This document shows, in pieces, positions 1 through 64,000 of a stretch of DNA of 64,000 nt. The DNA comes from Armatimonadota bacterium (lineage in GTDB: Bacteria; Armatimonadota; UBA5829; DSUL01). A program made the translations under genes and the position numbers. Location: positions 256,001 to 320,000 of the forward strand of contig JBDHZC010000003.1 of assembly GCA_039811685.1 (NCBI GenBank). Direction: 5' to 3'. The notes under the pieces are model-generated. The model was not told where the DNA came from and ran no database searches. It saw nothing but the letters and a program-made list of their open reading frames with translations. Positions within the stretch are counted from its first letter, which is position 1; every line of letters begins with the position of its first letter.

Positions 1-1467
1 ATCGTAGAAACTGCGCCCTGCTGGGGCCGCCTTGCCGTACCAGTTCTCATAAAAATCGTCGCATACAGCGTCCACGTCTGCGCTGGCGTTCCATTCCAGT
101 TTTGCACGCACGTAGCGGCTGAGTACTCCCGGCTCAGCCCAGACACTCCTTGCTTCGTCGTGGAATCCGATGAGGCCGGCTTTCTTGAGAAAAGGAATAT
201 CGCGTTTGAGTTTGCGAACCTCGGGAACCGGAGTGAGAGCAGATGCCAGCATGTTGTCGATGTAGCCGTACAGCCACACATTGTCGCTGAGTGCGCACCA
301 CTGCCGGATCATCTCTCCCATTCGTTCCTTCTGCCAGCAGTGAGGGTCATCGAAGGCGTGGATCGTGCAGCTCCAGATAGCCGCAAACATGATGACTTCG
401 TGATCGTTCAGTTTGACTCCGCGGGGCGGGAGAGTTCTGTTTGCATAGCCGTTGGTAGCGATGTAGACGTCTGGGAACTCTGAGCGAACCTCTTCTATCA
501 CTCTGTTTACGAACTGAAACCACTCTTCGCTGATGCTGACTTCGGAAGGCACGCCTGGCCGTCCGATCGGGTCTGTAAATCCTTGATTCAGTTTGCGTGC
601 CTGCGGACCCCAGTCACGTGGCATTCCGTCATCCGGAGCAAAAGCGAAGGATGTCCGCCCCGGATGCTGTCTGAAATAGTCTTTGATCTTCTCCGCCACA
701 GCTCTTGCCGCATCGGGGTTGGTGAGGCTTGGCATGTGGAAGTTCAGAGAGCCGTCCTGATTCTCAGCAAACAGCTCCGGGTGCGCTTTTGCTTCATCGC
801 CTTCAGGCAGCAGGTCCCTTATGCTGGAGTCGGTGGGAATCTTGAAGATGTCGTCGGGATTCATCTTGTTGCGGATTTTCCATCGCTTTTCCTGCTCTGT
901 GTATTTGGGCGGCGTGTGGCACCACCAGTTGCGCATGACAAAGTCCGGCCGTTCAACAATTGCCGTCGGTTCGAAAGAGACGCTGCGGTGTCTGGGTATG
1001 TACTCTCCAAACTCTCCAGGTGCGTACCAGCGCACGCCCAGCCTGTTCAGAAACTCATAAACCGCGTACTCCGTGCCGTGATAGGGGTCCGCGTCATTTC
1101 CCGCCAACACGAGGCGCTCGGGCGTGCAGAAGATGACAAAGCCCTCCTCGCGCCTGGCCGAAGTGACTCCGGATGGAATCCGGCTATCCCATGCCAGTGT
1201 AGCCTTGCTCCTGCCAACCAGAATTGCGCTTCCAGACAATGGCTGGTTGTCCTCCACAATCGGAAGCTTCGCTCCTGACATGGCTTCGATACAACGCTGC
1301 AGATCGGCGGCGGCCTCTCCGGTTTTCTCGCTCCTGACATCTGCGACGACGATAGTTGTCGCCGGGCTTCCATCTCGCACAACAACAAAGGGCTGAGCTG
1401 CAGCGCGTGCGCCCAGGCCGGCAGACAGAACGATGAGAATAGTTCGCAGAGTCTTGTAATATCGCAT
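1..1467 (-). CDS. Secreted DUF4838-like / glycoside hydrolase-like protein, truncated at the window edge
   Basis: Not in the ORF track. Read manually from ATG at 1467: MRYYKTLRTILIVLSAGLGARAAAQPFVVVRDG...AADLQRCIEAMSGAKLPI...LAGND..YHGTEYAVYEFLNRLGVRWYAPGEFGEYIP. Signal peptide plus a GH67/GH20 N-domain-like start typical of DUF4838 proteins. Confidence 0.75.
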   Translation of the reverse strand, partial: MRYYKTLRTILIVLSAGLGARAAAQPFVVVRDGSPATTIVVADVRSEKTGEAAADLQRCIEAMSGAKLPIVEDNQPLSGSAILVGRSKATLAWDSRIPSGVTSARREEGFVIFCTPERLVLAGNDADPYHGTEYAVYEFLNRLGVRWYAPGEFGEYIPRHRSVSFEPTAIVERPDFVMRNWWCHTPPKYTEQEKRWKIRNKMNPDDIFKIPTDSSIRDLLPEGDEAKAHPELFAENQDGSLNFHMPSLTNPDAARAVAEKIKDYFRQHPGRTSFAFAPDDGMPRDWGPQARKLNQGFTDPIGRPGVPSEVSISEEWFQFVNRVIEEVRSEFPDVYIATNGYANRTLPPRGVKLNDHEVIMFAAIWSCTIHAFDDPHCWQKERMGEMIRQWCALSDNVWLYGYIDNMLASALTPVPEVRKLKRDIPFLKKAGLIGFHDEARSVWAEPGVLSRYVRAKLEWNASADVDAVCDDFYENWYGKAAPAGRSFYD

Positions 1468-1836
1468 GTGGTTTCCTGTTGTCGTCGATTGCCAGAGGAA
1501 GTGTTGGTGACAATCCCATGTGCGTCCTCTCTTTGTCATACTTCTCTCAAATGCCGGTAGAAATGCTGTTTTTTCGCAGGCTGCCTGGCCTTTGACCTTG
1601 ACACACGAGTGTATTTGATAGACCATGACAGAGCAGTACGTATGGGCAGCGTCACGAACAACCGAGCGCTCCATCGCGCTGCGCCGCGCCAGCGTTGAGC
1701 CAGAACCAGTCTCTCTATTGCAGAGCTTGCTCAGCCATTTGGTGAAACGCTTCGCTACAACTCAACTTGGGCATTATAGCCTGAAATTCTGAGATAACCG
1801 GCCATCGTCGGCCAAATGACGAAGGAGAAGATGAGA

Positions 1837-2700
1837 ATGAACAGAGCAGTTTATGCCTGCATCGCAGCCTGTGCGCTGGCTGTTGTGCCGGTGCTGTCTC
1901 ATGCCGCGCCGGTATTTGGCACGATCAATAGTTCCAGCTCTCTGCCACCTGCAGGGTGGAGTGAGTACGGCGCGAGTGGAAATCCGAGCCCGGGCGTTAT
2001 TGCCAATCCTGACTATACGAAGCCCGGAGAAAGCAGCTCCAGTGAGGGCGCGATGTCCTATCTGGGCGAGGATGTTCTGAGCATCGAGCGCGCCAAAACA
2101 AAGGGTCCACACGGGTATCAGCAGTCGCTCTATGACCCTGATACCAACACCAACTATACTCACGTGACCCTTGAGTCAGAGTTTCGCGTCCGCTTCACCA
2201 ACAACACGGTGGGGAACCGGGGCGATGCCATTCTGGAGCTCGGTGTGCTTGGCGGCCCGACACTTGCCATTACCGCCAATGACAAAGACTATCCGTCCAT
2301 TGCCGACCATTACTGGTTCCGCCTGATTCAATACAGCACCAGTGCCGGTGTTGTCTCGACTCAGGAGATTATGCCTTTCCCACTCGTACCCGGAAGCACT
2401 CCGACTTCTGGCGAAAGCTACCAGGAGTCCAACTTTCATAGTGCAAAAATTGAGCTGAATGGCCCCCATGCGCTCGTATGGTGGGATGGCACGCTCATTC
2501 TGGACAGGGTTTTCACCGAGGGTCTGAACACTGCCGGTGGAAACGTCGCCTTTGGCGTAGGAACGCCCGTCAACAACGTGGGTGGCGCCAACGGCACAAA
2601 CTACTTCCGCAGTGTCACTCTGGTTCCTGAGCCGGGCAGTATGCTCACGCTGGGTGCAGGGGTGCTGGGCCTTTTGAGCGCACTGCGACGCAGACGCTGA
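1837..2700 (+). CDS. PEP-CTERM sorting domain protein with a beta-rich (lectin-like) passenger domain
   Basis: Signal peptide; C-terminus VPEPGS-hydrophobic helix-RRRR; SD GGAG 9 nt before ATG 1837. Confidence 0.93.
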   Translation: MNRAVYACIAACALAVVPVLSHAAPVFGTINSSSSLPPAGWSEYGASGNPSPGVIANPDYTKPGESSSSEGAMSYLGEDVLSIERAKTKGPHGYQQSLYDPDTNTNYTHVTLESEFRVRFTNNTVGNRGDAILELGVLGGPTLAITANDKDYPSIADHYWFRLIQYSTSAGVVSTQEIMPFPLVPGSTPTSGESYQESNFHSAKIELNGPHALVWWDGTLILDRVFTEGLNTAGGNVAFGVGTPVNNVGGANGTNYFRSVTLVPEPGSMLTLGAGVLGLLSALRRRR

Positions 2701-2727
2701 CTCAAGAGAACAATGTTCAACAATGCA

Positions 2728-2760
2728 GGAGGGAGCGCTGGGCAAATGCTGCCTCCCTCC
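2728..2760 (+). terminator. Intergenic hairpin (terminator/attenuator-like)
   Basis: GGAGGGAG...CTCCCTCC inverted repeat followed by a T-rich stretch. Confidence 0.55.
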
Positions 2761-2838
2761 CGCTTTCTGATCTTTTTATCTCACGCGTCCGCAGCGGATC
2801 TGAGCGCTGAGTCGACCGTTGAACTCGGAGAAGATTGA

Positions 2839-4266
2839 ATGAATAAGCTGTTTGTGGCTGTTGGCTGTACGGTTCTGATTTGCGCTGGGCCACGTCTCGG
2901 TTTTGCTGCGTGCGACCCGTGCCCTGACCCACAGATCCCCTACGGATTGACGGACGGCTCGACACTACCTGGCTGTCCGCTATGGAATCACTTGATCAAC
3001 TGCTATGGGCCCACGATCAACTTTGTCCGGATTGACGACCTCGGTGACGGCAACAAAGGCATCTTTATGCACAAGGACGACGACAACCGTCATCCGGGTC
3101 ACAGTCCTGTCAATGAGTATCGAGGTGAGCTTCTAGACGCAACAGAGTTGACGGCTTCCGCGCGATTCAGGGTGGACTACTGCAACAACCAGGCTATCTA
3201 CAAGGCCGGTGGAACCGGTGACGGCATGTTTCTTCTGCAGGTGAAATCCGGACTCTTTATTGACCTCGCAGACAAGGACTACTACAAAGGCCGGCCGGAT
3301 CACTACTGGTTCCGCCTCTATACTGTCACAGGGGCTGACAAGGACCACGTTGCTGACATTCAAGAGATTGATTTCAACGCGCAGCAGAAGTCGGGCTGGC
3401 ACACGATTCACGTCTACGTCAACTCTGGTACGTACATGGGACAAGTATTCTGGGATGGACTGGAGATATTCAACGGGCCGCTTCCCAGATCGGCCAGCGA
3501 GCTCAAGAGCCTTGAGTTCGGCCCGGCGCTGGTAGGTTTCAATGTCGGTGGCGCCATCAACGATACGACATGGGACTGGGTGAAGCTGGAGCAGGGCAAC
3601 ACTCTTGCTTTTGTGCCAGAAGCTGCGAGTATCGCATCAGCCAAGACCAGGCCAGACTTTACCTATCTGGCTTTGAACAATGTCGTTGTCAGCCGCGTCG
3701 GGTTTGACGGTTTCTGGGTTCAGCAGCAAGATCGCGCAGCAGGCATTCACGTGGTGACCAATCTCGAACACACAATGCCTGGAATCAGTGCCTCTGAAAA
3801 TCAGGTGGTCAATTTGGTCGGCACAGTACGTACACAGGGGTTGGAGCGCGTTTTTGTCGCCGACAGCATAGCGACCGTTGGGTCCGAGACTCCGGTTCCA
3901 CTCGGCACAAAGAATATCTCGGTTGGTGGTGAGAAAGTCGGCGGTGGAAACGGGCTTCCCGACGATGGCTTGCTTGTCAAGGTCTGGGGACGAATTACAG
4001 GGTATGACTTTATCTATTCCGGACCAGACGGCAATCCGGCCCCGTTTATCTACATTGATGACGGCTCTGGGGCAACCAACGATAGCCCGCTTGGGCTGGT
4101 GACTTCTCAGGTGCCGGGTCTGAAAGTCCTGACAGATCAGTTCCCATCCGGCCAACCGCAGTTCGCAACGGTCACGGGAATTGTTCGGCTTATGCCAGGT
4201 CCAAATAACACTGTGATGAGAGTCATTGATCTTTCCACAGTTGACTTCACAGATATCCCGCAATAG
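2839..4266 (+). CDS. Secreted protein: domain paralogous to the PEP-CTERM passenger plus an unnamed C-terminal domain
   Basis: Signal peptide; DKDY..DHYWFRL, V[FW]WDG and NVGGA motifs shared with 1837-2700; C-terminal region QQQDRAAGIHV...GLLVKVWGRITG...FIYIDDGSG. Confidence 0.8.
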   Translation: MNKLFVAVGCTVLICAGPRLGFAACDPCPDPQIPYGLTDGSTLPGCPLWNHLINCYGPTINFVRIDDLGDGNKGIFMHKDDDNRHPGHSPVNEYRGELLDATELTASARFRVDYCNNQAIYKAGGTGDGMFLLQVKSGLFIDLADKDYYKGRPDHYWFRLYTVTGADKDHVADIQEIDFNAQQKSGWHTIHVYVNSGTYMGQVFWDGLEIFNGPLPRSASELKSLEFGPALVGFNVGGAINDTTWDWVKLEQGNTLAFVPEAASIASAKTRPDFTYLALNNVVVSRVGFDGFWVQQQDRAAGIHVVTNLEHTMPGISASENQVVNLVGTVRTQGLERVFVADSIATVGSETPVPLGTKNISVGGEKVGGGNGLPDDGLLVKVWGRITGYDFIYSGPDGNPAPFIYIDDGSGATNDSPLGLVTSQVPGLKVLTDQFPSGQPQFATVTGIVRLMPGPNNTVMRVIDLSTVDFTDIPQ

Positions 4267-4280
4267 CGCTATCTCAAAAT

Positions 4281-4310
4281 GAGGCAGCCAGAACGAACCC
4301 TGGCTGCCTC
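4281..4310. other. Intergenic hairpin
   Basis: GAGGCAGCCAG-N8-CTGGCTGCCTC, a perfect 11-bp stem. Confidence 0.6.
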
Positions 4311-4333
4311 TCACTCTTCGGGATGCCTAGCCG

Positions 4334-5131
4334 ATGAAGAACTGGATTTCTGGAGATTCTGCAAACAAGGGGACTTGCAGGCGCGGCTCCGTGCGGGACA
4401 GGCGTGTTCCTTCGGTAGCCGACGACTTTCGGGGTCCTTATCTGCGCCGCTGCGGATTCACCTTGATTGAGCTTCTTGTGGTCATCGCGATCATCGCTAT
4501 TCTCGCGGCTATTCTCTTTCCGGTCTTTGCTCAGGCGCGTGCCCGCGCCAAGACTGCGAAATGCCAGTCACATCAAAAACAGCTTGTCGCAGCTCTGCTG
4601 ATGTACACAGATGACTACAATGGCCGCCTGCCGTGGATGAAGTTTCTCACCTACACCAACTACCGGATGCCGGACGGCTCAACTGTCCTGCTGCATCTCT
4701 ATGACCCGTACGTGAAGAATGACAACATCATCCTGTGTCCGTCGAAGATGGCCTACGCCTACAACGAATGCCTCATCAGCCCGCTCAGCAACAGTACGTA
4801 CGCCGGTACCGAGGCCTTCCGCTGGTCGTCGTTTCCCGGAACTGGCCGGGCTATGGGCGATATCGTTTCTCCTGCCGCCACTCCTGCGTTTATGGACGGT
4901 TTTCGCTACGAGAAAGACCCTTCCGGTCATCCGAATGGCTGGGGTTGGGAACCAGTGGACGGACTGAACAAAGACCGGATGATTAACCTGCACAACGACG
5001 GCGCCAACTATGCTTTTCTGGACGGGCATGTACGCTGGTTGAAGCCCGCAGGCAACGGCGTTTATGTTGCGGTGGAGGGAATTGATTATGACGGCAACGG
5101 TTCTACAGGCAGCGGACTCATTCTGCGCTAG
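4334..5131 (+). CDS. Prepilin-type N-terminal cleavage/methylation protein, DUF1559 family, with H-X9-DG motif
   Basis: [49 protein letters not shown]. Exact start codon uncertain. Confidence 0.92.
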
Positions 5132-5159
5132 TCCGGGCAGATTCCAAACCCGTACATGC

Positions 5160-5296
5160 GAAGAGCCTTCCCTGTTTACCAGAGAAGGCTCTCACAGTCC
5201 GCAGATTTAACGGCTGCGGATGCCCGTCAGAAAGGAGAAGGATGAAACGTCATTGCTCTTCGCTGTGCTGCAGTGGTGTGCCCTCACCCCTACATA
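5160..5296 (-). ncRNA. Candidate ECF-sigma-dependent small RNA (~135 nt)
   Basis: GGAAC-N17-CGTCAA promoter; unpaired CAUCCUUCUCCUUUC segment; 7-bp hairpin; 9-bp terminal hairpin AGAGCCTTC/GAAGGCTCT (5162-5192). Confidence 0.5.
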
Positions 5297-5300
5297 TATC

Positions 5301-5328
5301 TTGACGCCTCACCGCCCCAAATCGTTCC
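5301..5328 (-). promoter_or_regulatory. ECF-type promoter
   Basis: Minus strand reads GGAAC gatttggggcggtgagg CGTCAA. Confidence 0.5.
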
Positions 5329-5458
5329 TTCAATCTGACAATAAATAATTTCCGACGCCAGCGCAGACTCTTTCCGCTCCAAAATTCCTGCTCAGAGAAC
5401 GCCAATCTCTATCCTCGGCGGGTATCATCTGCATGCTCAAAGCTAAGGAGGCCCTCAG

Positions 5459-6418
5459 ATGAAAGCCATACGTGTCACCCAGTTCGGGGATCCGGAAGTT
5501 CTTCAACTCACGGAGGTCCCGGACCCTGTCCCCGGTTCCGGCCAGGTTGTAGTCCAGATCAAAGCTGCCGGTATCAACCCAGTTGACACCTACATCCGCT
5601 CAGGAGCCTACGGAGAGCGCCCGTTGCCGTACACTCCCGGATCAGATGGAGCGGGGACTGTAGAGTCGGTAGGCGAAGGCGTGAGTGGCATTCAGCCAGG
5701 AGACCGGGTTTACACCGCAGGATCTCTGAGTGGGACTTATGCTGAGAAAGCCCTCTGCGATGCCTCACAGATTCATCCTCTTCCTTCAAACATAAGCTTC
5801 TCTCAGGGAGCGGGCGTTTTTGTGCCTTTCGCTACCGCCCATTACGCACTCTACCACCGGGCAAAGGGTCTGCCTGGTGAATCCGTACTGGTGCATGGCG
5901 CAACAGGTGGCGTGGGGACAGCCGCTGTCCAGATTGCGCATGCCGGCGGTTTTGTTGTTTTTGGCACCGGCGGCACTGAGAGGGGGCGTGAACTGGTCGC
6001 GGAACAGGGCGCGGACTTTGTTCTGGACCATCACGCAGATGGTTATCTGGATGAAGCTGTCGCTTTGAACGGTGGTAAAGGTTTCGATGTCATCCTTGAG
6101 ATGTTGGCCAACGTCAACCTCGAGCGCGATCTCGAGCACCTGGCTGACAACGGGCGCGTCGCCGTAATCGGTAACCGGGGGACTGTTGAGATTGACCCGC
6201 GTCAGGCAATGCGCCGGGATGCTTCTATTCTGGGCGTTCTTCTTATGAACGCTGACGAAAAAACGGCTGCAGGCATCCACGCAGCGCTTTTCGCCGGATT
6301 GTCAAATGGCGCTCTGAAGCCCATTGTCGGCAGAGAGCTTCCGCTTTCTGCGGCCGCCCAGGGGCATGCGGACGTCATGGCTGCCGGGGCCTACGGGAAA
6401 ATCGTGCTGATTCCCTGA
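5459..6418 (+). CDS. NADPH:quinone reductase (zeta-crystallin/MDR family)
   Basis: GINPVD, PYTPGSDGAG, VLVHGATGGVG, C-terminal GKIVL. Confidence 0.93.
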   Translation: MKAIRVTQFGDPEVLQLTEVPDPVPGSGQVVVQIKAAGINPVDTYIRSGAYGERPLPYTPGSDGAGTVESVGEGVSGIQPGDRVYTAGSLSGTYAEKALCDASQIHPLPSNISFSQGAGVFVPFATAHYALYHRAKGLPGESVLVHGATGGVGTAAVQIAHAGGFVVFGTGGTERGRELVAEQGADFVLDHHADGYLDEAVALNGGKGFDVILEMLANVNLERDLEHLADNGRVAVIGNRGTVEIDPRQAMRRDASILGVLLMNADEKTAAGIHAALFAGLSNGALKPIVGRELPLSAAAQGHADVMAAGAYGKIVLIP

Positions 6419-6427
6419 ATCCATCAC

Positions 6428-7195
6428 TCAGCGCGCCAGCGCCGAGGTCGTCTTTGAGTTGCTCCCAGAGGACTGAATTGCGAGGTCATTCTGTTGTCGC
6501 AGTTTCACGACCCGGATAGTGTGGCCCTCCCACACCTCACTGGCGCTGATTCCGGTCACACTTACAGTGTCGTAAAGCGCAGGAGGTTGGATCGGTTCGT
6601 TGCCGCTGCCGGTTTCCTGGTAGTCGTAGCTGATTCGCACACCATACGGCCCGTACCCATCCAGCAATCGCTCCCCGTCGTCAATGTAGAAAAACCGATT
6701 GAAGTAGTTGATGTGCGTGACGACTCCCCATGTCGCCACGAGTAACCCTTTGTTGTATGGGCCTGTTGGCTTTGGAAGGTTCACGCCAGGCATTTCAAGA
6801 CTCTGTAGCGTTCTGGCATTTCCACCGAGGCTGCTGGCCCGCATGGTGAGGGGGCGCGGCAGGTCAGATGCAGGCGCTGGCGTGACCGGCGAGTTATAGA
6901 GTTGCAGATACGTCTCATCGGTGGCAGGGTCAACGCTCAGCAGCCCCTCGAGTTGGACGCGATCTCCGCGCCTGACACCGGCCGGATAGGAGTCTGCAGA
7001 GCGAACCTGAAGACCGAGTGTCCGCTCTGTGTTCTGAGCATAGAACACACCGTAGCGAAAATCCTGAAGCTCTGAATTGCTATCCGACGTGACTGTCATA
7101 TCGCCCAGCCTCACGAACACCTGGGGCGCAGCTTCGGCGAAGCCGCTGGGCGCCAACCAAAGAGTCAGAATGAGGGTGTAACACAGGTAACGCAT
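6428..7195 (-). CDS. Secreted stand-alone copy of the unnamed C-terminal domain
   Basis: Signal peptide followed by FYAQNTERTLGLQV...GDRVQLEG...PRPL...NKGLLVATWGVVT...FFYIDDG...GVRI...VSVTGIS. Confidence 0.75.
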   Translation of the reverse strand: MRYLCYTLILTLWLAPSGFAEAAPQVFVRLGDMTVTSDSNSELQDFRYGVFYAQNTERTLGLQVRSADSYPAGVRRGDRVQLEGLLSVDPATDETYLQLYNSPVTPAPASDLPRPLTMRASSLGGNARTLQSLEMPGVNLPKPTGPYNKGLLVATWGVVTHINYFNRFFYIDDGERLLDGYGPYGVRISYDYQETGSGNEPIQPPALYDTVSVTGISASEVWEGHTIRVVKLRQQNDLAIQSSGSNSKTTSALAR

Positions 7196-7205
7196 CTGCA
7201 ATCTC

Positions 7206-7234
7206 AGCGTACTGTCAACCTGCTACCCTGTCAA
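7206..7234 (-). promoter_or_regulatory. Sigma70 promoter giving a near-leaderless transcript
   Basis: TTGACA-N17-TACGCT ending 10 nt before ATG 7195; no SD. Confidence 0.6.
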
Positions 7235-7268
7235 GAAAAAAGAGGGACTGCGCGAGCAGCCCCTCTTC
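7234..7268 (-). terminator. Intrinsic terminator of the RCC1-repeat gene
   Basis: AGAGGGGCTGC-TCGC-GCAGTCCCTCT followed by a T-run on the minus strand. Confidence 0.8.
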
Positions 7269-7297
7269 AGTATCACAAAAGCTAAGTTGCCTTTCGC

Positions 7298-9274
7298 TTA
7301 GGAGTGAATGCGGATGTTTCCGAGTTTGAGCTGAGTCGTGCTGTCCGGAGTTGAAGAGTCCGGCTGTCCCATCTGGTTGTCATAAACGACATCTCCAGAA
7401 GCGTTCATGATTTTAATCCGCAGCTTGTCTTTGCCGCCGGCTATGGAGCCGTCAATGCCCGTCAGGAGATAGCTGTACCCCGCGTTACCGTTGAGTTTTC
7501 CACTGCCTTTGATCTGAACGCGCCCGCCCGAGATCACCAGCCATTCCATGTCCGTACTGTTGAAAACAACGCCCAGAGTGACATAGTTGAACGTGCGGTC
7601 ACCACTCGGTGTGGCATTATCGCCGCGGTAGCGCGACGCAAAGACAAACAGCCCCGGGCCGTGCAACCCCGGGCTGGCGACGTAAGCGCCGGCAGGAGAC
7701 GTAATCCACCCGGAACCTGTCACGTAACCTGCTGCAGGGTCGTAGACCACAACATACGCATTGGCAGGCCCGTTTGGAGTCTGCACAGTATCAGTTACGA
7801 TCTGGTTGTTTCCGGAGTCTGAGGCTATGAGTTTGACATCGTAAACGCCGGCCTGCGTAAAGGCATACGTGCCGCTAATATCTCCGGTGTTCTGATCAAC
7901 AGTCGCAGTTGCGCTTGATGATGCGGATGGGCTCTGGAATGACCACAGCGCGGAGACGATGCTCTGGCAACCGCCAGTGGACGTCCCACTCAGGGTCACA
8001 GGGGTGTTGACCTTATACACGGATTCCGGCTGCGGACCTGTGATAGCCACGGTTGGGGCTGCGCCGCCTATCGGGCCTGTCGGCAGGCCGACACCACTCA
8101 GATCCTGCACCTGGGCTGGTACTGGCTCACCGCCGATATACAGATTGTTCAGCGGCGTTACGGTTCCACGCCCAAGCTGGCCGTAGTCGTTGCGTCCCCA
8201 GCCCCAGACAGTGCCATCGTCTTCAACCGCAAGGCTGTGTCCCTGGCCTGCGGCTATGGCAACAACATTAGAGACTCCCGATACGAGAGTGGGAGAACTC
8301 AGTCCATAGGGACCATTTATGTCATAAAATCCGCACTGACCAAAGGCTGTGTGTCCCCACGCATAGACGTTGCCATCCGCCGTGAGAGCCAGGCTGTGCG
8401 CGTTGCCTGCTGCAATCGCAACGACGTTGGAAAGTCCGGGCACTTCAGTTGGCACATTGGAAATGCCGCCCTCAAATCCGCGTCCAAGCTGCCCGCGGTC
8501 GTTCTTGCCCCAGGCTAGCACCTTTCCGTCCGCTGCCAGCGCCAGGCAGTGATCGCCGCCCGCCGCAATGGCAGTAATGTTCGTTGGGCCATTGACGAGC
8601 GTAGGGGATGCTGCGTAGTTGCTGGGCGCCGTTGAGTACCCAAGCTGCCCATATTCATTCAGCCCCCATGTGAAAATCGTCCCGTCGCTGGCAAGCGCGA
8701 TGCTGTGGGAGTTTCCACCACTCACCGAGATAAACGTCGGTTGCGGAATTGTGACCGGATTGGCGGCGTTCGTTGTGCTGCCGTCACCAAGCTGGCCGTA
8801 ATCGTTCAGGCCCCAGCTTTCCAGATTCCCACCAGAGAGCGCAAGCCCAAAGGAGTTTGCGGCGCTCAGCGAGCCCGCGCCCGTGATTCCTATCGCCGTT
8901 GGCAACGAGAGGTTTCCGGAAACCGCTCCATTGCCCAGCGCTCCGTAGGTCTGCGATCCCCACGTTAGCACCTCGCCATTGGACTGGCGCACGCCGGCGC
9001 TGATGCCGTTGCCAGCGGATACGCCGGTCATACCGCATAGCCCCTGCACCTGAGCCGGGACAAGACTGTCAATCAGCGACCCGTTTCCGAGCTGCCCAAA
9101 GTTGTTCTGGCCCCACGCCCAGACAGAACCGTCTGTTTTTAGCGCCAGAGAGTGTGTCGTTCCGGCGCCAATGGGTTTGTAGTCAGTAGCAAATGCCCCG
9201 GGCGCCACTGTTGACAACAGCGCAACGCCCAGGATAGCTGAAATTAGACGCATCACCAATCTCCTCTCGAACAT
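7298..9274 (-). CDS. Secreted RCC1-repeat (BLIP-II-like beta-propeller) protein with PKD/Ig-like C-terminal domains
   Basis: About seven repeats of AG..HSLAL..DG.V..WG.N..GQLG; YAFTQAGVYDVKL; VVYDPAAGYVTGSGWI. Confidence 0.9.
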   Translation of the reverse strand: MFERRLVMRLISAILGVALLSTVAPGAFATDYKPIGAGTTHSLALKTDGSVWAWGQNNFGQLGNGSLIDSLVPAQVQGLCGMTGVSAGNGISAGVRQSNGEVLTWGSQTYGALGNGAVSGNLSLPTAIGITGAGSLSAANSFGLALSGGNLESWGLNDYGQLGDGSTTNAANPVTIPQPTFISVSGGNSHSIALASDGTIFTWGLNEYGQLGYSTAPSNYAASPTLVNGPTNITAIAAGGDHCLALAADGKVLAWGKNDRGQLGRGFEGGISNVPTEVPGLSNVVAIAAGNAHSLALTADGNVYAWGHTAFGQCGFYDINGPYGLSSPTLVSGVSNVVAIAAGQGHSLAVEDDGTVWGWGRNDYGQLGRGTVTPLNNLYIGGEPVPAQVQDLSGVGLPTGPIGGAAPTVAITGPQPESVYKVNTPVTLSGTSTGGCQSIVSALWSFQSPSASSSATATVDQNTGDISGTYAFTQAGVYDVKLIASDSGNNQIVTDTVQTPNGPANAYVVVYDPAAGYVTGSGWITSPAGAYVASPGLHGPGLFVFASRYRGDNATPSGDRTFNYVTLGVVFNSTDMEWLVISGGRVQIKGSGKLNGNAGYSYLLTGIDGSIAGGKDKLRIKIMNASGDVVYDNQMGQPDSSTPDSTTQLKLGNIRIHS

Positions 9275-9453
9275 ACAGTTGCGGGCGAATATGAGGTTGC
9301 TCTCGTTTTTGACAGGCCTCTGCTGGACCTTTTGGCGCTGTTATTCTAACGGTCAGTCAGCCGTTTGTAAAGAGCAGACCGTGAAAACTGAAGCGGCCAC
9401 TCGATCTATAAGCGCAAGAAGAGACGCCTGGACTTCTTACAGATTACACTTCG

Positions 9454-10785
9454 CTAGATGCGGTCATAAGGGCGACGCATCGGACGCGAAAGCATAGCGT
9501 TGGCTTCTTTGTCGCCTTTGAAGACTTCTCTCTTCGGGTCCCATTCCAGCTTTCGTCCACCCAGTCTCAGCGAGATATTCCCAAGGTGGCAGACACTCAC
9601 GCTGCGATGTCCGATCTCTGCGTCACAGATGGGCTGGCGGTCACGTTTGCGGATGCAGTCCAGCCAGTTGCCGGTGTGGTCATCAGAGAAGTAAAGCCGT
9701 TCGGCATTTTCTGGTAGGGGTTCGTCCAGGAGTTTCTGATCACTGGCCTTCAGCACACCGCGGCTGACAAATATCCAGCCGTCTTCTCCCTGAAAGTGCA
9801 CACCGTTCTGGCCTTTGTTGGTCGTGCGCAGGGTGATACCGTCCTCATAGGTGTGCAATACGTCGAACTCTGGAAAAGTGCTGTAGCACTCACTGCAGAT
9901 AGTCGGACCTTTGCCCATTGCTTGCGTGCTGACCGGACCAGATCTGTCCCGTCCAAGCCCCCACTGCGCGATGTCATTGTGGTGAGCTCCCCAGTCCGTC
10001 ATCATGCCCCCTGAGTATTCCAGCCACCAGCGAAAGCTTCCATGTGTGCGCTCTTTGACGTACTGCGTTTCAGGCGCAGGCCCCAGCCACATATCCCAGT
10101 CCAGATCACTCGGAATGGGCGTGGGCTCAAAGGGTCCTCCTTCCGGCCCGGTTGGAAGATGAGCCTCTGCATACTGGATCTTGCCGATCCGTCCATTGCG
10201 TACAAGCTCGCACGCCAGCCTGAACTTCGCGTCCGAGCGCTGCTGGCTACCGGTCTGAAAAATCGCTCCAGTCTCTTTCCACACTCTGACAATCTTCTTT
10301 CCTTCGTCGATTGTCAGCGTCAGAGGCTTTTCGCAGTAAACGTCCTTTCCGGCTTTCATTGCGGCGATGGCTATGTTGGTGTGCCAGTGGTCTGGCGTGC
10401 CGATAACGACAGCGTCCAGATCCTCGCGCGCCAGCAGATCGCGGTAGTCTTTATAGGATTTGCAGTCTTTTCCGAAGGCAGCGAGCGCCTCCGCCAGATG
10501 GGTCGCATCAACGTCGCAGGCTCCGATCACCTTTACGCCTGGATGTCCGGCGGCGGCCTGCGTGTCGTGCAATCCCTGTTTGAAGCCACCTTTGCTTCCC
10601 CCTGCGCCAATGACTGCGATGTTGATCTGGTCGTTCGGGCCGAATTTCCGGCTGGTAGTGCGCGACACCGCGCTTTTTGCGGCTGCCTCTTCCACAAACC
10701 ATTTTGGCAATCCGGTAGCGGCAATGGCGGCTGCTGATCCCATCACGAAACTGCGTCGAGAGATAGTTGTTTTCTTATCCTTCAA
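9454..10785 (-). CDS. Tat-exported Gfo/Idh/MocA oxidoreductase
   Basis: SRRSFV twin-arginine signal; IGTPDHWH, DVYCEKP, DWGAHH. TTG start after GGGAGG. Confidence 0.9.
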   Translation of the reverse strand: MKDKKTTISRRSFVMGSAAAIAATGLPKWFVEEAAAKSAVSRTTSRKFGPNDQINIAVIGAGGSKGGFKQGLHDTQAAAGHPGVKVIGACDVDATHLAEALAAFGKDCKSYKDYRDLLAREDLDAVVIGTPDHWHTNIAIAAMKAGKDVYCEKPLTLTIDEGKKIVRVWKETGAIFQTGSQQRSDAKFRLACELVRNGRIGKIQYAEAHLPTGPEGGPFEPTPIPSDLDWDMWLGPAPETQYVKERTHGSFRWWLEYSGGMMTDWGAHHNDIAQWGLGRDRSGPVSTQAMGKGPTICSECYSTFPEFDVLHTYEDGITLRTTNKGQNGVHFQGEDGWIFVSRGVLKASDQKLLDEPLPENAERLYFSDDHTGNWLDCIRKRDRQPICDAEIGHRSVSVCHLGNISLRLGGRKLEWDPKREVFKGDKEANAMLSRPMRRPYDRI

Positions 10786-10999
10786 TGGAGCCTCCCAAGA
10801 GTGGACTACGCAGGCTTGTTCTGCGGCTGGAGCCGCTTGTCCTGCGGTTCGCGTGTCGATTGCCCTGCGCGTAGTGAGCTTTTGCCTGTAGAAGCAGATA
10901 CGCCGGCAAGAGAGCTTGATAGAAGTCTTTGTAAGTTCGCGTGCGTCTCTGTATATAGGCATACCTGCTCACTGTGATGTACAATACGCGCTGACGAGC

Positions 11000-12811
11000 A
11001 TGCCAAACGCCCATTCTCAAGATCACATCCGCAATTTCTGCATCATCGCGCACATTGACCACGGCAAGTCCACTCTGGCTGATCGTATCCTGGAACTCAC
11101 CCAGTCAGTAAACGAACGCGAAAAGCGCGATCAGATGCTGGATACGATGGACCTTGAACGTGAGCGCGGAATTACTATCAAGATGACAGCCGTCCGGCTG
11201 GCTTACACGGCGGATGACGGAGAGACGTATCGACTCAATCTCATAGACACTCCAGGGCATGTGGACTTCAGCTACGAAGTATCCCGCAGTCTCACGGCGT
11301 GCGAAGGTGCGCTGCTTGTCGTGGACGCGGCACAGGGAGTGGAAGCCCAGACGCTGGCGAACGTCAATCTGGCCATGTCTGCGGGACTGGAGATTATCCC
11401 TGTCATCAACAAGATTGACATGCCCGCAGCAGATCCAGAGCGTGTGAAAGAGGAGTTGGAGAACGTGCTTGCGATTGATTCCTCAGACGCGGTTTTGGCT
11501 AGCGCGCGGGAAGGGATAGGAGTTCACGACATTCTTGAGCACATCGTGCATCTTATTCCACCGCCTTCCGGCAACTCCGAAGCGCCCTTGCGTGCTCTGA
11601 TTTTTGATTCCCACTTCGATCAATATCTTGGCGTTGTGGCTTACGTCCGTATTGTCGATGGGCGTTTGGAGCCTGGCGAGCGCATTCGCATGATGTCCAG
11701 TGGCCGGGTCTTTGAGGTCAACGGGGTGGGGGTTTTCCGTCCCGCTATGCAACAGACGGACTCGCTGGCCTCCGGCGAGGTTGGTTATATTATCGCCTCT
11801 ATGAAGCAGGTGGACGATGCGCGCGTTGGAGACACTATTACCACCGCTTCGGGAGGCGCATCTGAACCTCTCCCTGGCTACAAGCGCGCCAAACCGATGG
11901 TCTCCTGTGGCCTGTACCCGTTGGACTCTGAGGACTACCCTGACTTCCGGGAAGCGCTGGAGAAGCTGCAGCTCAATGACGCGTCGCTAAGCTGGGAGCC
12001 GGAGACCTCCGCTGCTCTCGGATTCGGCTTCCGCTGCGGGTTTCTGGGGCTGCTCCACATGGATATTGTTCAGGAGCGGCTGGAGCGGGAGTTTGGCCTG
12101 GGCATCATCGCCACTGCGCCCGGCGTTGTGTACCGTGTGTACAAGACTGACGGGCAGATGGTGGAAGTGGACAACCCGTCCAAACTGCCCGCAGTGACAC
12201 AGATTGAACACATAGAAGAACCTGTTGTGGACGCGACGGTAATTGTTCCTTCAGATTATCTCGGAGGGGTGCTGGACCTGTGCCAGGACCGGCGCGGTGA
12301 GTTCCAGCATATGGAGTACTCCGGAACAACGCGCGTCATCGTGAGGTACAAGCTTCCGCTTGCAGAAATCCTTATGGATTTCTACGATCAGCTCAAAAGC
12401 CGCACGAAGGGCTATGCGTCGTTTGACTACGAGGTCGCCGGTTATCAGGAGTCCCAGGTTGTCAAACTGGATATTCTCCTGAACGGCTCACCTGTCGATG
12501 CGCTGTCCTTCATCACGCACCGCGATCGAGCCTACCAGCGAGGCAAACTGATGGTAGAGCGCCTCAAGGATATCCTGCCTCGCCAGCTTTTTGAGATACG
12601 CATTCAGGCGGCTATCGGGCACAAGGTCATCGCTGCTGAATCCGTGCGCGCTCTGCGCAAAAACGTCACGGCCAAGTGCTATGGTGGAGATATCACGCGC
12701 AAGCGCAAGCTCCTGGAAAAACAGCGTGAAGGCAAGAAGCGTATGAAGTCGATTGGGTCGGTCGAAGTTCCGCAGGAAGCGTTTCTCAGCGTTCTGAAGC
12801 TCGGAGACTGA
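11000..12811 (+). CDS. lepA: Elongation factor 4
   Basis: [45 protein letters not shown]. Confidence 0.98.
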
Positions 12812-12950
12812 TCATTCACTGATCGAGCTTTTCGTCTGCTGGCTCGCTAATCACTGTTTTTCAGAACGAACTCTGTCGATCAACGTCGTCTACAGATCGG
12901 ACGTTGCACTCTCGCAGAGAGCGTGGAATGACGAAGGACTCCCACATACA

Positions 12951-13442
12951 TCACGCCGCTTCCTGTGCTTGAGAGCTGTTGATGAGAGAAACAGCGTGTT
13001 TGAGCGCTGGCAGGATGACCTGCATAGCCTCACGCGCAAAGCGCGGATTTCCCTGAACACTGACGACAAGTGTCTGGTTTCGAATACCTGCGACTCCTCT
13101 GCTTAGCATGGCTCGCGGACTATTCTGAAGCGCCGCCAGACGAATGGCTTCCGGAATTCCCGGAATCAGAGTATCGAGAAGCGGGGTCACAGCTTCCGGG
13201 GTGACGTCGATTGGAGCCACGCCTGTTCCTCCCGTCGTCACGACAAGCTGGATATTCGAGTCCGGCTTGCACCACTTCTCCAGGATCGTCTGGATCAGCG
13301 CCTTGTCCTCCTCAAGCACCATGTGTTCCTGTACGGCAAAAGTGTCCTTGGGCAGACAGTCGCGGATGGCCGATCCGCTCACATCCAGAGCTTTGCCGGT
13401 AGCAGCGGCGGAGTTGACTGCCAGTATTGCGACGTTAATCAT
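12951..13442 (-). CDS. MogA/MoaB-family molybdenum cofactor protein (divergent)
   Basis: TTGGTG..P.DVTPEA and AMLSRGVAGIR motifs. Confidence 0.85.
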   Translation of the reverse strand: MINVAILAVNSAAATGKALDVSGSAIRDCLPKDTFAVQEHMVLEEDKALIQTILEKWCKPDSNIQLVVTTGGTGVAPIDVTPEAVTPLLDTLIPGIPEAIRLAALQNSPRAMLSRGVAGIRNQTLVVSVQGNPRFAREAMQVILPALKHAVSLINSSQAQEAA

Positions 13443-13531
13443 GTTACAGACTCCCGGGCAGTGAAAACGCTCATCACTCTGCTGTTTTTCCACGAATGCA
13501 GGCAGTTACCTCAGCCATTCTGACCTCAATA

Positions 13532-13564
13532 GAAAAAGCCCCCGGACTCAGCGAATCCGGGGGC
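13532..13564 (-). terminator. Intrinsic terminator of hppA
   Basis: GCCCCCGGA...TCCGGGGGC stem followed by TTTTT on the minus strand. Confidence 0.85.
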
Positions 13565-13591
13565 AGATATCAGACGAAACCTGCGATGTTC

Positions 13592-16027
13592 TCAGGTTGT
13601 GGATGTTACTTCTTCCATCTCAGGAGTTGTGCTGGCCGTTGTATCCACGTCCAGACTTCCGCGCTTGCTCCAGAGCGTCGCTCCTGTCAGAGCGCCAATG
13701 GCTATGATAGCGATGATCGCCCGCGTAGCTGCGGACATATCTGACAGGACGATAGGCGCCAGCAGTAGAGCGACAAGGTTCATAACCTTGATCAACGGGT
13801 TCAGAGCCGGACCGGCCGTATCTTTGAACGGGTCGCCGACTGTATCTCCGACCACCGTCGCCTTGTGCTCTTCCGTGCCCTTTCCGCCGAACATGCCGTC
13901 TTCAACTTTCTTCTTGGCGTTGTCCCAAAGACCGCCCGTGTTGGACAGCATCACTGCCATAAGCTGGCCTGAGAGAATGGCGCCGGCAAGGAAGCCACCA
14001 AGAGCTTCAAAACCGCCCTGGGGATCTGCGGAGATGAGGCTCAGGCCGAACGCAACCAGAATGGGTGCGCTAACGGCCAGAACAGCCGGACTCAACAACT
14101 CTTTCTGAGCTGCAGCGGTTGAAATAGCCACACATCTCTGGTAGTCTGGCTTGCCAACGTCAGACCCGCTCCGGGGATCGTAATCCATAATCCCTTTGAT
14201 CTCCCGGAACTGCCTTCGCACCTCTTCAACAAGCATGAACGCTGCGCGGCTGACCGCGTTGATAGCAAATGAGCTGAACAGGAACGGAACACTGCCACCG
14301 ATAAGCAACCCGATAAAGACGTTAGGCTTGTTGACTTCAATCGCACTCAGGCCAGTGTCCGCCATGAAGCTGCTGAACAACGCCGTCGCGGCAATGACCG
14401 CTGTGGCAATCGCCAGCCCCTTGGTCAGAGCCTTCGTCGTATTGCCCACAGCGTCCAGTTTGGCGACAATTTTGTGCGCGTCTGGATTGGTCCCCGGGTC
14501 CTTCAAGACGCCGGACATCTCAAAGATGCCGTTTGCATTGTCTGAAATGGGACCGTACGTATCCATCGCGAGCATAAAGCCCGTAGTCGCCAGCAGGCCC
14601 AGGCCCGACAGAGCCACGCCGTAAAACGCCAGTTCTGTGCTTCCGGCAAACAGCAGGAACGACGAACCGATGGCGCCGCAGATAGCAACGACAGACCAGA
14701 CTGAAGACTCCATTCCTGCGCCGAAGCCGCTGAGAATAACGGTCGCAGGCCCACTCTTGGCGGACTTCGCGCACTCAGTCACAGGCTTCTTGTCAGTCGC
14801 TGTGAAGTACTCAGTCAGCTTCTCAATCACCAGAGCCAGCACGACTCCAGTGAGGTTGGCAACCGCGAACTTCCACCATTCGACCGGAGTCCCATTGACA
14901 CTGATCGGGTGCAACTCTTCAAAGACGTACCACGAGACTGCGAAGAAGCCCAGGATGGCCAGTATTCCGGAAATCCAGAATCCGACGTTGATTGGCTTCA
15001 TCGGGTCCATACTCAGGTCGTCTTTGCCCACGACGCTGTAGATGCCAATAATTGACGCAAACACGCCGACAGCTCTAATGAGCAGCGGGTACATAACCAG
15101 CGCAAGCACCGCCTGGCCCCCGCCGACCGCCGCCGAGGCTGCTGCGCCGAGAATAATAGCGGCAACCAGAGTCACTTCATAAGACTCAAAAACGTCAGCA
15201 GCCATACCTGCGCAGTCACCGACGTTGTCACCTACGTTGTCCGCGATAGTTGCGGCGTTGCGTGGATCGTCCTCAGGGATATTCTTCTCTACCTTGCCGA
15301 CGAGATCTGCGCCTACGTCTGCAGCCTTAGTGTAGATTCCGCCGCCAATCCTCATAAACAGAGCCGCCAGACAACCTCCGAAGCCGAAGCCTACCAGCAC
15401 CTTCATAGACTGGTTGCCGAACAGGAAGAATACAATGCAGGCGCCCATCAGTCCGAGTCCAACTGTCGCCATCCCCGACACCGAACCGGAGCGAAACGCG
15501 ACGTACAGCGCTTTCTTGTAGCTTGTGAGTGCAGCGTTGGCGACCCGGCAGTTGGCCTGGACTGCCATCATCATCCCGACTAACCCTGCAATGTAAGACG
15601 CCGCAACTCCCATCACAAACGCAATGGCGACACCTATATACAGCGGTATAGCCGTGCCTTCTATGTTGTAGGCAGGATTGTCTTTGTACAGAAATATCAG
15701 GCCAAGAGCGATGATGATCACAAACCAGATCATCGTCGCCATCTGCTTCTTCAGGTAGGCCCATGCGCCTTCCTGAACTGCCTTCGAAACCTCCACCATG
15801 CCTTTACTGCCCGGATCCTCACGAAGGATCGCGAGGTACCACACGCCTCCGAAGATCAGGCCGATGATAGCGCTGATAAAGACGACCCAGATAGCCGTCA
15901 TCATTATCGGAAGCTCTGAAAAGGCAGGAAGCTCGATCGCTTCAGCCGCATGGGCGGGCGAAGCTAAAGCAAGCCCCAGGGTTGCCAAAGGGGCCGCTGC
16001 CAACCACGTTCTAGAACGTCTCAGCAA
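13592..16027 (-). CDS. hppA: Membrane-bound pyrophosphatase, K+-independent (H+-translocating) type
   Basis: GGGIYTKAADVGADLVGKVE, DNVGDNVGD, GDTVGDPFKD. GNTTKA has the Lys that marks K+-independent enzymes. Confidence 0.95.
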   Translation of the reverse strand: MLRRSRTWLAAAPLATLGLALASPAHAAEAIELPAFSELPIMMTAIWVVFISAIIGLIFGGVWYLAILREDPGSKGMVEVSKAVQEGAWAYLKKQMATMIWFVIIIALGLIFLYKDNPAYNIEGTAIPLYIGVAIAFVMGVAASYIAGLVGMMMAVQANCRVANAALTSYKKALYVAFRSGSVSGMATVGLGLMGACIVFFLFGNQSMKVLVGFGFGGCLAALFMRIGGGIYTKAADVGADLVGKVEKNIPEDDPRNAATIADNVGDNVGDCAGMAADVFESYEVTLVAAIILGAAASAAVGGGQAVLALVMYPLLIRAVGVFASIIGIYSVVGKDDLSMDPMKPINVGFWISGILAILGFFAVSWYVFEELHPISVNGTPVEWWKFAVANLTGVVLALVIEKLTEYFTATDKKPVTECAKSAKSGPATVILSGFGAGMESSVWSVVAICGAIGSSFLLFAGSTELAFYGVALSGLGLLATTGFMLAMDTYGPISDNANGIFEMSGVLKDPGTNPDAHKIVAKLDAVGNTTKALTKGLAIATAVIAATALFSSFMADTGLSAIEVNKPNVFIGLLIGGSVPFLFSSFAINAVSRAAFMLVEEVRRQFREIKGIMDYDPRSGSDVGKPDYQRCVAISTAAAQKELLSPAVLAVSAPILVAFGLSLISADPQGGFEALGGFLAGAILSGQLMAVMLSNTGGLWDNAKKKVEDGMFGGKGTEEHKATVVGDTVGDPFKDTAGPALNPLIKVMNLVALLLAPIVLSDMSAATRAIIAIIAIGALTGATLWSKRGSLDVDTTASTTPEMEEVTSTT

Positions 16028-16237
16028 TGCTTGAGTCCTCTCATTGATAGCCCGTCAGCGTACAAGCTCGTCCTCGACTGCGCAGTTCGTCTTTGAGAGA
16101 ATAGCTGAAGGGGCCTGTCATTTAGATTAGGCGGGTTGCGTCGGCGCACGTCCGCCAGACGCGCACGGTATCCGGATACGACGCGCCGGCAACGGCTGCG
16201 CGCGTCCGAAGCACCGGCGCTGGCAATAAGCCGCCGT

Positions 16238-16267
16238 ATTATAAGGATTTTGGCGGCCTCGAGTCAA
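16238..16267 (-). promoter_or_regulatory. Sigma70 promoter of hppA
   Basis: TTGACT-N18-TATAAT. Confidence 0.7.
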
Positions 16268-16495
16268 GACGATTTGCAGGCTTCTTATCGTGATTCTGCG
16301 CTCTGGAATTGGCCAGGAACTGCCAATTGAGCGTGCGCGCGTCACAATAGCGGCTTTTGGTGTCAGTTGCGCAGTACGAATAATCTGACGCGGTGGTTCA
16401 AAAGTACTGCGACACTTGTCCTTTGTCTCAGGCGTCTTACAGGACGGTAGAACCTATACCCCCCAGTCGCCACCGGTCTGAATGACACAAGCGCG

Positions 16496-16526
16496 AAAAG
16501 GCCCGAAAGCAAACGCTTCCGGGCCC
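16496..16526 (-). terminator. Terminator at the end of the pilin operon
   Basis: GGCCCGGAAGC-GTTT-GCTTTCGGGCC-TTTT on the minus strand. Confidence 0.7.
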
Positions 16527-16556
16527 GGCAACATTTCCTGCTGTAGTCGCTGCGTA

Positions 16557-17072
16557 TCAGTCTATGATGTACTGATTGTGATCGCCTCCATAGCTGCGGA
16601 CACTCTCGTCCGCCTCAGCCGTTCTTGCGTCTTGCTCGTCGTGCTCAGCCTGTGTCCGGGCCAGCATCTTGGTCACTGCCCGTCCGCCGCCTAACGTGAC
16701 GATCCCCGTAACTCCTGCGATCATCAGAATCACTCCTCGTGTTCGTTTTCCAGTGTCCTGAATGGGCGTTTGCTGACGTCCGGCGGTCTCGCCACGCTCG
16801 TGTGCCGCGAAGGCGTTGGCGAAGCTCTGTGCCGTGCCTGTTGCTGCCGGAGCAGGTTTGTTGTAGGCAGCCTGATCAGTTGTAGCGGGAGCGTTTGCCC
16901 CATAGACTTGCGGGGCGTCTGCCTGCTCTGCTTCTCGGCGCTGTTCCTTCTCCTGTGGAGTCTGCTGATGGAACTCGGGATCCACCGGAAGCGGCAAATT
17001 GATAGCCGCTCGGACGGCAGTGGCGCTTAGCAGGACGCCCACTGCAATGGCAGGTGCAAGAAACTTGGTCAT
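16557..17072 (-). CDS. Hypothetical exported protein with a late transmembrane helix
   Basis: Signal peptide, Gln/Ala-rich region, TM GVILMIAGVTGIVTLG; ATGA overlap with the upstream gene. Confidence 0.7.
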   Translation of the reverse strand: MTKFLAPAIAVGVLLSATAVRAAINLPLPVDPEFHQQTPQEKEQRREAEQADAPQVYGANAPATTDQAAYNKPAPAATGTAQSFANAFAAHERGETAGRQQTPIQDTGKRTRGVILMIAGVTGIVTLGGGRAVTKMLARTQAEHDEQDARTAEADESVRSYGGDHNQYIID

Positions 17073-18886
17073 ATCTCCCTCCACGACAGCGAAGTAAGCG
17101 TTGGAGACATTGGAAGGTTGATATTGATGAGAGAGTCTCCCATGTCAGCCCGCCAGCGCAGGCGGTTGTCGTAGTTCATAACAAGTGGCAGGCTCTGCAA
17201 CACCATGGCCTCATCACGAGAAATGATGGAACCGTTGAACGTGACGCCGCCTGAGTTCTCACCAAGCCGCCCGCCTCCGAGGAAGTTGGTGTAGAGCACG
17301 GCGTTTATCTGGTGAATTGATTCGCTGACGCTGTCGATGTAGTTGTCGCCCAGGATAGACTGATAGCGCATTTTCCCTGTGTAGTCCGTGGCCTTTGCAT
17401 TGAAAGCCGGAATCAGATTGCCGTTGTCGTCATAGCGGGCTTTGGTGAACGGGGGGGTCATATACTGCAGTTCAGTGTTGCTGAACTTCTTGGTGTTGCC
17501 CATGATCACGCTTCCGCGAGCCGCCAGGCCAAGCAGGTCTTTCTTTTCGTTTGCCTTGTCCACGGTCGCAATGTCGCTACCGACGAAGTTTGGCGACTGA
17601 CTGTAGGTGATATCTCCTACAATGTGCACATTGCGGCCGGTATAGATGCAGCCTTGTCCGGAAATGACGCCCTTGATGACCGCATCTCCCGTGATCGTGA
17701 CCGGGCCGTGTATTTTCACGGGTTTGCTGCTGGTTCCGATGACTCCCAGGCTTCCATCGTACACGCCATTTGTGGTCACGCGTTCGTACCTGTTTGTGAG
17801 TGAGTTGAACATTTCGATGTAGGCGCCCTGGCCGTAGTAGGGGTTGTTGGAGTTATCCTGATACTTCTCCTTAGCATCGACATAGTTCTGACTGAGCTGC
17901 TTGTAGTAGTCAATATCGGAGAGATCCGGCATTAGAACTTCTTCAGTTGGTTTCGGGCTGAGAAGCTGGTTGGAGTAGGTGCGGATGCCGTTGTTGTCTC
18001 CGATGACCGCGCCGCTTGGTTGTCCGCGCACCATACTGCCTTGTTGATCGTAGATAATATCTCGCCACTTTTCGTACTCATCGGTGCCTTTGACCCCCAT
18101 CTTGCTTGCGGAGTAAGCCATACGCGCCATCGTGGGCGCTTTCGTGGTGTAGGTGGTGTTGCTCCACTGTGTAGGATTGATGTTGACGATACCTGGAGCG
18201 GCCGGGATTAGCTTGTTATTCTTGGCGGCGTAAACACTCCCGTTAATAGTCGGGGTTCCGCCACTGAAGTCGAAATTGCCGTTGGCCCGCATGTCTCCGT
18301 TCACAATCAGGTCGTTGGCGCCAAAGCCGTTCATCCAGCCATAGTTGTTCACAAAGTACGCGTAGTCAAAGACCTTGGAGCGATCCAGCGCCAGCTCTAT
18401 CTGAGACTCGATGGCGCGGCTTTCCTCACCGTTATCCAGGGCTCCGTTGCGGTTCTGATCAACCCACCCAATGGACCTGACGATCACCTGTCTTCTGTAT
18501 GTCCCCTGGATGATATAGTTAACAACTCCGACAGAGTACCGCACGTCGTACGTAGCGGCGCCCTGCACAAGGCCGGCCATAACGAGGCGGGGCGCCCCTG
18601 TTGTAGCCCCGGCGCACTGAGTATCCAGGCTGTCGAAGCGCTGCGTGGCTTTGAATGGCTGCCAGAGGTTAGCCATTTCCTGCTGAAGGCCTGCATCAGC
18701 GGCGTTCAGGGCAATCGCTGCGTTCTCATCGCGGGAGACCCGCGCAGTTCCTGCGGTTGTGAATGACAGCAGTCCGGTGCCAGTGACCATTATCATTCCC
18801 AGCCAGAGCAGCGAAGACGCGAGCGCAGCCCCGCGAGGTGATACGAGGCATTTGATTCGCCGTGAGATAATGCGCTCAAATTTCAT
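17069..18886 (-). CDS. PilX/GspK-like large minor pilin
   Basis: RG|AALASSLL (no Glu5), hydrophobic helix, ALNAADAGL, VRSIGWV, beta-rich C-terminal region. Confidence 0.8.
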   Translation of the reverse strand: MKFERIISRRIKCLVSPRGAALASSLLWLGMIMVTGTGLLSFTTAGTARVSRDENAAIALNAADAGLQQEMANLWQPFKATQRFDSLDTQCAGATTGAPRLVMAGLVQGAATYDVRYSVGVVNYIIQGTYRRQVIVRSIGWVDQNRNGALDNGEESRAIESQIELALDRSKVFDYAYFVNNYGWMNGFGANDLIVNGDMRANGNFDFSGGTPTINGSVYAAKNNKLIPAAPGIVNINPTQWSNTTYTTKAPTMARMAYSASKMGVKGTDEYEKWRDIIYDQQGSMVRGQPSGAVIGDNNGIRTYSNQLLSPKPTEEVLMPDLSDIDYYKQLSQNYVDAKEKYQDNSNNPYYGQGAYIEMFNSLTNRYERVTTNGVYDGSLGVIGTSSKPVKIHGPVTITGDAVIKGVISGQGCIYTGRNVHIVGDITYSQSPNFVGSDIATVDKANEKKDLLGLAARGSVIMGNTKKFSNTELQYMTPPFTKARYDDNGNLIPAFNAKATDYTGKMRYQSILGDNYIDSVSESIHQINAVLYTNFLGGGRLGENSGGVTFNGSIISRDEAMVLQSLPLVMNYDNRLRWRADMGDSLININLPMSPTLTSLSWREI

Positions 18887-19425
18887 TGGACATTCCTCAG
18901 TTGAATGACACCTGTCTTGGTGCTGGCAAAGGTCTCCCGCCCAGTGGAAGTGGACGCGGAAAGCGACACCAGCAGCGCATGACCGGATGGCTGGAGAGTG
19001 AAAATTCTGGCTCCACCGCTTGTCTGCATATTCGTCAGGAGTGGACGGCTGTTGAGAGACCAGATCAGCCGATTCCCGCTCTTATAGAGCCTTCGGGCGA
19101 TCCCGTCCGAAACCAGAGGAGCCGTGTAGTGCTTGCCTGTCGCATCCACATAGGTCTGCGGATAGTAGAACGTCAGCCCCATACCGTCGGCGTCGACCTG
19201 TACCGAGTAGGCCTCTCTCAGCCCTTCGTCAATTCTTCTGATAGCCTGCGCCGTGTCCGTCTCGACTACCGCGCGGCCAAAATCCCGGCTGTAAGTGTTG
19301 ACCGCAGCCACGACAAGCGACAGCCCGCCAAAAGCAAGCATTGTGAAGACAGTCATCGCGGTCATTGTCTCGATCAGCGTGAATCCGCACCGGGAGCGCC
19401 AGTGCGACAAAAGCTGCTTTGTCAT
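18883..19425 (-). CDS. Minor pilin (PilW/GspJ-like)
   Basis: CG|FTLIETMTAM; IDEGLREA. Confidence 0.85.
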   Translation of the reverse strand: MTKQLLSHWRSRCGFTLIETMTAMTVFTMLAFGGLSLVVAAVNTYSRDFGRAVVETDTAQAIRRIDEGLREAYSVQVDADGMGLTFYYPQTYVDATGKHYTAPLVSDGIARRLYKSGNRLIWSLNSRPLLTNMQTSGGARIFTLQPSGHALLVSLSASTSTGRETFASTKTGVIQLRNVQ

Positions 19426-19439
19426 AGTCAGGTTCCCCT

Positions 19440-19913
19440 TCACTGGACATTGGCAAGGTAAGATGACAGTGAAATGGAGCGCGTCGCGGATTTCTCTACC
19501 CAACTCACCACTACTGTGACGCGCAGTACTCCTGTCCCTTGTGGCACAACTGTCAGCGTTCCCGTCCCGGAGGGCAGCGTGTTCGCGATTGTCTGAGACG
19601 AGCCGTGTGTCACGTTCGAAATACTGTATGGCGATGAGGCGGGAGTTGAGTTGATGAGGTTTGCGCTCTGGAGTCCGCCGTAGCTATTTGCGATACTGTA
19701 GCCCGCGTCTCGAAGCGCCTCCATCTCTCGATCGGCCAAAGTCAGCGCCACTGCGTGGTTGTCCGTCTTTTGACGGTTGGTGGTGGATGTCGGAAATGCG
19801 GCAGCATACACTAGCGCACATGCGAGAATTACGGACATCGCAAACACGATTTCCAGCATGGTCATCCCGCGGCGAGATCTCAGATATTGGCTGACTCTTA
19901 AGGATAGTGGCAT
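19440..19913 (-). CDS. Minor pilin (PilV/GspI-like)
   Basis: RG|MTMLEIVFA; ALTLADREMEALR; VTVVVSW. Confidence 0.85.
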   Translation of the reverse strand: MPLSLRVSQYLRSRRGMTMLEIVFAMSVILACALVYAAAFPTSTTNRQKTDNHAVALTLADREMEALRDAGYSIANSYGGLQSANLINSTPASSPYSISNVTHGSSQTIANTLPSGTGTLTVVPQGTGVLRVTVVVSWVEKSATRSISLSSYLANVQ

Positions 19914-19924
19914 GGACTGATCTC

Positions 19925-20275
19925 TCACTGAATGGTGTGTTCTCCGCCCCTGGAGCATGTGGGGTCGGTGCCGAGATCTCCGATGCTGTAAGTCCCGTTC
20001 TCGGGACATACAGGCTTCTGCCCCTTGAGATATGTCGGCACAATGTCGCTCCAAACTGGAGTCGAGCCTGCGGGTTTGTTGTTTTCCATAGCCCACCGCT
20101 CTTTGGCGTGGGCGACGGTGCGCAGATTTTCACGGCAGACTCGGGCAGCGCTGTTTGAGCGGGCCTTGAGCATATTGGGGACGGCGATGGCCATCATGAT
20201 TCCGAGAATCAGAATCACGATCATAATCTCGATGAGTGTAAAGCCGTGGCCGTTGCGTGTGCGTCTTGTTTTCAC
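19925..20275 (-). CDS. Type IV pilin, divergent paralog of the major pilins
   Basis: HG|FTLIEIMIVIL; retains C36, CPENGTY and DPTC..H. Confidence 0.9.
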   Translation of the reverse strand: MKTRRTRNGHGFTLIEIMIVILILGIMMAIAVPNMLKARSNSAARVCRENLRTVAHAKERWAMENNKPAGSTPVWSDIVPTYLKGQKPVCPENGTYSIGDLGTDPTCSRGGEHTIQ

Positions 20276-20424
20276 CAGTTCGTCCCTGCGCTGGTCGTGT
20301 GTTTGTGTTGTGGTTGGTTGTGACTGGGTCCGTTGTCCGCAGTCTCCACACTGGAGTTCAGCTTACAGAAAGTTGGATTTCAGCGCGCAAAGCTAGTGAG
20401 GGCTCAAGGTCCGAAACGCCGAAA

Positions 20425-20460
20425 GGGTGGCAGCGCGACACGTGTCAGCGCTTGCCACCC
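20425..20460 (-). terminator. Terminator-like hairpin after pilin copy 3
   Basis: GGGTGGCAAGCGC...GCGCTGCCACCC followed by TTT. Confidence 0.65.
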
Positions 20461-20477
20461 GGAAAGCTCAGATCAGT

Positions 20478-20837
20478 TTATGGCAGGGTGTGCCCTGTCA
20501 CTGTGCACGTTGGGTCGGTATCAACCGTTCCGATGGTGTAGGTGCCGCCGGCCGGGCAGGCTGGCATAGCAGAGCCTTTGATGTAGGTGCCCAGCAGGTT
20601 GGCGGATGTCACGCTGGCAGTGCCTGCCAGGCGGTTGTCCATTGCGTACTGCTGCTTGGCAGAATCAATCTGCTTCAAGTTGGCGATACAGCTCTTGGTG
20701 CGAGAGGAATCCCTCGCTTGAATGAAGTTCGGGACCGCGATGGCCAGAAGGATGCCGATAATCAGCACCACGATCATGATTTCGATAAGGGTGAACCCCT
20801 CTCGAGACTTGCGAAGCCGCTTAGCGAATGAAGTCAT
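20478..20837 (-). CDS. Type IV major pilin, copy 3
   Basis: EG|FTLIEIMIVVLIIGILLAIAVPNF; 105-aa mature protein. Confidence 0.93.
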   Translation of the reverse strand: MTSFAKRLRKSREGFTLIEIMIVVLIIGILLAIAVPNFIQARDSSRTKSCIANLKQIDSAKQQYAMDNRLAGTASVTSANLLGTYIKGSAMPACPAGGTYTIGTVDTDPTCTVTGHTLP

Positions 20838-21021
20838 CTACTAGTCCTTTGTGATGATTCCCGTCCCTCTTGACAAGGTGGTGGAGAAACGGGTGTTGCG
20901 ACCGCCACAACCAGGGCATGGCGGTCTGGTCTCATTACCAGTTGTTCCATGCGAATATCTGTTGATGGCACAGCTTTTTTGCCTGCTTTGCATCTGTGCC
21001 GCTGTCCTCATGCGTGGCGCC

Positions 21022-21055
21022 AAAAAAAAGCGGCCCGCGCGTAGCGAGCCGCTTC
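21022..21055 (-). terminator. Intrinsic terminator after pilin copy 2
   Basis: AGCGGCTCGC-TACGC-GCGGGCCGCT followed by a long T-run. Confidence 0.85.
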
Positions 21056-21085
21056 CTCCAAAAAAAGGAACAGATCGAGAACCGC

Positions 21086-21442
21086 TTACGGCAGGGCGTG
21101 CCCTGTCACTGTGCAGGTGGGATCGGTATCGACAGTTCCGATAGTGTAGGTGCCGCCACCCGGGCAGGCGGGCATAGCAGTGCCTTTGATGTAGGTGCCC
21201 AGCAGGTTGGCGGATGTGACGCTGGCAGTGCCTGCCAGGCGGTTGTCCATTGCGTACTGTTGCTTCGCCGAGTCAATCTGCTTCAAGTTGGCGATGCAGC
21301 TCTTTGTGCGAGAGGAGTCCCTGGCCTGAATGAAGTTCGGGACGGCGATAGCCAGAAGGATGCCGATAATCAGCACCACAATCATGATTTCGATCAGCGT
21401 AAAGCCTTTGCGGGACTTCCTGATACGGTTGAGACTCAACAT
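21086..21442 (-). CDS. Type IV major pilin, copy 2
   Basis: KG|FTLIEIMIVV...; SD AGGAG upstream of ATG 21442. Confidence 0.93.
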   Translation of the reverse strand: MLSLNRIRKSRKGFTLIEIMIVVLIIGILLAIAVPNFIQARDSSRTKSCIANLKQIDSAKQQYAMDNRLAGTASVTSANLLGTYIKGTAMPACPGGGTYTIGTVDTDPTCTVTGHALP

Positions 21443-21677
21443 CTTTTCCATTCTCCTGATAGGGTTTGACCACGCCTTCAGATAGGGCAAGCCCGCAGGA
21501 CAGGGAAGAACGATAACCAGCTTTGAGTGCAGGTGAAGATTGTCCGTTGCGGTCTTGGCGGTGTCTGTTGTGGTCGAGAGCCTGGCGCTAACTGGCCCAG
21601 GCGAAGTACAGTCAAGGGATTTGTTCCGCTCAGAAGCACATCCGACGACTGTGATAAATGCGGGCTTTTCGGGACAC

Positions 21678-21707
21678 AAAAAACCAGCGCGCCAAAGGCG
21701 CGCTGGC
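21678..21707 (-). terminator. Intrinsic terminator after pilin copy 1
   Basis: CCAGCGCGCC-TTT-GGCGCGCTGG followed by TTTTTT. Confidence 0.85.
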
Positions 21708-21741
21708 AAAGACAAGTATTCTAAGGTGGACGCCTCTACCG

Positions 21742-22113
21742 CTACGGCAGGGTGTGCCCGGTGATTGTACAGGTCGGGTCAGTGTCCACGGTGCCTATGG
21801 TATAGGTGCCGCCGGCCGGGCACGCAGGCATCGCACTGCCCTTAATATAGGTGCCCAGCAAGTTCGCGCCGGTTACGGAAGCCGTTCCTGAAAGGTTGTT
21901 GTCCATCGCGTACTGGTGCTTTGCGCCGTCAATCTGCTTGAGGTTAGCGATGCAGCTCTTGGTGCGCGAAGAGTCTCTTGCCTGGATGAAGTTCGGGACC
22001 GCAATGGCTAGAAGGATGCCGATAATCAGCACCACAATCATAATCTCGATGAGCGTAAAGCCTTTTCGAGATTGCGTAATCCTCTGACGGAATCTGTTCT
22101 GAAGGAAAAGCAT
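21742..22113 (-). CDS. Type IV major pilin, copy 1
   Basis: KG|FTLIEIMIVV...; SD GGGAG upstream of ATG 22113. Confidence 0.93.
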   Translation of the reverse strand: MLFLQNRFRQRITQSRKGFTLIEIMIVVLIIGILLAIAVPNFIQARDSSRTKSCIANLKQIDGAKHQYAMDNNLSGTASVTGANLLGTYIKGSAMPACPAGGTYTIGTVDTDPTCTITGHTLP

Positions 22114-22400
22114 AGATAAGGTCTCCCGGTGCGTGGTGGGTGGAGGAGAAGCCGCCGTACCACTGTGACAGCTGTAGCTGTCCGGTGAGAGCGCAGGCAT
22201 CTCCGCCAGGCGATTTTGTCAGGCTGTCAGGTCTACTAGTGCCGGACCGGCCCAAGTGTGTTGTATCTACTACTTTCCGTGTCAGAATGTTCATCGATCC
22301 CCGTAGTTGTGCGGGAAGATTGGCCAGACTTCACAATCCTGGTGTAGGCAGCCTCCTTACAAATCCGGCTCCAACCTGATCTGGATGGCCCTTTGGGGTC

Positions 22401-23507
22401 TCAGATTACTTCCAGATCATCGCGGGACGGCAACTCGGGAAACGGCGCGGTCGGCAGCGTCTGATACCACAAAGCGCAGGAGGATATGTCATCCTGCAGA
22501 GGGAGGTAGCGCCCTCTGCTGCGCCATCCGAGCGCCTGCATGGTTACGCGCAGATCCCGCTCAAACCGGACTGGATCCATAATGTGCCAGCGGTACAGAC
22601 CGAAGCCGGTCTGTGACTGGTACGTTCCGTCCGGGCGTATCACCTGTGGAAGCCCGGCGTACGCTGTTGAGAACTCTGTGTACTGCCCTTCTCTGTCAAA
22701 GTTGTAACTTCCACAGAAGTAGTCTTCAGTGCCGGTGCCTGCTATTGTGGGAAACTCCTTATCCCCATCCATATAGAACTTGATCTCGCCTTCTCCCCAC
22801 CAGCCCGTGTTGTTTACCTGCCAGGCCATGTATGTCCCCACGTACTGACCCTGTCCTTTGACACCGTCGAGAATCGTGTAAGGCTCCTTGTAAGGAAGGG
22901 GATTAGTGCGTCGGAACTGGGCGTGGAAATAGGCTGCATCCTCCGGGACGTCAGTCAGCGTGTAGTTGATCTGGTAGAAGAGGGTCATTGGCTCCTCACC
23001 GATATTACTGAACGTGATTTTGCAGGACTTGCGAAATGGCATCTCCCAGTAGCAGTTAAAAGCGCTGCCCGGGTTGACACACACGGGAAGGGAGTTCACG
23101 TGCGCGTATCTGCTCCATCCGCAGGCGAAGAAATCGCCAACCGGGCACTCTACGGACGGCTGATCTTGGCCGTCCCAGTAGATTCGCAGGATTGAGAAAC
23201 GCCAGTGACCCGTGGGTGTCATCCATATCTGCTGAATAGCGCCAGACTCATTGATATCAGCGATCGTGCGTGTCTCACCCGGTTCAATGCGAATGCTTGG
23301 AGAGACTTTCCACCCCTGACCCAGATCGCGAGCGCAGCCCGCACCTGTGCCGCCCGTCCAGTTCCCGTCGGAGTCCTGTTTCGGGACAGCCATTGCCGCT
23401 TTGCCCTTCTCGCCTGTGAAGTTCTCAGGGCTGATAGAGCGGGTGCGCGCATTGGAGAGCCTGGCCAGGTTTCCCAGATGCAGTCCGAGACCGTTGAATC
23501 CTGTCAT
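22401..23507 (-). CDS. DUF2961 / glycoside hydrolase family 172 protein (cytoplasmic)
   Basis: [48 protein letters not shown]. Confidence 0.9.
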   Translation of the reverse strand: MTGFNGLGLHLGNLARLSNARTRSISPENFTGEKGKAAMAVPKQDSDGNWTGGTGAGCARDLGQGWKVSPSIRIEPGETRTIADINESGAIQQIWMTPTGHWRFSILRIYWDGQDQPSVECPVGDFFACGWSRYAHVNSLPVCVNPGSAFNCYWEMPFRKSCKITFSNIGEEPMTLFYQINYTLTDVPEDAAYFHAQFRRTNPLPYKEPYTILDGVKGQGQYVGTYMAWQVNNTGWWGEGEIKFYMDGDKEFPTIAGTGTEDYFCGSYNFDREGQYTEFSTAYAGLPQVIRPDGTYQSQTGFGLYRWHIMDPVRFERDLRVTMQALGWRSRGRYLPLQDDISSCALWYQTLPTAPFPELPSRDDLEVI

Positions 23508-23749
23508 AGCAAAACCTCTTTTACTGGTAGTGTGGTATCTGACAAAACGTGCTCATTCTACTGCATACCTGTTTGCTTGACTAGGTAATCACGGCAAGAG
23601 ATCGTTGGCGCCCGCAACATGACTACACCCCTCGGAGTCAGCACGTAATCCCGTGCGCGCAGCCACAGACGCCCCTGGGCGCGGCTGCAATCTCTCTGCG
23701 TGCAGCCTGTCACGATGCGTCGTAGCCGCTATAATACTCTGGAGCTTTG

Positions 23750-25663
23750 ATGGACAAGAACACGCCAATCCCTCATTCAGATGTCATTGTTGTCGGTGCG
23801 GGCCACGCTGGCTGTGAAGCGGCGCTTGCCTCTGCGCGCCTTGGCCTGCAAACCACGGTTCTCACTTTGTCCATCGAAAAAGTTGCCCTGATGCCGTGTA
23901 ACTGCTCGATCGGCGGTCCGGCCAAGGGGCAGGTTGTGCGGGAAATTGATGCTCTCGGTGGTCAGATGGCGCTCAATGCCGACGCCACCACAACTCATGT
24001 GAGGATGCTTAACACCGGAAAGGGCCCGGCTGTTCAGGCTCTGCGCGCCCAATGTGACAAGCTGCTCTATCAACAGACCATGGGCAGCGTCCTGCTTTCA
24101 GAGCCTAATCTCGCGCTTGTGGAAGGCAAGGTGGTTGGGGTACTGGTAGAAGATGGCCGGGCACGCGGAGTGCTCACCTCGGATGGCCGGGAAATCCAGG
24201 CGTCTGCTGTCATCATCACAACGGGGACATTTCTGAATGGCCTGTGTCACTACGGAGAGCAGCAGATAAGCGCGGGTCGGCGAGGAGAGGCTCCTGCGAC
24301 TGAGCTGTCACAGTCTCTGAAAGAGCTTGGCTTCCCGCTTGGACGCCTGAAGACCGGCACTACTCCCCGGGTCAACAAACAAAGTCTCAATTTCGAGAGA
24401 CTGGAAGTCCAGCCGTCAGACATTCAACCGCTGGCGTTTTCGTATATGGCGGAGCCTGTCGCGGCCACTGACCATCGGCACGATCTGTTGCCCTGCTGGG
24501 TGACATCCACAACTCTTGAAACCCGGCGCATTATTGAGGCGAATCTTCACCGTTCAGCTATGTACAGCGGGCGCATCGAGGGTATCGGGCCACGCTATTG
24601 TCCAAGTATTGAAGATAAAGTTGTAAATTTCCCACATCGCCAAACCCATCAGATCTTCCTGGAACAGGAAGGCTGGAACACTGACTCCATCTACGTTCAG
24701 GGCATGTCTTCAAGCTTACCTGCTGAAGTTCAACTGGAATTCTTACACAGTGTGCCAGGACTGGAAGACGCAGAAATGCTCGTCCCGGGCTATGCGGTCG
24801 AGTATGACTTCGTGCCACCGACGGAGCTCTACCCAACTCTTGAGACAAAGGCGATCAGCGGTCTTTACTTCGCCGGCCAGCTCAACGGCACTTCCGGCTA
24901 TGAAGAAGCAGCGGGGCAGGGCCTTGTCGCCGGAGCAAACGCGGCTCTAAAGCTCCAGGGGCGGGCGCCCTTTGTGATGGACAGGACCCAAAGCTACATT
25001 GGAGTCATGATTGATGATCTTGTCACCAAAGGTGTCAACGATCCTTATCGGCTGCTTACGTCCCGTGCTGAACACCGCCTGCTGTTGCGTCATGACAATG
25101 CCGACACTCGACTGACTGCGCTTGGGCGAGAGATTGGGCTCGTGGATGACGCTCGCTGGGAGCGCTTCTGCGCGAGGCAGGAACAGATCAGGCTGGAGCG
25201 CAGGATTCTCGAGGATACCCGTGTTCCCGCCGAGCTGGCCCGAGATCTGAATCTTTCTCGATCAGATGGGCTCTCACTGGCCACTCTGCTAAAGAGGCCG
25301 GAGATCCGCTACGAAGACATCGCGCGCCATAACGGGTGCGCCAGCCTGAGCCCGGATGTCGCCAGACAGGTAGAGATTGAAATCAAGTACGAGGGCTATA
25401 TCAAGATGCAAAGCGCGCAGGCAGAGCGTCAGCGCAATCTGGACGACTGGGCTGTGCCTGCACACTTTGACTATCAGTCTTACCAGGCCCTGTCACGAGA
25501 AGGCCGTGACAAACTTTCGCGCATCCGGCCGTTGACTCTCGGACAGGCGTCGCGGATTCCCGGTATTACGCCCGCGGATATCTCGATCCTGATGGTTCAC
25601 CTGTCCCGCCTGAGGCAGGAAAATGCGACGCGTATCCCAGCGTCAGATTCTCTGGCTGGATAA
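23750..25663 (+). CDS. mnmG: tRNA uridine-5-carboxymethylaminomethyl(34) synthesis enzyme
   Basis: [50 protein letters not shown] at 23730. Confidence 0.98.
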
Positions 25664-25757
25664 GACTGATTTCCGCATTCTCCTCGGACAGTCCCGGTGA
25701 GCGCGACGCTTCCGGGATTGTTGCGCCAGCACACTGTCCTGCGGCTGTACGGGTAAC

Positions 25758-28514
25758 CTATCCGGCGTGCTTCCGCAAGAGTTGTCTGAGCACGTACTGC
25801 AGGATGCCGCCATGCCGGTAGTACTCTATCTCCTGGGGAGTATCAATTCGCACCGTCGCTGCAAAGGTGGTCTCCACATCCAGCAGTTTCGCCCGTACGT
25901 TCACGGTACGCCCGCCCTCAAAGCCGCTTTTCAGCTTGTCTGAGAGACCTTCTATCGAGAACTCCTCGTGGCCGGTCAACTTCAGAGACTCGGCGCTCTC
26001 TCCAGGAAGAAACTGCAGAGGCAGGACTCCCATTCCGACAAGATTTGAGCGGTGAATGCGCTCGTAGCTTTCAGCAATGACAGCTTTCACGCCCTGCAGA
26101 TAGGGGCCCTTTGCCGCCCAGTCCCGGCTTGATCCAGACCCGTACTCCTTGCCTGCCAGCACCACCAGAGGCGTTCCACTGGCCTGATATTTCACGGCAG
26201 CGTCGAAGATTGACATAACTTCGCCCGTGGGGAGATATGTTGTAAAGCCGCCTTCGGTACCGGGCGCTATCCGGTTGCGAATCCGTATGTTGGCAAACGT
26301 CCCGCGCACCATAACCTCGTGGTTTCCGCGCCTCGATCCGTACGAGTTGAACCGCGCCGGGGAGACACCGTGCTCACGAAGGTATTTTCCGGCGGGAGAG
26401 TCAGCCTTGATACTGCCGGCCGGAGAGATGTGATCTGTCGTGACGCTGTCACCAAGCCACGCCAGCACTCTGGCGCCTGCGATGTCCGGCACACTTTCCG
26501 GAGCTTCCGGACTCATATTCTCAAAGTAAGGCGGGTGCTTGATGTAGGTCGAGTCCGGATTCCAGGCGAACAGCGCGCCCTCCGGAGCGTCTATAGCGTT
26601 CCAGTGCTCATCCCCTTCAAAGACCTCTGCGTAGTTCTGTCTGAACATATCGACCTTCAAAGCCTGCTCTATCGCTTCGCTGACTTCAGCTTGCGTGGGC
26701 CAGATATGGCGCAGATACACGGGCTCTCCGTCTGAACCGGTTCCCAGAGGCTCGTTGTACAGATCTACGTCCATCCGCCCGGTCAGCGCGTAGGCCACCA
26801 CCAGCGGCGGAGACATCAGGTAATTGGCGCGCACTTCAGGGTTTATCCGGCCTTCAAAGTTGCGGTTGCCGGACAGCACGCTGACCGCCACGAGCCTGCC
26901 TTCTTCGATTCCTTCGACAACGGGTTCGGGAAGAGGACCGGAATTGCCAATACACGTTGTGCATCCGTATCCGACTGTGTTAAATCTCAGCTTGTTGAGA
27001 TAAGGCGTCAACCCGGCCTGGTCGAGATAGCGTGTCACAACTCGAGACCCTGGCGCCAGAGAGGTCTTAACCCAAGGCTTGGTGTCCAGACCACGCTCTA
27101 CGGCCTTCTTCGCCAGAAGGCCAGCAGCCACCATGACCGATGGATTTGATGTGTTGGTGCAGCTTGTTATTGCCGCAATCACAATACTCCCGTGGTGTAG
27201 CGGGAAAGACTCACCGTTCATCGTCACCGTGACAGTCTCGGGTTTCGCTGTGGCAGCGACGGCCGGACCGGGTTGAGCCGCAGTGCCGGGCAGGGGTTCC
27301 AGGGACTCCGCAGGCCCAAGCAGCCCGGGCAGAGCCTCGTGAAACGCTGTGGCGGCGTTAGAGAGGCTGATGCGGTCCTGTGGCCGGCGCGGTCCGGCGA
27401 TGCTTGGCTCAACGGTGTTGAGATCGAGCTCCAGAGTGTCTGAGTAATCTGCCTTGGGAGAGTCCGGCTCGTGGAAGAGACCTTGCTCCTTCATATAGGT
27501 CTCCACGAGCGTGACCTGCTCTTCTGACCTTCCGGAGAAGCGAAGATAGCGCAGGCTCTCCTTGTCAATTGGGAAAATGCCACACGTGGCCCCGTACTCC
27601 GGCGCCATGTTTGCAATGGTCGCCCGATCCGCCAACGGCAGATGCATTAAACCCGGGCCGTAGAACTCCACAAACTTTCCGACAACCCCCTTCTTGCGCA
27701 GCATCTCGGTCACAGTCAGTACCAGATCTGTAGCTGTTGCGCCTTCAGGCAGCGCGTTCACCAGCCGGAATCCCACGACCTGAGGAATCAGCATTGAGAG
27801 AGGTTGTCCGAGCATGGCGGCCTCAGCCTCAATACCTCCGACACCCCACCCGAGTACACCCAGACCGTTCACCATCGTCGTGTGTGAGTCTGTTCCAAGC
27901 AATGTGTCTGGGTAGGCCAGCCTCTCCTCACCGTCTGAAGTGAAGACGACCCGCGCAAGGTATTCCAGATTGACCTGATGGACAATTCCCGTGCTTGGCG
28001 GCACGGCTCTGAAGTTCTTGAACGTGCCCTGACCCCACTTGAGAAACGCATACCGCTCCACGTTGCGTTCAAACTCAAGCTCCACGTTCAAAGCCAGAGC
28101 AGCATCCGAGCCGTACGCATCCACCTGGACGGAGTGATCAATGACAAGTTCGACCGGCTGGAGAGGGTTGATTTTGCTCGGGTCGCCTCCGAGGCGGGCC
28201 ATGGCGTCGCGCATAGCGGCCAGGTCCACCACGCACGGCACACCCGTAAAATCCTGAAGGAGCACACGCGCGGGAGTGAAGGCGATTTCCCCGTGAGGCA
28301 TCTGCGATGCGTCCCACGTAGCCAGCGCGCGGATGTCTTCAGGAGTCACGCTGAGGCCGTTTTCAGTTCTGAGCAGATTCTCAAGAAGAATGCGCAGGGA
28401 GTAGGGCAGTCTCGAAAGTGAGCCGGCCTCGTTCTCCAGCGCCTGAAGTCGGTAAATCGTGTAGTCCACGCCGCTGGATCGCAGTGTGCTTTTGGCTCCG
28501 AAGCTGTTATTCAA
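25758..28514 (-). CDS. acnA: Aconitate hydratase A
   Basis: [47 protein letters not shown] start at 28514 after GGAGGAG. Confidence 0.98.
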
Positions 28515-28910
28515 TAGTTTCTCCTCCCAGGCCAAGGGACCGGCAAGTAGTCCTCTGGTCAGTCGCTGTGTCTTCGATTATGGCATGTCTGGCTACGCCC
28601 GGCGCAAGCGCTGGCGCTGCGCTGCACCTGTGCAGATATTCTGCCCGGCGCCGCAGATACGCACTCTTCATTTAACCTTATCGCCCACCGTGATCTGCGA
28701 GCTGCGCTCAGATACAAAACGGTTATGCTCAAAGAGGACGAGACCATTCAGCCTGATGTTTCACGCGAGCCGGCCAGGCGCGGCTGTGTCGCTCTGGAGA
28801 TGGCGGGGAACCGTTTTCGTTCTGTCGCAGTTGGTTTCAATGCGGCGGCGCATGAAGTTATTTGCAGTGTTTGACAGCGCGTGACGCAAGTCGCGCAGGA
28901 GGAATTCTCA

Positions 28911-29381
28911 TTGGAAACAGCGATCTTCGCGGCAGGTTGCTTCTGGGGTGTCGAGGAGGCTTTTCGATCGGTGCGCGGGGTGGAAAACGTAACGGTCGGC
29001 TACTGCGGCGGTCACACCTCCAGTCCCACCTATAAACAAGTGTGCTCGGGAGAGACCGGCCATGCCGAGGTGGCGCGGGTCGAGTTTGATCCCTCAGTCG
29101 TCAGCTATGGTGAGCTGCTGGAGGTGTTCTGGAAAATCCATGATCCCACTCAGTTGAACCGGCAGGGCCCGGACTTCGGGACGCAGTACAGATCAGCAGT
29201 TTTCTATACTGAGCCAGAGCAGCGCGACATTGCCGAAGAGTCCAAGCGTCAACTCCAGGCCAGCGGAAAATTCGCAAGGCCCGTCGTGACGGAAATCACA
29301 CCGGCTTCAACCTTCTGGCCGGCGGAAGACTATCATCAGCAGTATTTGTCCAAAAGAGGCGTCTCAGGCTGCCATCTCTGA
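28911..29381 (+). CDS. msrA: Peptide-methionine (S)-S-oxide reductase
   Basis: GCFWG, GHAE, HDPTQLNRQG, AEDYHQQY. Confidence 0.97.
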   Translation: METAIFAAGCFWGVEEAFRSVRGVENVTVGYCGGHTSSPTYKQVCSGETGHAEVARVEFDPSVVSYGELLEVFWKIHDPTQLNRQGPDFGTQYRSAVFYTEPEQRDIAEESKRQLQASGKFARPVVTEITPASTFWPAEDYHQQYLSKRGVSGCHL

Positions 29382-29424
29382 ATTGCGGCGAGAAAAATTC
29401 GCGCTTTTGGATTGGGCCCGCTGT

Positions 29425-29441
29425 TTGGCACGCTTTGTGCA
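29425..29441 (+). promoter_or_regulatory. Sigma54 (-24/-12) promoter
   Basis: TTGGCACGCTTTGTGCA, with GG-N10-GC and a perfect TGGCACG. Confidence 0.7.
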
Positions 29442-29451
29442 CTTAATATCT

Positions 29452-29531
29452 GCGGAAACCAAAACATCTTTTTCTCCTTCTGTCAGACTTATTTACAGTC
29501 GGCCCGCCGCAAGGCGGGCTTTTTCTTTTTT
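29452..29531 (+). ncRNA. Candidate sigma54-dependent small RNA (~80 nt)
   Basis: Starts about 12 nt after the -12 box; AACAUCUUUUUCUCCUUC segment; GCCCGCC-GCAA-GGCGGGC plus U-run terminator; no sense ORF. Confidence 0.6.
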
Positions 29532-29675
29532 CCTGAGCCCATACTCTGACAGAAAGGTGCGCTCTTCCCCGGCCGTCGCATCCTCAACATTCGTATTCTA
29601 AGCAGCAAAAGCGCACGGGGCTTTCTGCATCATAGTTCTTGCTGAATGTAGTGTGCTCATTCAGCCGCACGTCGC

Positions 29676-29707
29676 CCAGGCCTCTCAATCCGAGAGCTGG
29701 GCTTTTT
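29676..29707 (+). terminator. Terminator-like hairpin
   Basis: GCCCAG..CTCTC-AATCC-GAGAG-CTGGGC-TTTTT. Confidence 0.5.
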
Positions 29708-29967
29708 CAGAACACTGTTGGCTGACCCAGAGGAGGTATCTGGATTTGGGCGGTGTTCTTGAAGTGCTCGTGTGGTGCGCTTGACGGTTGTTTGCAGATT
29801 GCCTGGCCTGCGGCCGGCAGAATAACTCAGCAGAGGGCCTGAGTCCTGGCCAAAAGCGCGCCAAGAGCTCAGGTTTGAGTGTCGCACAGGACGGAGGCGT
29901 AGAACTGTGACGTCTCATGCACCTGCAGCGCGGCACGTTAGTGGGAAAAGCGGAGTTTGAAAAAGAA

Positions 29968-30041
29968 TCGGGGCGACAGGATTCGAACCTGCGACCACCG
30001 GTACCCCATACCGGTACGCTACCAAGCTGCGCCACGCCCCG
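29968..30041 (-). tRNA. tRNA-Pro(GGG), CCA not encoded
   Basis: CGGGGCG acceptor stem, anticodon arm CCGGT-ATGGGGT-ACCGG, GGTTCGAATCC T-arm; CTGACA-N18-TATAAT promoter near 30142-30171. Confidence 0.97.
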
Positions 30042-30489
30042 ACGGACCTTTCGCCTCAGGAATCTGCTCTCCATTTTGCCAGCCTGAGCTTTGCACGAGG
30101 CTGGCCTTGAAGGCAAGAACTACTGAGTGCGAAGCGCCCTTATTATACAGCACCAGCCAGAGAGTTGTCAGCAGCCTGGGGAAACATTGGTGGAAGGCTC
30201 TTGCAGAGAGGAACCCGTACACACTTTCGGGCGAAAAGCCACAAACTATAGCTGAGCCGCTCCTGCGCTACGTCCATGACCTTCGCCCGAAACCAGCGTT
30301 GCACGCCTTCTAGCCAGGCGCGCAACAAAAACTCGACTGTCACTTGGAACAACCGTATAAGAGACTGATTGGTTCCCGTTTCTGGCTCCAGGTTTTTGCT
30401 GATTTGCGGGCGTGTCACCTACAGGAATCTTTCAGGACGGAGGTACTGTTCCGATATAATGGATTGTGCGCTAAGCACGCGAGTTCGCT

Positions 30490-32850
30490 ATGGATCAACA
30501 CGCACTACAAGTTCTGGAGTTCGGAAAAGTCTTGCAACAACTCGCAGATCATACTGCGACAGAAGTCGGAGCTGCGCTTGCGCTTGTCCTTGCGCCAGCC
30601 GGCAATCTTGGGGAAGTACAGCTTCGTCAGACGCAGACCGCTGAGGCCCGGCAACTTCTGGATGACTTCGGTGGAATGCCACTGGGCGGCGCTCACAATA
30701 TCCTCCCGCATCTCGAAAAGGCTGTGCGTGCGGGATGCCTGGATGGGCGGGAGTTGCTTGACATCGCCGAGACTCTCACGGCTTCAGAGCGGCTCAGTGC
30801 CTTTCTGCGCAAACACTCACTCCTCACTCCCGAGCTCTCAACGCTTGCGAGCAGCCTCGCCAGCCTGCCAGATGTCTCCAAATCCATTGCGGAAGCCATT
30901 GATCAGGCGGCTGAAGTGCGCGACTCAGCAAGCTCTAAGCTTGCGTCCGTGCGGCGGGAGATGCGCACTGTCGCTGGTCGTGTGCAGGAGAAGCTCAATG
31001 GTATCCTGCAGGGCACGGCGACCCGCGAAGCTTTGCAGGACCCCGTCATCGTTTCCCGCCACGGGCGCTGGTGCGTACCTGTTCGCTCTTCCCACAAATC
31101 TGTGGTCCCCGGTGTCGTGCATGACGCCAGCGCCAGCGGCGCTACCCTTTTTGTTGAGCCTCAGTCCGTCGTGGAGCTTGGCAATCGCCTTCGCCAGCTC
31201 GAAGCCGAGGAACAGGACGAAATCGAGCGCATCCTGCGCGCGCTAACGGCAAAGGTCGCCCAAAGCGCGGACGATCTGCGAGTCAATGTAAACGTCATCG
31301 CCAGTCTCGACCTCGCTAACGCCAGCGCGCTGCTCGCTGAAGCGCACAGAGCCGTTCGTCCGTCTATCCACCCGGGAGCGTTTCTCAATTTCCGCCAGGC
31401 GAGGCATCCACTTTTGAAGGGCGACGTCGTTCCCATCGATGTCCGCGTCGGCTCGGATTTTCAAGGCCTGCTCATTACAGGCCCTAACACTGGCGGAAAG
31501 ACCGTAACGCTCAAAACAGTGGGTTTGCTGACCCTCATGGCGCAGGCTGGACTGCAGATTCCCGCCGCTGAGGGAAGTCAGTGCGGAGTCTTTGCCGATA
31601 TTTTTGCGGATATCGGCGATGAACAGAGCATTGAGCAGTCCCTTTCCACCTTTTCCGGACACGTCCGCAACATCATCCGCACACTGCAGCGGATTGAGCC
31701 AGGCAGTCTGGTTTTGTTTGATGAGCTTGGCTCGGGTACGGATCCGGCCGAAGGCGCTGCCCTGGCCTCTGCCGTGCTTCGCTGGCTCGCTGACAAAGAT
31801 GTGTGCATTGTGGCGACAAGTCATTACGGAGAGCTGAAAAGCTTTGCCTACGCAACGCCTGGTTTCGAGAATGCCTCCGTTGAGTTTGACAAAGAGAGTC
31901 TGCGCCCGACCTACCGTCTGTTGACAGGCGTTCCCGGGGCAAGCCACGCCCTGCATATCGCCGGCAAACTGGGTATGCCCGCCGAGGTTCTGGAAGATGC
32001 TGCAACTGAGCTTAGAGGGCGGAAGACCTCAGCGGACGATCTGATCCAGAAAGTTGAAGAGTCGCGCCTTCGAGCTATCGAAGAGGAAAAGCGCGCCCGT
32101 GATGCCAGGCAGGAAGCCGAAGGGCTGCGCGGACGCTACGAGCGGGACATCACGAAGCTGTCTCAAACGCGGGAGCAGGTGCGGGATCAGCTTCAGACCG
32201 AAGCTCAGCGCGCGATCCGTGAGGCGCAGTCAGAACTGGAAAAAGTGCTGCGGGAGCTGCGAACGCAAAAGAGACACTCTCAGCACACGGAGGGGCTTGC
32301 CAACAAAGCCAAACGGCTGGTCAAGCGCATTGAAAAGACAGTCGTTGAGGCGGCGCCGAGCGTTCCGGAGCCAGAGCCGGTGGAGCGGGTTCGTCAGCGT
32401 ACTCTGCGCAAGGGGGATTCAGTGCGCGTTGTCGCTATTGGCACAACCGGCACTGTTTTGTCCGATCCGGACAAGGGCGAGGCGCTGGTACAGATAGGCT
32501 CAATGGAAGCGCGCATTGCGCTCGATGGTCTGGAGCTTATCAAGCCGCCTGCGCCGCCCCAGCACCGCACTGTCCATGCGCCTGTGCAGATGCAGCGTGC
32601 GCTGAGCGTATCACCGGAGATAATGCTGCGAGGGCAGAGAGTGGCTGATGCCCTCGAAAGCCTTGATCGCTATCTGGACGATGCGTGTCTTGCAGGCATG
32701 GATAAGGTAAAGGTCATCCACGGAAAAGGCACGGGCGTGATGCGAAAGGCCGTTTGGGAGTTTATGCGCAAGCATCCGCTGGTCTCTTCCTTGTCGATTG
32801 CTGATGTGGACGACGGCGGAGAGGGCGCTACGATAGCCACGCTGAAGTAG
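30490..32850 (+). CDS. mutS2: Endonuclease MutS2
   Basis: SASGATLFVEP, ITGPNTGGKT, DIGDEQSIEQSLSTFS, C-terminal Smr domain IHGKGTG. Confidence 0.97.
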   Translation: MDQHALQVLEFGKVLQQLADHTATEVGAALALVLAPAGNLGEVQLRQTQTAEARQLLDDFGGMPLGGAHNILPHLEKAVRAGCLDGRELLDIAETLTASERLSAFLRKHSLLTPELSTLASSLASLPDVSKSIAEAIDQAAEVRDSASSKLASVRREMRTVAGRVQEKLNGILQGTATREALQDPVIVSRHGRWCVPVRSSHKSVVPGVVHDASASGATLFVEPQSVVELGNRLRQLEAEEQDEIERILRALTAKVAQSADDLRVNVNVIASLDLANASALLAEAHRAVRPSIHPGAFLNFRQARHPLLKGDVVPIDVRVGSDFQGLLITGPNTGGKTVTLKTVGLLTLMAQAGLQIPAAEGSQCGVFADIFADIGDEQSIEQSLSTFSGHVRNIIRTLQRIEPGSLVLFDELGSGTDPAEGAALASAVLRWLADKDVCIVATSHYGELKSFAYATPGFENASVEFDKESLRPTYRLLTGVPGASHALHIAGKLGMPAEVLEDAATELRGRKTSADDLIQKVEESRLRAIEEEKRARDARQEAEGLRGRYERDITKLSQTREQVRDQLQTEAQRAIREAQSELEKVLRELRTQKRHSQHTEGLANKAKRLVKRIEKTVVEAAPSVPEPEPVERVRQRTLRKGDSVRVVAIGTTGTVLSDPDKGEALVQIGSMEARIALDGLELIKPPAPPQHRTVHAPVQMQRALSVSPEIMLRGQRVADALESLDRYLDDACLAGMDKVKVIHGKGTGVMRKAVWEFMRKHPLVSSLSIADVDDGGEGATIATLK

Positions 32851-33057
32851 AGGTGAGCTTTGACGCCACCCTGCAGTTCTTCTCATTTCAACGTCTCTCG
32901 CACTTCGTGCGGGCAATGCCGGGGTGGTAGCTCGGACCAAAAGCAGGTAAAACAGGGCAGGGCAATAAGCCACTCCATCACAGACTTTTCATCTGTGCAC
33001 GACGCTCAGCGCACGCAAAGCTGAGCGTACAGGACGCGAAGCGCAAAGGGAGAGAAC

Positions 33058-33954
33058 ATGCTTCCAAGACGGACACTCGGGCGCACTGGACTTGAGGTGA
33101 CACAACTTGGCTTTCGAGCACAGGATGCGCGTGCTCAACAGCACTCGAATGGACAGGCTGTCAGTGACGAGCAGGCGCAGGCGCTCCTCAACGCAGTTGT
33201 GGATTCCGGCATAAACCTGATAGACACGGGTTGCGACAGTCCGGGTATTGAGCGCCAAATCGGCCAGGCTATCAGCTCGCGTCGCGCGGAGTATTACCTT
33301 GCGGCCAGGTGCAACGCTGAGGCCTCCTCTGCTCAGAAATCTTCCGGTTTTCTGGACAGGCTCGGTGAGTCTCTCAAAGCGATGAATACCGATCATCTGG
33401 ACATTTTGCAGTTGCAGGGAGCCAATCCCGCGCGGATTGAAAGCGACGGTCTCCTGCAGGCGATGACTCAGGCAAGAGAGCAGGGGCTCACACGGTTTCT
33501 CGGAGTCTCGACCAGACTCGCCCACGTGTCAGCATTTGTGAAGATGGGAGTTTTCGATACTTTCCAGCTTACTTATTCAGCGCTTGAACGGCGTGAGGAG
33601 GAGTCCATTACGTTGGTTTCCAACTCGGGCGCGGGAGTTATTGTCTTCAGTGACGTCGCCCGGGAAGTCCCGTCCCACGTGGTCCACCGCAGCTCACCGT
33701 GGGATATCTGGGTAAGCGCCGGGCTGGATAGACTCCTTGATGCCGGGCAGACGCGGATGGAGTTTCTTCTTCGCTTTGCGCTCTCTCATCCGGATTGTGA
33801 CACACTGCTGGTTGATCCTGCGCAGCCACGCCACCTCGAGGAGGATGTCGCCGCTGCCAGAAAAGGCCCTCTTCCCGAAGATGTCTATGAGGAGGCGAAG
33901 CGACGATTGACCGGCATTGGCATCGCTTCCCGGCGCGTTCCGCTGCCACAGTGA
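33058..33954 (+). CDS. Aldo/keto reductase-fold protein with a degenerate active site
   Basis: RTLGRTGLEVTQLG, GINLIDT, TDHLDILQL; catalytic Tyr, Lys and His appear to be replaced. Confidence 0.85.
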   Translation: MLPRRTLGRTGLEVTQLGFRAQDARAQQHSNGQAVSDEQAQALLNAVVDSGINLIDTGCDSPGIERQIGQAISSRRAEYYLAARCNAEASSAQKSSGFLDRLGESLKAMNTDHLDILQLQGANPARIESDGLLQAMTQAREQGLTRFLGVSTRLAHVSAFVKMGVFDTFQLTYSALERREEESITLVSNSGAGVIVFSDVAREVPSHVVHRSSPWDIWVSAGLDRLLDAGQTRMEFLLRFALSHPDCDTLLVDPAQPRHLEEDVAAARKGPLPEDVYEEAKRRLTGIGIASRRVPLPQ

Positions 33955-33968
33955 AAGGCACGACAGAT

Positions 33969-34250
33969 ATGACCACAGCTTTTGTGATGCTGAAAGTGAA
34001 GCGCGGGCAGGTTTCTGAGACGGCTGAAGCCCTGCTGAATATTGACGGGGTGACGGAGGTTTACTCCATCACTGGAGACTACGATCTGATTGCTGTGATC
34101 CGCGTGCGCCACCCGGATCAGGTAGCGGACGTCGTTACAGACCACCTTCAGAAGATATCTGGGATCGAGGGCAGCTACACTCATGTCGCATTCCGCGTCT
34201 ATTCTCGCCACGATCTCGAAGAAGCCTTCAGTCTGGGAGCGGGAGCGTAA
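33969..34250 (+). CDS. Lrp/AsnC ligand-binding-domain-only protein
   Basis: GVTEVYSITGDYDLIA; no HTH domain. Confidence 0.9.
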   Translation: MTTAFVMLKVKRGQVSETAEALLNIDGVTEVYSITGDYDLIAVIRVRHPDQVADVVTDHLQKISGIEGSYTHVAFRVYSRHDLEEAFSLGAGA

Positions 34251-34659
34251 CTCTCACCCCGCGTCAAACGGCGGGCCAACAGCGATATCTTCGCAGACGA
34301 AAGACAGAACACACTCCTGACGTTGCGTGCTAAAATGCGCAGTGTCAGCCTGGTAAATTTCGCAGTCAGACTCATCCTGCGCTGCACTTCCCGTCTGCGT
34401 CGTGAAATAACGGTGCAGGTTAGTGGCTGGATTTGGAATGTATTCTAGGAGCCCTGTGTAGCTTGCCAGCCGGCTGGGCGGAAAGCCTCTGAGCGCAGTA
34501 GCTGCGTAGAACTTTTCAGCGTCAGTGGGCGTATAAATCGATGGCTGCATCTGACGGGAATGCTTCTCATCTGAATGTTTGTTGTCTCCCATACGCATCC
34601 TGCTGTCAATGCGTGTGGGCTAACTCTCCCCACGGCGCAAAACTGCCCATAACGATACT

Positions 34660-37593
34660 ATGAACCTTATACAAGCACTATCTTCGAACGAGCGCGAAAT
34701 ACGGTCTTTGCGCAAGACTGTGAGCAAGATCAATTCACTTGAGCCAGAGATGCAGGCTCTGAGTGACGAGCAGCTCCAGGCGAAGACAGGGGACTTTCGG
34801 GAGCGCCTGGCTAACGGAGAAACTCTGGACGATTTGCTCGTGGAGGCCTTTGCGGTTGTGCGTGAGGCTGGGTGCCGCACACTTGGCCGGGACAAGGCGC
34901 GGCACTTTGACGTCCAGATGATCGGTGGCATCATCCTGCACATGGGGCGCATTGCGGAGATGAGAACTGGTGAAGGCAAAACCTTGACTGCCACGTTGCC
35001 TCTCTATCTCAATGCTCTGGAAGGTAGGGGAGCGCACCTTGTCACCGTCAACGACTTTCTCTCCCGCCGTGACGCAAAGTGGTATGGTCCTATCTACGGA
35101 TTTCTCGGCCTTTCCGTCGGCGCAATCCGAGGCGCAAGCGCGGAGACTGGAGAGCTGGGCGGTTCCTACATCTACGACCCGACTTACGTCGCCGATCCCA
35201 ACAGCGAGGAATGGGATGAGCTGCGTCCGGTAGAGCGTCACGAAGCCTACATGTGCGACATCACCTACGGCACTAATAACGAGTTTGGCTTCGATTATCT
35301 GCGCGACAATATGTGCCCGTCCATGGATCGTCTCGCCCAGCGCGAGCTCAACTATGCGATCGTGGACGAAGTGGACTCTATTCTCATCGACGAAGCCAGA
35401 ACGCCTCTCATCATCTCGGGTATCGCTCAGCAGGCCACAGATATCTACTACACTATGGACCGTCTGGTCCGTCGGCTTGTGCCGGAAAAGCACTATACAG
35501 TTGACGAAAAGCACAAAACGGCCATGCTGACAGAGGACGGCACTCAGTATCTTGAAGATCTGCTTGGCGTTGAAAATCTGGCTGACTCGGCCAACTTTGA
35601 GCTGATGTCTCATGCCAACAGCGCCCTCAAAGCCCACGCAGTCTTCAAGAGAGATATTGACTATGTTGTGAAAGACGGCGTGGTGACCATTGTTGATGAG
35701 TTCACCGGACGTCTGATGTACGGACGGCGCTGGAGTGATGGACTGCACCAGGCCGTCGAAGCCAAGGAAGGGTGCAAAATCGAGCATGAGTCCCAGACTC
35801 TTGCAACCATCACCTTCCAGAACTACTTCCGCCTCTACAAAAAGCTGGCGGGAATGACCGGAACCGCCAAGACCGAAGAGAACGAATTTCGCAAGATATA
35901 CGCTCTGGACGTTGTGCAGATTCCGACAAACAGACAGGTCGCTCGCGTAGATCACGCCGACGTCGTTTACAAGACGGAAGAGGCGAAAATGCGCGGGGTT
36001 GTGGCGGAGATTCTGGCCTGCCACGCCAAGGGGCAGCCGGTTCTGGTCGGCACCCGGTCTATTGAAGTCTCCGAGCATGTCAGTGAGCGCTTGCTGCCGG
36101 AGCGGCTCCAGCTTCTGTGCGCCACGATTCTGCTGCGCAGCAAGCTTGAGTCTTCAAAGTCTGTCAAAGACAAGAAAGAATATCACGATCTACTGAATCG
36201 CAAGTTCTCCGAGCTGTCTTTTGGCCATTTGAACGTGCTAGCCAAGGAGCTTGGAGTCAAACTGGACATGCTGGATGAAGACAACCTTCGAGATGTCTGT
36301 CGTCTTCTTCAGCTTCCCGATGAGCAGCTTGAAGATTTTCGGCAGGTGTTGCGGGAGGGCATCCCGCACAACGTCTTGAATGCCAAGTTCCACGAGCGTG
36401 AAGCGGAGATCATCGCGGACGCTGGCAAGGTCGGTGCGGTCACTATCGCAACCAACATGGCCGGACGCGGCGTGGATATTATCCTCGGCGGTCCTCACTA
36501 CGAGGGGATGACTCCTGAAGAACGGGCGGCTGAAGCGGACAAAGTGCGCTCGCTGGGCGGCCTGCATATTCTGGGAACGGAGCGCCACGAGTCCCGCCGC
36601 ATTGACAACCAGCTTCGCGGCCGGTCCGGGCGCCAGGGCGACCCAGGTTCCAGCAGGTTTTATGTAGCTTTTGAAGACGAACTGATGCGGCTGTTTGGTG
36701 ACAAGAGCAACAGCCCATTGCTTGCCGGGTGGCAGGAAGACCAGGCCATAGACTCCAAGCTGCTTTCCCGGATGATTGAGCGCGCTCAGAAGAAGGTGGA
36801 GGAGCACAACTTCCACATTCGAAAGAACGTTCTTCAGTACGACGACGTAATGAACGTTCAGCGCGACACCATCTACAAACAGCGCCGGCTGGTGCTCGAG
36901 GGTAAGGAGGTGCGTGATACCATCGTCGACTTCCTCGATGCGGCTGTGGACGGCGCAATCGCGAACTACCTGAACCGCGAGATGCCCAAAGCCGAATGGG
37001 ACTATCAGGGACTGTTCGAATCACTCAATACGGTCTTTCCGCTGGAGGCTTTCGCGACTGCGCAGGACCTCGAGGCAAAGACAGTTGAAGACCTCACGGA
37101 CTTCCTCAAGGACGTTGCCCACCAGACTTACGAACAGCGCGAGCAGGAGCTGACTCCTGTGATTATGCGGGAGATTGAGCGCTCCGTGATGCTCCAGGTG
37201 ATCGATCGAAAATGGATGGAGCATCTGGACAACATGGACTCCTTGAGAGAGGGAATTGGTCTGCGCGGATACGCCCAACAGGACCCGATCATAGCGTATT
37301 CCAAAGAAGCGTTCGAGATGTTCCAGCATATGGTGGATGGTATTCAGGAAGAAGTGACGCGCATCATGTACCGCGTTCAGCTTGCCCCACCTCCTCCGCC
37401 GGCGCCTGTGCAGACGCCTGGCTTCCGCCCAGATGAAATGATCAACCAGATGAAAGCCGCGTCGGAACCCGCTTCGCAGCCTATTACGGGCAACGGCCAC
37501 GGCAAGAAAGTCGGCCGCAACGACCCGTGCCCTTGCGGCAGCGGGAAGAAGTACAAGCACTGTCATCTGTTGAGCGACTTGGGACAAAGCTGA
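34660..37593 (+). CDS. secA: Preprotein translocase ATPase SecA
   Basis: [50 protein letters not shown] motif [18 protein letters not shown]. Confidence 0.98.
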
Positions 37594-37803
37594 TTCGCAC
37601 AGTCGTCGATCTTGCTCGCACCTTGCAGACGGCGCGTGCGCGGTCGGCGCTGTCTCTTCACTGAATCAGCCATCTCTGTTTTTGTCTGGTTAGCCCCGTC
37701 TGGCGCTCTGCGTCCGGTTTTTTCCCCCGGCCTCAGCAGGACACACCGGACAACTGCTGGAACCTCAGGGTGCAAGGCAAGCCTTTGCAGGAAAGGGAAT
37801 GCT

Positions 37804-38862
37804 GTGCCCTCTGAGACGATGACTTCACGAGAGCGGTGGCTGGCGGTGCTGAAGCGTGAAAAGCCAGACCGTCTTCCAATGGACTACTGGGCGACCGGAG
37901 AGGCGACCAAAAAGCTTCTGGATTATCTGGATTGCGACTTCGCGACAATGCTGCAGCGTCTGCACATTGATCTTCCTGTGTCCGCGGATGGTGTGTATGT
38001 TGGACCGCCCATAGAGGAAGGCTCGGACATGTATGGCCAGCGGTGGCAGACAGTGGAGTATGACTCGGGTATCTACTGGGAGCCAACCGGGGACCCGCCG
38101 CTGGCAAAGTATAACTCTGCGGAAGAAATTGATGAAAACTATAACTGGCCTTCGGTTGATCTCTTCGATTTCTCACACTTGCCCGAAGTTGTTCGAGAAA
38201 ATGAGCACAGGCCCGTACGCGGCGGAGGCAGCGAGCCGTTTCTGCGCTACAAGCTTCTGAGGGGTGAGGAGCAAGCCTTTGTTGACCTTATCGAGAATCC
38301 CGAAATTGTCGAGTACTGCCTCGAGAAACTTTTTGCGTTTTCTTATGAGAGTACGCTGCGAATTTTTGAGACCATCCCCGGTCAAGTTATGATTACCTAC
38401 GTCGCGGAGGATCTGGGTGGGCAGAGCAGGCTCCTCTATTCACCGCAGCACATTCATCGCTTTCTGCTGCCTGGTATGCGGCGCATGGTAGAGCTCACGA
38501 AGCAACACGGCTCTTACGTTTTTCATCATACTGATGGCGCGGCTCGAGAGATTCTTCCGGACCTTATTGACATTGGTATCGAGATTCTCAACCCGATTCA
38601 GTGGCGCTGCGCAGGGATGGATAGAGAAGGGCTGAAGCGGGATTTTGGAGACAGACTGATCTTTCACGGGGCGATGGACAACCAGCAGACCCTGCCGTTT
38701 GGAAGTGTTGAGGACGTTCGCCAGGAAGTGCGGGACAACATCCGGATTCTGGGAGACGGCGGCGGTTACATCCTTGCTCCGTGTCACAACATTCAGGCCG
38801 TGGGGCCACCGGAAAATGTTGTCGCTATGTACGAAGAAGGCTACAGCTCTGGCTGGCAATAG
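37804..38862 (+). CDS. Uroporphyrinogen decarboxylase (URO-D/MtaA-CmuA) family protein
   Basis: MTSRER, EDLGGQ, HHTDG, LNPIQ, GGYILAPCHNIQ. Confidence 0.85.
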   Translation: MPSETMTSRERWLAVLKREKPDRLPMDYWATGEATKKLLDYLDCDFATMLQRLHIDLPVSADGVYVGPPIEEGSDMYGQRWQTVEYDSGIYWEPTGDPPLAKYNSAEEIDENYNWPSVDLFDFSHLPEVVRENEHRPVRGGGSEPFLRYKLLRGEEQAFVDLIENPEIVEYCLEKLFAFSYESTLRIFETIPGQVMITYVAEDLGGQSRLLYSPQHIHRFLLPGMRRMVELTKQHGSYVFHHTDGAAREILPDLIDIGIEILNPIQWRCAGMDREGLKRDFGDRLIFHGAMDNQQTLPFGSVEDVRQEVRDNIRILGDGGGYILAPCHNIQAVGPPENVVAMYEEGYSSGWQ

Positions 38863-38937
38863 CCGCTGAGGCGCCCGGCTCTGCTCACATCTGGCGTAGC
38901 CACACTCAGGGTATACTCAACTAACCTCACGGAAAGA

Positions 38938-39729
38938 ATGGGACGAGGCGAGATAATGATGTATCTGAGCTATGCTGTCCTCGCGGTTGCCACTGCCGCT
39001 TTGACCGTATTGCCAGGCACGATGCGAGCGGCAGGGCGAAACGTGGATTATGAATTGTCTGGTGTGCGGCTGGAAGGCTATCTTGCGCGGCCCGAGCCAG
39101 CAAACGGAAAAGCGCCAGCAGTTGTCATCTTTCACGACTGGAACGGCATTGACAACTATGAAAAGTCGCGCGCTGACATGCTCGCGAAGCTGGGCTACGT
39201 CGCGTTCGCTGCGGACATCTACGGCAAGGGTGTGCGCCCGAAGGATGCGCAGCAGTCCAGCCAGGAGGCCTCTCGCTTCTACCGGGACGCCGATTTGCTT
39301 CGCAGCCGGGCGCGGGCAGGACTTGACTATGCGAAAGCGCTTTCCGGTGTGGACCCCGCCCGCGTTGCGGTGATCGGTTACTGTTTTGGTGGATACGCGG
39401 CGCTTGAACTGGCTCGCAGTGGGGCGGACTTCCCGGCTCTGGTCAGCTTTCACGGAGGTCTGGACGCAAGCGCACCCGCCAGGGAAGGCCAGATCAAGCC
39501 AGAGTTGCTGATTCTTCATGGCGGCGCGGATCAGGCCGTCACTCCCGACAAAGTGGCGCAGTTCGTGAAGGAGATGATTGGCGCTGGCGCGCGCTTCGAG
39601 CTGGTGGTCTATCCCGGCGCTCCGCATGCCTTCACTGTGCCTGGCTCCGCTTACCGTGAGCATGCGGACAGAGCCAGTTGGAGCCAGATGCAGGAGTTTC
39701 TCAAGAGGACACTTCACTCTTCCCGCTGA
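38938..39729 (+). CDS. Dienelactone hydrolase family protein (probably exported)
   Basis: GYCFGG, HGGAD, HAFT triad motifs. Confidence 0.9.
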   Translation: MGRGEIMMYLSYAVLAVATAALTVLPGTMRAAGRNVDYELSGVRLEGYLARPEPANGKAPAVVIFHDWNGIDNYEKSRADMLAKLGYVAFAADIYGKGVRPKDAQQSSQEASRFYRDADLLRSRARAGLDYAKALSGVDPARVAVIGYCFGGYAALELARSGADFPALVSFHGGLDASAPAREGQIKPELLILHGGADQAVTPDKVAQFVKEMIGAGARFELVVYPGAPHAFTVPGSAYREHADRASWSQMQEFLKRTLHSSR

Positions 39730-39911
39730 ACCGGGCGCAGCCGGAAGCTCGGTGGCGTCCGCAGCCTCCTGACCCAAGAGCTCTCATACTGAGGTTTTGC
39801 GGTTGGCGATGGCTGAGGCTTTTCTGAGGTCAGCTCACGAAATACGAGACAGACAGGAATCTGACAGGCAGTGGCGTAAGTAAGGCGTCAATACTCACGA
39901 GGGCTGCGGTT

Positions 39912-41387
39912 ATGCGACGTTCGCTGTTTCTTTTTCTCTGTGTTCTGATTTGCACATGGTCCGCAAGTGCAGCTACCGCACAGGGCTACGGCAATCCGCT
40001 CGATGGTCTGGCAAAGCTGAAAGACTTTGAAGCAGCCCGATCGTCGAGCTCTGACGCCGATTTACAGGGAAATGCCGATGCGCGGCCTATTGAGCCTGGA
40101 GCTACGCTCACAATAGCCGACTTGCAGGGTCCGGGTCAGATTGTGCACATCTGGTGCACGATCTCCGCGCGTGACAAATGGTATCCGCGAACTCTCGTCT
40201 TGCGAACGTACTGGGACGGAGAGAAAGACCCGAGTGTCGAGTCGCCGCTCGGAGATTTTTTTGCAGTGGGGCACGGGTTGGACGTCCCTGTCAACTCCTT
40301 GCCTGTCAGGGTCACCAGCGAGGGACGCGCCCGGCACTGCTACTGGCCGATGCCTTTTCGAAAATCCGCCCGCATCACTGTCACCAACGAAGGCAAGGGT
40401 CGCGTTGACGCTTTCTACTACTACGTGGACTGGCAAAAGCACAAGTCGCTCCCAAAAAACACAGCTTATTTTCACGCGCAGTATCGGCAGGAGTTTCCTC
40501 CTGTCTCTGGCCACAATTATCTGATCCTCGATGCGATCGGGCAGGGGCACTACGTCGGCACTGTTCAGTCCGTTCGCCTGAATGAGCCGGGGTGGTATGG
40601 CGAAGGAGACGACTTTTTCTTCGTAGATGGCGCAACTGATCCACAACTCAAGGGCACCGGCACTGAAGACTACTTCGGCGATGCGTGGGGGTTTCGGAAA
40701 CTGGACGGGCCTTATTACGGGGTGCCCGTGATGCAGGGCTATGACACGGGCGATCTGGTTACAGCCTACCGGTGGCACATCCCCGATCCGATTCCGTTCA
40801 AGAGATCTTTGCGCGTCGAGATAGAACACAAAGGCTCGCGCAACAACGTCGGCGGATATGTTGAGCGCGCAGACGACTTCGCCACTGTCGCTTTCTGGTA
40901 TCAGATTGAGCCTCACAAGAAATTCGCGCCGCTGCCGCCGGCTGCGAAACGGCTGCTCTTCGAAGGCGCAACGGTAGTGGAGATGGAAAAGCTCGTGGCC
41001 TCGGCTTCGACAGACGCTGCTGCGCACAGCGTGCAGGTGCAGGCTGGAGTCGGCTCAGGTGAGGGTCAACTTTTCTTTACACCTGGACAGCCGGACAAGT
41101 CCGTAACGGTGCTCCTGCCTCCTGTCGCGCCCGGGGCTTATGAAGTGCGTCTGACGGCCACAACATCGTTCGACTATGGCATCTACCAGACGGCCATTGA
41201 CGCCCGGCCCACTGGACCGCCGCTCGATCTGTTCAGTGAAACCATCTCTCACCGCGATCTGAGCCTGGGACGCTTTGAGATGGGCAGTGGTCAGCACAAA
41301 ATGACATTTACAAACAAAGGCAGGAACGCGGCCAGCAAAGGCTACTATCTGGGACTCGACACTCTGATTTTGCGACCGATAAAGTGA
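39912..41387 (+). CDS. Secreted DUF2961 / GH172 protein with a C-terminal CBM-like domain
   Basis: Signal peptide; [34 protein letters not shown]; beta-sandwich-like tail. Confidence 0.88.
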
Positions 41388-41406
41388 CAGTTTCCCGGAA
41401 GATGTG

Positions 41407-42312
41407 ATGTTGAGCGATCGAGAACGGCTCTACGCTTTACTTGGTGATCTTCCCAATCGAGATGCGCCCCTCGATGTTGAGCTTGTCGCGGAGCGAGACC
41501 CGGGCGGCGCTTATCTGCTGGAAGTCCTCACTCTCCATCTGAACGGTCTGGAGCCTGTGCCGGCCCTTTTCTGCCAGTCAAAGATTGCCACTTCTCCCGC
41601 ACCGTGCGTCATCTATAATCACGCGCACGGCGGTGAGCATGAGATAGGCAAGCTGGAGCTGACAGACCGTCGGCGCGCCATTCAGAATCCGCCCTACGCC
41701 GAAGCGCTGGCCGCCCAGGGCTACCACAGCCTTTCCATTGACGCCTGGAACTTTGGGGAGCGTCGCGGACGCACAGAGAGTTCACTTTTCAAAGAGATGC
41801 TGTGGAACGGGCAGGTGCTCTGGGGGATGATGGTTTTCGACACCCTTCGCGCCACCGACTACGCCTGTACTCGGACGGACGTGGATTGCTCTCGGATTGC
41901 TTCAATGGGCTTGAGCATGGGCTCGACGATGGCCTGGTGGCACGCTGCGCTGGATGAGCGTGTGAAAGTCTGCGTGGACTTGTGTTGCCTTACGGATTTT
42001 CAGGAACTTATCCGTACTAGAGGGCTGGATCTTCATGGCATCTATTACTATGTGCCCGGTCTGCTCAAGCAGGGCTTTGACACGGTCGCAATCAACGCCC
42101 TTATCGCTCCCAGAGCGCATCTTTCGCTTGCCGGAGATTATGACAGCCTCACTCCTGTGCGCGGTCTGGATCGGATAGACACTGCTTTGCGTGAAGTGTA
42201 TATCCGCTCTGGAGCGCCGGAGAACTGGAAACTCAAACGCTATCCGTGTGGTCATCTGGAGACCGCGCACATGCGCAAAGCGGTTTTGTCTTGGCTTGCG
42301 GGAAAGCTCTGA
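41407..42312 (+). CDS. Alpha/beta hydrolase (dienelactone hydrolase / acetylxylan esterase-like)
   Basis: GLSMG nucleophile elbow, GDYD, GH. Confidence 0.85.
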
Positions 42313-42484
42313 TGGGTATAACCTCACAGACACTGTTTTCGGGCAGGCATGGATGCTTTACGATGTCCGGAGCCTGCGTACTGCAGCAATAGGGACTGTG
42401 GAACAAAGCAAATACCCGGGGCAGACCGCCGTCTTCGTGTGTGGAAGTCAGGTGCGGCGGCGCCCTCAAAGCTGGAAGGAAAAA

Positions 42485-43630
42485 ATGATAGTAGGACAGA
42501 CAAGAACGACACGCTTGACAGTTTGTTTGGCAGTTGTCACGACGCTGATCTCGGCCGTTGGAGCTTCTGCCAGAGACACGTACGACGTCAATCTACCCGC
42601 AGGCACGGTGATCCCTGTAGTTCTGGATCAAGAACTCGGCTCCGGCTCTTCTCACAAAGGGCAACAGTTCTCTGCGACTGTCAAGACTGACGGTGAGTCA
42701 ACATACAGCGGGCTCCCGGAAGGAACCCAGGTTCAAGGCCATGTGACAGTTGCGCAGCCAAAGGAAGGCGACAATCCCGGAGTGCTGGATCTCTCCTTCG
42801 ATGACATCCGTTTTCCAGACGGTTCCACTTATCGTGTTGACGGCAGCCTTTATTCCCTGGACGCCAAGAGCGTCAAGCGCGACGAAAACGGACGGTTGGT
42901 TGCAAAAACCAGCGGCAAGAAGAGCAAAATGACTTACGTTGGCTACGGAGCAGGGGCTGGCCTGCTAATGGCGCTTTTGTCCAACCACTCTACTTCAAAA
43001 GTCCTGCAGGACGTCATTATTGGCGCCGGTCTGGGCTATCTGGCAGCGGGACTGGATAAGAGCGACCGCAAGCCCCACGACGTGAAGCTGGACTCAGGGT
43101 CCGAGTTCGGAGTCAGACTGGAAAGCCGCTTCGCGACAAACACTGTCAGCGGGCATTCACCAGGCCGATCTGCCAGTCACGCCTCGCAGTCCACAACGGT
43201 GACGCAGGCTGTCTATCAACGGGAAGATAGTACGCCAGTAGTGATGATCGGGGATCAGGCCGTCGAGTTTGGATCTCAGAAGCCTGTCGTCAACAAGGGC
43301 GTAATGATGGTGCCGGTCGCCGATGTGTTGCGCGCTGCTGATGTGCCCTTTGCTTACATGAGTGGCAAAAGCGGGATTGTCACGCGCGGTGACTCCGGGC
43401 GGGCGCAGCTCAAAGTTGGCAGTAGGGTCGTGATACTGGACGGCGGAAAGCGCGTTCGGCTCGATGCGCCGGCACAGAAGATGGCAGGCGAACTCTACGT
43501 GCCGCTGCGTTTCCTGGAAGTGGTAACAAATAGAAAGCTGATATGGGATGCGGCCACCAAGACCGCTATCCTGGAAGACGCCTCTGACTCGGAGTCAAAC
43601 TCAGGCCAGCCTTCGCCGTCATCCACGTGA
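42485..43630 (+). CDS. Secreted protein with a VirB10/TrbI-like beta domain, a glycine-zipper hairpin and a copper amine oxidase N-terminal ('stalk') domain
   Basis: LPAGTVIPVVLDQ, LPEGTQVQGHV, GAGAG...GAGLG, LYVPLRFL...WDAATKTA. Confidence 0.65.
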   Translation: MIVGQTRTTRLTVCLAVVTTLISAVGASARDTYDVNLPAGTVIPVVLDQELGSGSSHKGQQFSATVKTDGESTYSGLPEGTQVQGHVTVAQPKEGDNPGVLDLSFDDIRFPDGSTYRVDGSLYSLDAKSVKRDENGRLVAKTSGKKSKMTYVGYGAGAGLLMALLSNHSTSKVLQDVIIGAGLGYLAAGLDKSDRKPHDVKLDSGSEFGVRLESRFATNTVSGHSPGRSASHASQSTTVTQAVYQREDSTPVVMIGDQAVEFGSQKPVVNKGVMMVPVADVLRAADVPFAYMSGKSGIVTRGDSGRAQLKVGSRVVILDGGKRVRLDAPAQKMAGELYVPLRFLEVVTNRKLIWDAATKTAILEDASDSESNSGQPSPSST

Positions 43631-43663
43631 GGGCCTGGATACAACGCGTCATTAGCTGAGTTC

Positions 43664-43699
43664 ACGCAGAGGATGTCCAGTGTGTGGCGTCCTCTGCGT
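43664..43699. terminator. Hairpin after 42485-43630
   Basis: ACGCAGAGGA...TCCTCTGCGT inverted repeat. Confidence 0.6.
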
Positions 43700-43931
43700 C
43701 TGTATTGCTACTCGCGCAGTCCCTGCCTGCGCTTGTCGGCCTCGTGACCGGAATCAACTGGCATTGCACGCGCGTTGCCGTGTCGGGTCCACTTAGCCCC
43801 GCTTTTTGGACAAATCAGGTATCATTACGGCGTGCAGGCAGATATCCATATCCCGATTGCGCTTCCAGATAAATGCGTTCGCATACGGACTCAACTGGAT
43901 GGCGCGCAGGAGCCACATCAGACAAGCGACT

Positions 43932-45437
43932 ATGTTTGATTTCCAGCCCGGGCTTGTGTTGCCGCAGATCTACCTCGTGTTATTCGGAGTTCTGGCACTG
44001 ATCGTGGGACTGGCCAGCGCGCCTGACGGATGGCTGTGGCACTCCCTCACTCCCGCGGCCATGGCGATTGTCGGGCTGCTTCTTGCTATTGAAGCACAGG
44101 GCGCGCTTCTGTTTGTTGTTCTCCCGAAAGCCCGGACAATGGCGGTAAGCCAGTTTGGGGGCGCCCTGTCTATCGACGCAGCCGGCGCGATGTTTGGGCT
44201 GGTGGCGCTACTGTCAGTCCTGTGGGCTGCGGTTATGTCTCTCGCCGAACTGCAGAACCGTTTCAAAGGGCAGGGACTGTTCTACTGTCTGCTCCTCATT
44301 GTGGCAGCTTCCGCAGTAACCGCACCGTACGCATCAAGCCTTGCTGGCATCTTCCTGTGCGTTACCGCCGTCACATTGACAAGCGCCGCTCTCTTGTCGG
44401 TGCGCGTATCAGGCAATCCGCATCCTCCTCTGCCCTTTGCGCTGCTCTTGTCCGCGATAACTCTGATCGCAGCGCTTGGTGTGGCGGTTACGGTGACTGA
44501 CCGGGTGATGGTCAGCTCCAACATGGCGGACATCGGCGTGCGTCTTCAGCTTGGAAGCTATGAAGCTGGTCCGGTCTTTCGGGCGCTGGTTCTCATTGTG
44601 TCGTGTATCGCTCTGGGTGGACCGTTGTGGCTGCTATTGCCGGGATCCGTCGCGGCGGCGCGACGGACGCAACTCTCAGCTCTTCCGGCGCTGTTCATCG
44701 CGGCGCCCGCGGCTGGAATCGGAATGCTCCTTCGTCTGTTCTCTATGGCGCCTCAGAGCGGAGTGATCTCCATCCGGTTTCTTGTTGCGCTGAGTCTGGG
44801 AGGGGTGGCAGTTGGCTTGTGGCTGGCTTTTCGGGCAAAAACTCTGCGGAGCGTGGTCACAGGACACGCACTGGTGTTGGGGGCGATGTCTCTGGCTGGT
44901 ATCGCAGCCTTTGCGTCAAATCCACGCGTTGTCAGTGCGCTGGCAATTCGTGTGCAACTGATGCATCTGACTGCGGTCTGCATCGGTCTGGCCGCGGCTA
45001 TCACGGTCGTGGTAGTTGCGGAAAGGTTTTCGGGGTCCAGCGCCTTTGAAACGGTAACAGGCTTCACCGGGCGCGTAGGCAGCGTGGCGCTTGGGCTGGT
45101 CATCGGACTGCTGACGCTGGCGGGCCTGCCTCCTACAGTTGGCCTGCCCGGGCGCTTCGAGCTTGTTACCTTCTCTCTGTCCAGCGCAACGCCAGCCGGG
45201 CGCTTGATGGCGTGGACTATTGTGGCGGCCAGTGTGATCTGCTTGTATTATCTCTTTAGAGTTGCGCGACTAGTCTTTTCCCATGACTCCCCTGATACGA
45301 TCAACCACAAGCCTCATCCCGCCGCTGTCAGTCTTCTCTGGATCAGCGTTGCAATCCCGGTATTGTTGTTTGCGCTCAATGGCCCACTTGGTCGCTTTCT
45401 TACCCACCACTCGTGGATGTACTACCGGCTCCGCTAG
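43932..45437 (+). CDS. Orphan, degenerate NuoN/MrpD-like membrane protein
   Basis: Roughly 13-14 hydrophobic segments; LTLAGLPPTVG and YYLFRVAR resemble NuoN; conserved charged residues appear absent. Confidence 0.75.
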   Translation: MFDFQPGLVLPQIYLVLFGVLALIVGLASAPDGWLWHSLTPAAMAIVGLLLAIEAQGALLFVVLPKARTMAVSQFGGALSIDAAGAMFGLVALLSVLWAAVMSLAELQNRFKGQGLFYCLLLIVAASAVTAPYASSLAGIFLCVTAVTLTSAALLSVRVSGNPHPPLPFALLLSAITLIAALGVAVTVTDRVMVSSNMADIGVRLQLGSYEAGPVFRALVLIVSCIALGGPLWLLLPGSVAAARRTQLSALPALFIAAPAAGIGMLLRLFSMAPQSGVISIRFLVALSLGGVAVGLWLAFRAKTLRSVVTGHALVLGAMSLAGIAAFASNPRVVSALAIRVQLMHLTAVCIGLAAAITVVVVAERFSGSSAFETVTGFTGRVGSVALGLVIGLLTLAGLPPTVGLPGRFELVTFSLSSATPAGRLMAWTIVAASVICLYYLFRVARLVFSHDSPDTINHKPHPAAVSLLWISVAIPVLLFALNGPLGRFLTHHSWMYYRLR

Positions 45438-45458
45438 GAGACCGCTGGATCGTCCGCT

Positions 45459-46256
45459 GTGAAGAGCGCTGCGCCCAAACCTGCGTCCCTTGGCTATCTC
45501 ACTCCCGGAGATGACCCGGATCCAACTGGTTTTGAGCGCGCTCAGCAGTTTTACCAACCCGGTGAAAAGCCTCGATTTGTTCAGGGTGTGTTTGACCGTA
45601 TTGCGGGGCGCTATGATCTGCTGAACTCTGTTACGAGTCTGGGAATGCACCACCTGTGGCGCGCGCGGACTGTGAGCCTGGCCAATCTTCGTCCTGGGGA
45701 TACGGCGTTGGACATTGCGTGCGGCACCGGGGACTTTCTGCCGGGCCTGCGTCGAAGGGTGGGGGCGCACGGACGGGTCATCGGTCTTGATTTCAGCCAC
45801 AACATGCTGCTCTTGGCGGCGCAGAAGCTGCGCAGGGGCAGGGTGGAGGCACACCTGATACAGGGGGATGCGGAGCATTTGCCTTTTGAGGCAGAATCCG
45901 TTCAGGCGGTGACCATCGGATTTGCGCTTCGCAACCTGTCCGATGTCGGGGCATGCTTGCGTGAAATACACCGCGTTCTGACGCCTGGTGGCAGGCTGCT
46001 GGCGCTGGAGATTGCCCGCCCGCAGTGGTGGCCGTACCGGCCTCTTTTCCTTTTTTACTTCGAAAGAGTCCTGCCGCGTCTTGCGGCGATGTTTGGAGGC
46101 GAAAAGAAGGCTTACCGGTGGCTGCCCGCATCGCTGGCGGCGTTTTATTCGAGAGACGGGGTGACTGATCTGATGAAGCAGGCAGGTTTCGGCGATGTTC
46201 AGACGCACAACTTCGCTGGCGGCGCGGTCTGCGCGTATGTTGGAGAGAAGCTTTGA
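45459..46256 (+). CDS. menG: Demethylmenaquinone methyltransferase (UbiE/MenG)
   Basis: FDRIAGRYDLLN, LDIACGTGD, GDAEHLPF, IGFALRN. Confidence 0.9.
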   Translation: MKSAAPKPASLGYLTPGDDPDPTGFERAQQFYQPGEKPRFVQGVFDRIAGRYDLLNSVTSLGMHHLWRARTVSLANLRPGDTALDIACGTGDFLPGLRRRVGAHGRVIGLDFSHNMLLLAAQKLRRGRVEAHLIQGDAEHLPFEAESVQAVTIGFALRNLSDVGACLREIHRVLTPGGRLLALEIARPQWWPYRPLFLFYFERVLPRLAAMFGGEKKAYRWLPASLAAFYSRDGVTDLMKQAGFGDVQTHNFAGGAVCAYVGEKL

Positions 46257-47254
46257 GCATTAGCCGATCAACACGGCAAAGCGCTCCGTGGGTGGAGTTC
46301 CTTGAAGGGTCTCTCGCTCAGGTCGAGAGTGTCCTGCACGCCCAGATAGAGTCGCCCATCCGGACGATTAGTTCCGTCTGCGAGCGGTCGTTGAGCAGCG
46401 GTGGGAAGCGTTTCCGCCCGGCGCTTGTTATCCTCGGGGCTCTGGCATCAGATCCGGATGCGGACATCGCGCGGGCGATTCAGCTTGGTTCGGCAATGGA
46501 GTTGCTTCACCTGGCCACTCTGCTGCACGATGACGTCGTTGACAATGCTATGGCGAGGCGGGGCAGTCCCAGCGCAAACGCTCTGTCCGGGAACAAAGTT
46601 GCCATACTTGTGGGAGATTACCTGCTCGCAAAGACGTTCCGGATTCTGGCAGACGACGCGGATCAGTCCGTCATGAACCGTATGTCCACGGTGACTGTTG
46701 CGCTTTCTGAAGGTCAGGTGCTGGAGTTGGTGATGCGCGGCACGCTGGGTGAGCTTGAGTCCCTCTACTGGAAGATGATCGACCGCAAGACCGCAAGGCT
46801 GATCTCCGCGTGCCTTGAAATCGGAGCGATGTCAACTGGAGCCGCTGGCAATATCGTCGAAGCGCTTGGCAGCTTCGGTGAGCGGATGGGATTGGTGTTT
46901 CAAATAACCGACGATATTCTGGATCTCACAGGCAGTTCAGAAGCTCTCGGGAAGCCTGTCGGGGCTGATCTGCTCGACGGCAAGGTGACGCTGCCGTACA
47001 TTCTTGCGCTCAAAGAGGTATCAACGGAAGTCCGCGACAGCCTGCTGAACAAGATATTCGATCGCCAGCTGGGAGCTGACGACATCGCCTATATCACGGA
47101 TGTCGCTTTCAGATCAGGAGTGCCAGACCGCTGCCTGGAGATGGCGCGAGAACAGGTGGAGATAGCTATGCGGCACCTGGGACACATCCCTGTGACTCCG
47201 GCACAGAGCATTCTGGAAGACATAGGTCCGTATCTGTTGCGCCGCTCAGCCTGA
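46253..47254 (+). CDS. Polyprenyl diphosphate synthase
   Basis: GGKRFRP, HDDVVD, FQITDDILD, GKPVGADL. Confidence 0.93.
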   Translation: MSISRSTRQSAPWVEFLEGSLAQVESVLHAQIESPIRTISSVCERSLSSGGKRFRPALVILGALASDPDADIARAIQLGSAMELLHLATLLHDDVVDNAMARRGSPSANALSGNKVAILVGDYLLAKTFRILADDADQSVMNRMSTVTVALSEGQVLELVMRGTLGELESLYWKMIDRKTARLISACLEIGAMSTGAAGNIVEALGSFGERMGLVFQITDDILDLTGSSEALGKPVGADLLDGKVTLPYILALKEVSTEVRDSLLNKIFDRQLGADDIAYITDVAFRSGVPDRCLEMAREQVEIAMRHLGHIPVTPAQSILEDIGPYLLRRSA

Positions 47255-47260
47255 AAGCCG

Positions 47261-48646
47261 TCACGCCGCGGCCAAAGCGTCCACGTAAGGAAGCAGAACC
47301 TCAACTGGACGCGCCACCTTTGTGATACTGAGCAGCCGGTGCCGTGATTCAGCAAGATTGACCACCTGCCCCTGACGCCTGCGAGACCTCGGAGCCACTA
47401 CTTTCACGACCGGTCGCCGCGGGCTTTGTCGCGACCCGCCAACGACGACAGCAAGATCGTCGCTGCTGAGCTTCACAAACGTCCCGATGGGAAACATTCC
47501 GGCGCGGGAAGCGAATCTCGCCAGAAGCTGTCTGTCGTAGCGGTCTTGAGTCTCGTAGAGCATCCATCCGATAGCTTCGTCTGGTGTCCATCTGGTGCGG
47601 TACGGTCGCTCTGTAGTCATCGCGTCATAGGTGTCTGCGATCGTCACGAGGCGGCTCGAGAGGTGCGGCTGATGGTGTCCCAGAGAGGGATACCCCGTTC
47701 CATCCATGTACATATGGTGCTCGAGGGCGACTGTCGCTGAGAGCGAGGGGAGCTCGCGCATCCCCGCCAAGGCTCTTGCCCCGGCCACCGGGTGCTTGCG
47801 CATTTCCATCCACTCTTCTTCAGTCAGTTTGCCAGGTTTCTTGACGACCTCGCTGGGGACAAATACTTTTCCGACATCGTGTAGAAGTGCGGCTATCCCC
47901 AAATCCATCACTTCTTCCACCGTCAGTCCAAGATCGCGGCCGAGCATCATGGAGAAGATGCACACATTGACGCTGTGTTCGGAGAGATAGCGGTCGTAGC
48001 TTCGAATCGCGGCCAGAGCAAGCAGCGCGGTCTCGTCCGTCATCAGGGAGTGCAGAGAATCTGTGACTGCAGATCGGATGTCTGCCACAGGAAGAGGCAT
48101 GCCCGTGGCCACAGCCTCCATAGCTTCTTCCGCCAGGACCAAAGCTCCATTGTACACCTGCGCGGCAGCCGGCCCCTCAGCTGTTTGCGTTTCGTCAGTT
48201 TCGCGTAGAGCTTTGACATTCGTGACGCCACGAGATTTTAGAAATGTGTCTGAGCCCCCATGCAGTGCCAGTGTTTCCGCACTCATGCTCAGAGCTTCAG
48301 CAAAGACGTCGATGTCCGGTACGCTCACGCCAGCGCTAAAAAGCACCTCGCCGATCTGGCGTTCGTGCAACAGTTCCAGGAAAGATTGCAGGCAGCCCGT
48401 GGGGTCTTCCACCGGGAAGGAGTCCAGCGCAAGATAGCGCTCTGTGACAACCACAGAGATGACAGGGTTGGACGCGAGAGCCTGCAGGAGGCTCTCCTGC
48501 GCGGCATTGACCATTTCCTCAACGATCGGATGCGCCCGGCCATAAAGACCGAGACTTCTTACATAGACGCTCACTTTCGCAAGCGCCTCTGAGACGCTGA
48601 TTCGCATGGCGTCCTTCGGGTTTGGTGTGCTCATTTCAGCGGACAA
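47261..48646 (-). CDS. HD-GYP cyclic dinucleotide phosphodiesterase
   Basis: HSVNV, LLHDVGK, HP..G, EHH..DGTGYP, IADTYDAMTTERPYR. Confidence 0.92.
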   Translation of the reverse strand: MSAEMSTPNPKDAMRISVSEALAKVSVYVRSLGLYGRAHPIVEEMVNAAQESLLQALASNPVISVVVTERYLALDSFPVEDPTGCLQSFLELLHERQIGEVLFSAGVSVPDIDVFAEALSMSAETLALHGGSDTFLKSRGVTNVKALRETDETQTAEGPAAAQVYNGALVLAEEAMEAVATGMPLPVADIRSAVTDSLHSLMTDETALLALAAIRSYDRYLSEHSVNVCIFSMMLGRDLGLTVEEVMDLGIAALLHDVGKVFVPSEVVKKPGKLTEEEWMEMRKHPVAGARALAGMRELPSLSATVALEHHMYMDGTGYPSLGHHQPHLSSRLVTIADTYDAMTTERPYRTRWTPDEAIGWMLYETQDRYDRQLLARFASRAGMFPIGTFVKLSSDDLAVVVGGSRQSPRRPVVKVVAPRSRRRQGQVVNLAESRHRLLSITKVARPVEVLLPYVDALAAA

Positions 48647-48667
48647 CGTGATCCTCGCGCTTTCTGT

Positions 48668-50617
48668 CTAGGCGGCCTTGTCTATTCTGTCGGCGGGGTG
48701 CGCCAGTGCGGCAAGCGCCTGCTGAGCGGCCTGCCTCACGAACTCATAACGCCTGCGCCCAAGCAGCGCACGGCGCTCTACAACCTGTTGCAGGAGATTG
48801 TGCGCCTCTTCGCCTCCAATCGCTCCCAGGCAGTGGCACGCGGCGATCTTCTCCTGGTCTGTAGGCCCCCTGAAGAGCCCTTGAGCCAGAAACGGAGCTA
48901 TCGCTGAAACGACACCGTTGTTGCCGTCTCTGCCGAGTGCCTCAAGCGCCGCGCACCTTACCAAGACCGAAGAACTCTGAAGCGCTTCCAGGCAAAGGAA
49001 GTTGACAGTGGAGATATCTATGGATGGTTTTGCAGCTACCCAGTGCAGGACAAAGAGTGGGTCGGTGCCTCGTAGCACATCCAGGACTTCCTGTCGCGCA
49101 GATGGAGACGGCATGTCCAGCAAGATTTGAAACGCGAGGTCACGCGAAGACCCATGCGCTGTACGCACCAGTTTGCCCAGGTCTGGAACAACGGACTCCC
49201 CTGTGCTGACCAGGGCTTTTTTCAGGCTGTCGGTCAGGAACTCCGCCGATGGGTTGCCGAGCAGGTGCAAAAGATTACCGGCGATTTCAGGATAGTGCTG
49301 TAGCAGGGCGCGTGCGACTTCCAGCCCCTGGTAGCTGCGTTCGTTGATTCCGCCTTCAATAATGCTGCAAAGAATGTCGGAGTCGATGGACCGGATGGCA
49401 GTACGGGTATTGATTGTACGCCAGTGTGATTCGCTGCTTGGCCCGCCATTTGAGAGCAGGGATTGTATGACGTCCAGCGCCAGTTTCGCTCCACCTGTCT
49501 CAAGCGCGGGACGGATGAGCCCCGCGAGTGTCTCGGCAATCGTCGCGTGCTCCGTCGCATTTCGCTCCAGGCTTAGCAGGTGGGAGAAGGTATTCGCGGA
49601 GGCCGCCAGGTGGCTGGCTGGCTTTCGCTCCCTATCCCACGCGGCGGGCAATCCTTCGAGTTGTAAATCGAAGAAGCATTCGAGTGCGAGAGGGTCTGGG
49701 GCAGCCCCTTCCGCTACGCTGTTGAGTGCCTGACTGATCTGTTCTTCTACGTCACAGACAAGGACTTCTGCGCCCCCCTCAGATGTTTGAAATGCCTCGA
49801 TCTCTGCAAAATGTGGCCGCAACGCACAGGTGACAGGGCGTAGATCTTCTGGCAAGCTGGCTACAGTGCGTCTCAGTTCTGGGAGGGCGGAGTCCCAGTC
49901 TTGAGGGTCTTGCCTCGCCAGGTCCTTCAGATGCGCAATGACACGCTCGACACCTTCAGCCGGGATTCCGGCGCGGTTGTCATTTTGAAGAGCCTCTACG
50001 GCGCCAGTGATGAGTGCGAGGCCTTTGTCAGGGTCCGAAAAAATGGAAGTCAGCGATTTGAAGTCCTGCCATTCCTGATCGTCGGCCTGTGCCAGACGGC
50101 TTACAACTGCTGCTACCGCTGCGTCTACGGTGTTGACGGAGCCGAAGTCTTGATGCTCGAAATTGCCGTCCTGTTCGGCTGTCCCCTCGGCTCCCGACGC
50201 ATAGATGGCTGGTGTCAGAGTGAGGGATGCGACAGACGCTTGTCCCATCCAGGCAGCAGGCCCGCCAGCGAGCCGTATCTCAGCAGGAGAGGTATTCAGA
50301 AAGTCGAGGAAGGCCTGGATCTCTCGATCTTCAAGAGCGCTGCTCGCTGTAAAGCCCATGCATCCACGCTCTCGGAGACGATCGCTTAGCCTGACGGCTT
50401 CTGGCGTCAGTTCCAGTATCGCCGTATTCACGATGACCTGATCGTTGCTGAAGAGGCAGGCTGTCTGAGTAGTCTCAGACAGGAGTGTTTGAAAGACCGC
50501 GGTCAAAGCCCCGAACGCCTCCAGTGTGTTCGGGTGGTCGCGGCCATACAAAGCCGACTGTCTCTGGGCGGTGGAGATAGCTTTCCAAAGGTCTGTGGGA
50601 AGAGCTGGGTCTGTCAT
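48668..50617 (-). CDS. HEAT-repeat protein whose N-terminal domain is shared with the HD-GYP neighbour
   Basis: LYGRDHP N-terminal motif; VRCAALEALG and AACHCLGAIG repeats. Confidence 0.75.
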   Translation of the reverse strand: MTDPALPTDLWKAISTAQRQSALYGRDHPNTLEAFGALTAVFQTLLSETTQTACLFSNDQVIVNTAILELTPEAVRLSDRLRERGCMGFTASSALEDREIQAFLDFLNTSPAEIRLAGGPAAWMGQASVASLTLTPAIYASGAEGTAEQDGNFEHQDFGSVNTVDAAVAAVVSRLAQADDQEWQDFKSLTSIFSDPDKGLALITGAVEALQNDNRAGIPAEGVERVIAHLKDLARQDPQDWDSALPELRRTVASLPEDLRPVTCALRPHFAEIEAFQTSEGGAEVLVCDVEEQISQALNSVAEGAAPDPLALECFFDLQLEGLPAAWDRERKPASHLAASANTFSHLLSLERNATEHATIAETLAGLIRPALETGGAKLALDVIQSLLSNGGPSSESHWRTINTRTAIRSIDSDILCSIIEGGINERSYQGLEVARALLQHYPEIAGNLLHLLGNPSAEFLTDSLKKALVSTGESVVPDLGKLVRTAHGSSRDLAFQILLDMPSPSARQEVLDVLRGTDPLFVLHWVAAKPSIDISTVNFLCLEALQSSSVLVRCAALEALGRDGNNGVVSAIAPFLAQGLFRGPTDQEKIAACHCLGAIGGEEAHNLLQQVVERRALLGRRRYEFVRQAAQQALAALAHPADRIDKAA

Positions 50618-50759
50618 AGCCAATCCGTTGCGAAGGATTGAGAGGATCTGTAAACGTTCTCACATCCTCATCTCGCACACTGGATTGTTCCACATCTTGC
50701 GCGGTTAATGATAATTAGACGCGATAAATCTACCCGCTCTGCCTCACGCTCGCAAGGAT

Positions 50760-51803
50760 TTAGCGTTCAGGGCCGATCTCGCTGTAAATCTCATCCAGTC
50801 GCACCGCGCGTCCCTGCTCCGCGCTGCGGTCGAGAGCGTAGCAAACGGCATGGGTTCTGGCTGCATTATTCAGACTGACCGGAGACTCCGAACCGTTTGC
50901 AACGCAGTCCACAAAATGCGATATCTCACCGTCGAAAGGATGGTGCGTCACGTCTCCAGAGTCGGGGCGTACTGTTGGCACACTCACCCAGTCTGTGGCG
51001 CCTGCAAGAAACTCCCGGGCGAAGATGCGGTTGTCCCGGATCGCGCCCTTGTCGCCAAGTAGATCGACGTTGAAGGCGTACGGGCACTTCACATCGAAGA
51101 CGCTGGACACTTTGCCGATAGCCCCCTGCTTGAACTTTATAATTCCAACGCAGTTGGTGGGGTACTCGTAGTCCGGATTGATCTGGTTGGCGTAGGCGGT
51201 CACCTCGTCGGGTTCATCGTCCGTAAACCACCGGATGGCGTCAACTGCATGACAGCCGGCCGACAGAAACGTGCTTCCCGCAACACTCTTCTTGATGTTC
51301 CAGCGGTACTGTGCGTACTGCGGCCCGATCTCGTGCCAGTAGTCAACCTCTGCATAGAACACTCTGCCAATAGCCTGCTCATCAAGCATACGCCTGATCC
51401 AGAGAAACTCCGGATTCCAGTGCAGAACAAAGCTGACTACTGTCCTGACGCCCGCCGCGTTGACTACGCGAAGCATCTGGCCGAGAGATTCCGGATCATT
51501 AGCGGCCGCTTTCTCGATCAGGATGTGCTTGCCAGCTTCAGCCGCCTGGATGGTCTGTTCAGGGTGCTTGTTGGGCGGGGAACAGATGGAAACTGCGTCC
51601 ACGCGCGGATCGGACAGCATCTCTTCAAAGCTGTCATAAATCTGTGCGTCATCGATGCCGGCTTCCTCGGCCTTTGCCTGTGCGCCTTCACGCGTGCGGC
51701 TCGTCATGGCGACTACTCGCGACTGCGCGTTCTTCTGAAACGCCTTGATGTGTTCGCCCGCAACCCAGCCAGTGCCCACAATTCCTACGCCGATATCTGC
51801 CAT
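50760..51803 (-). CDS. Gfo/Idh/MocA oxidoreductase
   Basis: GIVGTGWVA, GKHILIEK, AGCHAVD. Confidence 0.9.
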   Translation of the reverse strand: MADIGVGIVGTGWVAGEHIKAFQKNAQSRVVAMTSRTREGAQAKAEEAGIDDAQIYDSFEEMLSDPRVDAVSICSPPNKHPEQTIQAAEAGKHILIEKAAANDPESLGQMLRVVNAAGVRTVVSFVLHWNPEFLWIRRMLDEQAIGRVFYAEVDYWHEIGPQYAQYRWNIKKSVAGSTFLSAGCHAVDAIRWFTDDEPDEVTAYANQINPDYEYPTNCVGIIKFKQGAIGKVSSVFDVKCPYAFNVDLLGDKGAIRDNRIFAREFLAGATDWVSVPTVRPDSGDVTHHPFDGEISHFVDCVANGSESPVSLNNAARTHAVCYALDRSAEQGRAVRLDEIYSEIGPER

Positions 51804-51875
51804 CTTTGACTGCCCCCCATTGGTGGAATGAACTGAGGTTATGCAGGTTCTGGAAAAGTCCTGCATTTTCTGGTG

Positions 51876-52952
51876 TTACTCCGGAACAAAGCTTATTTGT
51901 GGATTCAGTCGGCTCACAAACTCCGCCAGCAGCTTCGCCGTATTTTCCATATCTGTCAGGCTGATCATTTCAGAGGGCGTGTGCATGTAGCGCAGAGGAA
52001 CGTGGATGAGTCCCACAGCCACTCCGGAGCGCGACCCCTGGATCGGATCCGCATCGGTGGCCGAGCGCCCACCGATTGCCTCAGTCTGGTAGGAAATCTT
52101 GACGTCCTCCGCACACTCGCAGAGCCTGTCGAATACAACGGGATTCACGTTTGCGCCGCGCGAAAGAATCGGGCCTTTGTCGAGGGAGTAGTCTCCGGCC
52201 TTCGTTTTCTCGACTCCCGGATGATCTGTTGCATGCCCCACGTCTATCACTATTGCGATATCTGGATCGATGTTAAAACTCGAAGCGCTGGCGCCAGGCC
52301 CTCCGATCTCCTCCTGCACCGTCGCCACCCCGTAAACGGCAGCCTGGAGTTTTTGTGTTCGATCGGGCCTTTCCTTGAGCAGCCGCATCGTTTCCGCTAC
52401 AATCCAGATCGCCATCTTGTTGTCGAAAGCCATGGAGACCGCGCGATTGTCCCGAAGTACCCGAAAATTCTGAACGAAAACTCCTGCGTCACCCAGGCGC
52501 ACCGCTTTTTCTGCGTCAGCTTTGTTCTCAGCGCCGATATCAATCCAGAGAGACTCGATTGTTGGAGCCTTGGTCCGGTCGTCCGGTTCCTGAAGATGAA
52601 TGGCCTTGCGTCCGACGACACCGTGTACAGGCCCCTCTTTTGAATCAATTACGACTCTTTGAGAAACGCAGGCAGTCGGGTCGATCCCGCCAATGCGCCG
52701 AAAGTAAAGAAAGCCTTCATCACTGATGTGGCTGATGATGAATCCTATCTGATCGCAGTGGCCGGCTATCATGACGCGTGGCCGGCCCTCGACGTTCTGC
52801 ACAGCGGTAACGGTGCCCAGAACGTCAGTGCTAACCGTGTCAGCGAACCTGGAAACGTAGTCTCTAAACACTCGCTGAGCCGGCTGCTCAAACCCGGATG
52901 GACTAGGTGTCTCCACCAGGCATCTCAGAAAATCCAGTGACTGCTTATCCAA
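51876..52952 (-). CDS. M42 family metallopeptidase
   Basis: PSPSGFE, GHCDQIG, FDNK, VQEEIG, DVGHA, RYMHTPSE. Confidence 0.93.
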   Translation of the reverse strand: MDKQSLDFLRCLVETPSPSGFEQPAQRVFRDYVSRFADTVSTDVLGTVTAVQNVEGRPRVMIAGHCDQIGFIISHISDEGFLYFRRIGGIDPTACVSQRVVIDSKEGPVHGVVGRKAIHLQEPDDRTKAPTIESLWIDIGAENKADAEKAVRLGDAGVFVQNFRVLRDNRAVSMAFDNKMAIWIVAETMRLLKERPDRTQKLQAAVYGVATVQEEIGGPGASASSFNIDPDIAIVIDVGHATDHPGVEKTKAGDYSLDKGPILSRGANVNPVVFDRLCECAEDVKISYQTEAIGGRSATDADPIQGSRSGVAVGLIHVPLRYMHTPSEMISLTDMENTAKLLAEFVSRLNPQISFVPE

Positions 52953-53495
52953 CTCAAGCTCTCCTTCATCAATCGCAGTTTTTGTCTGAGGGATACTGTA
53001 CGTGCAGCACTGCTCTGTCAATATCCGAGTGGTTCTTGACAAAAGCCCTCCCTCGGCGCACAGTTCTCCTGAGCAAAGAGGCAAAAAACTTGTACCGGAG
53101 GGAACCGCTCGCCCAAACGCTGTCGTAAACTGTTCTAAGGCGAGTTATGGCGATAGGTAGTCGTCCAGCTTACTGCCGTATCGCAAGTCTCTCCACTCCG
53201 CGTTACTGCTTGCGGGATGCGGAAAGTCCTCAAGCTTCGCGCACATTTGAGGCATAATCCAAGGGTACGGTGCTGGTTATCTTACTGTGTTGCTCACCGG
53301 GCGCTTGATAGTAGCCAGTCCCCAATTACAATAATAAGTGCGGAGCATGCTCCGGGTCTGTAGTGGCTGGTGTAAGGATCTCCTGAAAGGGGAAGAGCGT
53401 CACGGTCTGGCCTGCATGCCGTGCGCATGGCTCTGCACAAGCTGGGTTCACTCTGGCGGCGTTGCCCCGAGAGTTCTTGGGGGAGGATTCGTAAT

Positions 53496-54530
53496 ATGTC
53501 AAAGATTCGCTGGTTGTTTGCTCTAACTGCAAGCCTGTCTCTGCTGGCGGGCGCGGGAGTCCGGGCTATGGACGTGCCTCTCCCTGCGCCGGCCGTAGCT
53601 GTCCCCGCGCATGAGGCCACGCCGGTACCGGCTGCGCCTGTGGCAGCGCCGATCGCCGGTGTACACGAAGCCTCTCCGCTGCCTGGAGCGAACTATCTTG
53701 TCGCACCTGACGACGTCCTCCAGTTCAGTGTTTGGGGAGAGCAGCAGATGCAGGGGCTCTACCTGCAGGTCACGCCGGAAGGGACGATCAACGCGCCGGT
53801 TGTCGGAACTATTCCCGCCGCAGGACGGACGGTATCGCAGATTAAAGATGACATAGCCCACAAGTTCGTGGAGCTCGATTATCTACGAGATCCGATTGTC
53901 CAGCTTACACTTTACTCTGTACACAAGATGCGCGTTCGGGTGCTCGGACAAGTTCAGCGGCCTGGCCTGCAGCTGATGCGGGATGGTGACAGAGTTGACC
54001 AGGCTATCGCTGATGCGGGCAGCTTCATTCCCGATACGGCAGGTTTGGCCAAGACCACTATTACACGAATTGGAGAGTCTCACCCGATCAATGTTGACCT
54101 GGCAGCTTTCTACAACGGTGGCGACCTCAGTCAGAACATCGTCCTCAAGGAAGGCGATTCCATTTATATTCCAGAGGACACGGAGAACCGTTTCTACGTG
54201 ATGGGATATGTTCAGCAGCCGCGCATGTTCCCACTGAAGCCAACGACCACGGTCACTGAGGCCGTGTCGCAGGCCGGAGGCCCCATCAAGCGTGGGTCAC
54301 TTGGCCGAACGGTAGTTATCCGGAAGGCACAGGACGGCAAACCCGCTGAGCGGATTCCCGTGGATGTGGCCAAAATTCTCGAGACGGGTGACACAACCCG
54401 GGACATTCGTCTTCAGCCTGGAGATGTAGTGCTTGTGCCAGAGACCAAATCGCCCGATATAGGCACTATAGGACAGGTTCTGAACGCGCTGTTCAACGTT
54501 TCTTATCTATCTAAGATCGGATTCTTCTAG
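53496..54530 (+). CDS. Polysaccharide export protein (Wza-like, SLBB domains)
   Basis: Poly_export motif YLVAPDDVL..VTPEGTINAPVVG; two SLBB repeats; LQPGDVVLVP. Confidence 0.9.
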   Translation: MSKIRWLFALTASLSLLAGAGVRAMDVPLPAPAVAVPAHEATPVPAAPVAAPIAGVHEASPLPGANYLVAPDDVLQFSVWGEQQMQGLYLQVTPEGTINAPVVGTIPAAGRTVSQIKDDIAHKFVELDYLRDPIVQLTLYSVHKMRVRVLGQVQRPGLQLMRDGDRVDQAIADAGSFIPDTAGLAKTTITRIGESHPINVDLAAFYNGGDLSQNIVLKEGDSIYIPEDTENRFYVMGYVQQPRMFPLKPTTTVTEAVSQAGGPIKRGSLGRTVVIRKAQDGKPAERIPVDVAKILETGDTTRDIRLQPGDVVLVPETKSPDIGTIGQVLNALFNVSYLSKIGFF

Positions 54531-54635
54531 ACAGGGAGAGCCGGTCGAGGAGGTTGTCTTCGCGGTCAGTGGGCCGCTGATTCAGAATTGCCGAAGGTAG
54601 CGCGAGAGCCGCCTTTCGGTCGGAGGTCACCAGCT

Positions 54636-56774
54636 TTGGAGCTCTGGAGATATTTTAGAATTCTATACCGCCGCAAATGGCTCATCATCGTTGGCATGGT
54701 GTTGTGCGTCGGGATTGCGGCCTATCTGGCGATAGCCCAGGAGCCGAAATATACGGCGTACATTCACGTCGTGCAGCAGATGCCCGATACAGCGGGCCAA
54801 ACGGTCTATCCAGAGAGCATCTACACGGGAGTCGACAACGACATGCGCCTGGCGAACCTCGCGACCATCGCGACCAGCGCTGACGTTCGAATGCTGTTGT
54901 TCGACAAGCTCCGCAACTCTCAGGACCTGATGGGGTTGAAGGGCTATCCAGGCGCTGATCCCGACAAGTTTGATGAGTTCTGGCAGGGAGTGCAGGTCTA
55001 CCCTGAGCGCGGCACGCAGTTTGTCCGCATCAACGTGACTTCTCCGAACATGCAACTGTCGCGAGAGACTGCGAAGGTTCTGGCGAGTACATTTGAGACC
55101 TACTATCAGGATAACGTCTTCAATCCCTCGAGAGTGACTGAGAATCTCCGCACACAGGTCGAGGACGCTCGCCAGAGGATGCAGAAAGCGCTCAACGCGA
55201 TGGCGGAGTACAAGAGGACCCACAGTGTTAATGACCTGAGCGCCAACACACAGGCGCGAATCAGCCGCTTGAGCGATATGGAGACTCAGTGGCATGTGGC
55301 GCAGGTCACGGCGCAGGAGAATGCCAACCGTTTGCGCACCCTCACTGAGCAACTTAAAAAGCAGCCATTTATGCGAAAAGAGGGGCAGCAACTCGGCGAG
55401 AACCAGCTCTGGGTGACCTACAGGAACCAGCTTACACAGAGAGAACAGGACCTGGCTGCTATGATGGCGCACCGGGGGCCTGCTCACCCGGAGGTTAAGG
55501 CTCTCCAGGAGAGCATTAATGATCTCAAATCGCAGCTAGCAACAGAGCAGCAACGCAAACTACTCACTGAGACAGAGGGCGTAAACCCCGTTTACACCCA
55601 GGCGTTGTCAAATGTGATTAGCGCCAAAGCAGATACCATCGGCTCGCAGGCGCGGGCGCAGGCGTTGGCGGCTGTTGTCCCGCAGATGCGAGCACAACTG
55701 GCGAACTATCCTGAGGATGAGCGAGCTCTGTCGAATCTGGCAGTGGAAGCCAAAGCCTCCCAGGATGCCTACGGAATGTTGCGTCAGAAGTTTGAAGAGG
55801 CGCGCGTGCGAGAGGCGGAGCCGTACAAAGCAGGTATCATTAAAGTCGTCGAAGAGGAGGCGACTCCTGTTCCTGTTACCTCCACAAAGCGCCTCCAGAT
55901 TGCGCTTGCTCTCCCTCTGAGCATTCTCCTGTCCTGCGCTATCATCTTTCTGCTCGATTATCTGGACAACTCTATTCGATCGCCTGAAGAGGTTGAAGAG
56001 CTGCTTGGGCTGCCGGTGTCCGCTATGGTTGCCCTTGGCAAGGGTCATTCCATGATCCGTGGTAAGTCCGACCCGGGGCTTCGAGAGTCGTTCCAGATGC
56101 TGGCGTCGTCGCTTTGGCACCAGAAGGTGGAGCATTCAGGCAGTGGAGCAATCCTTGTCGCCAGCGCTGAGCCGGATTCCGGCCGCACGGTCGTCGCGGG
56201 CAATCTGGCCGCGAGTCTGGCCGCAGATGGAGCGCGTGTCATCCTCGTTGATGCAGATATGCGTCAGCCGCACCAGCATCTCGTCTTTGGTCTTGACAAT
56301 AGCAAGGGCTTCAGCAACCTGCTGGCCGGCAGCGCTAAGATCGAAGATGTCGCTTTGCCGACCAAGGTCGAAGGGCTGCTGCTGATCCCGAGTGGCCCGT
56401 TGCCGGATAACCCCATGCGGCTGCTGCGAAGTGACGCTATGCGTCATTTCGTCGAAGAAGCCTCTGGCGTGGCGGACTTTGTGATATTTGACAGTCCCGC
56501 CGGCGCGGCGTTTGCCGATCCAACAGTTATCGCGGCCTACGTTAAGCAGGTGCTGCTTGTGCAGTCTGCCGGCAGGGTGCCGCGGGGGGCCGAAAACGAG
56601 TTCCGCTCACGTTTGGAGCAGATTGGCGCGGAGTTTGTGGGTGTGGTTCTCAACAAGGTTCGTCCCGACGATAGCCACAGCATCTATCACTTCCGCACAG
56701 CTTATGGCAGGCTGCCAGGGTCTACGCCACCGGCGGGATCCCTGGGGTCGACAAGTCCTGCCATTCCGGGTTAG
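54636..56774 (+). CDS. Polysaccharide co-polymerase / BY-kinase (Wzc/GumC-like)
   Basis: RRKW plus TM, coiled coil with HPEV, second TM, LVDADMR, VIFDSP; Walker A reads GRT. Confidence 0.9.
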   Translation: MELWRYFRILYRRKWLIIVGMVLCVGIAAYLAIAQEPKYTAYIHVVQQMPDTAGQTVYPESIYTGVDNDMRLANLATIATSADVRMLLFDKLRNSQDLMGLKGYPGADPDKFDEFWQGVQVYPERGTQFVRINVTSPNMQLSRETAKVLASTFETYYQDNVFNPSRVTENLRTQVEDARQRMQKALNAMAEYKRTHSVNDLSANTQARISRLSDMETQWHVAQVTAQENANRLRTLTEQLKKQPFMRKEGQQLGENQLWVTYRNQLTQREQDLAAMMAHRGPAHPEVKALQESINDLKSQLATEQQRKLLTETEGVNPVYTQALSNVISAKADTIGSQARAQALAAVVPQMRAQLANYPEDERALSNLAVEAKASQDAYGMLRQKFEEARVREAEPYKAGIIKVVEEEATPVPVTSTKRLQIALALPLSILLSCAIIFLLDYLDNSIRSPEEVEELLGLPVSAMVALGKGHSMIRGKSDPGLRESFQMLASSLWHQKVEHSGSGAILVASAEPDSGRTVVAGNLAASLAADGARVILVDADMRQPHQHLVFGLDNSKGFSNLLAGSAKIEDVALPTKVEGLLLIPSGPLPDNPMRLLRSDAMRHFVEEASGVADFVIFDSPAGAAFADPTVIAAYVKQVLLVQSAGRVPRGAENEFRSRLEQIGAEFVGVVLNKVRPDDSHSIYHFRTAYGRLPGSTPPAGSLGSTSPAIPG

Positions 56775-56783
56775 GCGCTTTGA

Positions 56784-56819
56784 CGGACGGGCAACTGCAA
56801 GCGCGCAGTTGCCCGTCCG
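56784..56819. other. Strong intergenic hairpin
   Basis: CGGACGGGCAACTGC-N6-GCAGTTGCCCGTCCG; no U-tract. Confidence 0.7.
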
Positions 56820-57011
56820 CTGACGTTCCTGATCGCGCTACAGCGCTTCTGTGCGCAACGCGCCCGTAGCCCAAAGAGAACGCGTGGGAACTTCGGCATG
56901 TGTGTCTGAGTATCACTTATAGTAAGCGTGTTGGGACAACGCGGCAGTCAAGCACAGGTGCTCTGAGCGATATGCCCGCCGCCGCAGACTTCGCGAAACA
57001 CATCTTTTCAT

Positions 57012-57701
57012 ATGGGAGAAAGCACGTCACTGACACAAGCATCCGAAGGAGAATCAGCGGCTGTGAAAGCCCTGGATGCTGCTGAGACTGTGGCCGAAAG
57101 GCCCGGATATGAGCTTGCGAAGCGCATAGTTGACATTATTGGCGCGTCGCTGCTGCTGGTGTTGTTCTCCCTTCCAGCTGCCGTGATTGCGGTACTCATC
57201 AAATTGGATGACCCTGGGCCTGTTATGTTCAAGCAGGTTCGCGTAGGACGCTTCGGCCGTCTGTTTACTATTTATAAATTCCGCACGATGATTTCCGACG
57301 CTGAGAAGATGCAAAAGGAATTGGAGAAGTACAACGAAGCCGGTGGCGCCTACTTCAAGCTGAAGAACGATCCGCGTGTGACCAAAGTCGGAGCGGTACT
57401 GCGCAAACTGAGTCTGGATGAGATACCGCAGTTCATAAATGTACTGACTGGAGACATGAGTCTCGTCGGGCCGCGCCCGCTGCCTGTTACAGGCTATGAG
57501 AATGAATCGTGGTATGTGCGCAAGGCCAGTGTGCCGCCTGGAATGACCGGGCTCTGGCAGATTAGCGGACGCTCAGACCTTTCAGGCGAGCAGGCGGCAG
57601 AACTGGATTTGCGCTACGTCGAGCGTCGCAGTTTCCTTTATGACCTGAAGTTAATGTGCGCGACTGTACCCGCAGTTCTCTTTCGCAAGGGCGCGGCGTA
57701 A
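57012..57701 (+). CDS. Priming sugar transferase (Bac_transf)
   Basis: [40 protein letters not shown]. Confidence 0.95.
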
Positions 57702-57843
57702 GGCAGTTGATGCCAGGACTTAGTGGCTGTCGCTCATATTTCTATCCGGGTGTTGATAGAGTCTCTGCTCTCCTGGGCAAGAAATCCGGAAGCGGTGGAA
57801 TGGATGAGAGGAAGGCCGTGCGAATGACTACGGAGGTGACTTC

Positions 57844-58734
57844 TTGAGCACGAATGTGCAACAGGCTGAAACGGCGCCGTCAAATGGCGTGCTGACAACG
57901 GCGGCCAGGCACTGGGTAGAGTTGCTTGCGTGGCTGGCGCTGATAGTTTTCTGGATTCCCACATTCGCCAATTTTGTTGCGGCGTGGGACAGCCCGGACG
58001 GCTACTACTCACATGGGTGGCTTATTCCGTTTATGTGTCTATGGACCGCCTGGATGCTGCGAGACCGCGTCCGGAGCTTGACGTTGCGGCCAAGCCTGTG
58101 GGGAATGGGCGCGCTGGCTCTATTACTTGCAGCGGCGGCTTTGTTCGGGATACAGAGCAGCTTCACAATGCGCGGCTTGATGTTCCCTGTCAGTCTGGCT
58201 GCGTTTGTGGCTGCCTTGTACGGGTGGAGTTATGTCCGGTCATTTGTTTTCCCCATCTTCTATCTGTACTTTATGTGTCCGATCCCGGACTTCATCCTGC
58301 TGAGTTTGTCGGCGAAGATTCAGCTGTGGTCAACGACGATCGCCACCTACATGTCCAAAGCGATTCTCATTAATGCAGTCCAGAATGGAAACTTCATTCA
58401 GACTGACTACTGCAATATTGAAGTTGGGCAGGCCTGCAGTGGTTTTAGAATGCTGGTGGCGCTAACAGCGTTCGCGGTTTTTCTCGTTTACGCTGTAAAG
58501 GGCGACACCTGGCGCAAAATCTTCTTTGTTCTGCTCTCGATGCCGCTCGCTGTCCTTGTAAACTCTCTTCGAGTTGCTATCCTGGTAGCGGTTGGCCACT
58601 ACTGGGATCCTAATCTGGTCAGCAAGCTGCACGATTATTCTGGCTATCTGGTGCTGCTCGTAGCGTTTGTTCTAATGTATTGGTTAGCGAGGTTACTTGG
58701 ATGTCGCGAGTTCAGACTCACGGAATCGTCCTGA
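57844..58734 (+). CDS. Exosortase
   Basis: YYSHGWLIP, EVGQACSG (Cys), NSLRV (Arg), LHDYSG (His); multiple TM helices. Confidence 0.93.
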   Translation: MSTNVQQAETAPSNGVLTTAARHWVELLAWLALIVFWIPTFANFVAAWDSPDGYYSHGWLIPFMCLWTAWMLRDRVRSLTLRPSLWGMGALALLLAAAALFGIQSSFTMRGLMFPVSLAAFVAALYGWSYVRSFVFPIFYLYFMCPIPDFILLSLSAKIQLWSTTIATYMSKAILINAVQNGNFIQTDYCNIEVGQACSGFRMLVALTAFAVFLVYAVKGDTWRKIFFVLLSMPLAVLVNSLRVAILVAVGHYWDPNLVSKLHDYSGYLVLLVAFVLMYWLARLLGCREFRLTESS

Positions 58735-59333
58735 TCTTCCTGATCGGGTTGTTCACCGCTGTCAACGTGATTGGCAGCAAAGCAAAGGGAAAAGAACCTC
58801 CCCAGGTTGAGATGGCCACGTGGGTGCCGCTGGATATAAGCGGCTGGACGGGCACAAATGAAACTCCTCCGTCGGTTTGGAGTGAACAGCTCCCGCACGC
58901 TAACTTTCTCGTACGCTACTACACTAAGGGGCCTGCTGTCGTCGAGCTGCTAATGATTCAGAGCGCTGATCCGGGCAGTTTTCACAATCCGATGTTTTGC
59001 CTGCCGGGCAGCGGCTACAACACCATAGACTCCGGCGTACAATCCCTGCCTCACGGAGACGTCTCGCAGGGAGAGTTCAGTAAGTCTTTCGAACAGTTGA
59101 TAGTGCGCTACTGGTACGTAGCTGGTCCGAGACAGACTCCGAATCTCTGGAATCACAAGTGGAATATCTTCTGGAATAAGATTTCCGGCAACCACGGGGA
59201 CAACCTTTCATTCCGTGTGACCGTTCGGGATGCTGGAGGAGAGGACCCGGGCAAGGTCGCGAATGATTTCTCGGATCTGGTGCTGCAGGAAGTCCAGAAG
59301 AAGCTCACCGATGGACGCGTAGCCGTCAGGTAG
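58701..59333 (+). CDS. EpsI-family exosortase-associated protein
   Basis: PLDISGWTG, RYY, HNPMFCLPGSG, RYWY; overlaps the exosortase gene. Confidence 0.88.
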   Translation: MSRVQTHGIVLIFLIGLFTAVNVIGSKAKGKEPPQVEMATWVPLDISGWTGTNETPPSVWSEQLPHANFLVRYYTKGPAVVELLMIQSADPGSFHNPMFCLPGSGYNTIDSGVQSLPHGDVSQGEFSKSFEQLIVRYWYVAGPRQTPNLWNHKWNIFWNKISGNHGDNLSFRVTVRDAGGEDPGKVANDFSDLVLQEVQKKLTDGRVAVR

Positions 59334-59342
59334 TGCACTATC

Positions 59343-59966
59343 GTGCGAACAGTATGTGTTGGGGTGGCTGGCGGCAGCGGATCAGGGAAGACGACGCTGT
59401 CGCGTCGGCTGGCAGCAGAGTTTCCAGATTGTTCGGTAGTCCTGGAGCAGGACTCCTACTATCAGGATCACTCCAGTATTGCGCCCAGTGAGCGAGTTCA
59501 CATCAACTATGACCATCCCTCCTCCATCGAGATTTCACTGCTTGCGAGTCATATTTCCCGTCTAAAGGCTGGATCGCCTGTCCAATCGCCAATCTACGAT
59601 TTTGTTACGCACGCCCGGTCGGGCTCGCGCGATGTTTTGCCCGCTCCGCTGCTTCTCGTTGAAGGAATCCTGGTCTTGCACTTCCGCGAGATCCAGGATC
59701 TTCTAGACGTGAAGGTCTTTGTGGCGCAAAATGAAGCTGAGCGACTGGCGCGCAGGATTGCGCGCGATGTGTGTGAACGTGGGCGCAGCCGCGCCAGTGT
59801 ACAAGAACAGTTCCAGCGCTTCGTCGCTCCGATGCACGATCAGTATGTGGAGCCGTGCTCAAAGTCTGCCGATTATGTCATTGCAGGAGACGACACCGGC
59901 GAAGAAAGGCTCAAGCGTCTTATCCGGCACATTCGCAGCAGGCTACAGGCAGCGCGGGAGTTGTGA
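59343..59966 (+). CDS. udk: Uridine kinase
   Basis: GGSGSGKTT, DSYY, NYDHP, PIYDF, RDVCERGR. Confidence 0.93.
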   Translation: MRTVCVGVAGGSGSGKTTLSRRLAAEFPDCSVVLEQDSYYQDHSSIAPSERVHINYDHPSSIEISLLASHISRLKAGSPVQSPIYDFVTHARSGSRDVLPAPLLLVEGILVLHFREIQDLLDVKVFVAQNEAERLARRIARDVCERGRSRASVQEQFQRFVAPMHDQYVEPCSKSADYVIAGDDTGEERLKRLIRHIRSRLQAAREL

Positions 59967-60090
59967 GGTTGCGCTGACGTAGCGTCGGCCAGGAGCCGTC
60001 GATGTCTGTCACGGCGAATGAAAACGTTCACGGGCAGGCCAGGCAACAGCGCGGCTTGAGCGAGCAGTTTTTTCAGGGGGTACACCAGAC

Positions 60091-60678
60091 ATGGGCATGG
60101 CGGAAATAGTGCGACATCGCTTTGCGGAGAGCATTGACGTCAAGCAGAGAGCTTCAGAGCAGCTTGCTGTGGAGATCGCACAGGCAGTGGCTGAGATTGT
60201 TTGCAGTCTGCGGGATGGAAACAAGCTGATGCTGTGCGGCAACGGCGGTAGCGCGGCGGATGCCCAGCACATTGCCGCAGAGTTTGTCGGCCGGTTTCAG
60301 ATGGAGCGCCAGCCGGTTGCTGCAATCGCCCTCACAACCAACACGTCCACCATCACCGCTATTGGCAACGACTACGGATACGACGATGTTTTCAAACGCC
60401 AGGTGCAGGCTTTTGGGCAGGACGGAGACATTTTTATAGGGATATCTACAAGCGGCAATTCCGAGTGCGTGGTGCGGGCAGCGCAGGCAGCGCGTGAGAA
60501 GGGGGTCTTTGCCATCAGCCTGACAGGGCAGAGTGGCGGCCGTCTCGCAGACTGCGCGGATCTCGCCATCCGAGTTCCCTCAGACAAGACCCCACGGATT
60601 CAGGAAACTCATATCACAATCGGGCACATCATCTGTGAATTGGTTGAGAGTGAGCTCTTTGCCCATGCCGCTGTCTAG
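60091..60678 (+). CDS. gmhA: D-sedoheptulose 7-phosphate isomerase
   Basis: CGNGGSAADAQH, NDYG, STSGNS, RIQETH. Confidence 0.96.
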   Translation: MGMAEIVRHRFAESIDVKQRASEQLAVEIAQAVAEIVCSLRDGNKLMLCGNGGSAADAQHIAAEFVGRFQMERQPVAAIALTTNTSTITAIGNDYGYDDVFKRQVQAFGQDGDIFIGISTSGNSECVVRAAQAAREKGVFAISLTGQSGGRLADCADLAIRVPSDKTPRIQETHITIGHIICELVESELFAHAAV

Positions 60679-60763
60679 TCGCCATACATGTTCAATAAAG
60701 CCGATCCGATAGTGCTTGAATCCCACGGCTGCTCGCGCGACCGCTGGTCGCTAGAAGCTCAAG

Positions 60764-62296
60764 TTGTCTAGAGCCACTGCCCGTCAGGAGCCTCAAAAGG
60801 TTGAAGTGGCCGCTAAAGCGGTTGCCTGGAACGCCATCCTCTCTATTGTCGCGATTGTCGTCGGGACAGTGGTCAGCATTGCGCAGGTGCGCCTGCTTAC
60901 CAAGGCTGATTTCGCGCCTTTCACCGCAGCGTCACAGATTCTGCGCTACTTTCAGATATTCAGCCTGTTTACTCTGGACGCGGCGCTTCTGCGATACATC
61001 CCCGAGTACCGCGCACGTGGGGATCGACGTGGGATCAAGCAGCTTATTCTGCTGGCTCTCGGTCTGAATTTCGCTGCGTGGCTGCTGGTGGTTGTGGTCA
61101 CGGCCGCGACAGCCGGGCTTATTACGCACGTCAACAGGATGCCCATGCAGGCTTTGATGTACACCGGAGCTGCGATGGTGCTTCCAAGCGTGGTACAGGT
61201 GTCTCTGCAGGCGGTTCTGACGGCGTTCTACCGCATTCGAGTGCAGGTTATCGGAACCGTCGCCGGCGGATTCGCTCAGCTCTTCTGTCTGTGGCTGTTC
61301 ATTCAGAAGTTGAAGCTGGGTGGTGCGGGCGCAATGATGGCTCAGATTGGGATGAGCGGACTGCTGCTCATCGTTTTTCTATATCAGTTGCGCAAGCTCC
61401 CTCTGCCGCCGCAATCTGGCGAATACCAGCCTTTCCCTGTCAGGCGTCTCATCGGTTTCTCTCTTCCCTACGTTATCAATCTTCTCGCCGCTTCAGTATT
61501 TCGCTTTCAGTCTGAAGTGTTGTTCTTGCTGCCCTATCACGGGCGGGCTATGACGTCCACGTACAGCTATGCTTACATGGTGTCGCAACGCTTCCTGGAA
61601 TTTGTTCCTGCAGCTTTCTATGGCGTTGGCAACGTGATGGTCTCGACTGCCTTTCTGGAGGGCCGTGAACAGCTCAAGCGCGTTGTGAGCATATACTGGC
61701 GCATCATTGCTGTGTCAACTGCCGCAGTTTCTGTTGGAGGATTCGTCCTTGCGGACAAGCTGACACTTTTTCTTTTTGGCGCAAAAGCCCAGGAGGCGGG
61801 TCACTATGCTGCGATTCTTTTTCTCACTCAAGCCTGCGTCACGTTCATCAACCCCTACAATTTTGTTATGAGGGCAGAAGAGAAGACGTGGCTGGCGTTC
61901 TGGCTCAGCCCGCCGGCAGCGATTATTTCTCTTGGAATTGACTACCTGCTTATTCCCAGGTACGGGCTACACGGCGCGGTCATCGCGACCAGCTTGAGCT
62001 ACTCTGCAGTGAGTCTTGTTCAGTACATCGCTTTTCAGCGTGTCTTTCCTTATTTGAAAATGCCCTTTGGGTATATCGCACGATGTTATGTTGCGTGCCT
62101 ACCGATGCTGCTTGCGATACCTCTGAAAGGCGCTGTTCCCGGGCACTCTGGGCTGTTGGTCGGCTTTGCGGCAGCCGCTGTACTCTGGGCAGTCGGCGTG
62201 AGAGCGCTCAGACTGCTTGGTGAGGATGAGATCAGTCTGATCACGCGCAGCAACCTGCCTGGGATGGGTGTCCTGGTGAGAGTGTTAGCAAGATGA
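60764..62296 (+). CDS. Polysaccharide flippase (Wzx-like)
   Basis: Multi-pass membrane protein in an EPS locus; LRYIPEY, FSLP, LLIPRYGLHGAVIAT. Confidence 0.85.
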   Translation: MSRATARQEPQKVEVAAKAVAWNAILSIVAIVVGTVVSIAQVRLLTKADFAPFTAASQILRYFQIFSLFTLDAALLRYIPEYRARGDRRGIKQLILLALGLNFAAWLLVVVVTAATAGLITHVNRMPMQALMYTGAAMVLPSVVQVSLQAVLTAFYRIRVQVIGTVAGGFAQLFCLWLFIQKLKLGGAGAMMAQIGMSGLLLIVFLYQLRKLPLPPQSGEYQPFPVRRLIGFSLPYVINLLAASVFRFQSEVLFLLPYHGRAMTSTYSYAYMVSQRFLEFVPAAFYGVGNVMVSTAFLEGREQLKRVVSIYWRIIAVSTAAVSVGGFVLADKLTLFLFGAKAQEAGHYAAILFLTQACVTFINPYNFVMRAEEKTWLAFWLSPPAAIISLGIDYLLIPRYGLHGAVIATSLSYSAVSLVQYIAFQRVFPYLKMPFGYIARCYVACLPMLLAIPLKGAVPGHSGLLVGFAAAAVLWAVGVRALRLLGEDEISLITRSNLPGMGVLVRVLAR

Positions 62297-63501
62297 CAGA
62301 TCGGGCTCCTCTGGTGATGTTGTTGCTGGATTCGCTGTCCGCCGAGTACGTAGAGCGTGAATACGTTCCCTTTTTTCGTTCTCTCATACCGGAAGGCGAG
62401 TTTCGTTCTCTCAAGAGCCTGTTCGCTTTTGACGGAGTTATGGCAACTGTTATGACGGGGCGTTGGCCAGATGAGACGGGTGTTTTTGGCCGTTTTGCTT
62501 ATGGCCCTCGTGAGTCCGTCATGCGATACAATCCGCTACGCGCGCTCAACCTGCTAGATAAGCAGGCGTACTATGCATCGGGGGAGCGCCGGGACGAGAG
62601 GCCGAACGCCTGGCCCGTGAAGCTCGTGCGCAAGCTGTTGCGACGGTATTGGCTGGACGGCGCGTTGAGCAACATTTCCAACTATGCCCGGATGCCGATG
62701 GCGCTTGCTCATAACTTCCGATACGCCATGACCCTCAACAAGTTTGATGAAATGCCCAGCATCTCCGGGCACGAGACGATTTACGGAAAGGCGACCCGGC
62801 AGGGTAGAAAGTCCTTCTTCCACTACGCGCCACTTCCCGATGCTCAGACGAAACTGGAGGCCATCCCAGATATCGAGAATTACGCGTTGATATTCGTTCA
62901 CACCTGGGGCCACCTGGACAGCTCCGGTCACGATTTTGGTCCCGCGTCTGCAGAGATTCGCGCTATGGCCGGGCAGTGCGACCAGCAACTGGCCGAGTTT
63001 GTTGCGTGGCTGCGAAAAAGAGTGCCCGATGCGTCTTTCATAATGTTCGCAGACCACGGTATGCACGAAGTGCACACAACGCACGACGTTGGACCAATTG
63101 TCAATGACGCCATCTCTGGCCAGGGTCCTCTGGTATTTGTGGACTCTACAGCCGTTAGAGCTTGGGGAAACGAGGGTGAACTGCTGAAACTCTCTGAGCG
63201 TCTCAGCGGACTGCCGGGAGTGCGCGTGCTGTCGGATGAAGACCTCATAGCCAATCACGCCTTCTTCCCGCAGCGAGAGTACGGCGAGATGATGGCTGTG
63301 GCATATCCGGGGTACGTCTTTTCTCCAGACTTCTTTGAAGGGCCCAAAAAAAGGTTGGGAATGCACGGGTACCTGGAGGACACGAACTGGCTGCGTCCGT
63401 CGCTGCTTTGGTTTGGGCCAGCCTTTGACACCTTGCCCTCTGACGTGCAACTGCAAGTTATGCCGGACATCTGGCGTCTGGCTGACCACGCTCTTGGCTG
63501 A
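62293..63501 (+). CDS. Alkaline phosphatase superfamily (NPP-like) protein
   Basis: LLLDS, LDSSGHDFGP, ADHGM and GMHGY metal-ligand motifs. Confidence 0.82.
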   Translation: MTDRAPLVMLLLDSLSAEYVEREYVPFFRSLIPEGEFRSLKSLFAFDGVMATVMTGRWPDETGVFGRFAYGPRESVMRYNPLRALNLLDKQAYYASGERRDERPNAWPVKLVRKLLRRYWLDGALSNISNYARMPMALAHNFRYAMTLNKFDEMPSISGHETIYGKATRQGRKSFFHYAPLPDAQTKLEAIPDIENYALIFVHTWGHLDSSGHDFGPASAEIRAMAGQCDQQLAEFVAWLRKRVPDASFIMFADHGMHEVHTTHDVGPIVNDAISGQGPLVFVDSTAVRAWGNEGELLKLSERLSGLPGVRVLSDEDLIANHAFFPQREYGEMMAVAYPGYVFSPDFFEGPKKRLGMHGYLEDTNWLRPSLLWFGPAFDTLPSDVQLQVMPDIWRLADHALG

Positions 63502-63668
63502 GGCCCGCCAGTGCCTGAGCATGGTATAACCAGTGTGAAGCGGATGGAGCGGGAGTGGAGACAGGCTGGTTCTACGAGCGAACATTCCTGCAATCCGCTT
63601 CTAAGACCGTCGCGTCTGGCCTGATATGTGCATAGGGCATAGGCGCGACAGGAGGAGTTGCTGGTTCT

Positions 63669-64000
63669 TTGGCCATTGCTGATGGACGGGAGTCCGTAAC
63701 AGGAAAGTCTCTGTGTGTGTATTCACAGGAAGAGACGCCGGAGTTTCGGCGCCGGATGGATGCGTGGCTGGCAGACATCACGGCTTACCTGCGTGACGAG
63801 AGCGGCGCCAACTATGTGAGCCTTATCCTGTCAGGCGGATATGGACGGGGGTGGGGCGCCTTTGTGGAAAGCCCCGAAGGGCCAAACCCCGTCAATGATC
63901 TGGATCTGGTGCTGGTAACCCGGACGCGATTGCCGCGGGAAGTGACACAGCGGCTCAGTCACGGCGCTACTGAACTGATCAGTCCACACTCCCGTTTCGA
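63669..64000 (+). CDS. Nucleotidyltransferase-like (Pol-beta superfamily) protein, truncated at the window edge
   Basis: Not in the ORF track. Read manually from TTG after GGAGGAG: ...SLILSGGYGRGWG...PVNDLDLVLV. Confidence 0.65.
   Translation, partial: MAIADGRESVTGKSLCVYSQEETPEFRRRMDAWLADITAYLRDESGANYVSLILSGGYGRGWGAFVESPEGPNPVNDLDLVLVTRTRLPREVTQRLSHGATELISPHSRF

Follow-up and report, generated by a model that had tools for sequence, protein, structure and literature searches.

Two neighboring genes in the stretch of DNA analyzed here (the window, 64,000 nucleotides from an Armatimonadota bacterium) encode proteins that are alike in their passenger part and differ in their tails. Gene A closes with a PEP-CTERM motif; gene B closes with a domain of ~200 amino acids, here called the module, which appears again with no cargo in gene C (Table 1). 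The question raised by this locus is what a domain that takes the place of a sorting tail does. A preliminary description, made from the sequence and its translated reading frames, had proposed a display, anchoring, or lattice-assembly module, perhaps of tandem OB-fold type and belonging to no characterized family. The three reading frames were confirmed, and all of the motifs quoted from them were found in the translations.

Table 1. Features of the window discussed in the text (positions are those of the window).
Feature	Position	Strand	Remarks
Gene A	1837..2700	+	287 aa, exported; start at 1816 also possible
PEP-CTERM motif of gene A (VPEP, hydrophobic helix, RRRR)	2623..2694	+	Residues 263-286; PF07589
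Gene B	2839..4266	+	475 aa, exported; gene A-like passenger, then predicted tandem OB-fold module
Module of gene B	3628..4245	+	Residues 264-469; ends 6 residues ahead of the stop codon
Gene C	6428..7195	-	255 aa; 257 aa if started from TTG at 7201
Intergenic region upstream of gene C	7206..7268	-	Consensus matches only
Polysaccharide export and synthesis locus	53421-62296		Encloses the exosortase-adjacent DUF3485 gene
Exosortase (EpsH family)	57844..58734	+	PF09721, 189.5 bits (cut-off, 25.7); one of three in the genome
DUF3485 (EpsI-type) protein beside exosortase	58680..59333	+	PF11984, 71.3 bits

Gene A encodes a signal peptide, a β-rich passenger of ~240 amino acids, and a PEP-CTERM tail, and its translation contains ESEFRVRF, DKDYPSIADHYWFRL, FHSAKI..VWWDG, NVGGA, and LVPEPGSMLTLGAGVLGLLSALRRRR. 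The tail exceeded the curated cut-offs of both PF07589 (23.8 bits versus 20.7) and TIGR02595 (18.8 versus 16) and was placed at C3:258623-258694 by the whole-genome scan. The passenger gave a weak, sub-threshold Pfam match to 3keto-disac_hyd/DUF1080 (19 bits; cut-off, 26.8). In gene B, the passenger part contains ARFRVDY, DKDYYKGRPDHYWFRL, HTIHV..VFWDG, NVGGA, and FVPEAASIASAK, with FWVQQQDRAAGIHV, PVPL, GLLVKVWGRIT, FIYIDDG, and ATVTGI further along; a Pfam scan of this gene at E ≤ 1e-5 returned no families. Homology between the two passengers, on which the preliminary description depended, held (E = 5e-10, 31% identity over 155 columns). The swap points also coincide, with VPE of gene B at residues 259 to 261 and the PEP-CTERM match of gene A beginning at residue 263, so that the module occupies the PEP-CTERM slot of its sister gene. 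The VPE at this junction was considered as a general PEP-CTERM relic and rejected, as a PE-like motif precedes the module in only 4 of 84 carriers. A whole-genome search with the gene B passenger returned gene A as the sole other match (E = 8.1e-6), and a search of 40 other genomes of the class did not recover the passenger, which indicates fast turnover of these genes. None of the named choice-of-anchor families in NCBIfam matches gene A or gene B.

An AlphaFold2 model of the gene B module (pLDDT 88.9, pTM 0.86) contains two β-barrels. Each half scored as a canonical OB-fold, with VIA-align Z values of 11 to 12 to RPA, to the anticodon-binding domains of AsnRS/AspRS, and to YgiW, the last of which was also matched by Foldseek (TM 0.72). 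Both halves obtained matches in a PDB profile search, including RPA14 (1.5e-5) and the N-terminal domain of an endonuclease/exonuclease/phosphatase protein (9sf8/9sf9, 3.8e-5). These methods agree, and the module is confidently predicted to be a tandem OB-fold, as had been guessed. No Pfam or NCBIfam model covers it, and scans of both collections gave no family above cut-offs.

Gene C consists of a hydrophobic, signal-peptide-like N terminus, the module alone (residues 20 to 240 of the 257-aa form), and a 17-residue tail; no Pfam or NCBIfam family was found in it. Its N terminus scored 1.86 in a crude heuristic, just below the signal peptide threshold of 2.0. That genes B and C share one domain was borne out by the family profile (E = 3e-42 for the gene B module and 8.4e-44 for gene C). 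Pairwise similarity is weak (BLASTP E = 4e-4, 22% identity), and the homology is therefore secure only via the profile. Upstream on the minus strand, the preceding RCC1-repeat gene has a terminator-like hairpin of 13 pairs (7268-7239); next come TTGACA (7234-7229) and, beyond a 17-nt spacer, TACGCT (7211-7206), whose end lies 10 nt ahead of the ATG. The promoter earlier assigned to gene C is thus represented by consensus-like boxes, but these fall below the scan's own promoter thresholds.

Across the genome, 84 proteins carry the module, one copy each, in keeping with the high copy number that had been predicted. Their cargo proved as varied as foreseen: a recognized Pfam domain was present in 50 of the 80 carriers scanned, with four subtilases, at least nine glycoside-hydrolase-type families, β-helix proteins, two amidases, a nuclease-type EEP domain, a phosphoesterase, propellers, and FGE-sulfatase represented. 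Short forms little longer than the module itself also exist, and eight of the 84 carriers lie no more than 300 bp from a second one. Signal-peptide-like N termini, expected on every carrier, were called on 76 of 84 and not on the remainder, by a heuristic that, like the gene calls, is crude. The expectation of a strictly C-terminal position did not hold: at most 11 residues separate the module from the stop in 69 of 84 copies and 12 to 50 do so in 5, but in 10 the module is followed by 168 to 470 residues. At its end, the module has neither a conserved last residue nor a hydrophobic stretch or a cluster of charges. Worldwide, the family comprises 9,940 cluster representatives. Among the best 150 global matches, the top three have three matched stretches each (467 to 541 bits), and those with one or two stretches reach at most 241 bits; in the 99 single-stretch rows of these 150, the module ends within 15 residues of the C terminus in 77 and more than 60 residues from it in 15. 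The C-terminal bias of the 84 copies exceeds what a free binding module would need and fits a sorting signal, a counterpoint to the retention reading given below.

PEP-CTERM genes are frequently found next to carriers. Within 300 bp of a carrier lay 16 of 42 PEP-CTERM genes (38%) versus 37 of 845 other signal-peptide-like genes (4.4%; odds ratio 13, P = 1.4e-10), and 17 of 42 lay within 1 kb, where random positions gave a mean of 4.5 and a maximum of 13 in 2000 trials. The strand was the same in 17 of 22 adjacencies. Genome G144 replicated the enrichment: 12 of 45 lay within 1 kb, and 3000 random trials gave a mean of 4.3 and at most 11. In the more distant genome G135 it was weak; the 2 of 16 found within 300 bp were not a significant excess, and extending the distance to 2.5 kb gave 6 of 16 (P = 0.004). 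Five unrelated passenger families occur with either tail, four of them as adjacent pairs. When 48 small passengers were compared, the best and only homologue was a PEP-CTERM protein for 5 of 10 small carriers; four of these five are adjacent, with identities of up to 72%. PEP-CTERM proteins have a median length of 251 aa, versus 820 aa for carriers, and those next to carriers are, where recognizable, of carbohydrate-binding types; for example, an X25 starch-binding PEP-CTERM protein adjoins an OB-tailed α-amylase.

The window also encodes an exosortase, presumed to be the processing enzyme for PEP-CTERM proteins like that of gene A, in a region with Poly_export, Wzz/P-loop kinase, Bac_transf, and Polysacc_synt genes. 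Of 41 class genomes, 37 have both the module (scored at E ≤ 1e-20) and exosortase, and in the other 4 neither was found, so that no genome is discordant; exosortase thus emerged as the partner in the phylogenetic profiling that had been suggested. The four double-negative genomes, from three genera, have no PEP-CTERM motifs and retain one to three Wza-type exporters each; being related, they count as about three independent events of co-absence. In the phylum outside the class, exosortase commonly occurs without the module: it was found in 97 of 137 genomes, and 26 of 137 gave only one to two weak module matches. Genome G154 has exosortase and 30 PEP-CTERM matches, yet only 2 modules, and any dependence would therefore be one-way. 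No machinery dedicated to the module alone was identified.

We put at about even chances a reading in which the module is a portable, uncleaved retention domain that binds an exosortase-dependent component of the surface or matrix. The two barrels would act as a non-catalytic unit at the end of an exported protein, holding it non-covalently in a cell-surface layer or extracellular matrix through a shared component that depends on the exosortase/PEP-CTERM system: the exopolysaccharide associated with it, a modification carried by PEP-CTERM proteins after processing, or the layer of these proteins as a whole. The PEP-CTERM and OB tails would then be two routes to one destination, the former taken by small, non-catalytic binding proteins and the latter by larger proteins, many of them recognizable enzymes, and the genes of both kinds would often lie side by side. 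Genes A and B may have arisen by duplication and tail exchange, and gene C may export the module without cargo. Binding itself, the ligand, and the final location of the proteins are what we infer. Binding or anchoring is the favored role, and a sorting signal cleaved in the manner of PEP-CTERM is less likely.

An export or sorting signal, recognized like the T9SS C-terminal domain by a processing enzyme or by a translocon in the outer membrane and perhaps removed afterwards, is an unlikely alternative that would account for the terminal position of most copies (69 of 84, and 77 of 99 global single-copy rows), for the signal-peptide-like N termini of 76 carriers, for the slot shared with PEP-CTERM on sister genes, and for co-occurrence with exosortase. 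It is made less likely by internal copies (10 of 84, preceding 168 to 470 residues), by multi-copy proteins, by module-only forms, which leave nothing to sort, and by an end that carries no terminal signature; in addition, a two-barrel fold of 200 aa is neither a short signal nor a sandwich of 80 to 100 aa, and no candidate machinery was identified. Somewhat less probable again is specific docking of a cohesin-dockerin-like kind, in which the OB tail would bind the passenger of a neighboring PEP-CTERM protein serving as anchored receptor. Enrichment of small, non-catalytic PEP-CTERM proteins as direct, mostly co-directional neighbors speaks for docking, but BLAST clustering divides the 42 PEP-CTERM passengers among 37 clusters, of which 32 have a single member, and hence shows no common receptor fold at the sequence level. 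Moreover, only 18 PEP-CTERM genes take part in adjacencies versus 84 carriers, most of which have no such neighbor. Duplication fits better than a receptor-ligand pair in 6 of 22 adjacencies, where the PEP-CTERM protein and the passenger of the adjacent carrier are homologues, and proximity without physical docking would be expected if binder and enzyme genes were paired for their functions.

There is a slim chance that the module has no shared localization role and is a stable domain (substrate binding, solubility, or spacer) spread by recombination in a fast-evolving secretome, its association with PEP-CTERM reflecting merely shared duplication hot spots. Fast gene turnover, as seen for the A/B passenger (0 of 40 other genomes), the eight carriers close to a second one, and paralogue pairs of 64 to 72% identity, suggesting recent duplication or gene conversion, are consistent with this. 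Against it stand the difference in adjacency between PEP-CTERM and other exported-looking genes (38% versus 4.4%) and the concordance with exosortase in 41 of 41 genomes, and the proteases, amidases, nuclease-type domains, and many glycosidases do not suit a single substrate-binding role. Slimmer still is the prospect that the module binds nucleic acids and, in the matrix of a biofilm, tethers enzymes to extracellular DNA. When the module is compared as a whole, its best structural matches are DNA binders with tandem OB-folds, namely RPA70 DBD-A/B (E = 1.4e-5), Pot1, Deinococcus/Thermus SSB, and HIN-200; its first half is similar to the N-terminal domain found in the endonuclease/exonuclease/phosphatase protein, and 2 of 80 copies weakly resemble ExeM/NucH nucleases. 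The whole-module TM-scores are low, however (0.3 to 0.43), and the module has an acidic character, with medians of 5.15 for pI and -4 for net charge and only 5 of 82 copies above pI 8. Only one aromatic column is strongly conserved and only three conserved columns are basic, the most conserved positions being Gly, Asp-Gly-Ser, Glu-Arg, and Pro, and DNA binding would leave the exosortase link unexplained.

Several known systems resemble the module in part. Like the T9SS C-terminal domain of Bacteroidota (Por_Secre_tail), it is a lineage-restricted, folded C-terminal end on dozens of unrelated exported enzymes per genome; however, it has no sequence match to that domain, is not strictly terminal, and repeats or stands free, and the T9SS domain is a single small β-sandwich rather than a ~200-aa tandem OB-fold. 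SLH, cell-wall-binding, and dockerin-type modules are non-catalytic, keep diverse exoenzymes non-covalently on the cell surface, and can be repeated or lie at either end, but their folds are unrelated, and the 80 carriers scanned gave no SLH or dockerin Pfam match. The closest single-domain fold match among bacterial extracytoplasmic proteins is the BOF family (PF04076; YgiW/YdeI, PDB 1nnx), with a VIA-align Z of 11.5 and a profile E of 1.4e-3 besides the Foldseek match. BOF similarity lies below Pfam/NCBIfam cut-offs (14.7 bits versus 25.8), with weak matches in 5 to 6 of 80 copies, and BOF proteins are single, free-standing barrels, whereas the module is a fused tandem pair. The N-terminal OB-like domain of ExeM/NucH-type and endonuclease/exonuclease/phosphatase proteins matches the first barrel (9sf8/9sf9; NF033681, ExeM_NucH_DNase, weakly in 2 of 80 copies), but it is single, N-terminal, and confined to one enzyme class, while the module is tandem, mostly C-terminal, and found with many. 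Choice-of-anchor domains, reportedly described by D. Haft in NCBIfam as one passenger family with alternative C-terminal localization tails, resemble the A/B-type passengers, except that here the alternative tail is no recognized sorting signal. With PEP-CTERM/exosortase (EpsH), finally, the module shares a C-terminal slot on homologous passengers and adjoining genes, and among the class genomes sampled it is confined to those with exosortase. PEP-CTERM is a motif of ~25 aa with a transmembrane helix and basic cluster on non-catalytic cargo (median 251 aa), whereas the module is soluble, acidic, and folded over 200 aa, on proteins with a median of 820 aa, 50 of 80 with a recognized Pfam domain. 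What is new here is the link between the two, through adjacency, tail-swapped families, and co-occurrence.

The three open reading frames on which the preliminary description rested were all present, and the passengers of genes A and B (the parts of these exported proteins ahead of their C-terminal tails) were homologous as it had claimed, with 31% identity over 155 aligned columns (E 5e-10). Gene A ended in LVPEPGSMLTLGAGVLGLLSALRRRR, a tail that scored 23.8 bits against Pfam PEP-CTERM PF07589 (cut-off 20.7) and 18.8 bits against TIGR02595 (cut-off 16); by its motif, and with exosortase encoded in the genome, its product is a predicted exosortase substrate. The two proteins diverged at the same point, with VPE at residues 259 to 261 of gene B and the PEP-CTERM match starting at residue 263 of gene A, and beyond it gene B continued into a domain of ~200 amino acids, here called the module. 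Gene C encoded a hydrophobic N-terminus and the module alone. By BLASTP, the match between the gene B module and gene C was marginal (E 4e-4, 22% identity), and the family profile was decisive for both (3e-42 and 8.4e-44, respectively). The idea that VPE at the gene B junction is a PEP-CTERM relic was rejected, as anything similar occurred in only 4 of 84 module-bearing proteins (carriers).

When the whole genome (G000) was searched with the gene B passenger, gene A was the sole other match (E 8.1e-6). A search of 40 other genomes of the class did not find the passenger in any of them, gene B as a query returned no related locus in the genome contigs searched, and a homologue search with gene C found one relative, at 61% identity. 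Against the DUF1080/3-keto-disaccharide hydrolase model, the gene A passenger reached 19 bits (Pfam cut-off 26.8) and that of gene B gave no match; the shared passenger may be a candidate ConA-like jelly-roll. If the candidate promoter of gene C is real, the gene would be transcribed with little or no leader. LepA agreed with an Armatimonadota origin of the genome: its nearest relatives, at 85% and 70-73% identity, were all from MAGs assigned to that phylum.

Features of the window, followed by loci elsewhere in genome G000 (C, contig; L, protein of this genome)
Feature	Location	Strand	Remarks
DUF4838 protein	1-1674	-	Flanks the gene A-C region; exported-looking, with neither tail
Gene A	1837-2700	+	287 aa; PEP-CTERM tail
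Gene B	2839-4266	+	475 aa; module tail
Predicted pseudopilin-like protein	4334-5131	+	Between genes B and C; prepilin-type N-terminal methylation motif, weak DUF1559 match
Gene C	6428-7195	-	255 aa
Upstream region of gene C	7196-7268	-	-10-like hexamer ending just 10 nt before ATG; no obvious Shine-Dalgarno sequence
RCC1-repeat propeller protein	7298-9274	-	Flanks the gene A-C region; 658 aa, exported-looking, with neither tail
Predicted exosortase/exopolysaccharide locus	53421-63501	+	Complete-looking; comprises the next eight rows
Poly_export	53421-54530	+
Wzz + P-loop kinase	54588-56774	+
Bac_transf	57012-57701	+	Priming sugar transferase
Exosortase	57844-58734	+	PF09721; next to DUF3485/EpsI
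DUF3485/EpsI	58680-59333	+
Uridine-kinase-like PRK, then SIS		+	Between DUF3485/EpsI and flippase
Polysacc_synt flippase	60764-62296	+
Type I phosphodiesterase	62293-63501	+	Last gene of the locus
L207	C4:296082-296765		PEP-CTERM protein, 228 aa; pullulanase X25 starch-binding domain
PEP-CTERM protein	C4:335395-336030		Core homologous to a carrier extension
L044	C6:76717-79173		Carrier, ~170-aa extension after module
L054	C7:164450-167215		Carrier, ~170-aa extension after module
L109	C6:58-1161		Carrier, ~170-aa extension after module
L114	C5:205406-207082		Carrier, ~170-aa extension after module
102-aa ORF	C12:1679-1984		Nearly duplicates the C-terminal end of L110

An iterated profile search of all stop-to-stop frames of G000 (3.42 Mb, 15 contigs) converged on 84 proteins with one module copy in each. 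From an alignment of 80 copies, AlphaFold2 predicted two beta-barrels (pLDDT 88.9, pTM 0.86), and each barrel is, in this model, a canonical five-stranded closed OB-fold. Each was matched by VIA-align to RPA, the AsnRS/AspRS anticodon-binding domains and YgiW, with Z of 11-12 and rmsd of 2.0-2.6 over 80-90 residues. The best whole-domain Foldseek matches were the tandem OB DNA binders RPA70 DBD-A/B, Pot1, Deinococcus/Thermus SSB and HIN-200, with low TM-scores of 0.3-0.43; YgiW matched one barrel with a TM-score of 0.72, and the Foldseek probability was 1.0 for RPA70, Pot1 and YgiW. Sequence profiles linked the first barrel to YgiW (1.4e-3) and, more strongly, to a domain at the N-terminus of an endonuclease/exonuclease/phosphatase protein of solved structure (9sf8/9sf9, 3.8e-5), and the second to RPA14 (1.5e-5). 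Among the 80 carriers, no Pfam model covered the module at E<=1e-5 except for a tRNA_anti-codon OB match in one copy, that of L109 (32.2 bits, cut-off 27), and no NCBIfam model reached its cut-off in the 80 module copies. Given the OB-fold matches and the lack of a family model, the earlier guess of a tandem OB-fold-like domain of no characterised function was therefore right. None of the best-ranked matches in the full-text literature on Armatimonadota PEP-CTERM, exosortase or secreted C-terminal OB-folds described the module.

The module starts with a consistent S-I-G-E-A-K-x-L-x-D-G-x-x-V-x-L motif and closes on a loosely kept R-x-x-S-D-I motif with a short variable stretch of a few residues after it, and the C-terminal ends of carriers had no hydrophobic or charged signature. 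Conserved positions were mostly Gly, together with one aromatic column, Asp-Arg, Glu-Arg, Asp-Gly-Ser and Pro; in the consensus these include Tyr33 (Trp in gene B), Asp38-Arg39, Glu76-Arg77 and Asp148-Gly149-Ser150 (gene B numbering minus 260). A two-copy complex prediction from the same alignment, run without controls, gave a score of 0.00, which counts neither for nor against self-association or a lattice.

A sorting domain had been expected to be high in copy, strictly C-terminal, paired with signal peptides and fused to diverse cargo. High copy number was borne out by the 84 copies in G000 and by mostly 20 to at least 77 in other genomes of the class; in a library of 1.84 billion proteins, 9,940 cluster representatives matched at E<=1e-3, including 2,798 at E<=1e-30. 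The strict position held only in part: in 69 of 84 copies the stop codon came no more than 11 residues after the module and in 5 it came after 12-50 residues, but 10 were followed by 168-470 residues. Among the best 150 of the 9,940 global matches, 99 had one matched stretch (77 ending within 15 residues of the C-terminus, 15 with more than 60 residues after it) and 51 had two to six; the three best had three stretches each and scored 467-541 bits, against at most 241 for any match with one or two. A crude heuristic based on hydrophobicity and charge identified signal-peptide-like N-termini in 76/84 carriers. Cargo was diverse as anticipated, with recognized Pfam domains of many families in 50/80 carriers: Peptidase_S8 (four carriers), Amidase_2, Amidase_3, Exo_endo_phos, Metallophos, GHL10, GH39, GH10, alpha-amylase, glucoamylase, arabinofuranosidase, Glyco_hydro_cc, beta-helix/NosD, PQQ propellers, GSDH, FGE-sulfatase, NAGPA, LTD and more. 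Separately, the 102-aa ORF on contig 12, which differs from L110 at 5 of the last 45 residues, has the look of either an assembly fragment or a partial duplication of recent date.

PEP-CTERM matches numbered 42 in G000, of which 34 were above the Pfam cut-off, and in all 42 a PE-containing motif, a hydrophobic stretch and a basic tail could plausibly be recognized. These proteins were small (median, 251 aa; range, 171-623) compared with carriers (median, 820 aa), and they clustered with them: 17/42 motifs lay within 1 kb of a carrier, where random positions averaged 4.5 and never exceeded 13 (2000 trials). By gene-edge distance, counted on crude gene calls, 16/42 PEP-CTERM genes were within 300 bp of a carrier versus 84/2328 other genes and 37/845 other signal-peptide-like genes (for the latter, odds ratio 13, P 1.4e-10). 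The 22 adjacencies involved 18 PEP-CTERM genes, with gaps of 5-832 bp; 17 were same-strand, and in six the passengers were homologous. Among 48 small passengers compared, the best and sole homologue was a PEP-CTERM protein for 5 of 10 small carriers, and four of these homologues were adjacent: genes A and B (31% identity) and one pair each on contig 6 (69-72%), contig 5 (63%) and contig 8 (31%). As the four pairs are mutually unrelated at the BLAST level, the arrangement of one passenger with two tails, side by side, recurs, and genes A and B are one instance of it. The enrichment was replicated in a closed genome of another genus in the same family (G144), with 9/45 within 300 bp (P 0.004) and 12/45 within 1 kb (random mean 4.3, maximum 11; 3000 trials); replication was weak in a genome of another family (G135), with 2/16 within 300 bp (not significant) and 6/16 within 2.5 kb (P 0.004).

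The recognizable PEP-CTERM neighbors were of carbohydrate-binding types (Laminin_G_3, CBM_4_9 and the X25 starch-binding domain). L207, with the last of these, sits between carriers L068 and L077, one of which is an alpha-amylase, an arrangement reminiscent of the surface binder and enzyme pairs of starch-utilization loci. The core of another PEP-CTERM protein on contig 4 (Table) was homologous to a non-module segment in four carriers, with the best match to the 170-aa extension of L054 (27.5% identity over 160 aa), and thus the same small domain can follow the OB module or precede a PEP-CTERM tail.

G000 encodes three exosortases (PF09721, 190-196 bits), none adjoined by a carrier; judged from coordinates, the nearest carriers lay about 18-55 kb away. 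Across 151 genomes sampled from the phylum, at least 21 module matches were present in 11/13 other genomes of the class, one or two weak matches were present in 26/137 genomes outside it, and exosortase was found in 109/151. Phylogenetic profiling of 41 genomes of the class, which the preliminary description had suggested as a way to co-occurring machinery, pointed to exosortase: the module (E<=1e-20) was present in 37/41, exosortase was present in the identical 37, and no genome was discordant. The four in which neither was found (G108, G117, G157 and G158; 88-99% complete) represent three genera in two families and had no PEP-CTERM matches. Each retains 1-3 Wza-type polysaccharide exporters, so the joint absence does not reflect a wholesale loss of the machinery for surface polymers. 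Because the sampled genomes are related, these co-absences amount to about three independent events rather than 41 independent observations. The dependence of the module on exosortase looks one-way, since G154 has exosortase and 30 PEP-CTERM matches yet only 2 modules (relatives mostly have 20-77), and G175 has exosortase and 2 modules; both genomes are natural contrasts for what the module adds.

Three independent lines of evidence tie the module to exosortase: the exchange of tails, the gene neighborhood and the phylogenetic profile. On these grounds, carriers and PEP-CTERM proteins would share a compartment. We see about an even chance that the module is a non-covalent retention module with its ligand in an exosortase-dependent surface layer or matrix, where it would bind a component and so hold the exported protein in place. 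The rival proposal, that it is a sorting signal and is cleaved, draws its best argument from the strong terminal bias of the module, but copies that are internal or repeated, proteins made of the module alone and a C-terminus devoid of features argue against it and favor a binding module. Were nucleic acid the ligand, the whole-domain Foldseek matches to tandem OB DNA binders would be accounted for; however, the copies are acidic, with a median pI of 5.15 and only 5/82 above 8, and DNA binding by simple electrostatics was discarded for this reason. From the alignment, we infer that the conserved positions may resemble a sugar, metal or protein site more than a DNA-binding face.

A more elaborate reading, which we consider improbable, casts the OB tail as the docking partner within a second display system that depends on exosortase, a cellulosome-like, lineage-specific enzyme layer. 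Exosortase-processed PEP-CTERM proteins, an attached glycan or both would form the scaffold on the cell, the 20-80 OB-tailed proteins per genome, many of them recognizable enzymes, would plug into it non-covalently, and the adjacent gene pairs with one passenger and two tails would supply adaptors. Exosortase/PEP-CTERM systems are widespread and their assembled cell-surface product is poorly understood, and to our knowledge there has been hardly any experimental study of Armatimonadota. If true, the display reading would for the first time give the structures built by exosortase systems a concrete function open to testing. The PEP-CTERM tail exchange, the neighborhood enrichment and the exosortase co-occurrence are each apparently new here. 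The module alone, of which gene C is a natural example, is a defined reagent for probing the composition of the exosortase-dependent surface layer, and it could serve as a surface-display tool if it is a general retention tag. It also provides a marker by which thousands of exported enzymes in environmental genomes can be annotated.

Among known domains, the bacterial extracytoplasmic relatives closest to the module are the BOF/YgiW proteins and the domain that secreted EEP nucleases carry at their N-terminus, neither of which reaches a family cut-off. BOF/YgiW models matched 5-6 of 80 copies with E no better than 6e-4 (PF04076, 14.7 bits versus a cut-off of 25.8; TIGR00156, 13.1 versus 108), and the ExeM/NucH nuclease model NF033681 matched 2/80, over the OB part only (best E 0.0036), short of family membership. 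The T9SS Por_Secre_tail was not reported in the 80 carriers (Pfam, E<=1e-5), nor was it among the 15 NCBIfam families listed for the 80 module copies (E<=0.1), and no SLH or dockerin domain was listed for the carriers (Pfam, E<=1e-5). A T9SS domain would be expected to be strictly C-terminal, single copy and never free-standing, whereas the module also occurs internally, in multiple copies and in module-only forms. It belongs to none of these families; its closest functional parallels would be the T9SS C-terminal domain and the SLH/dockerin-type retention modules, and it may join a known kind, the portable C-terminal retention modules.
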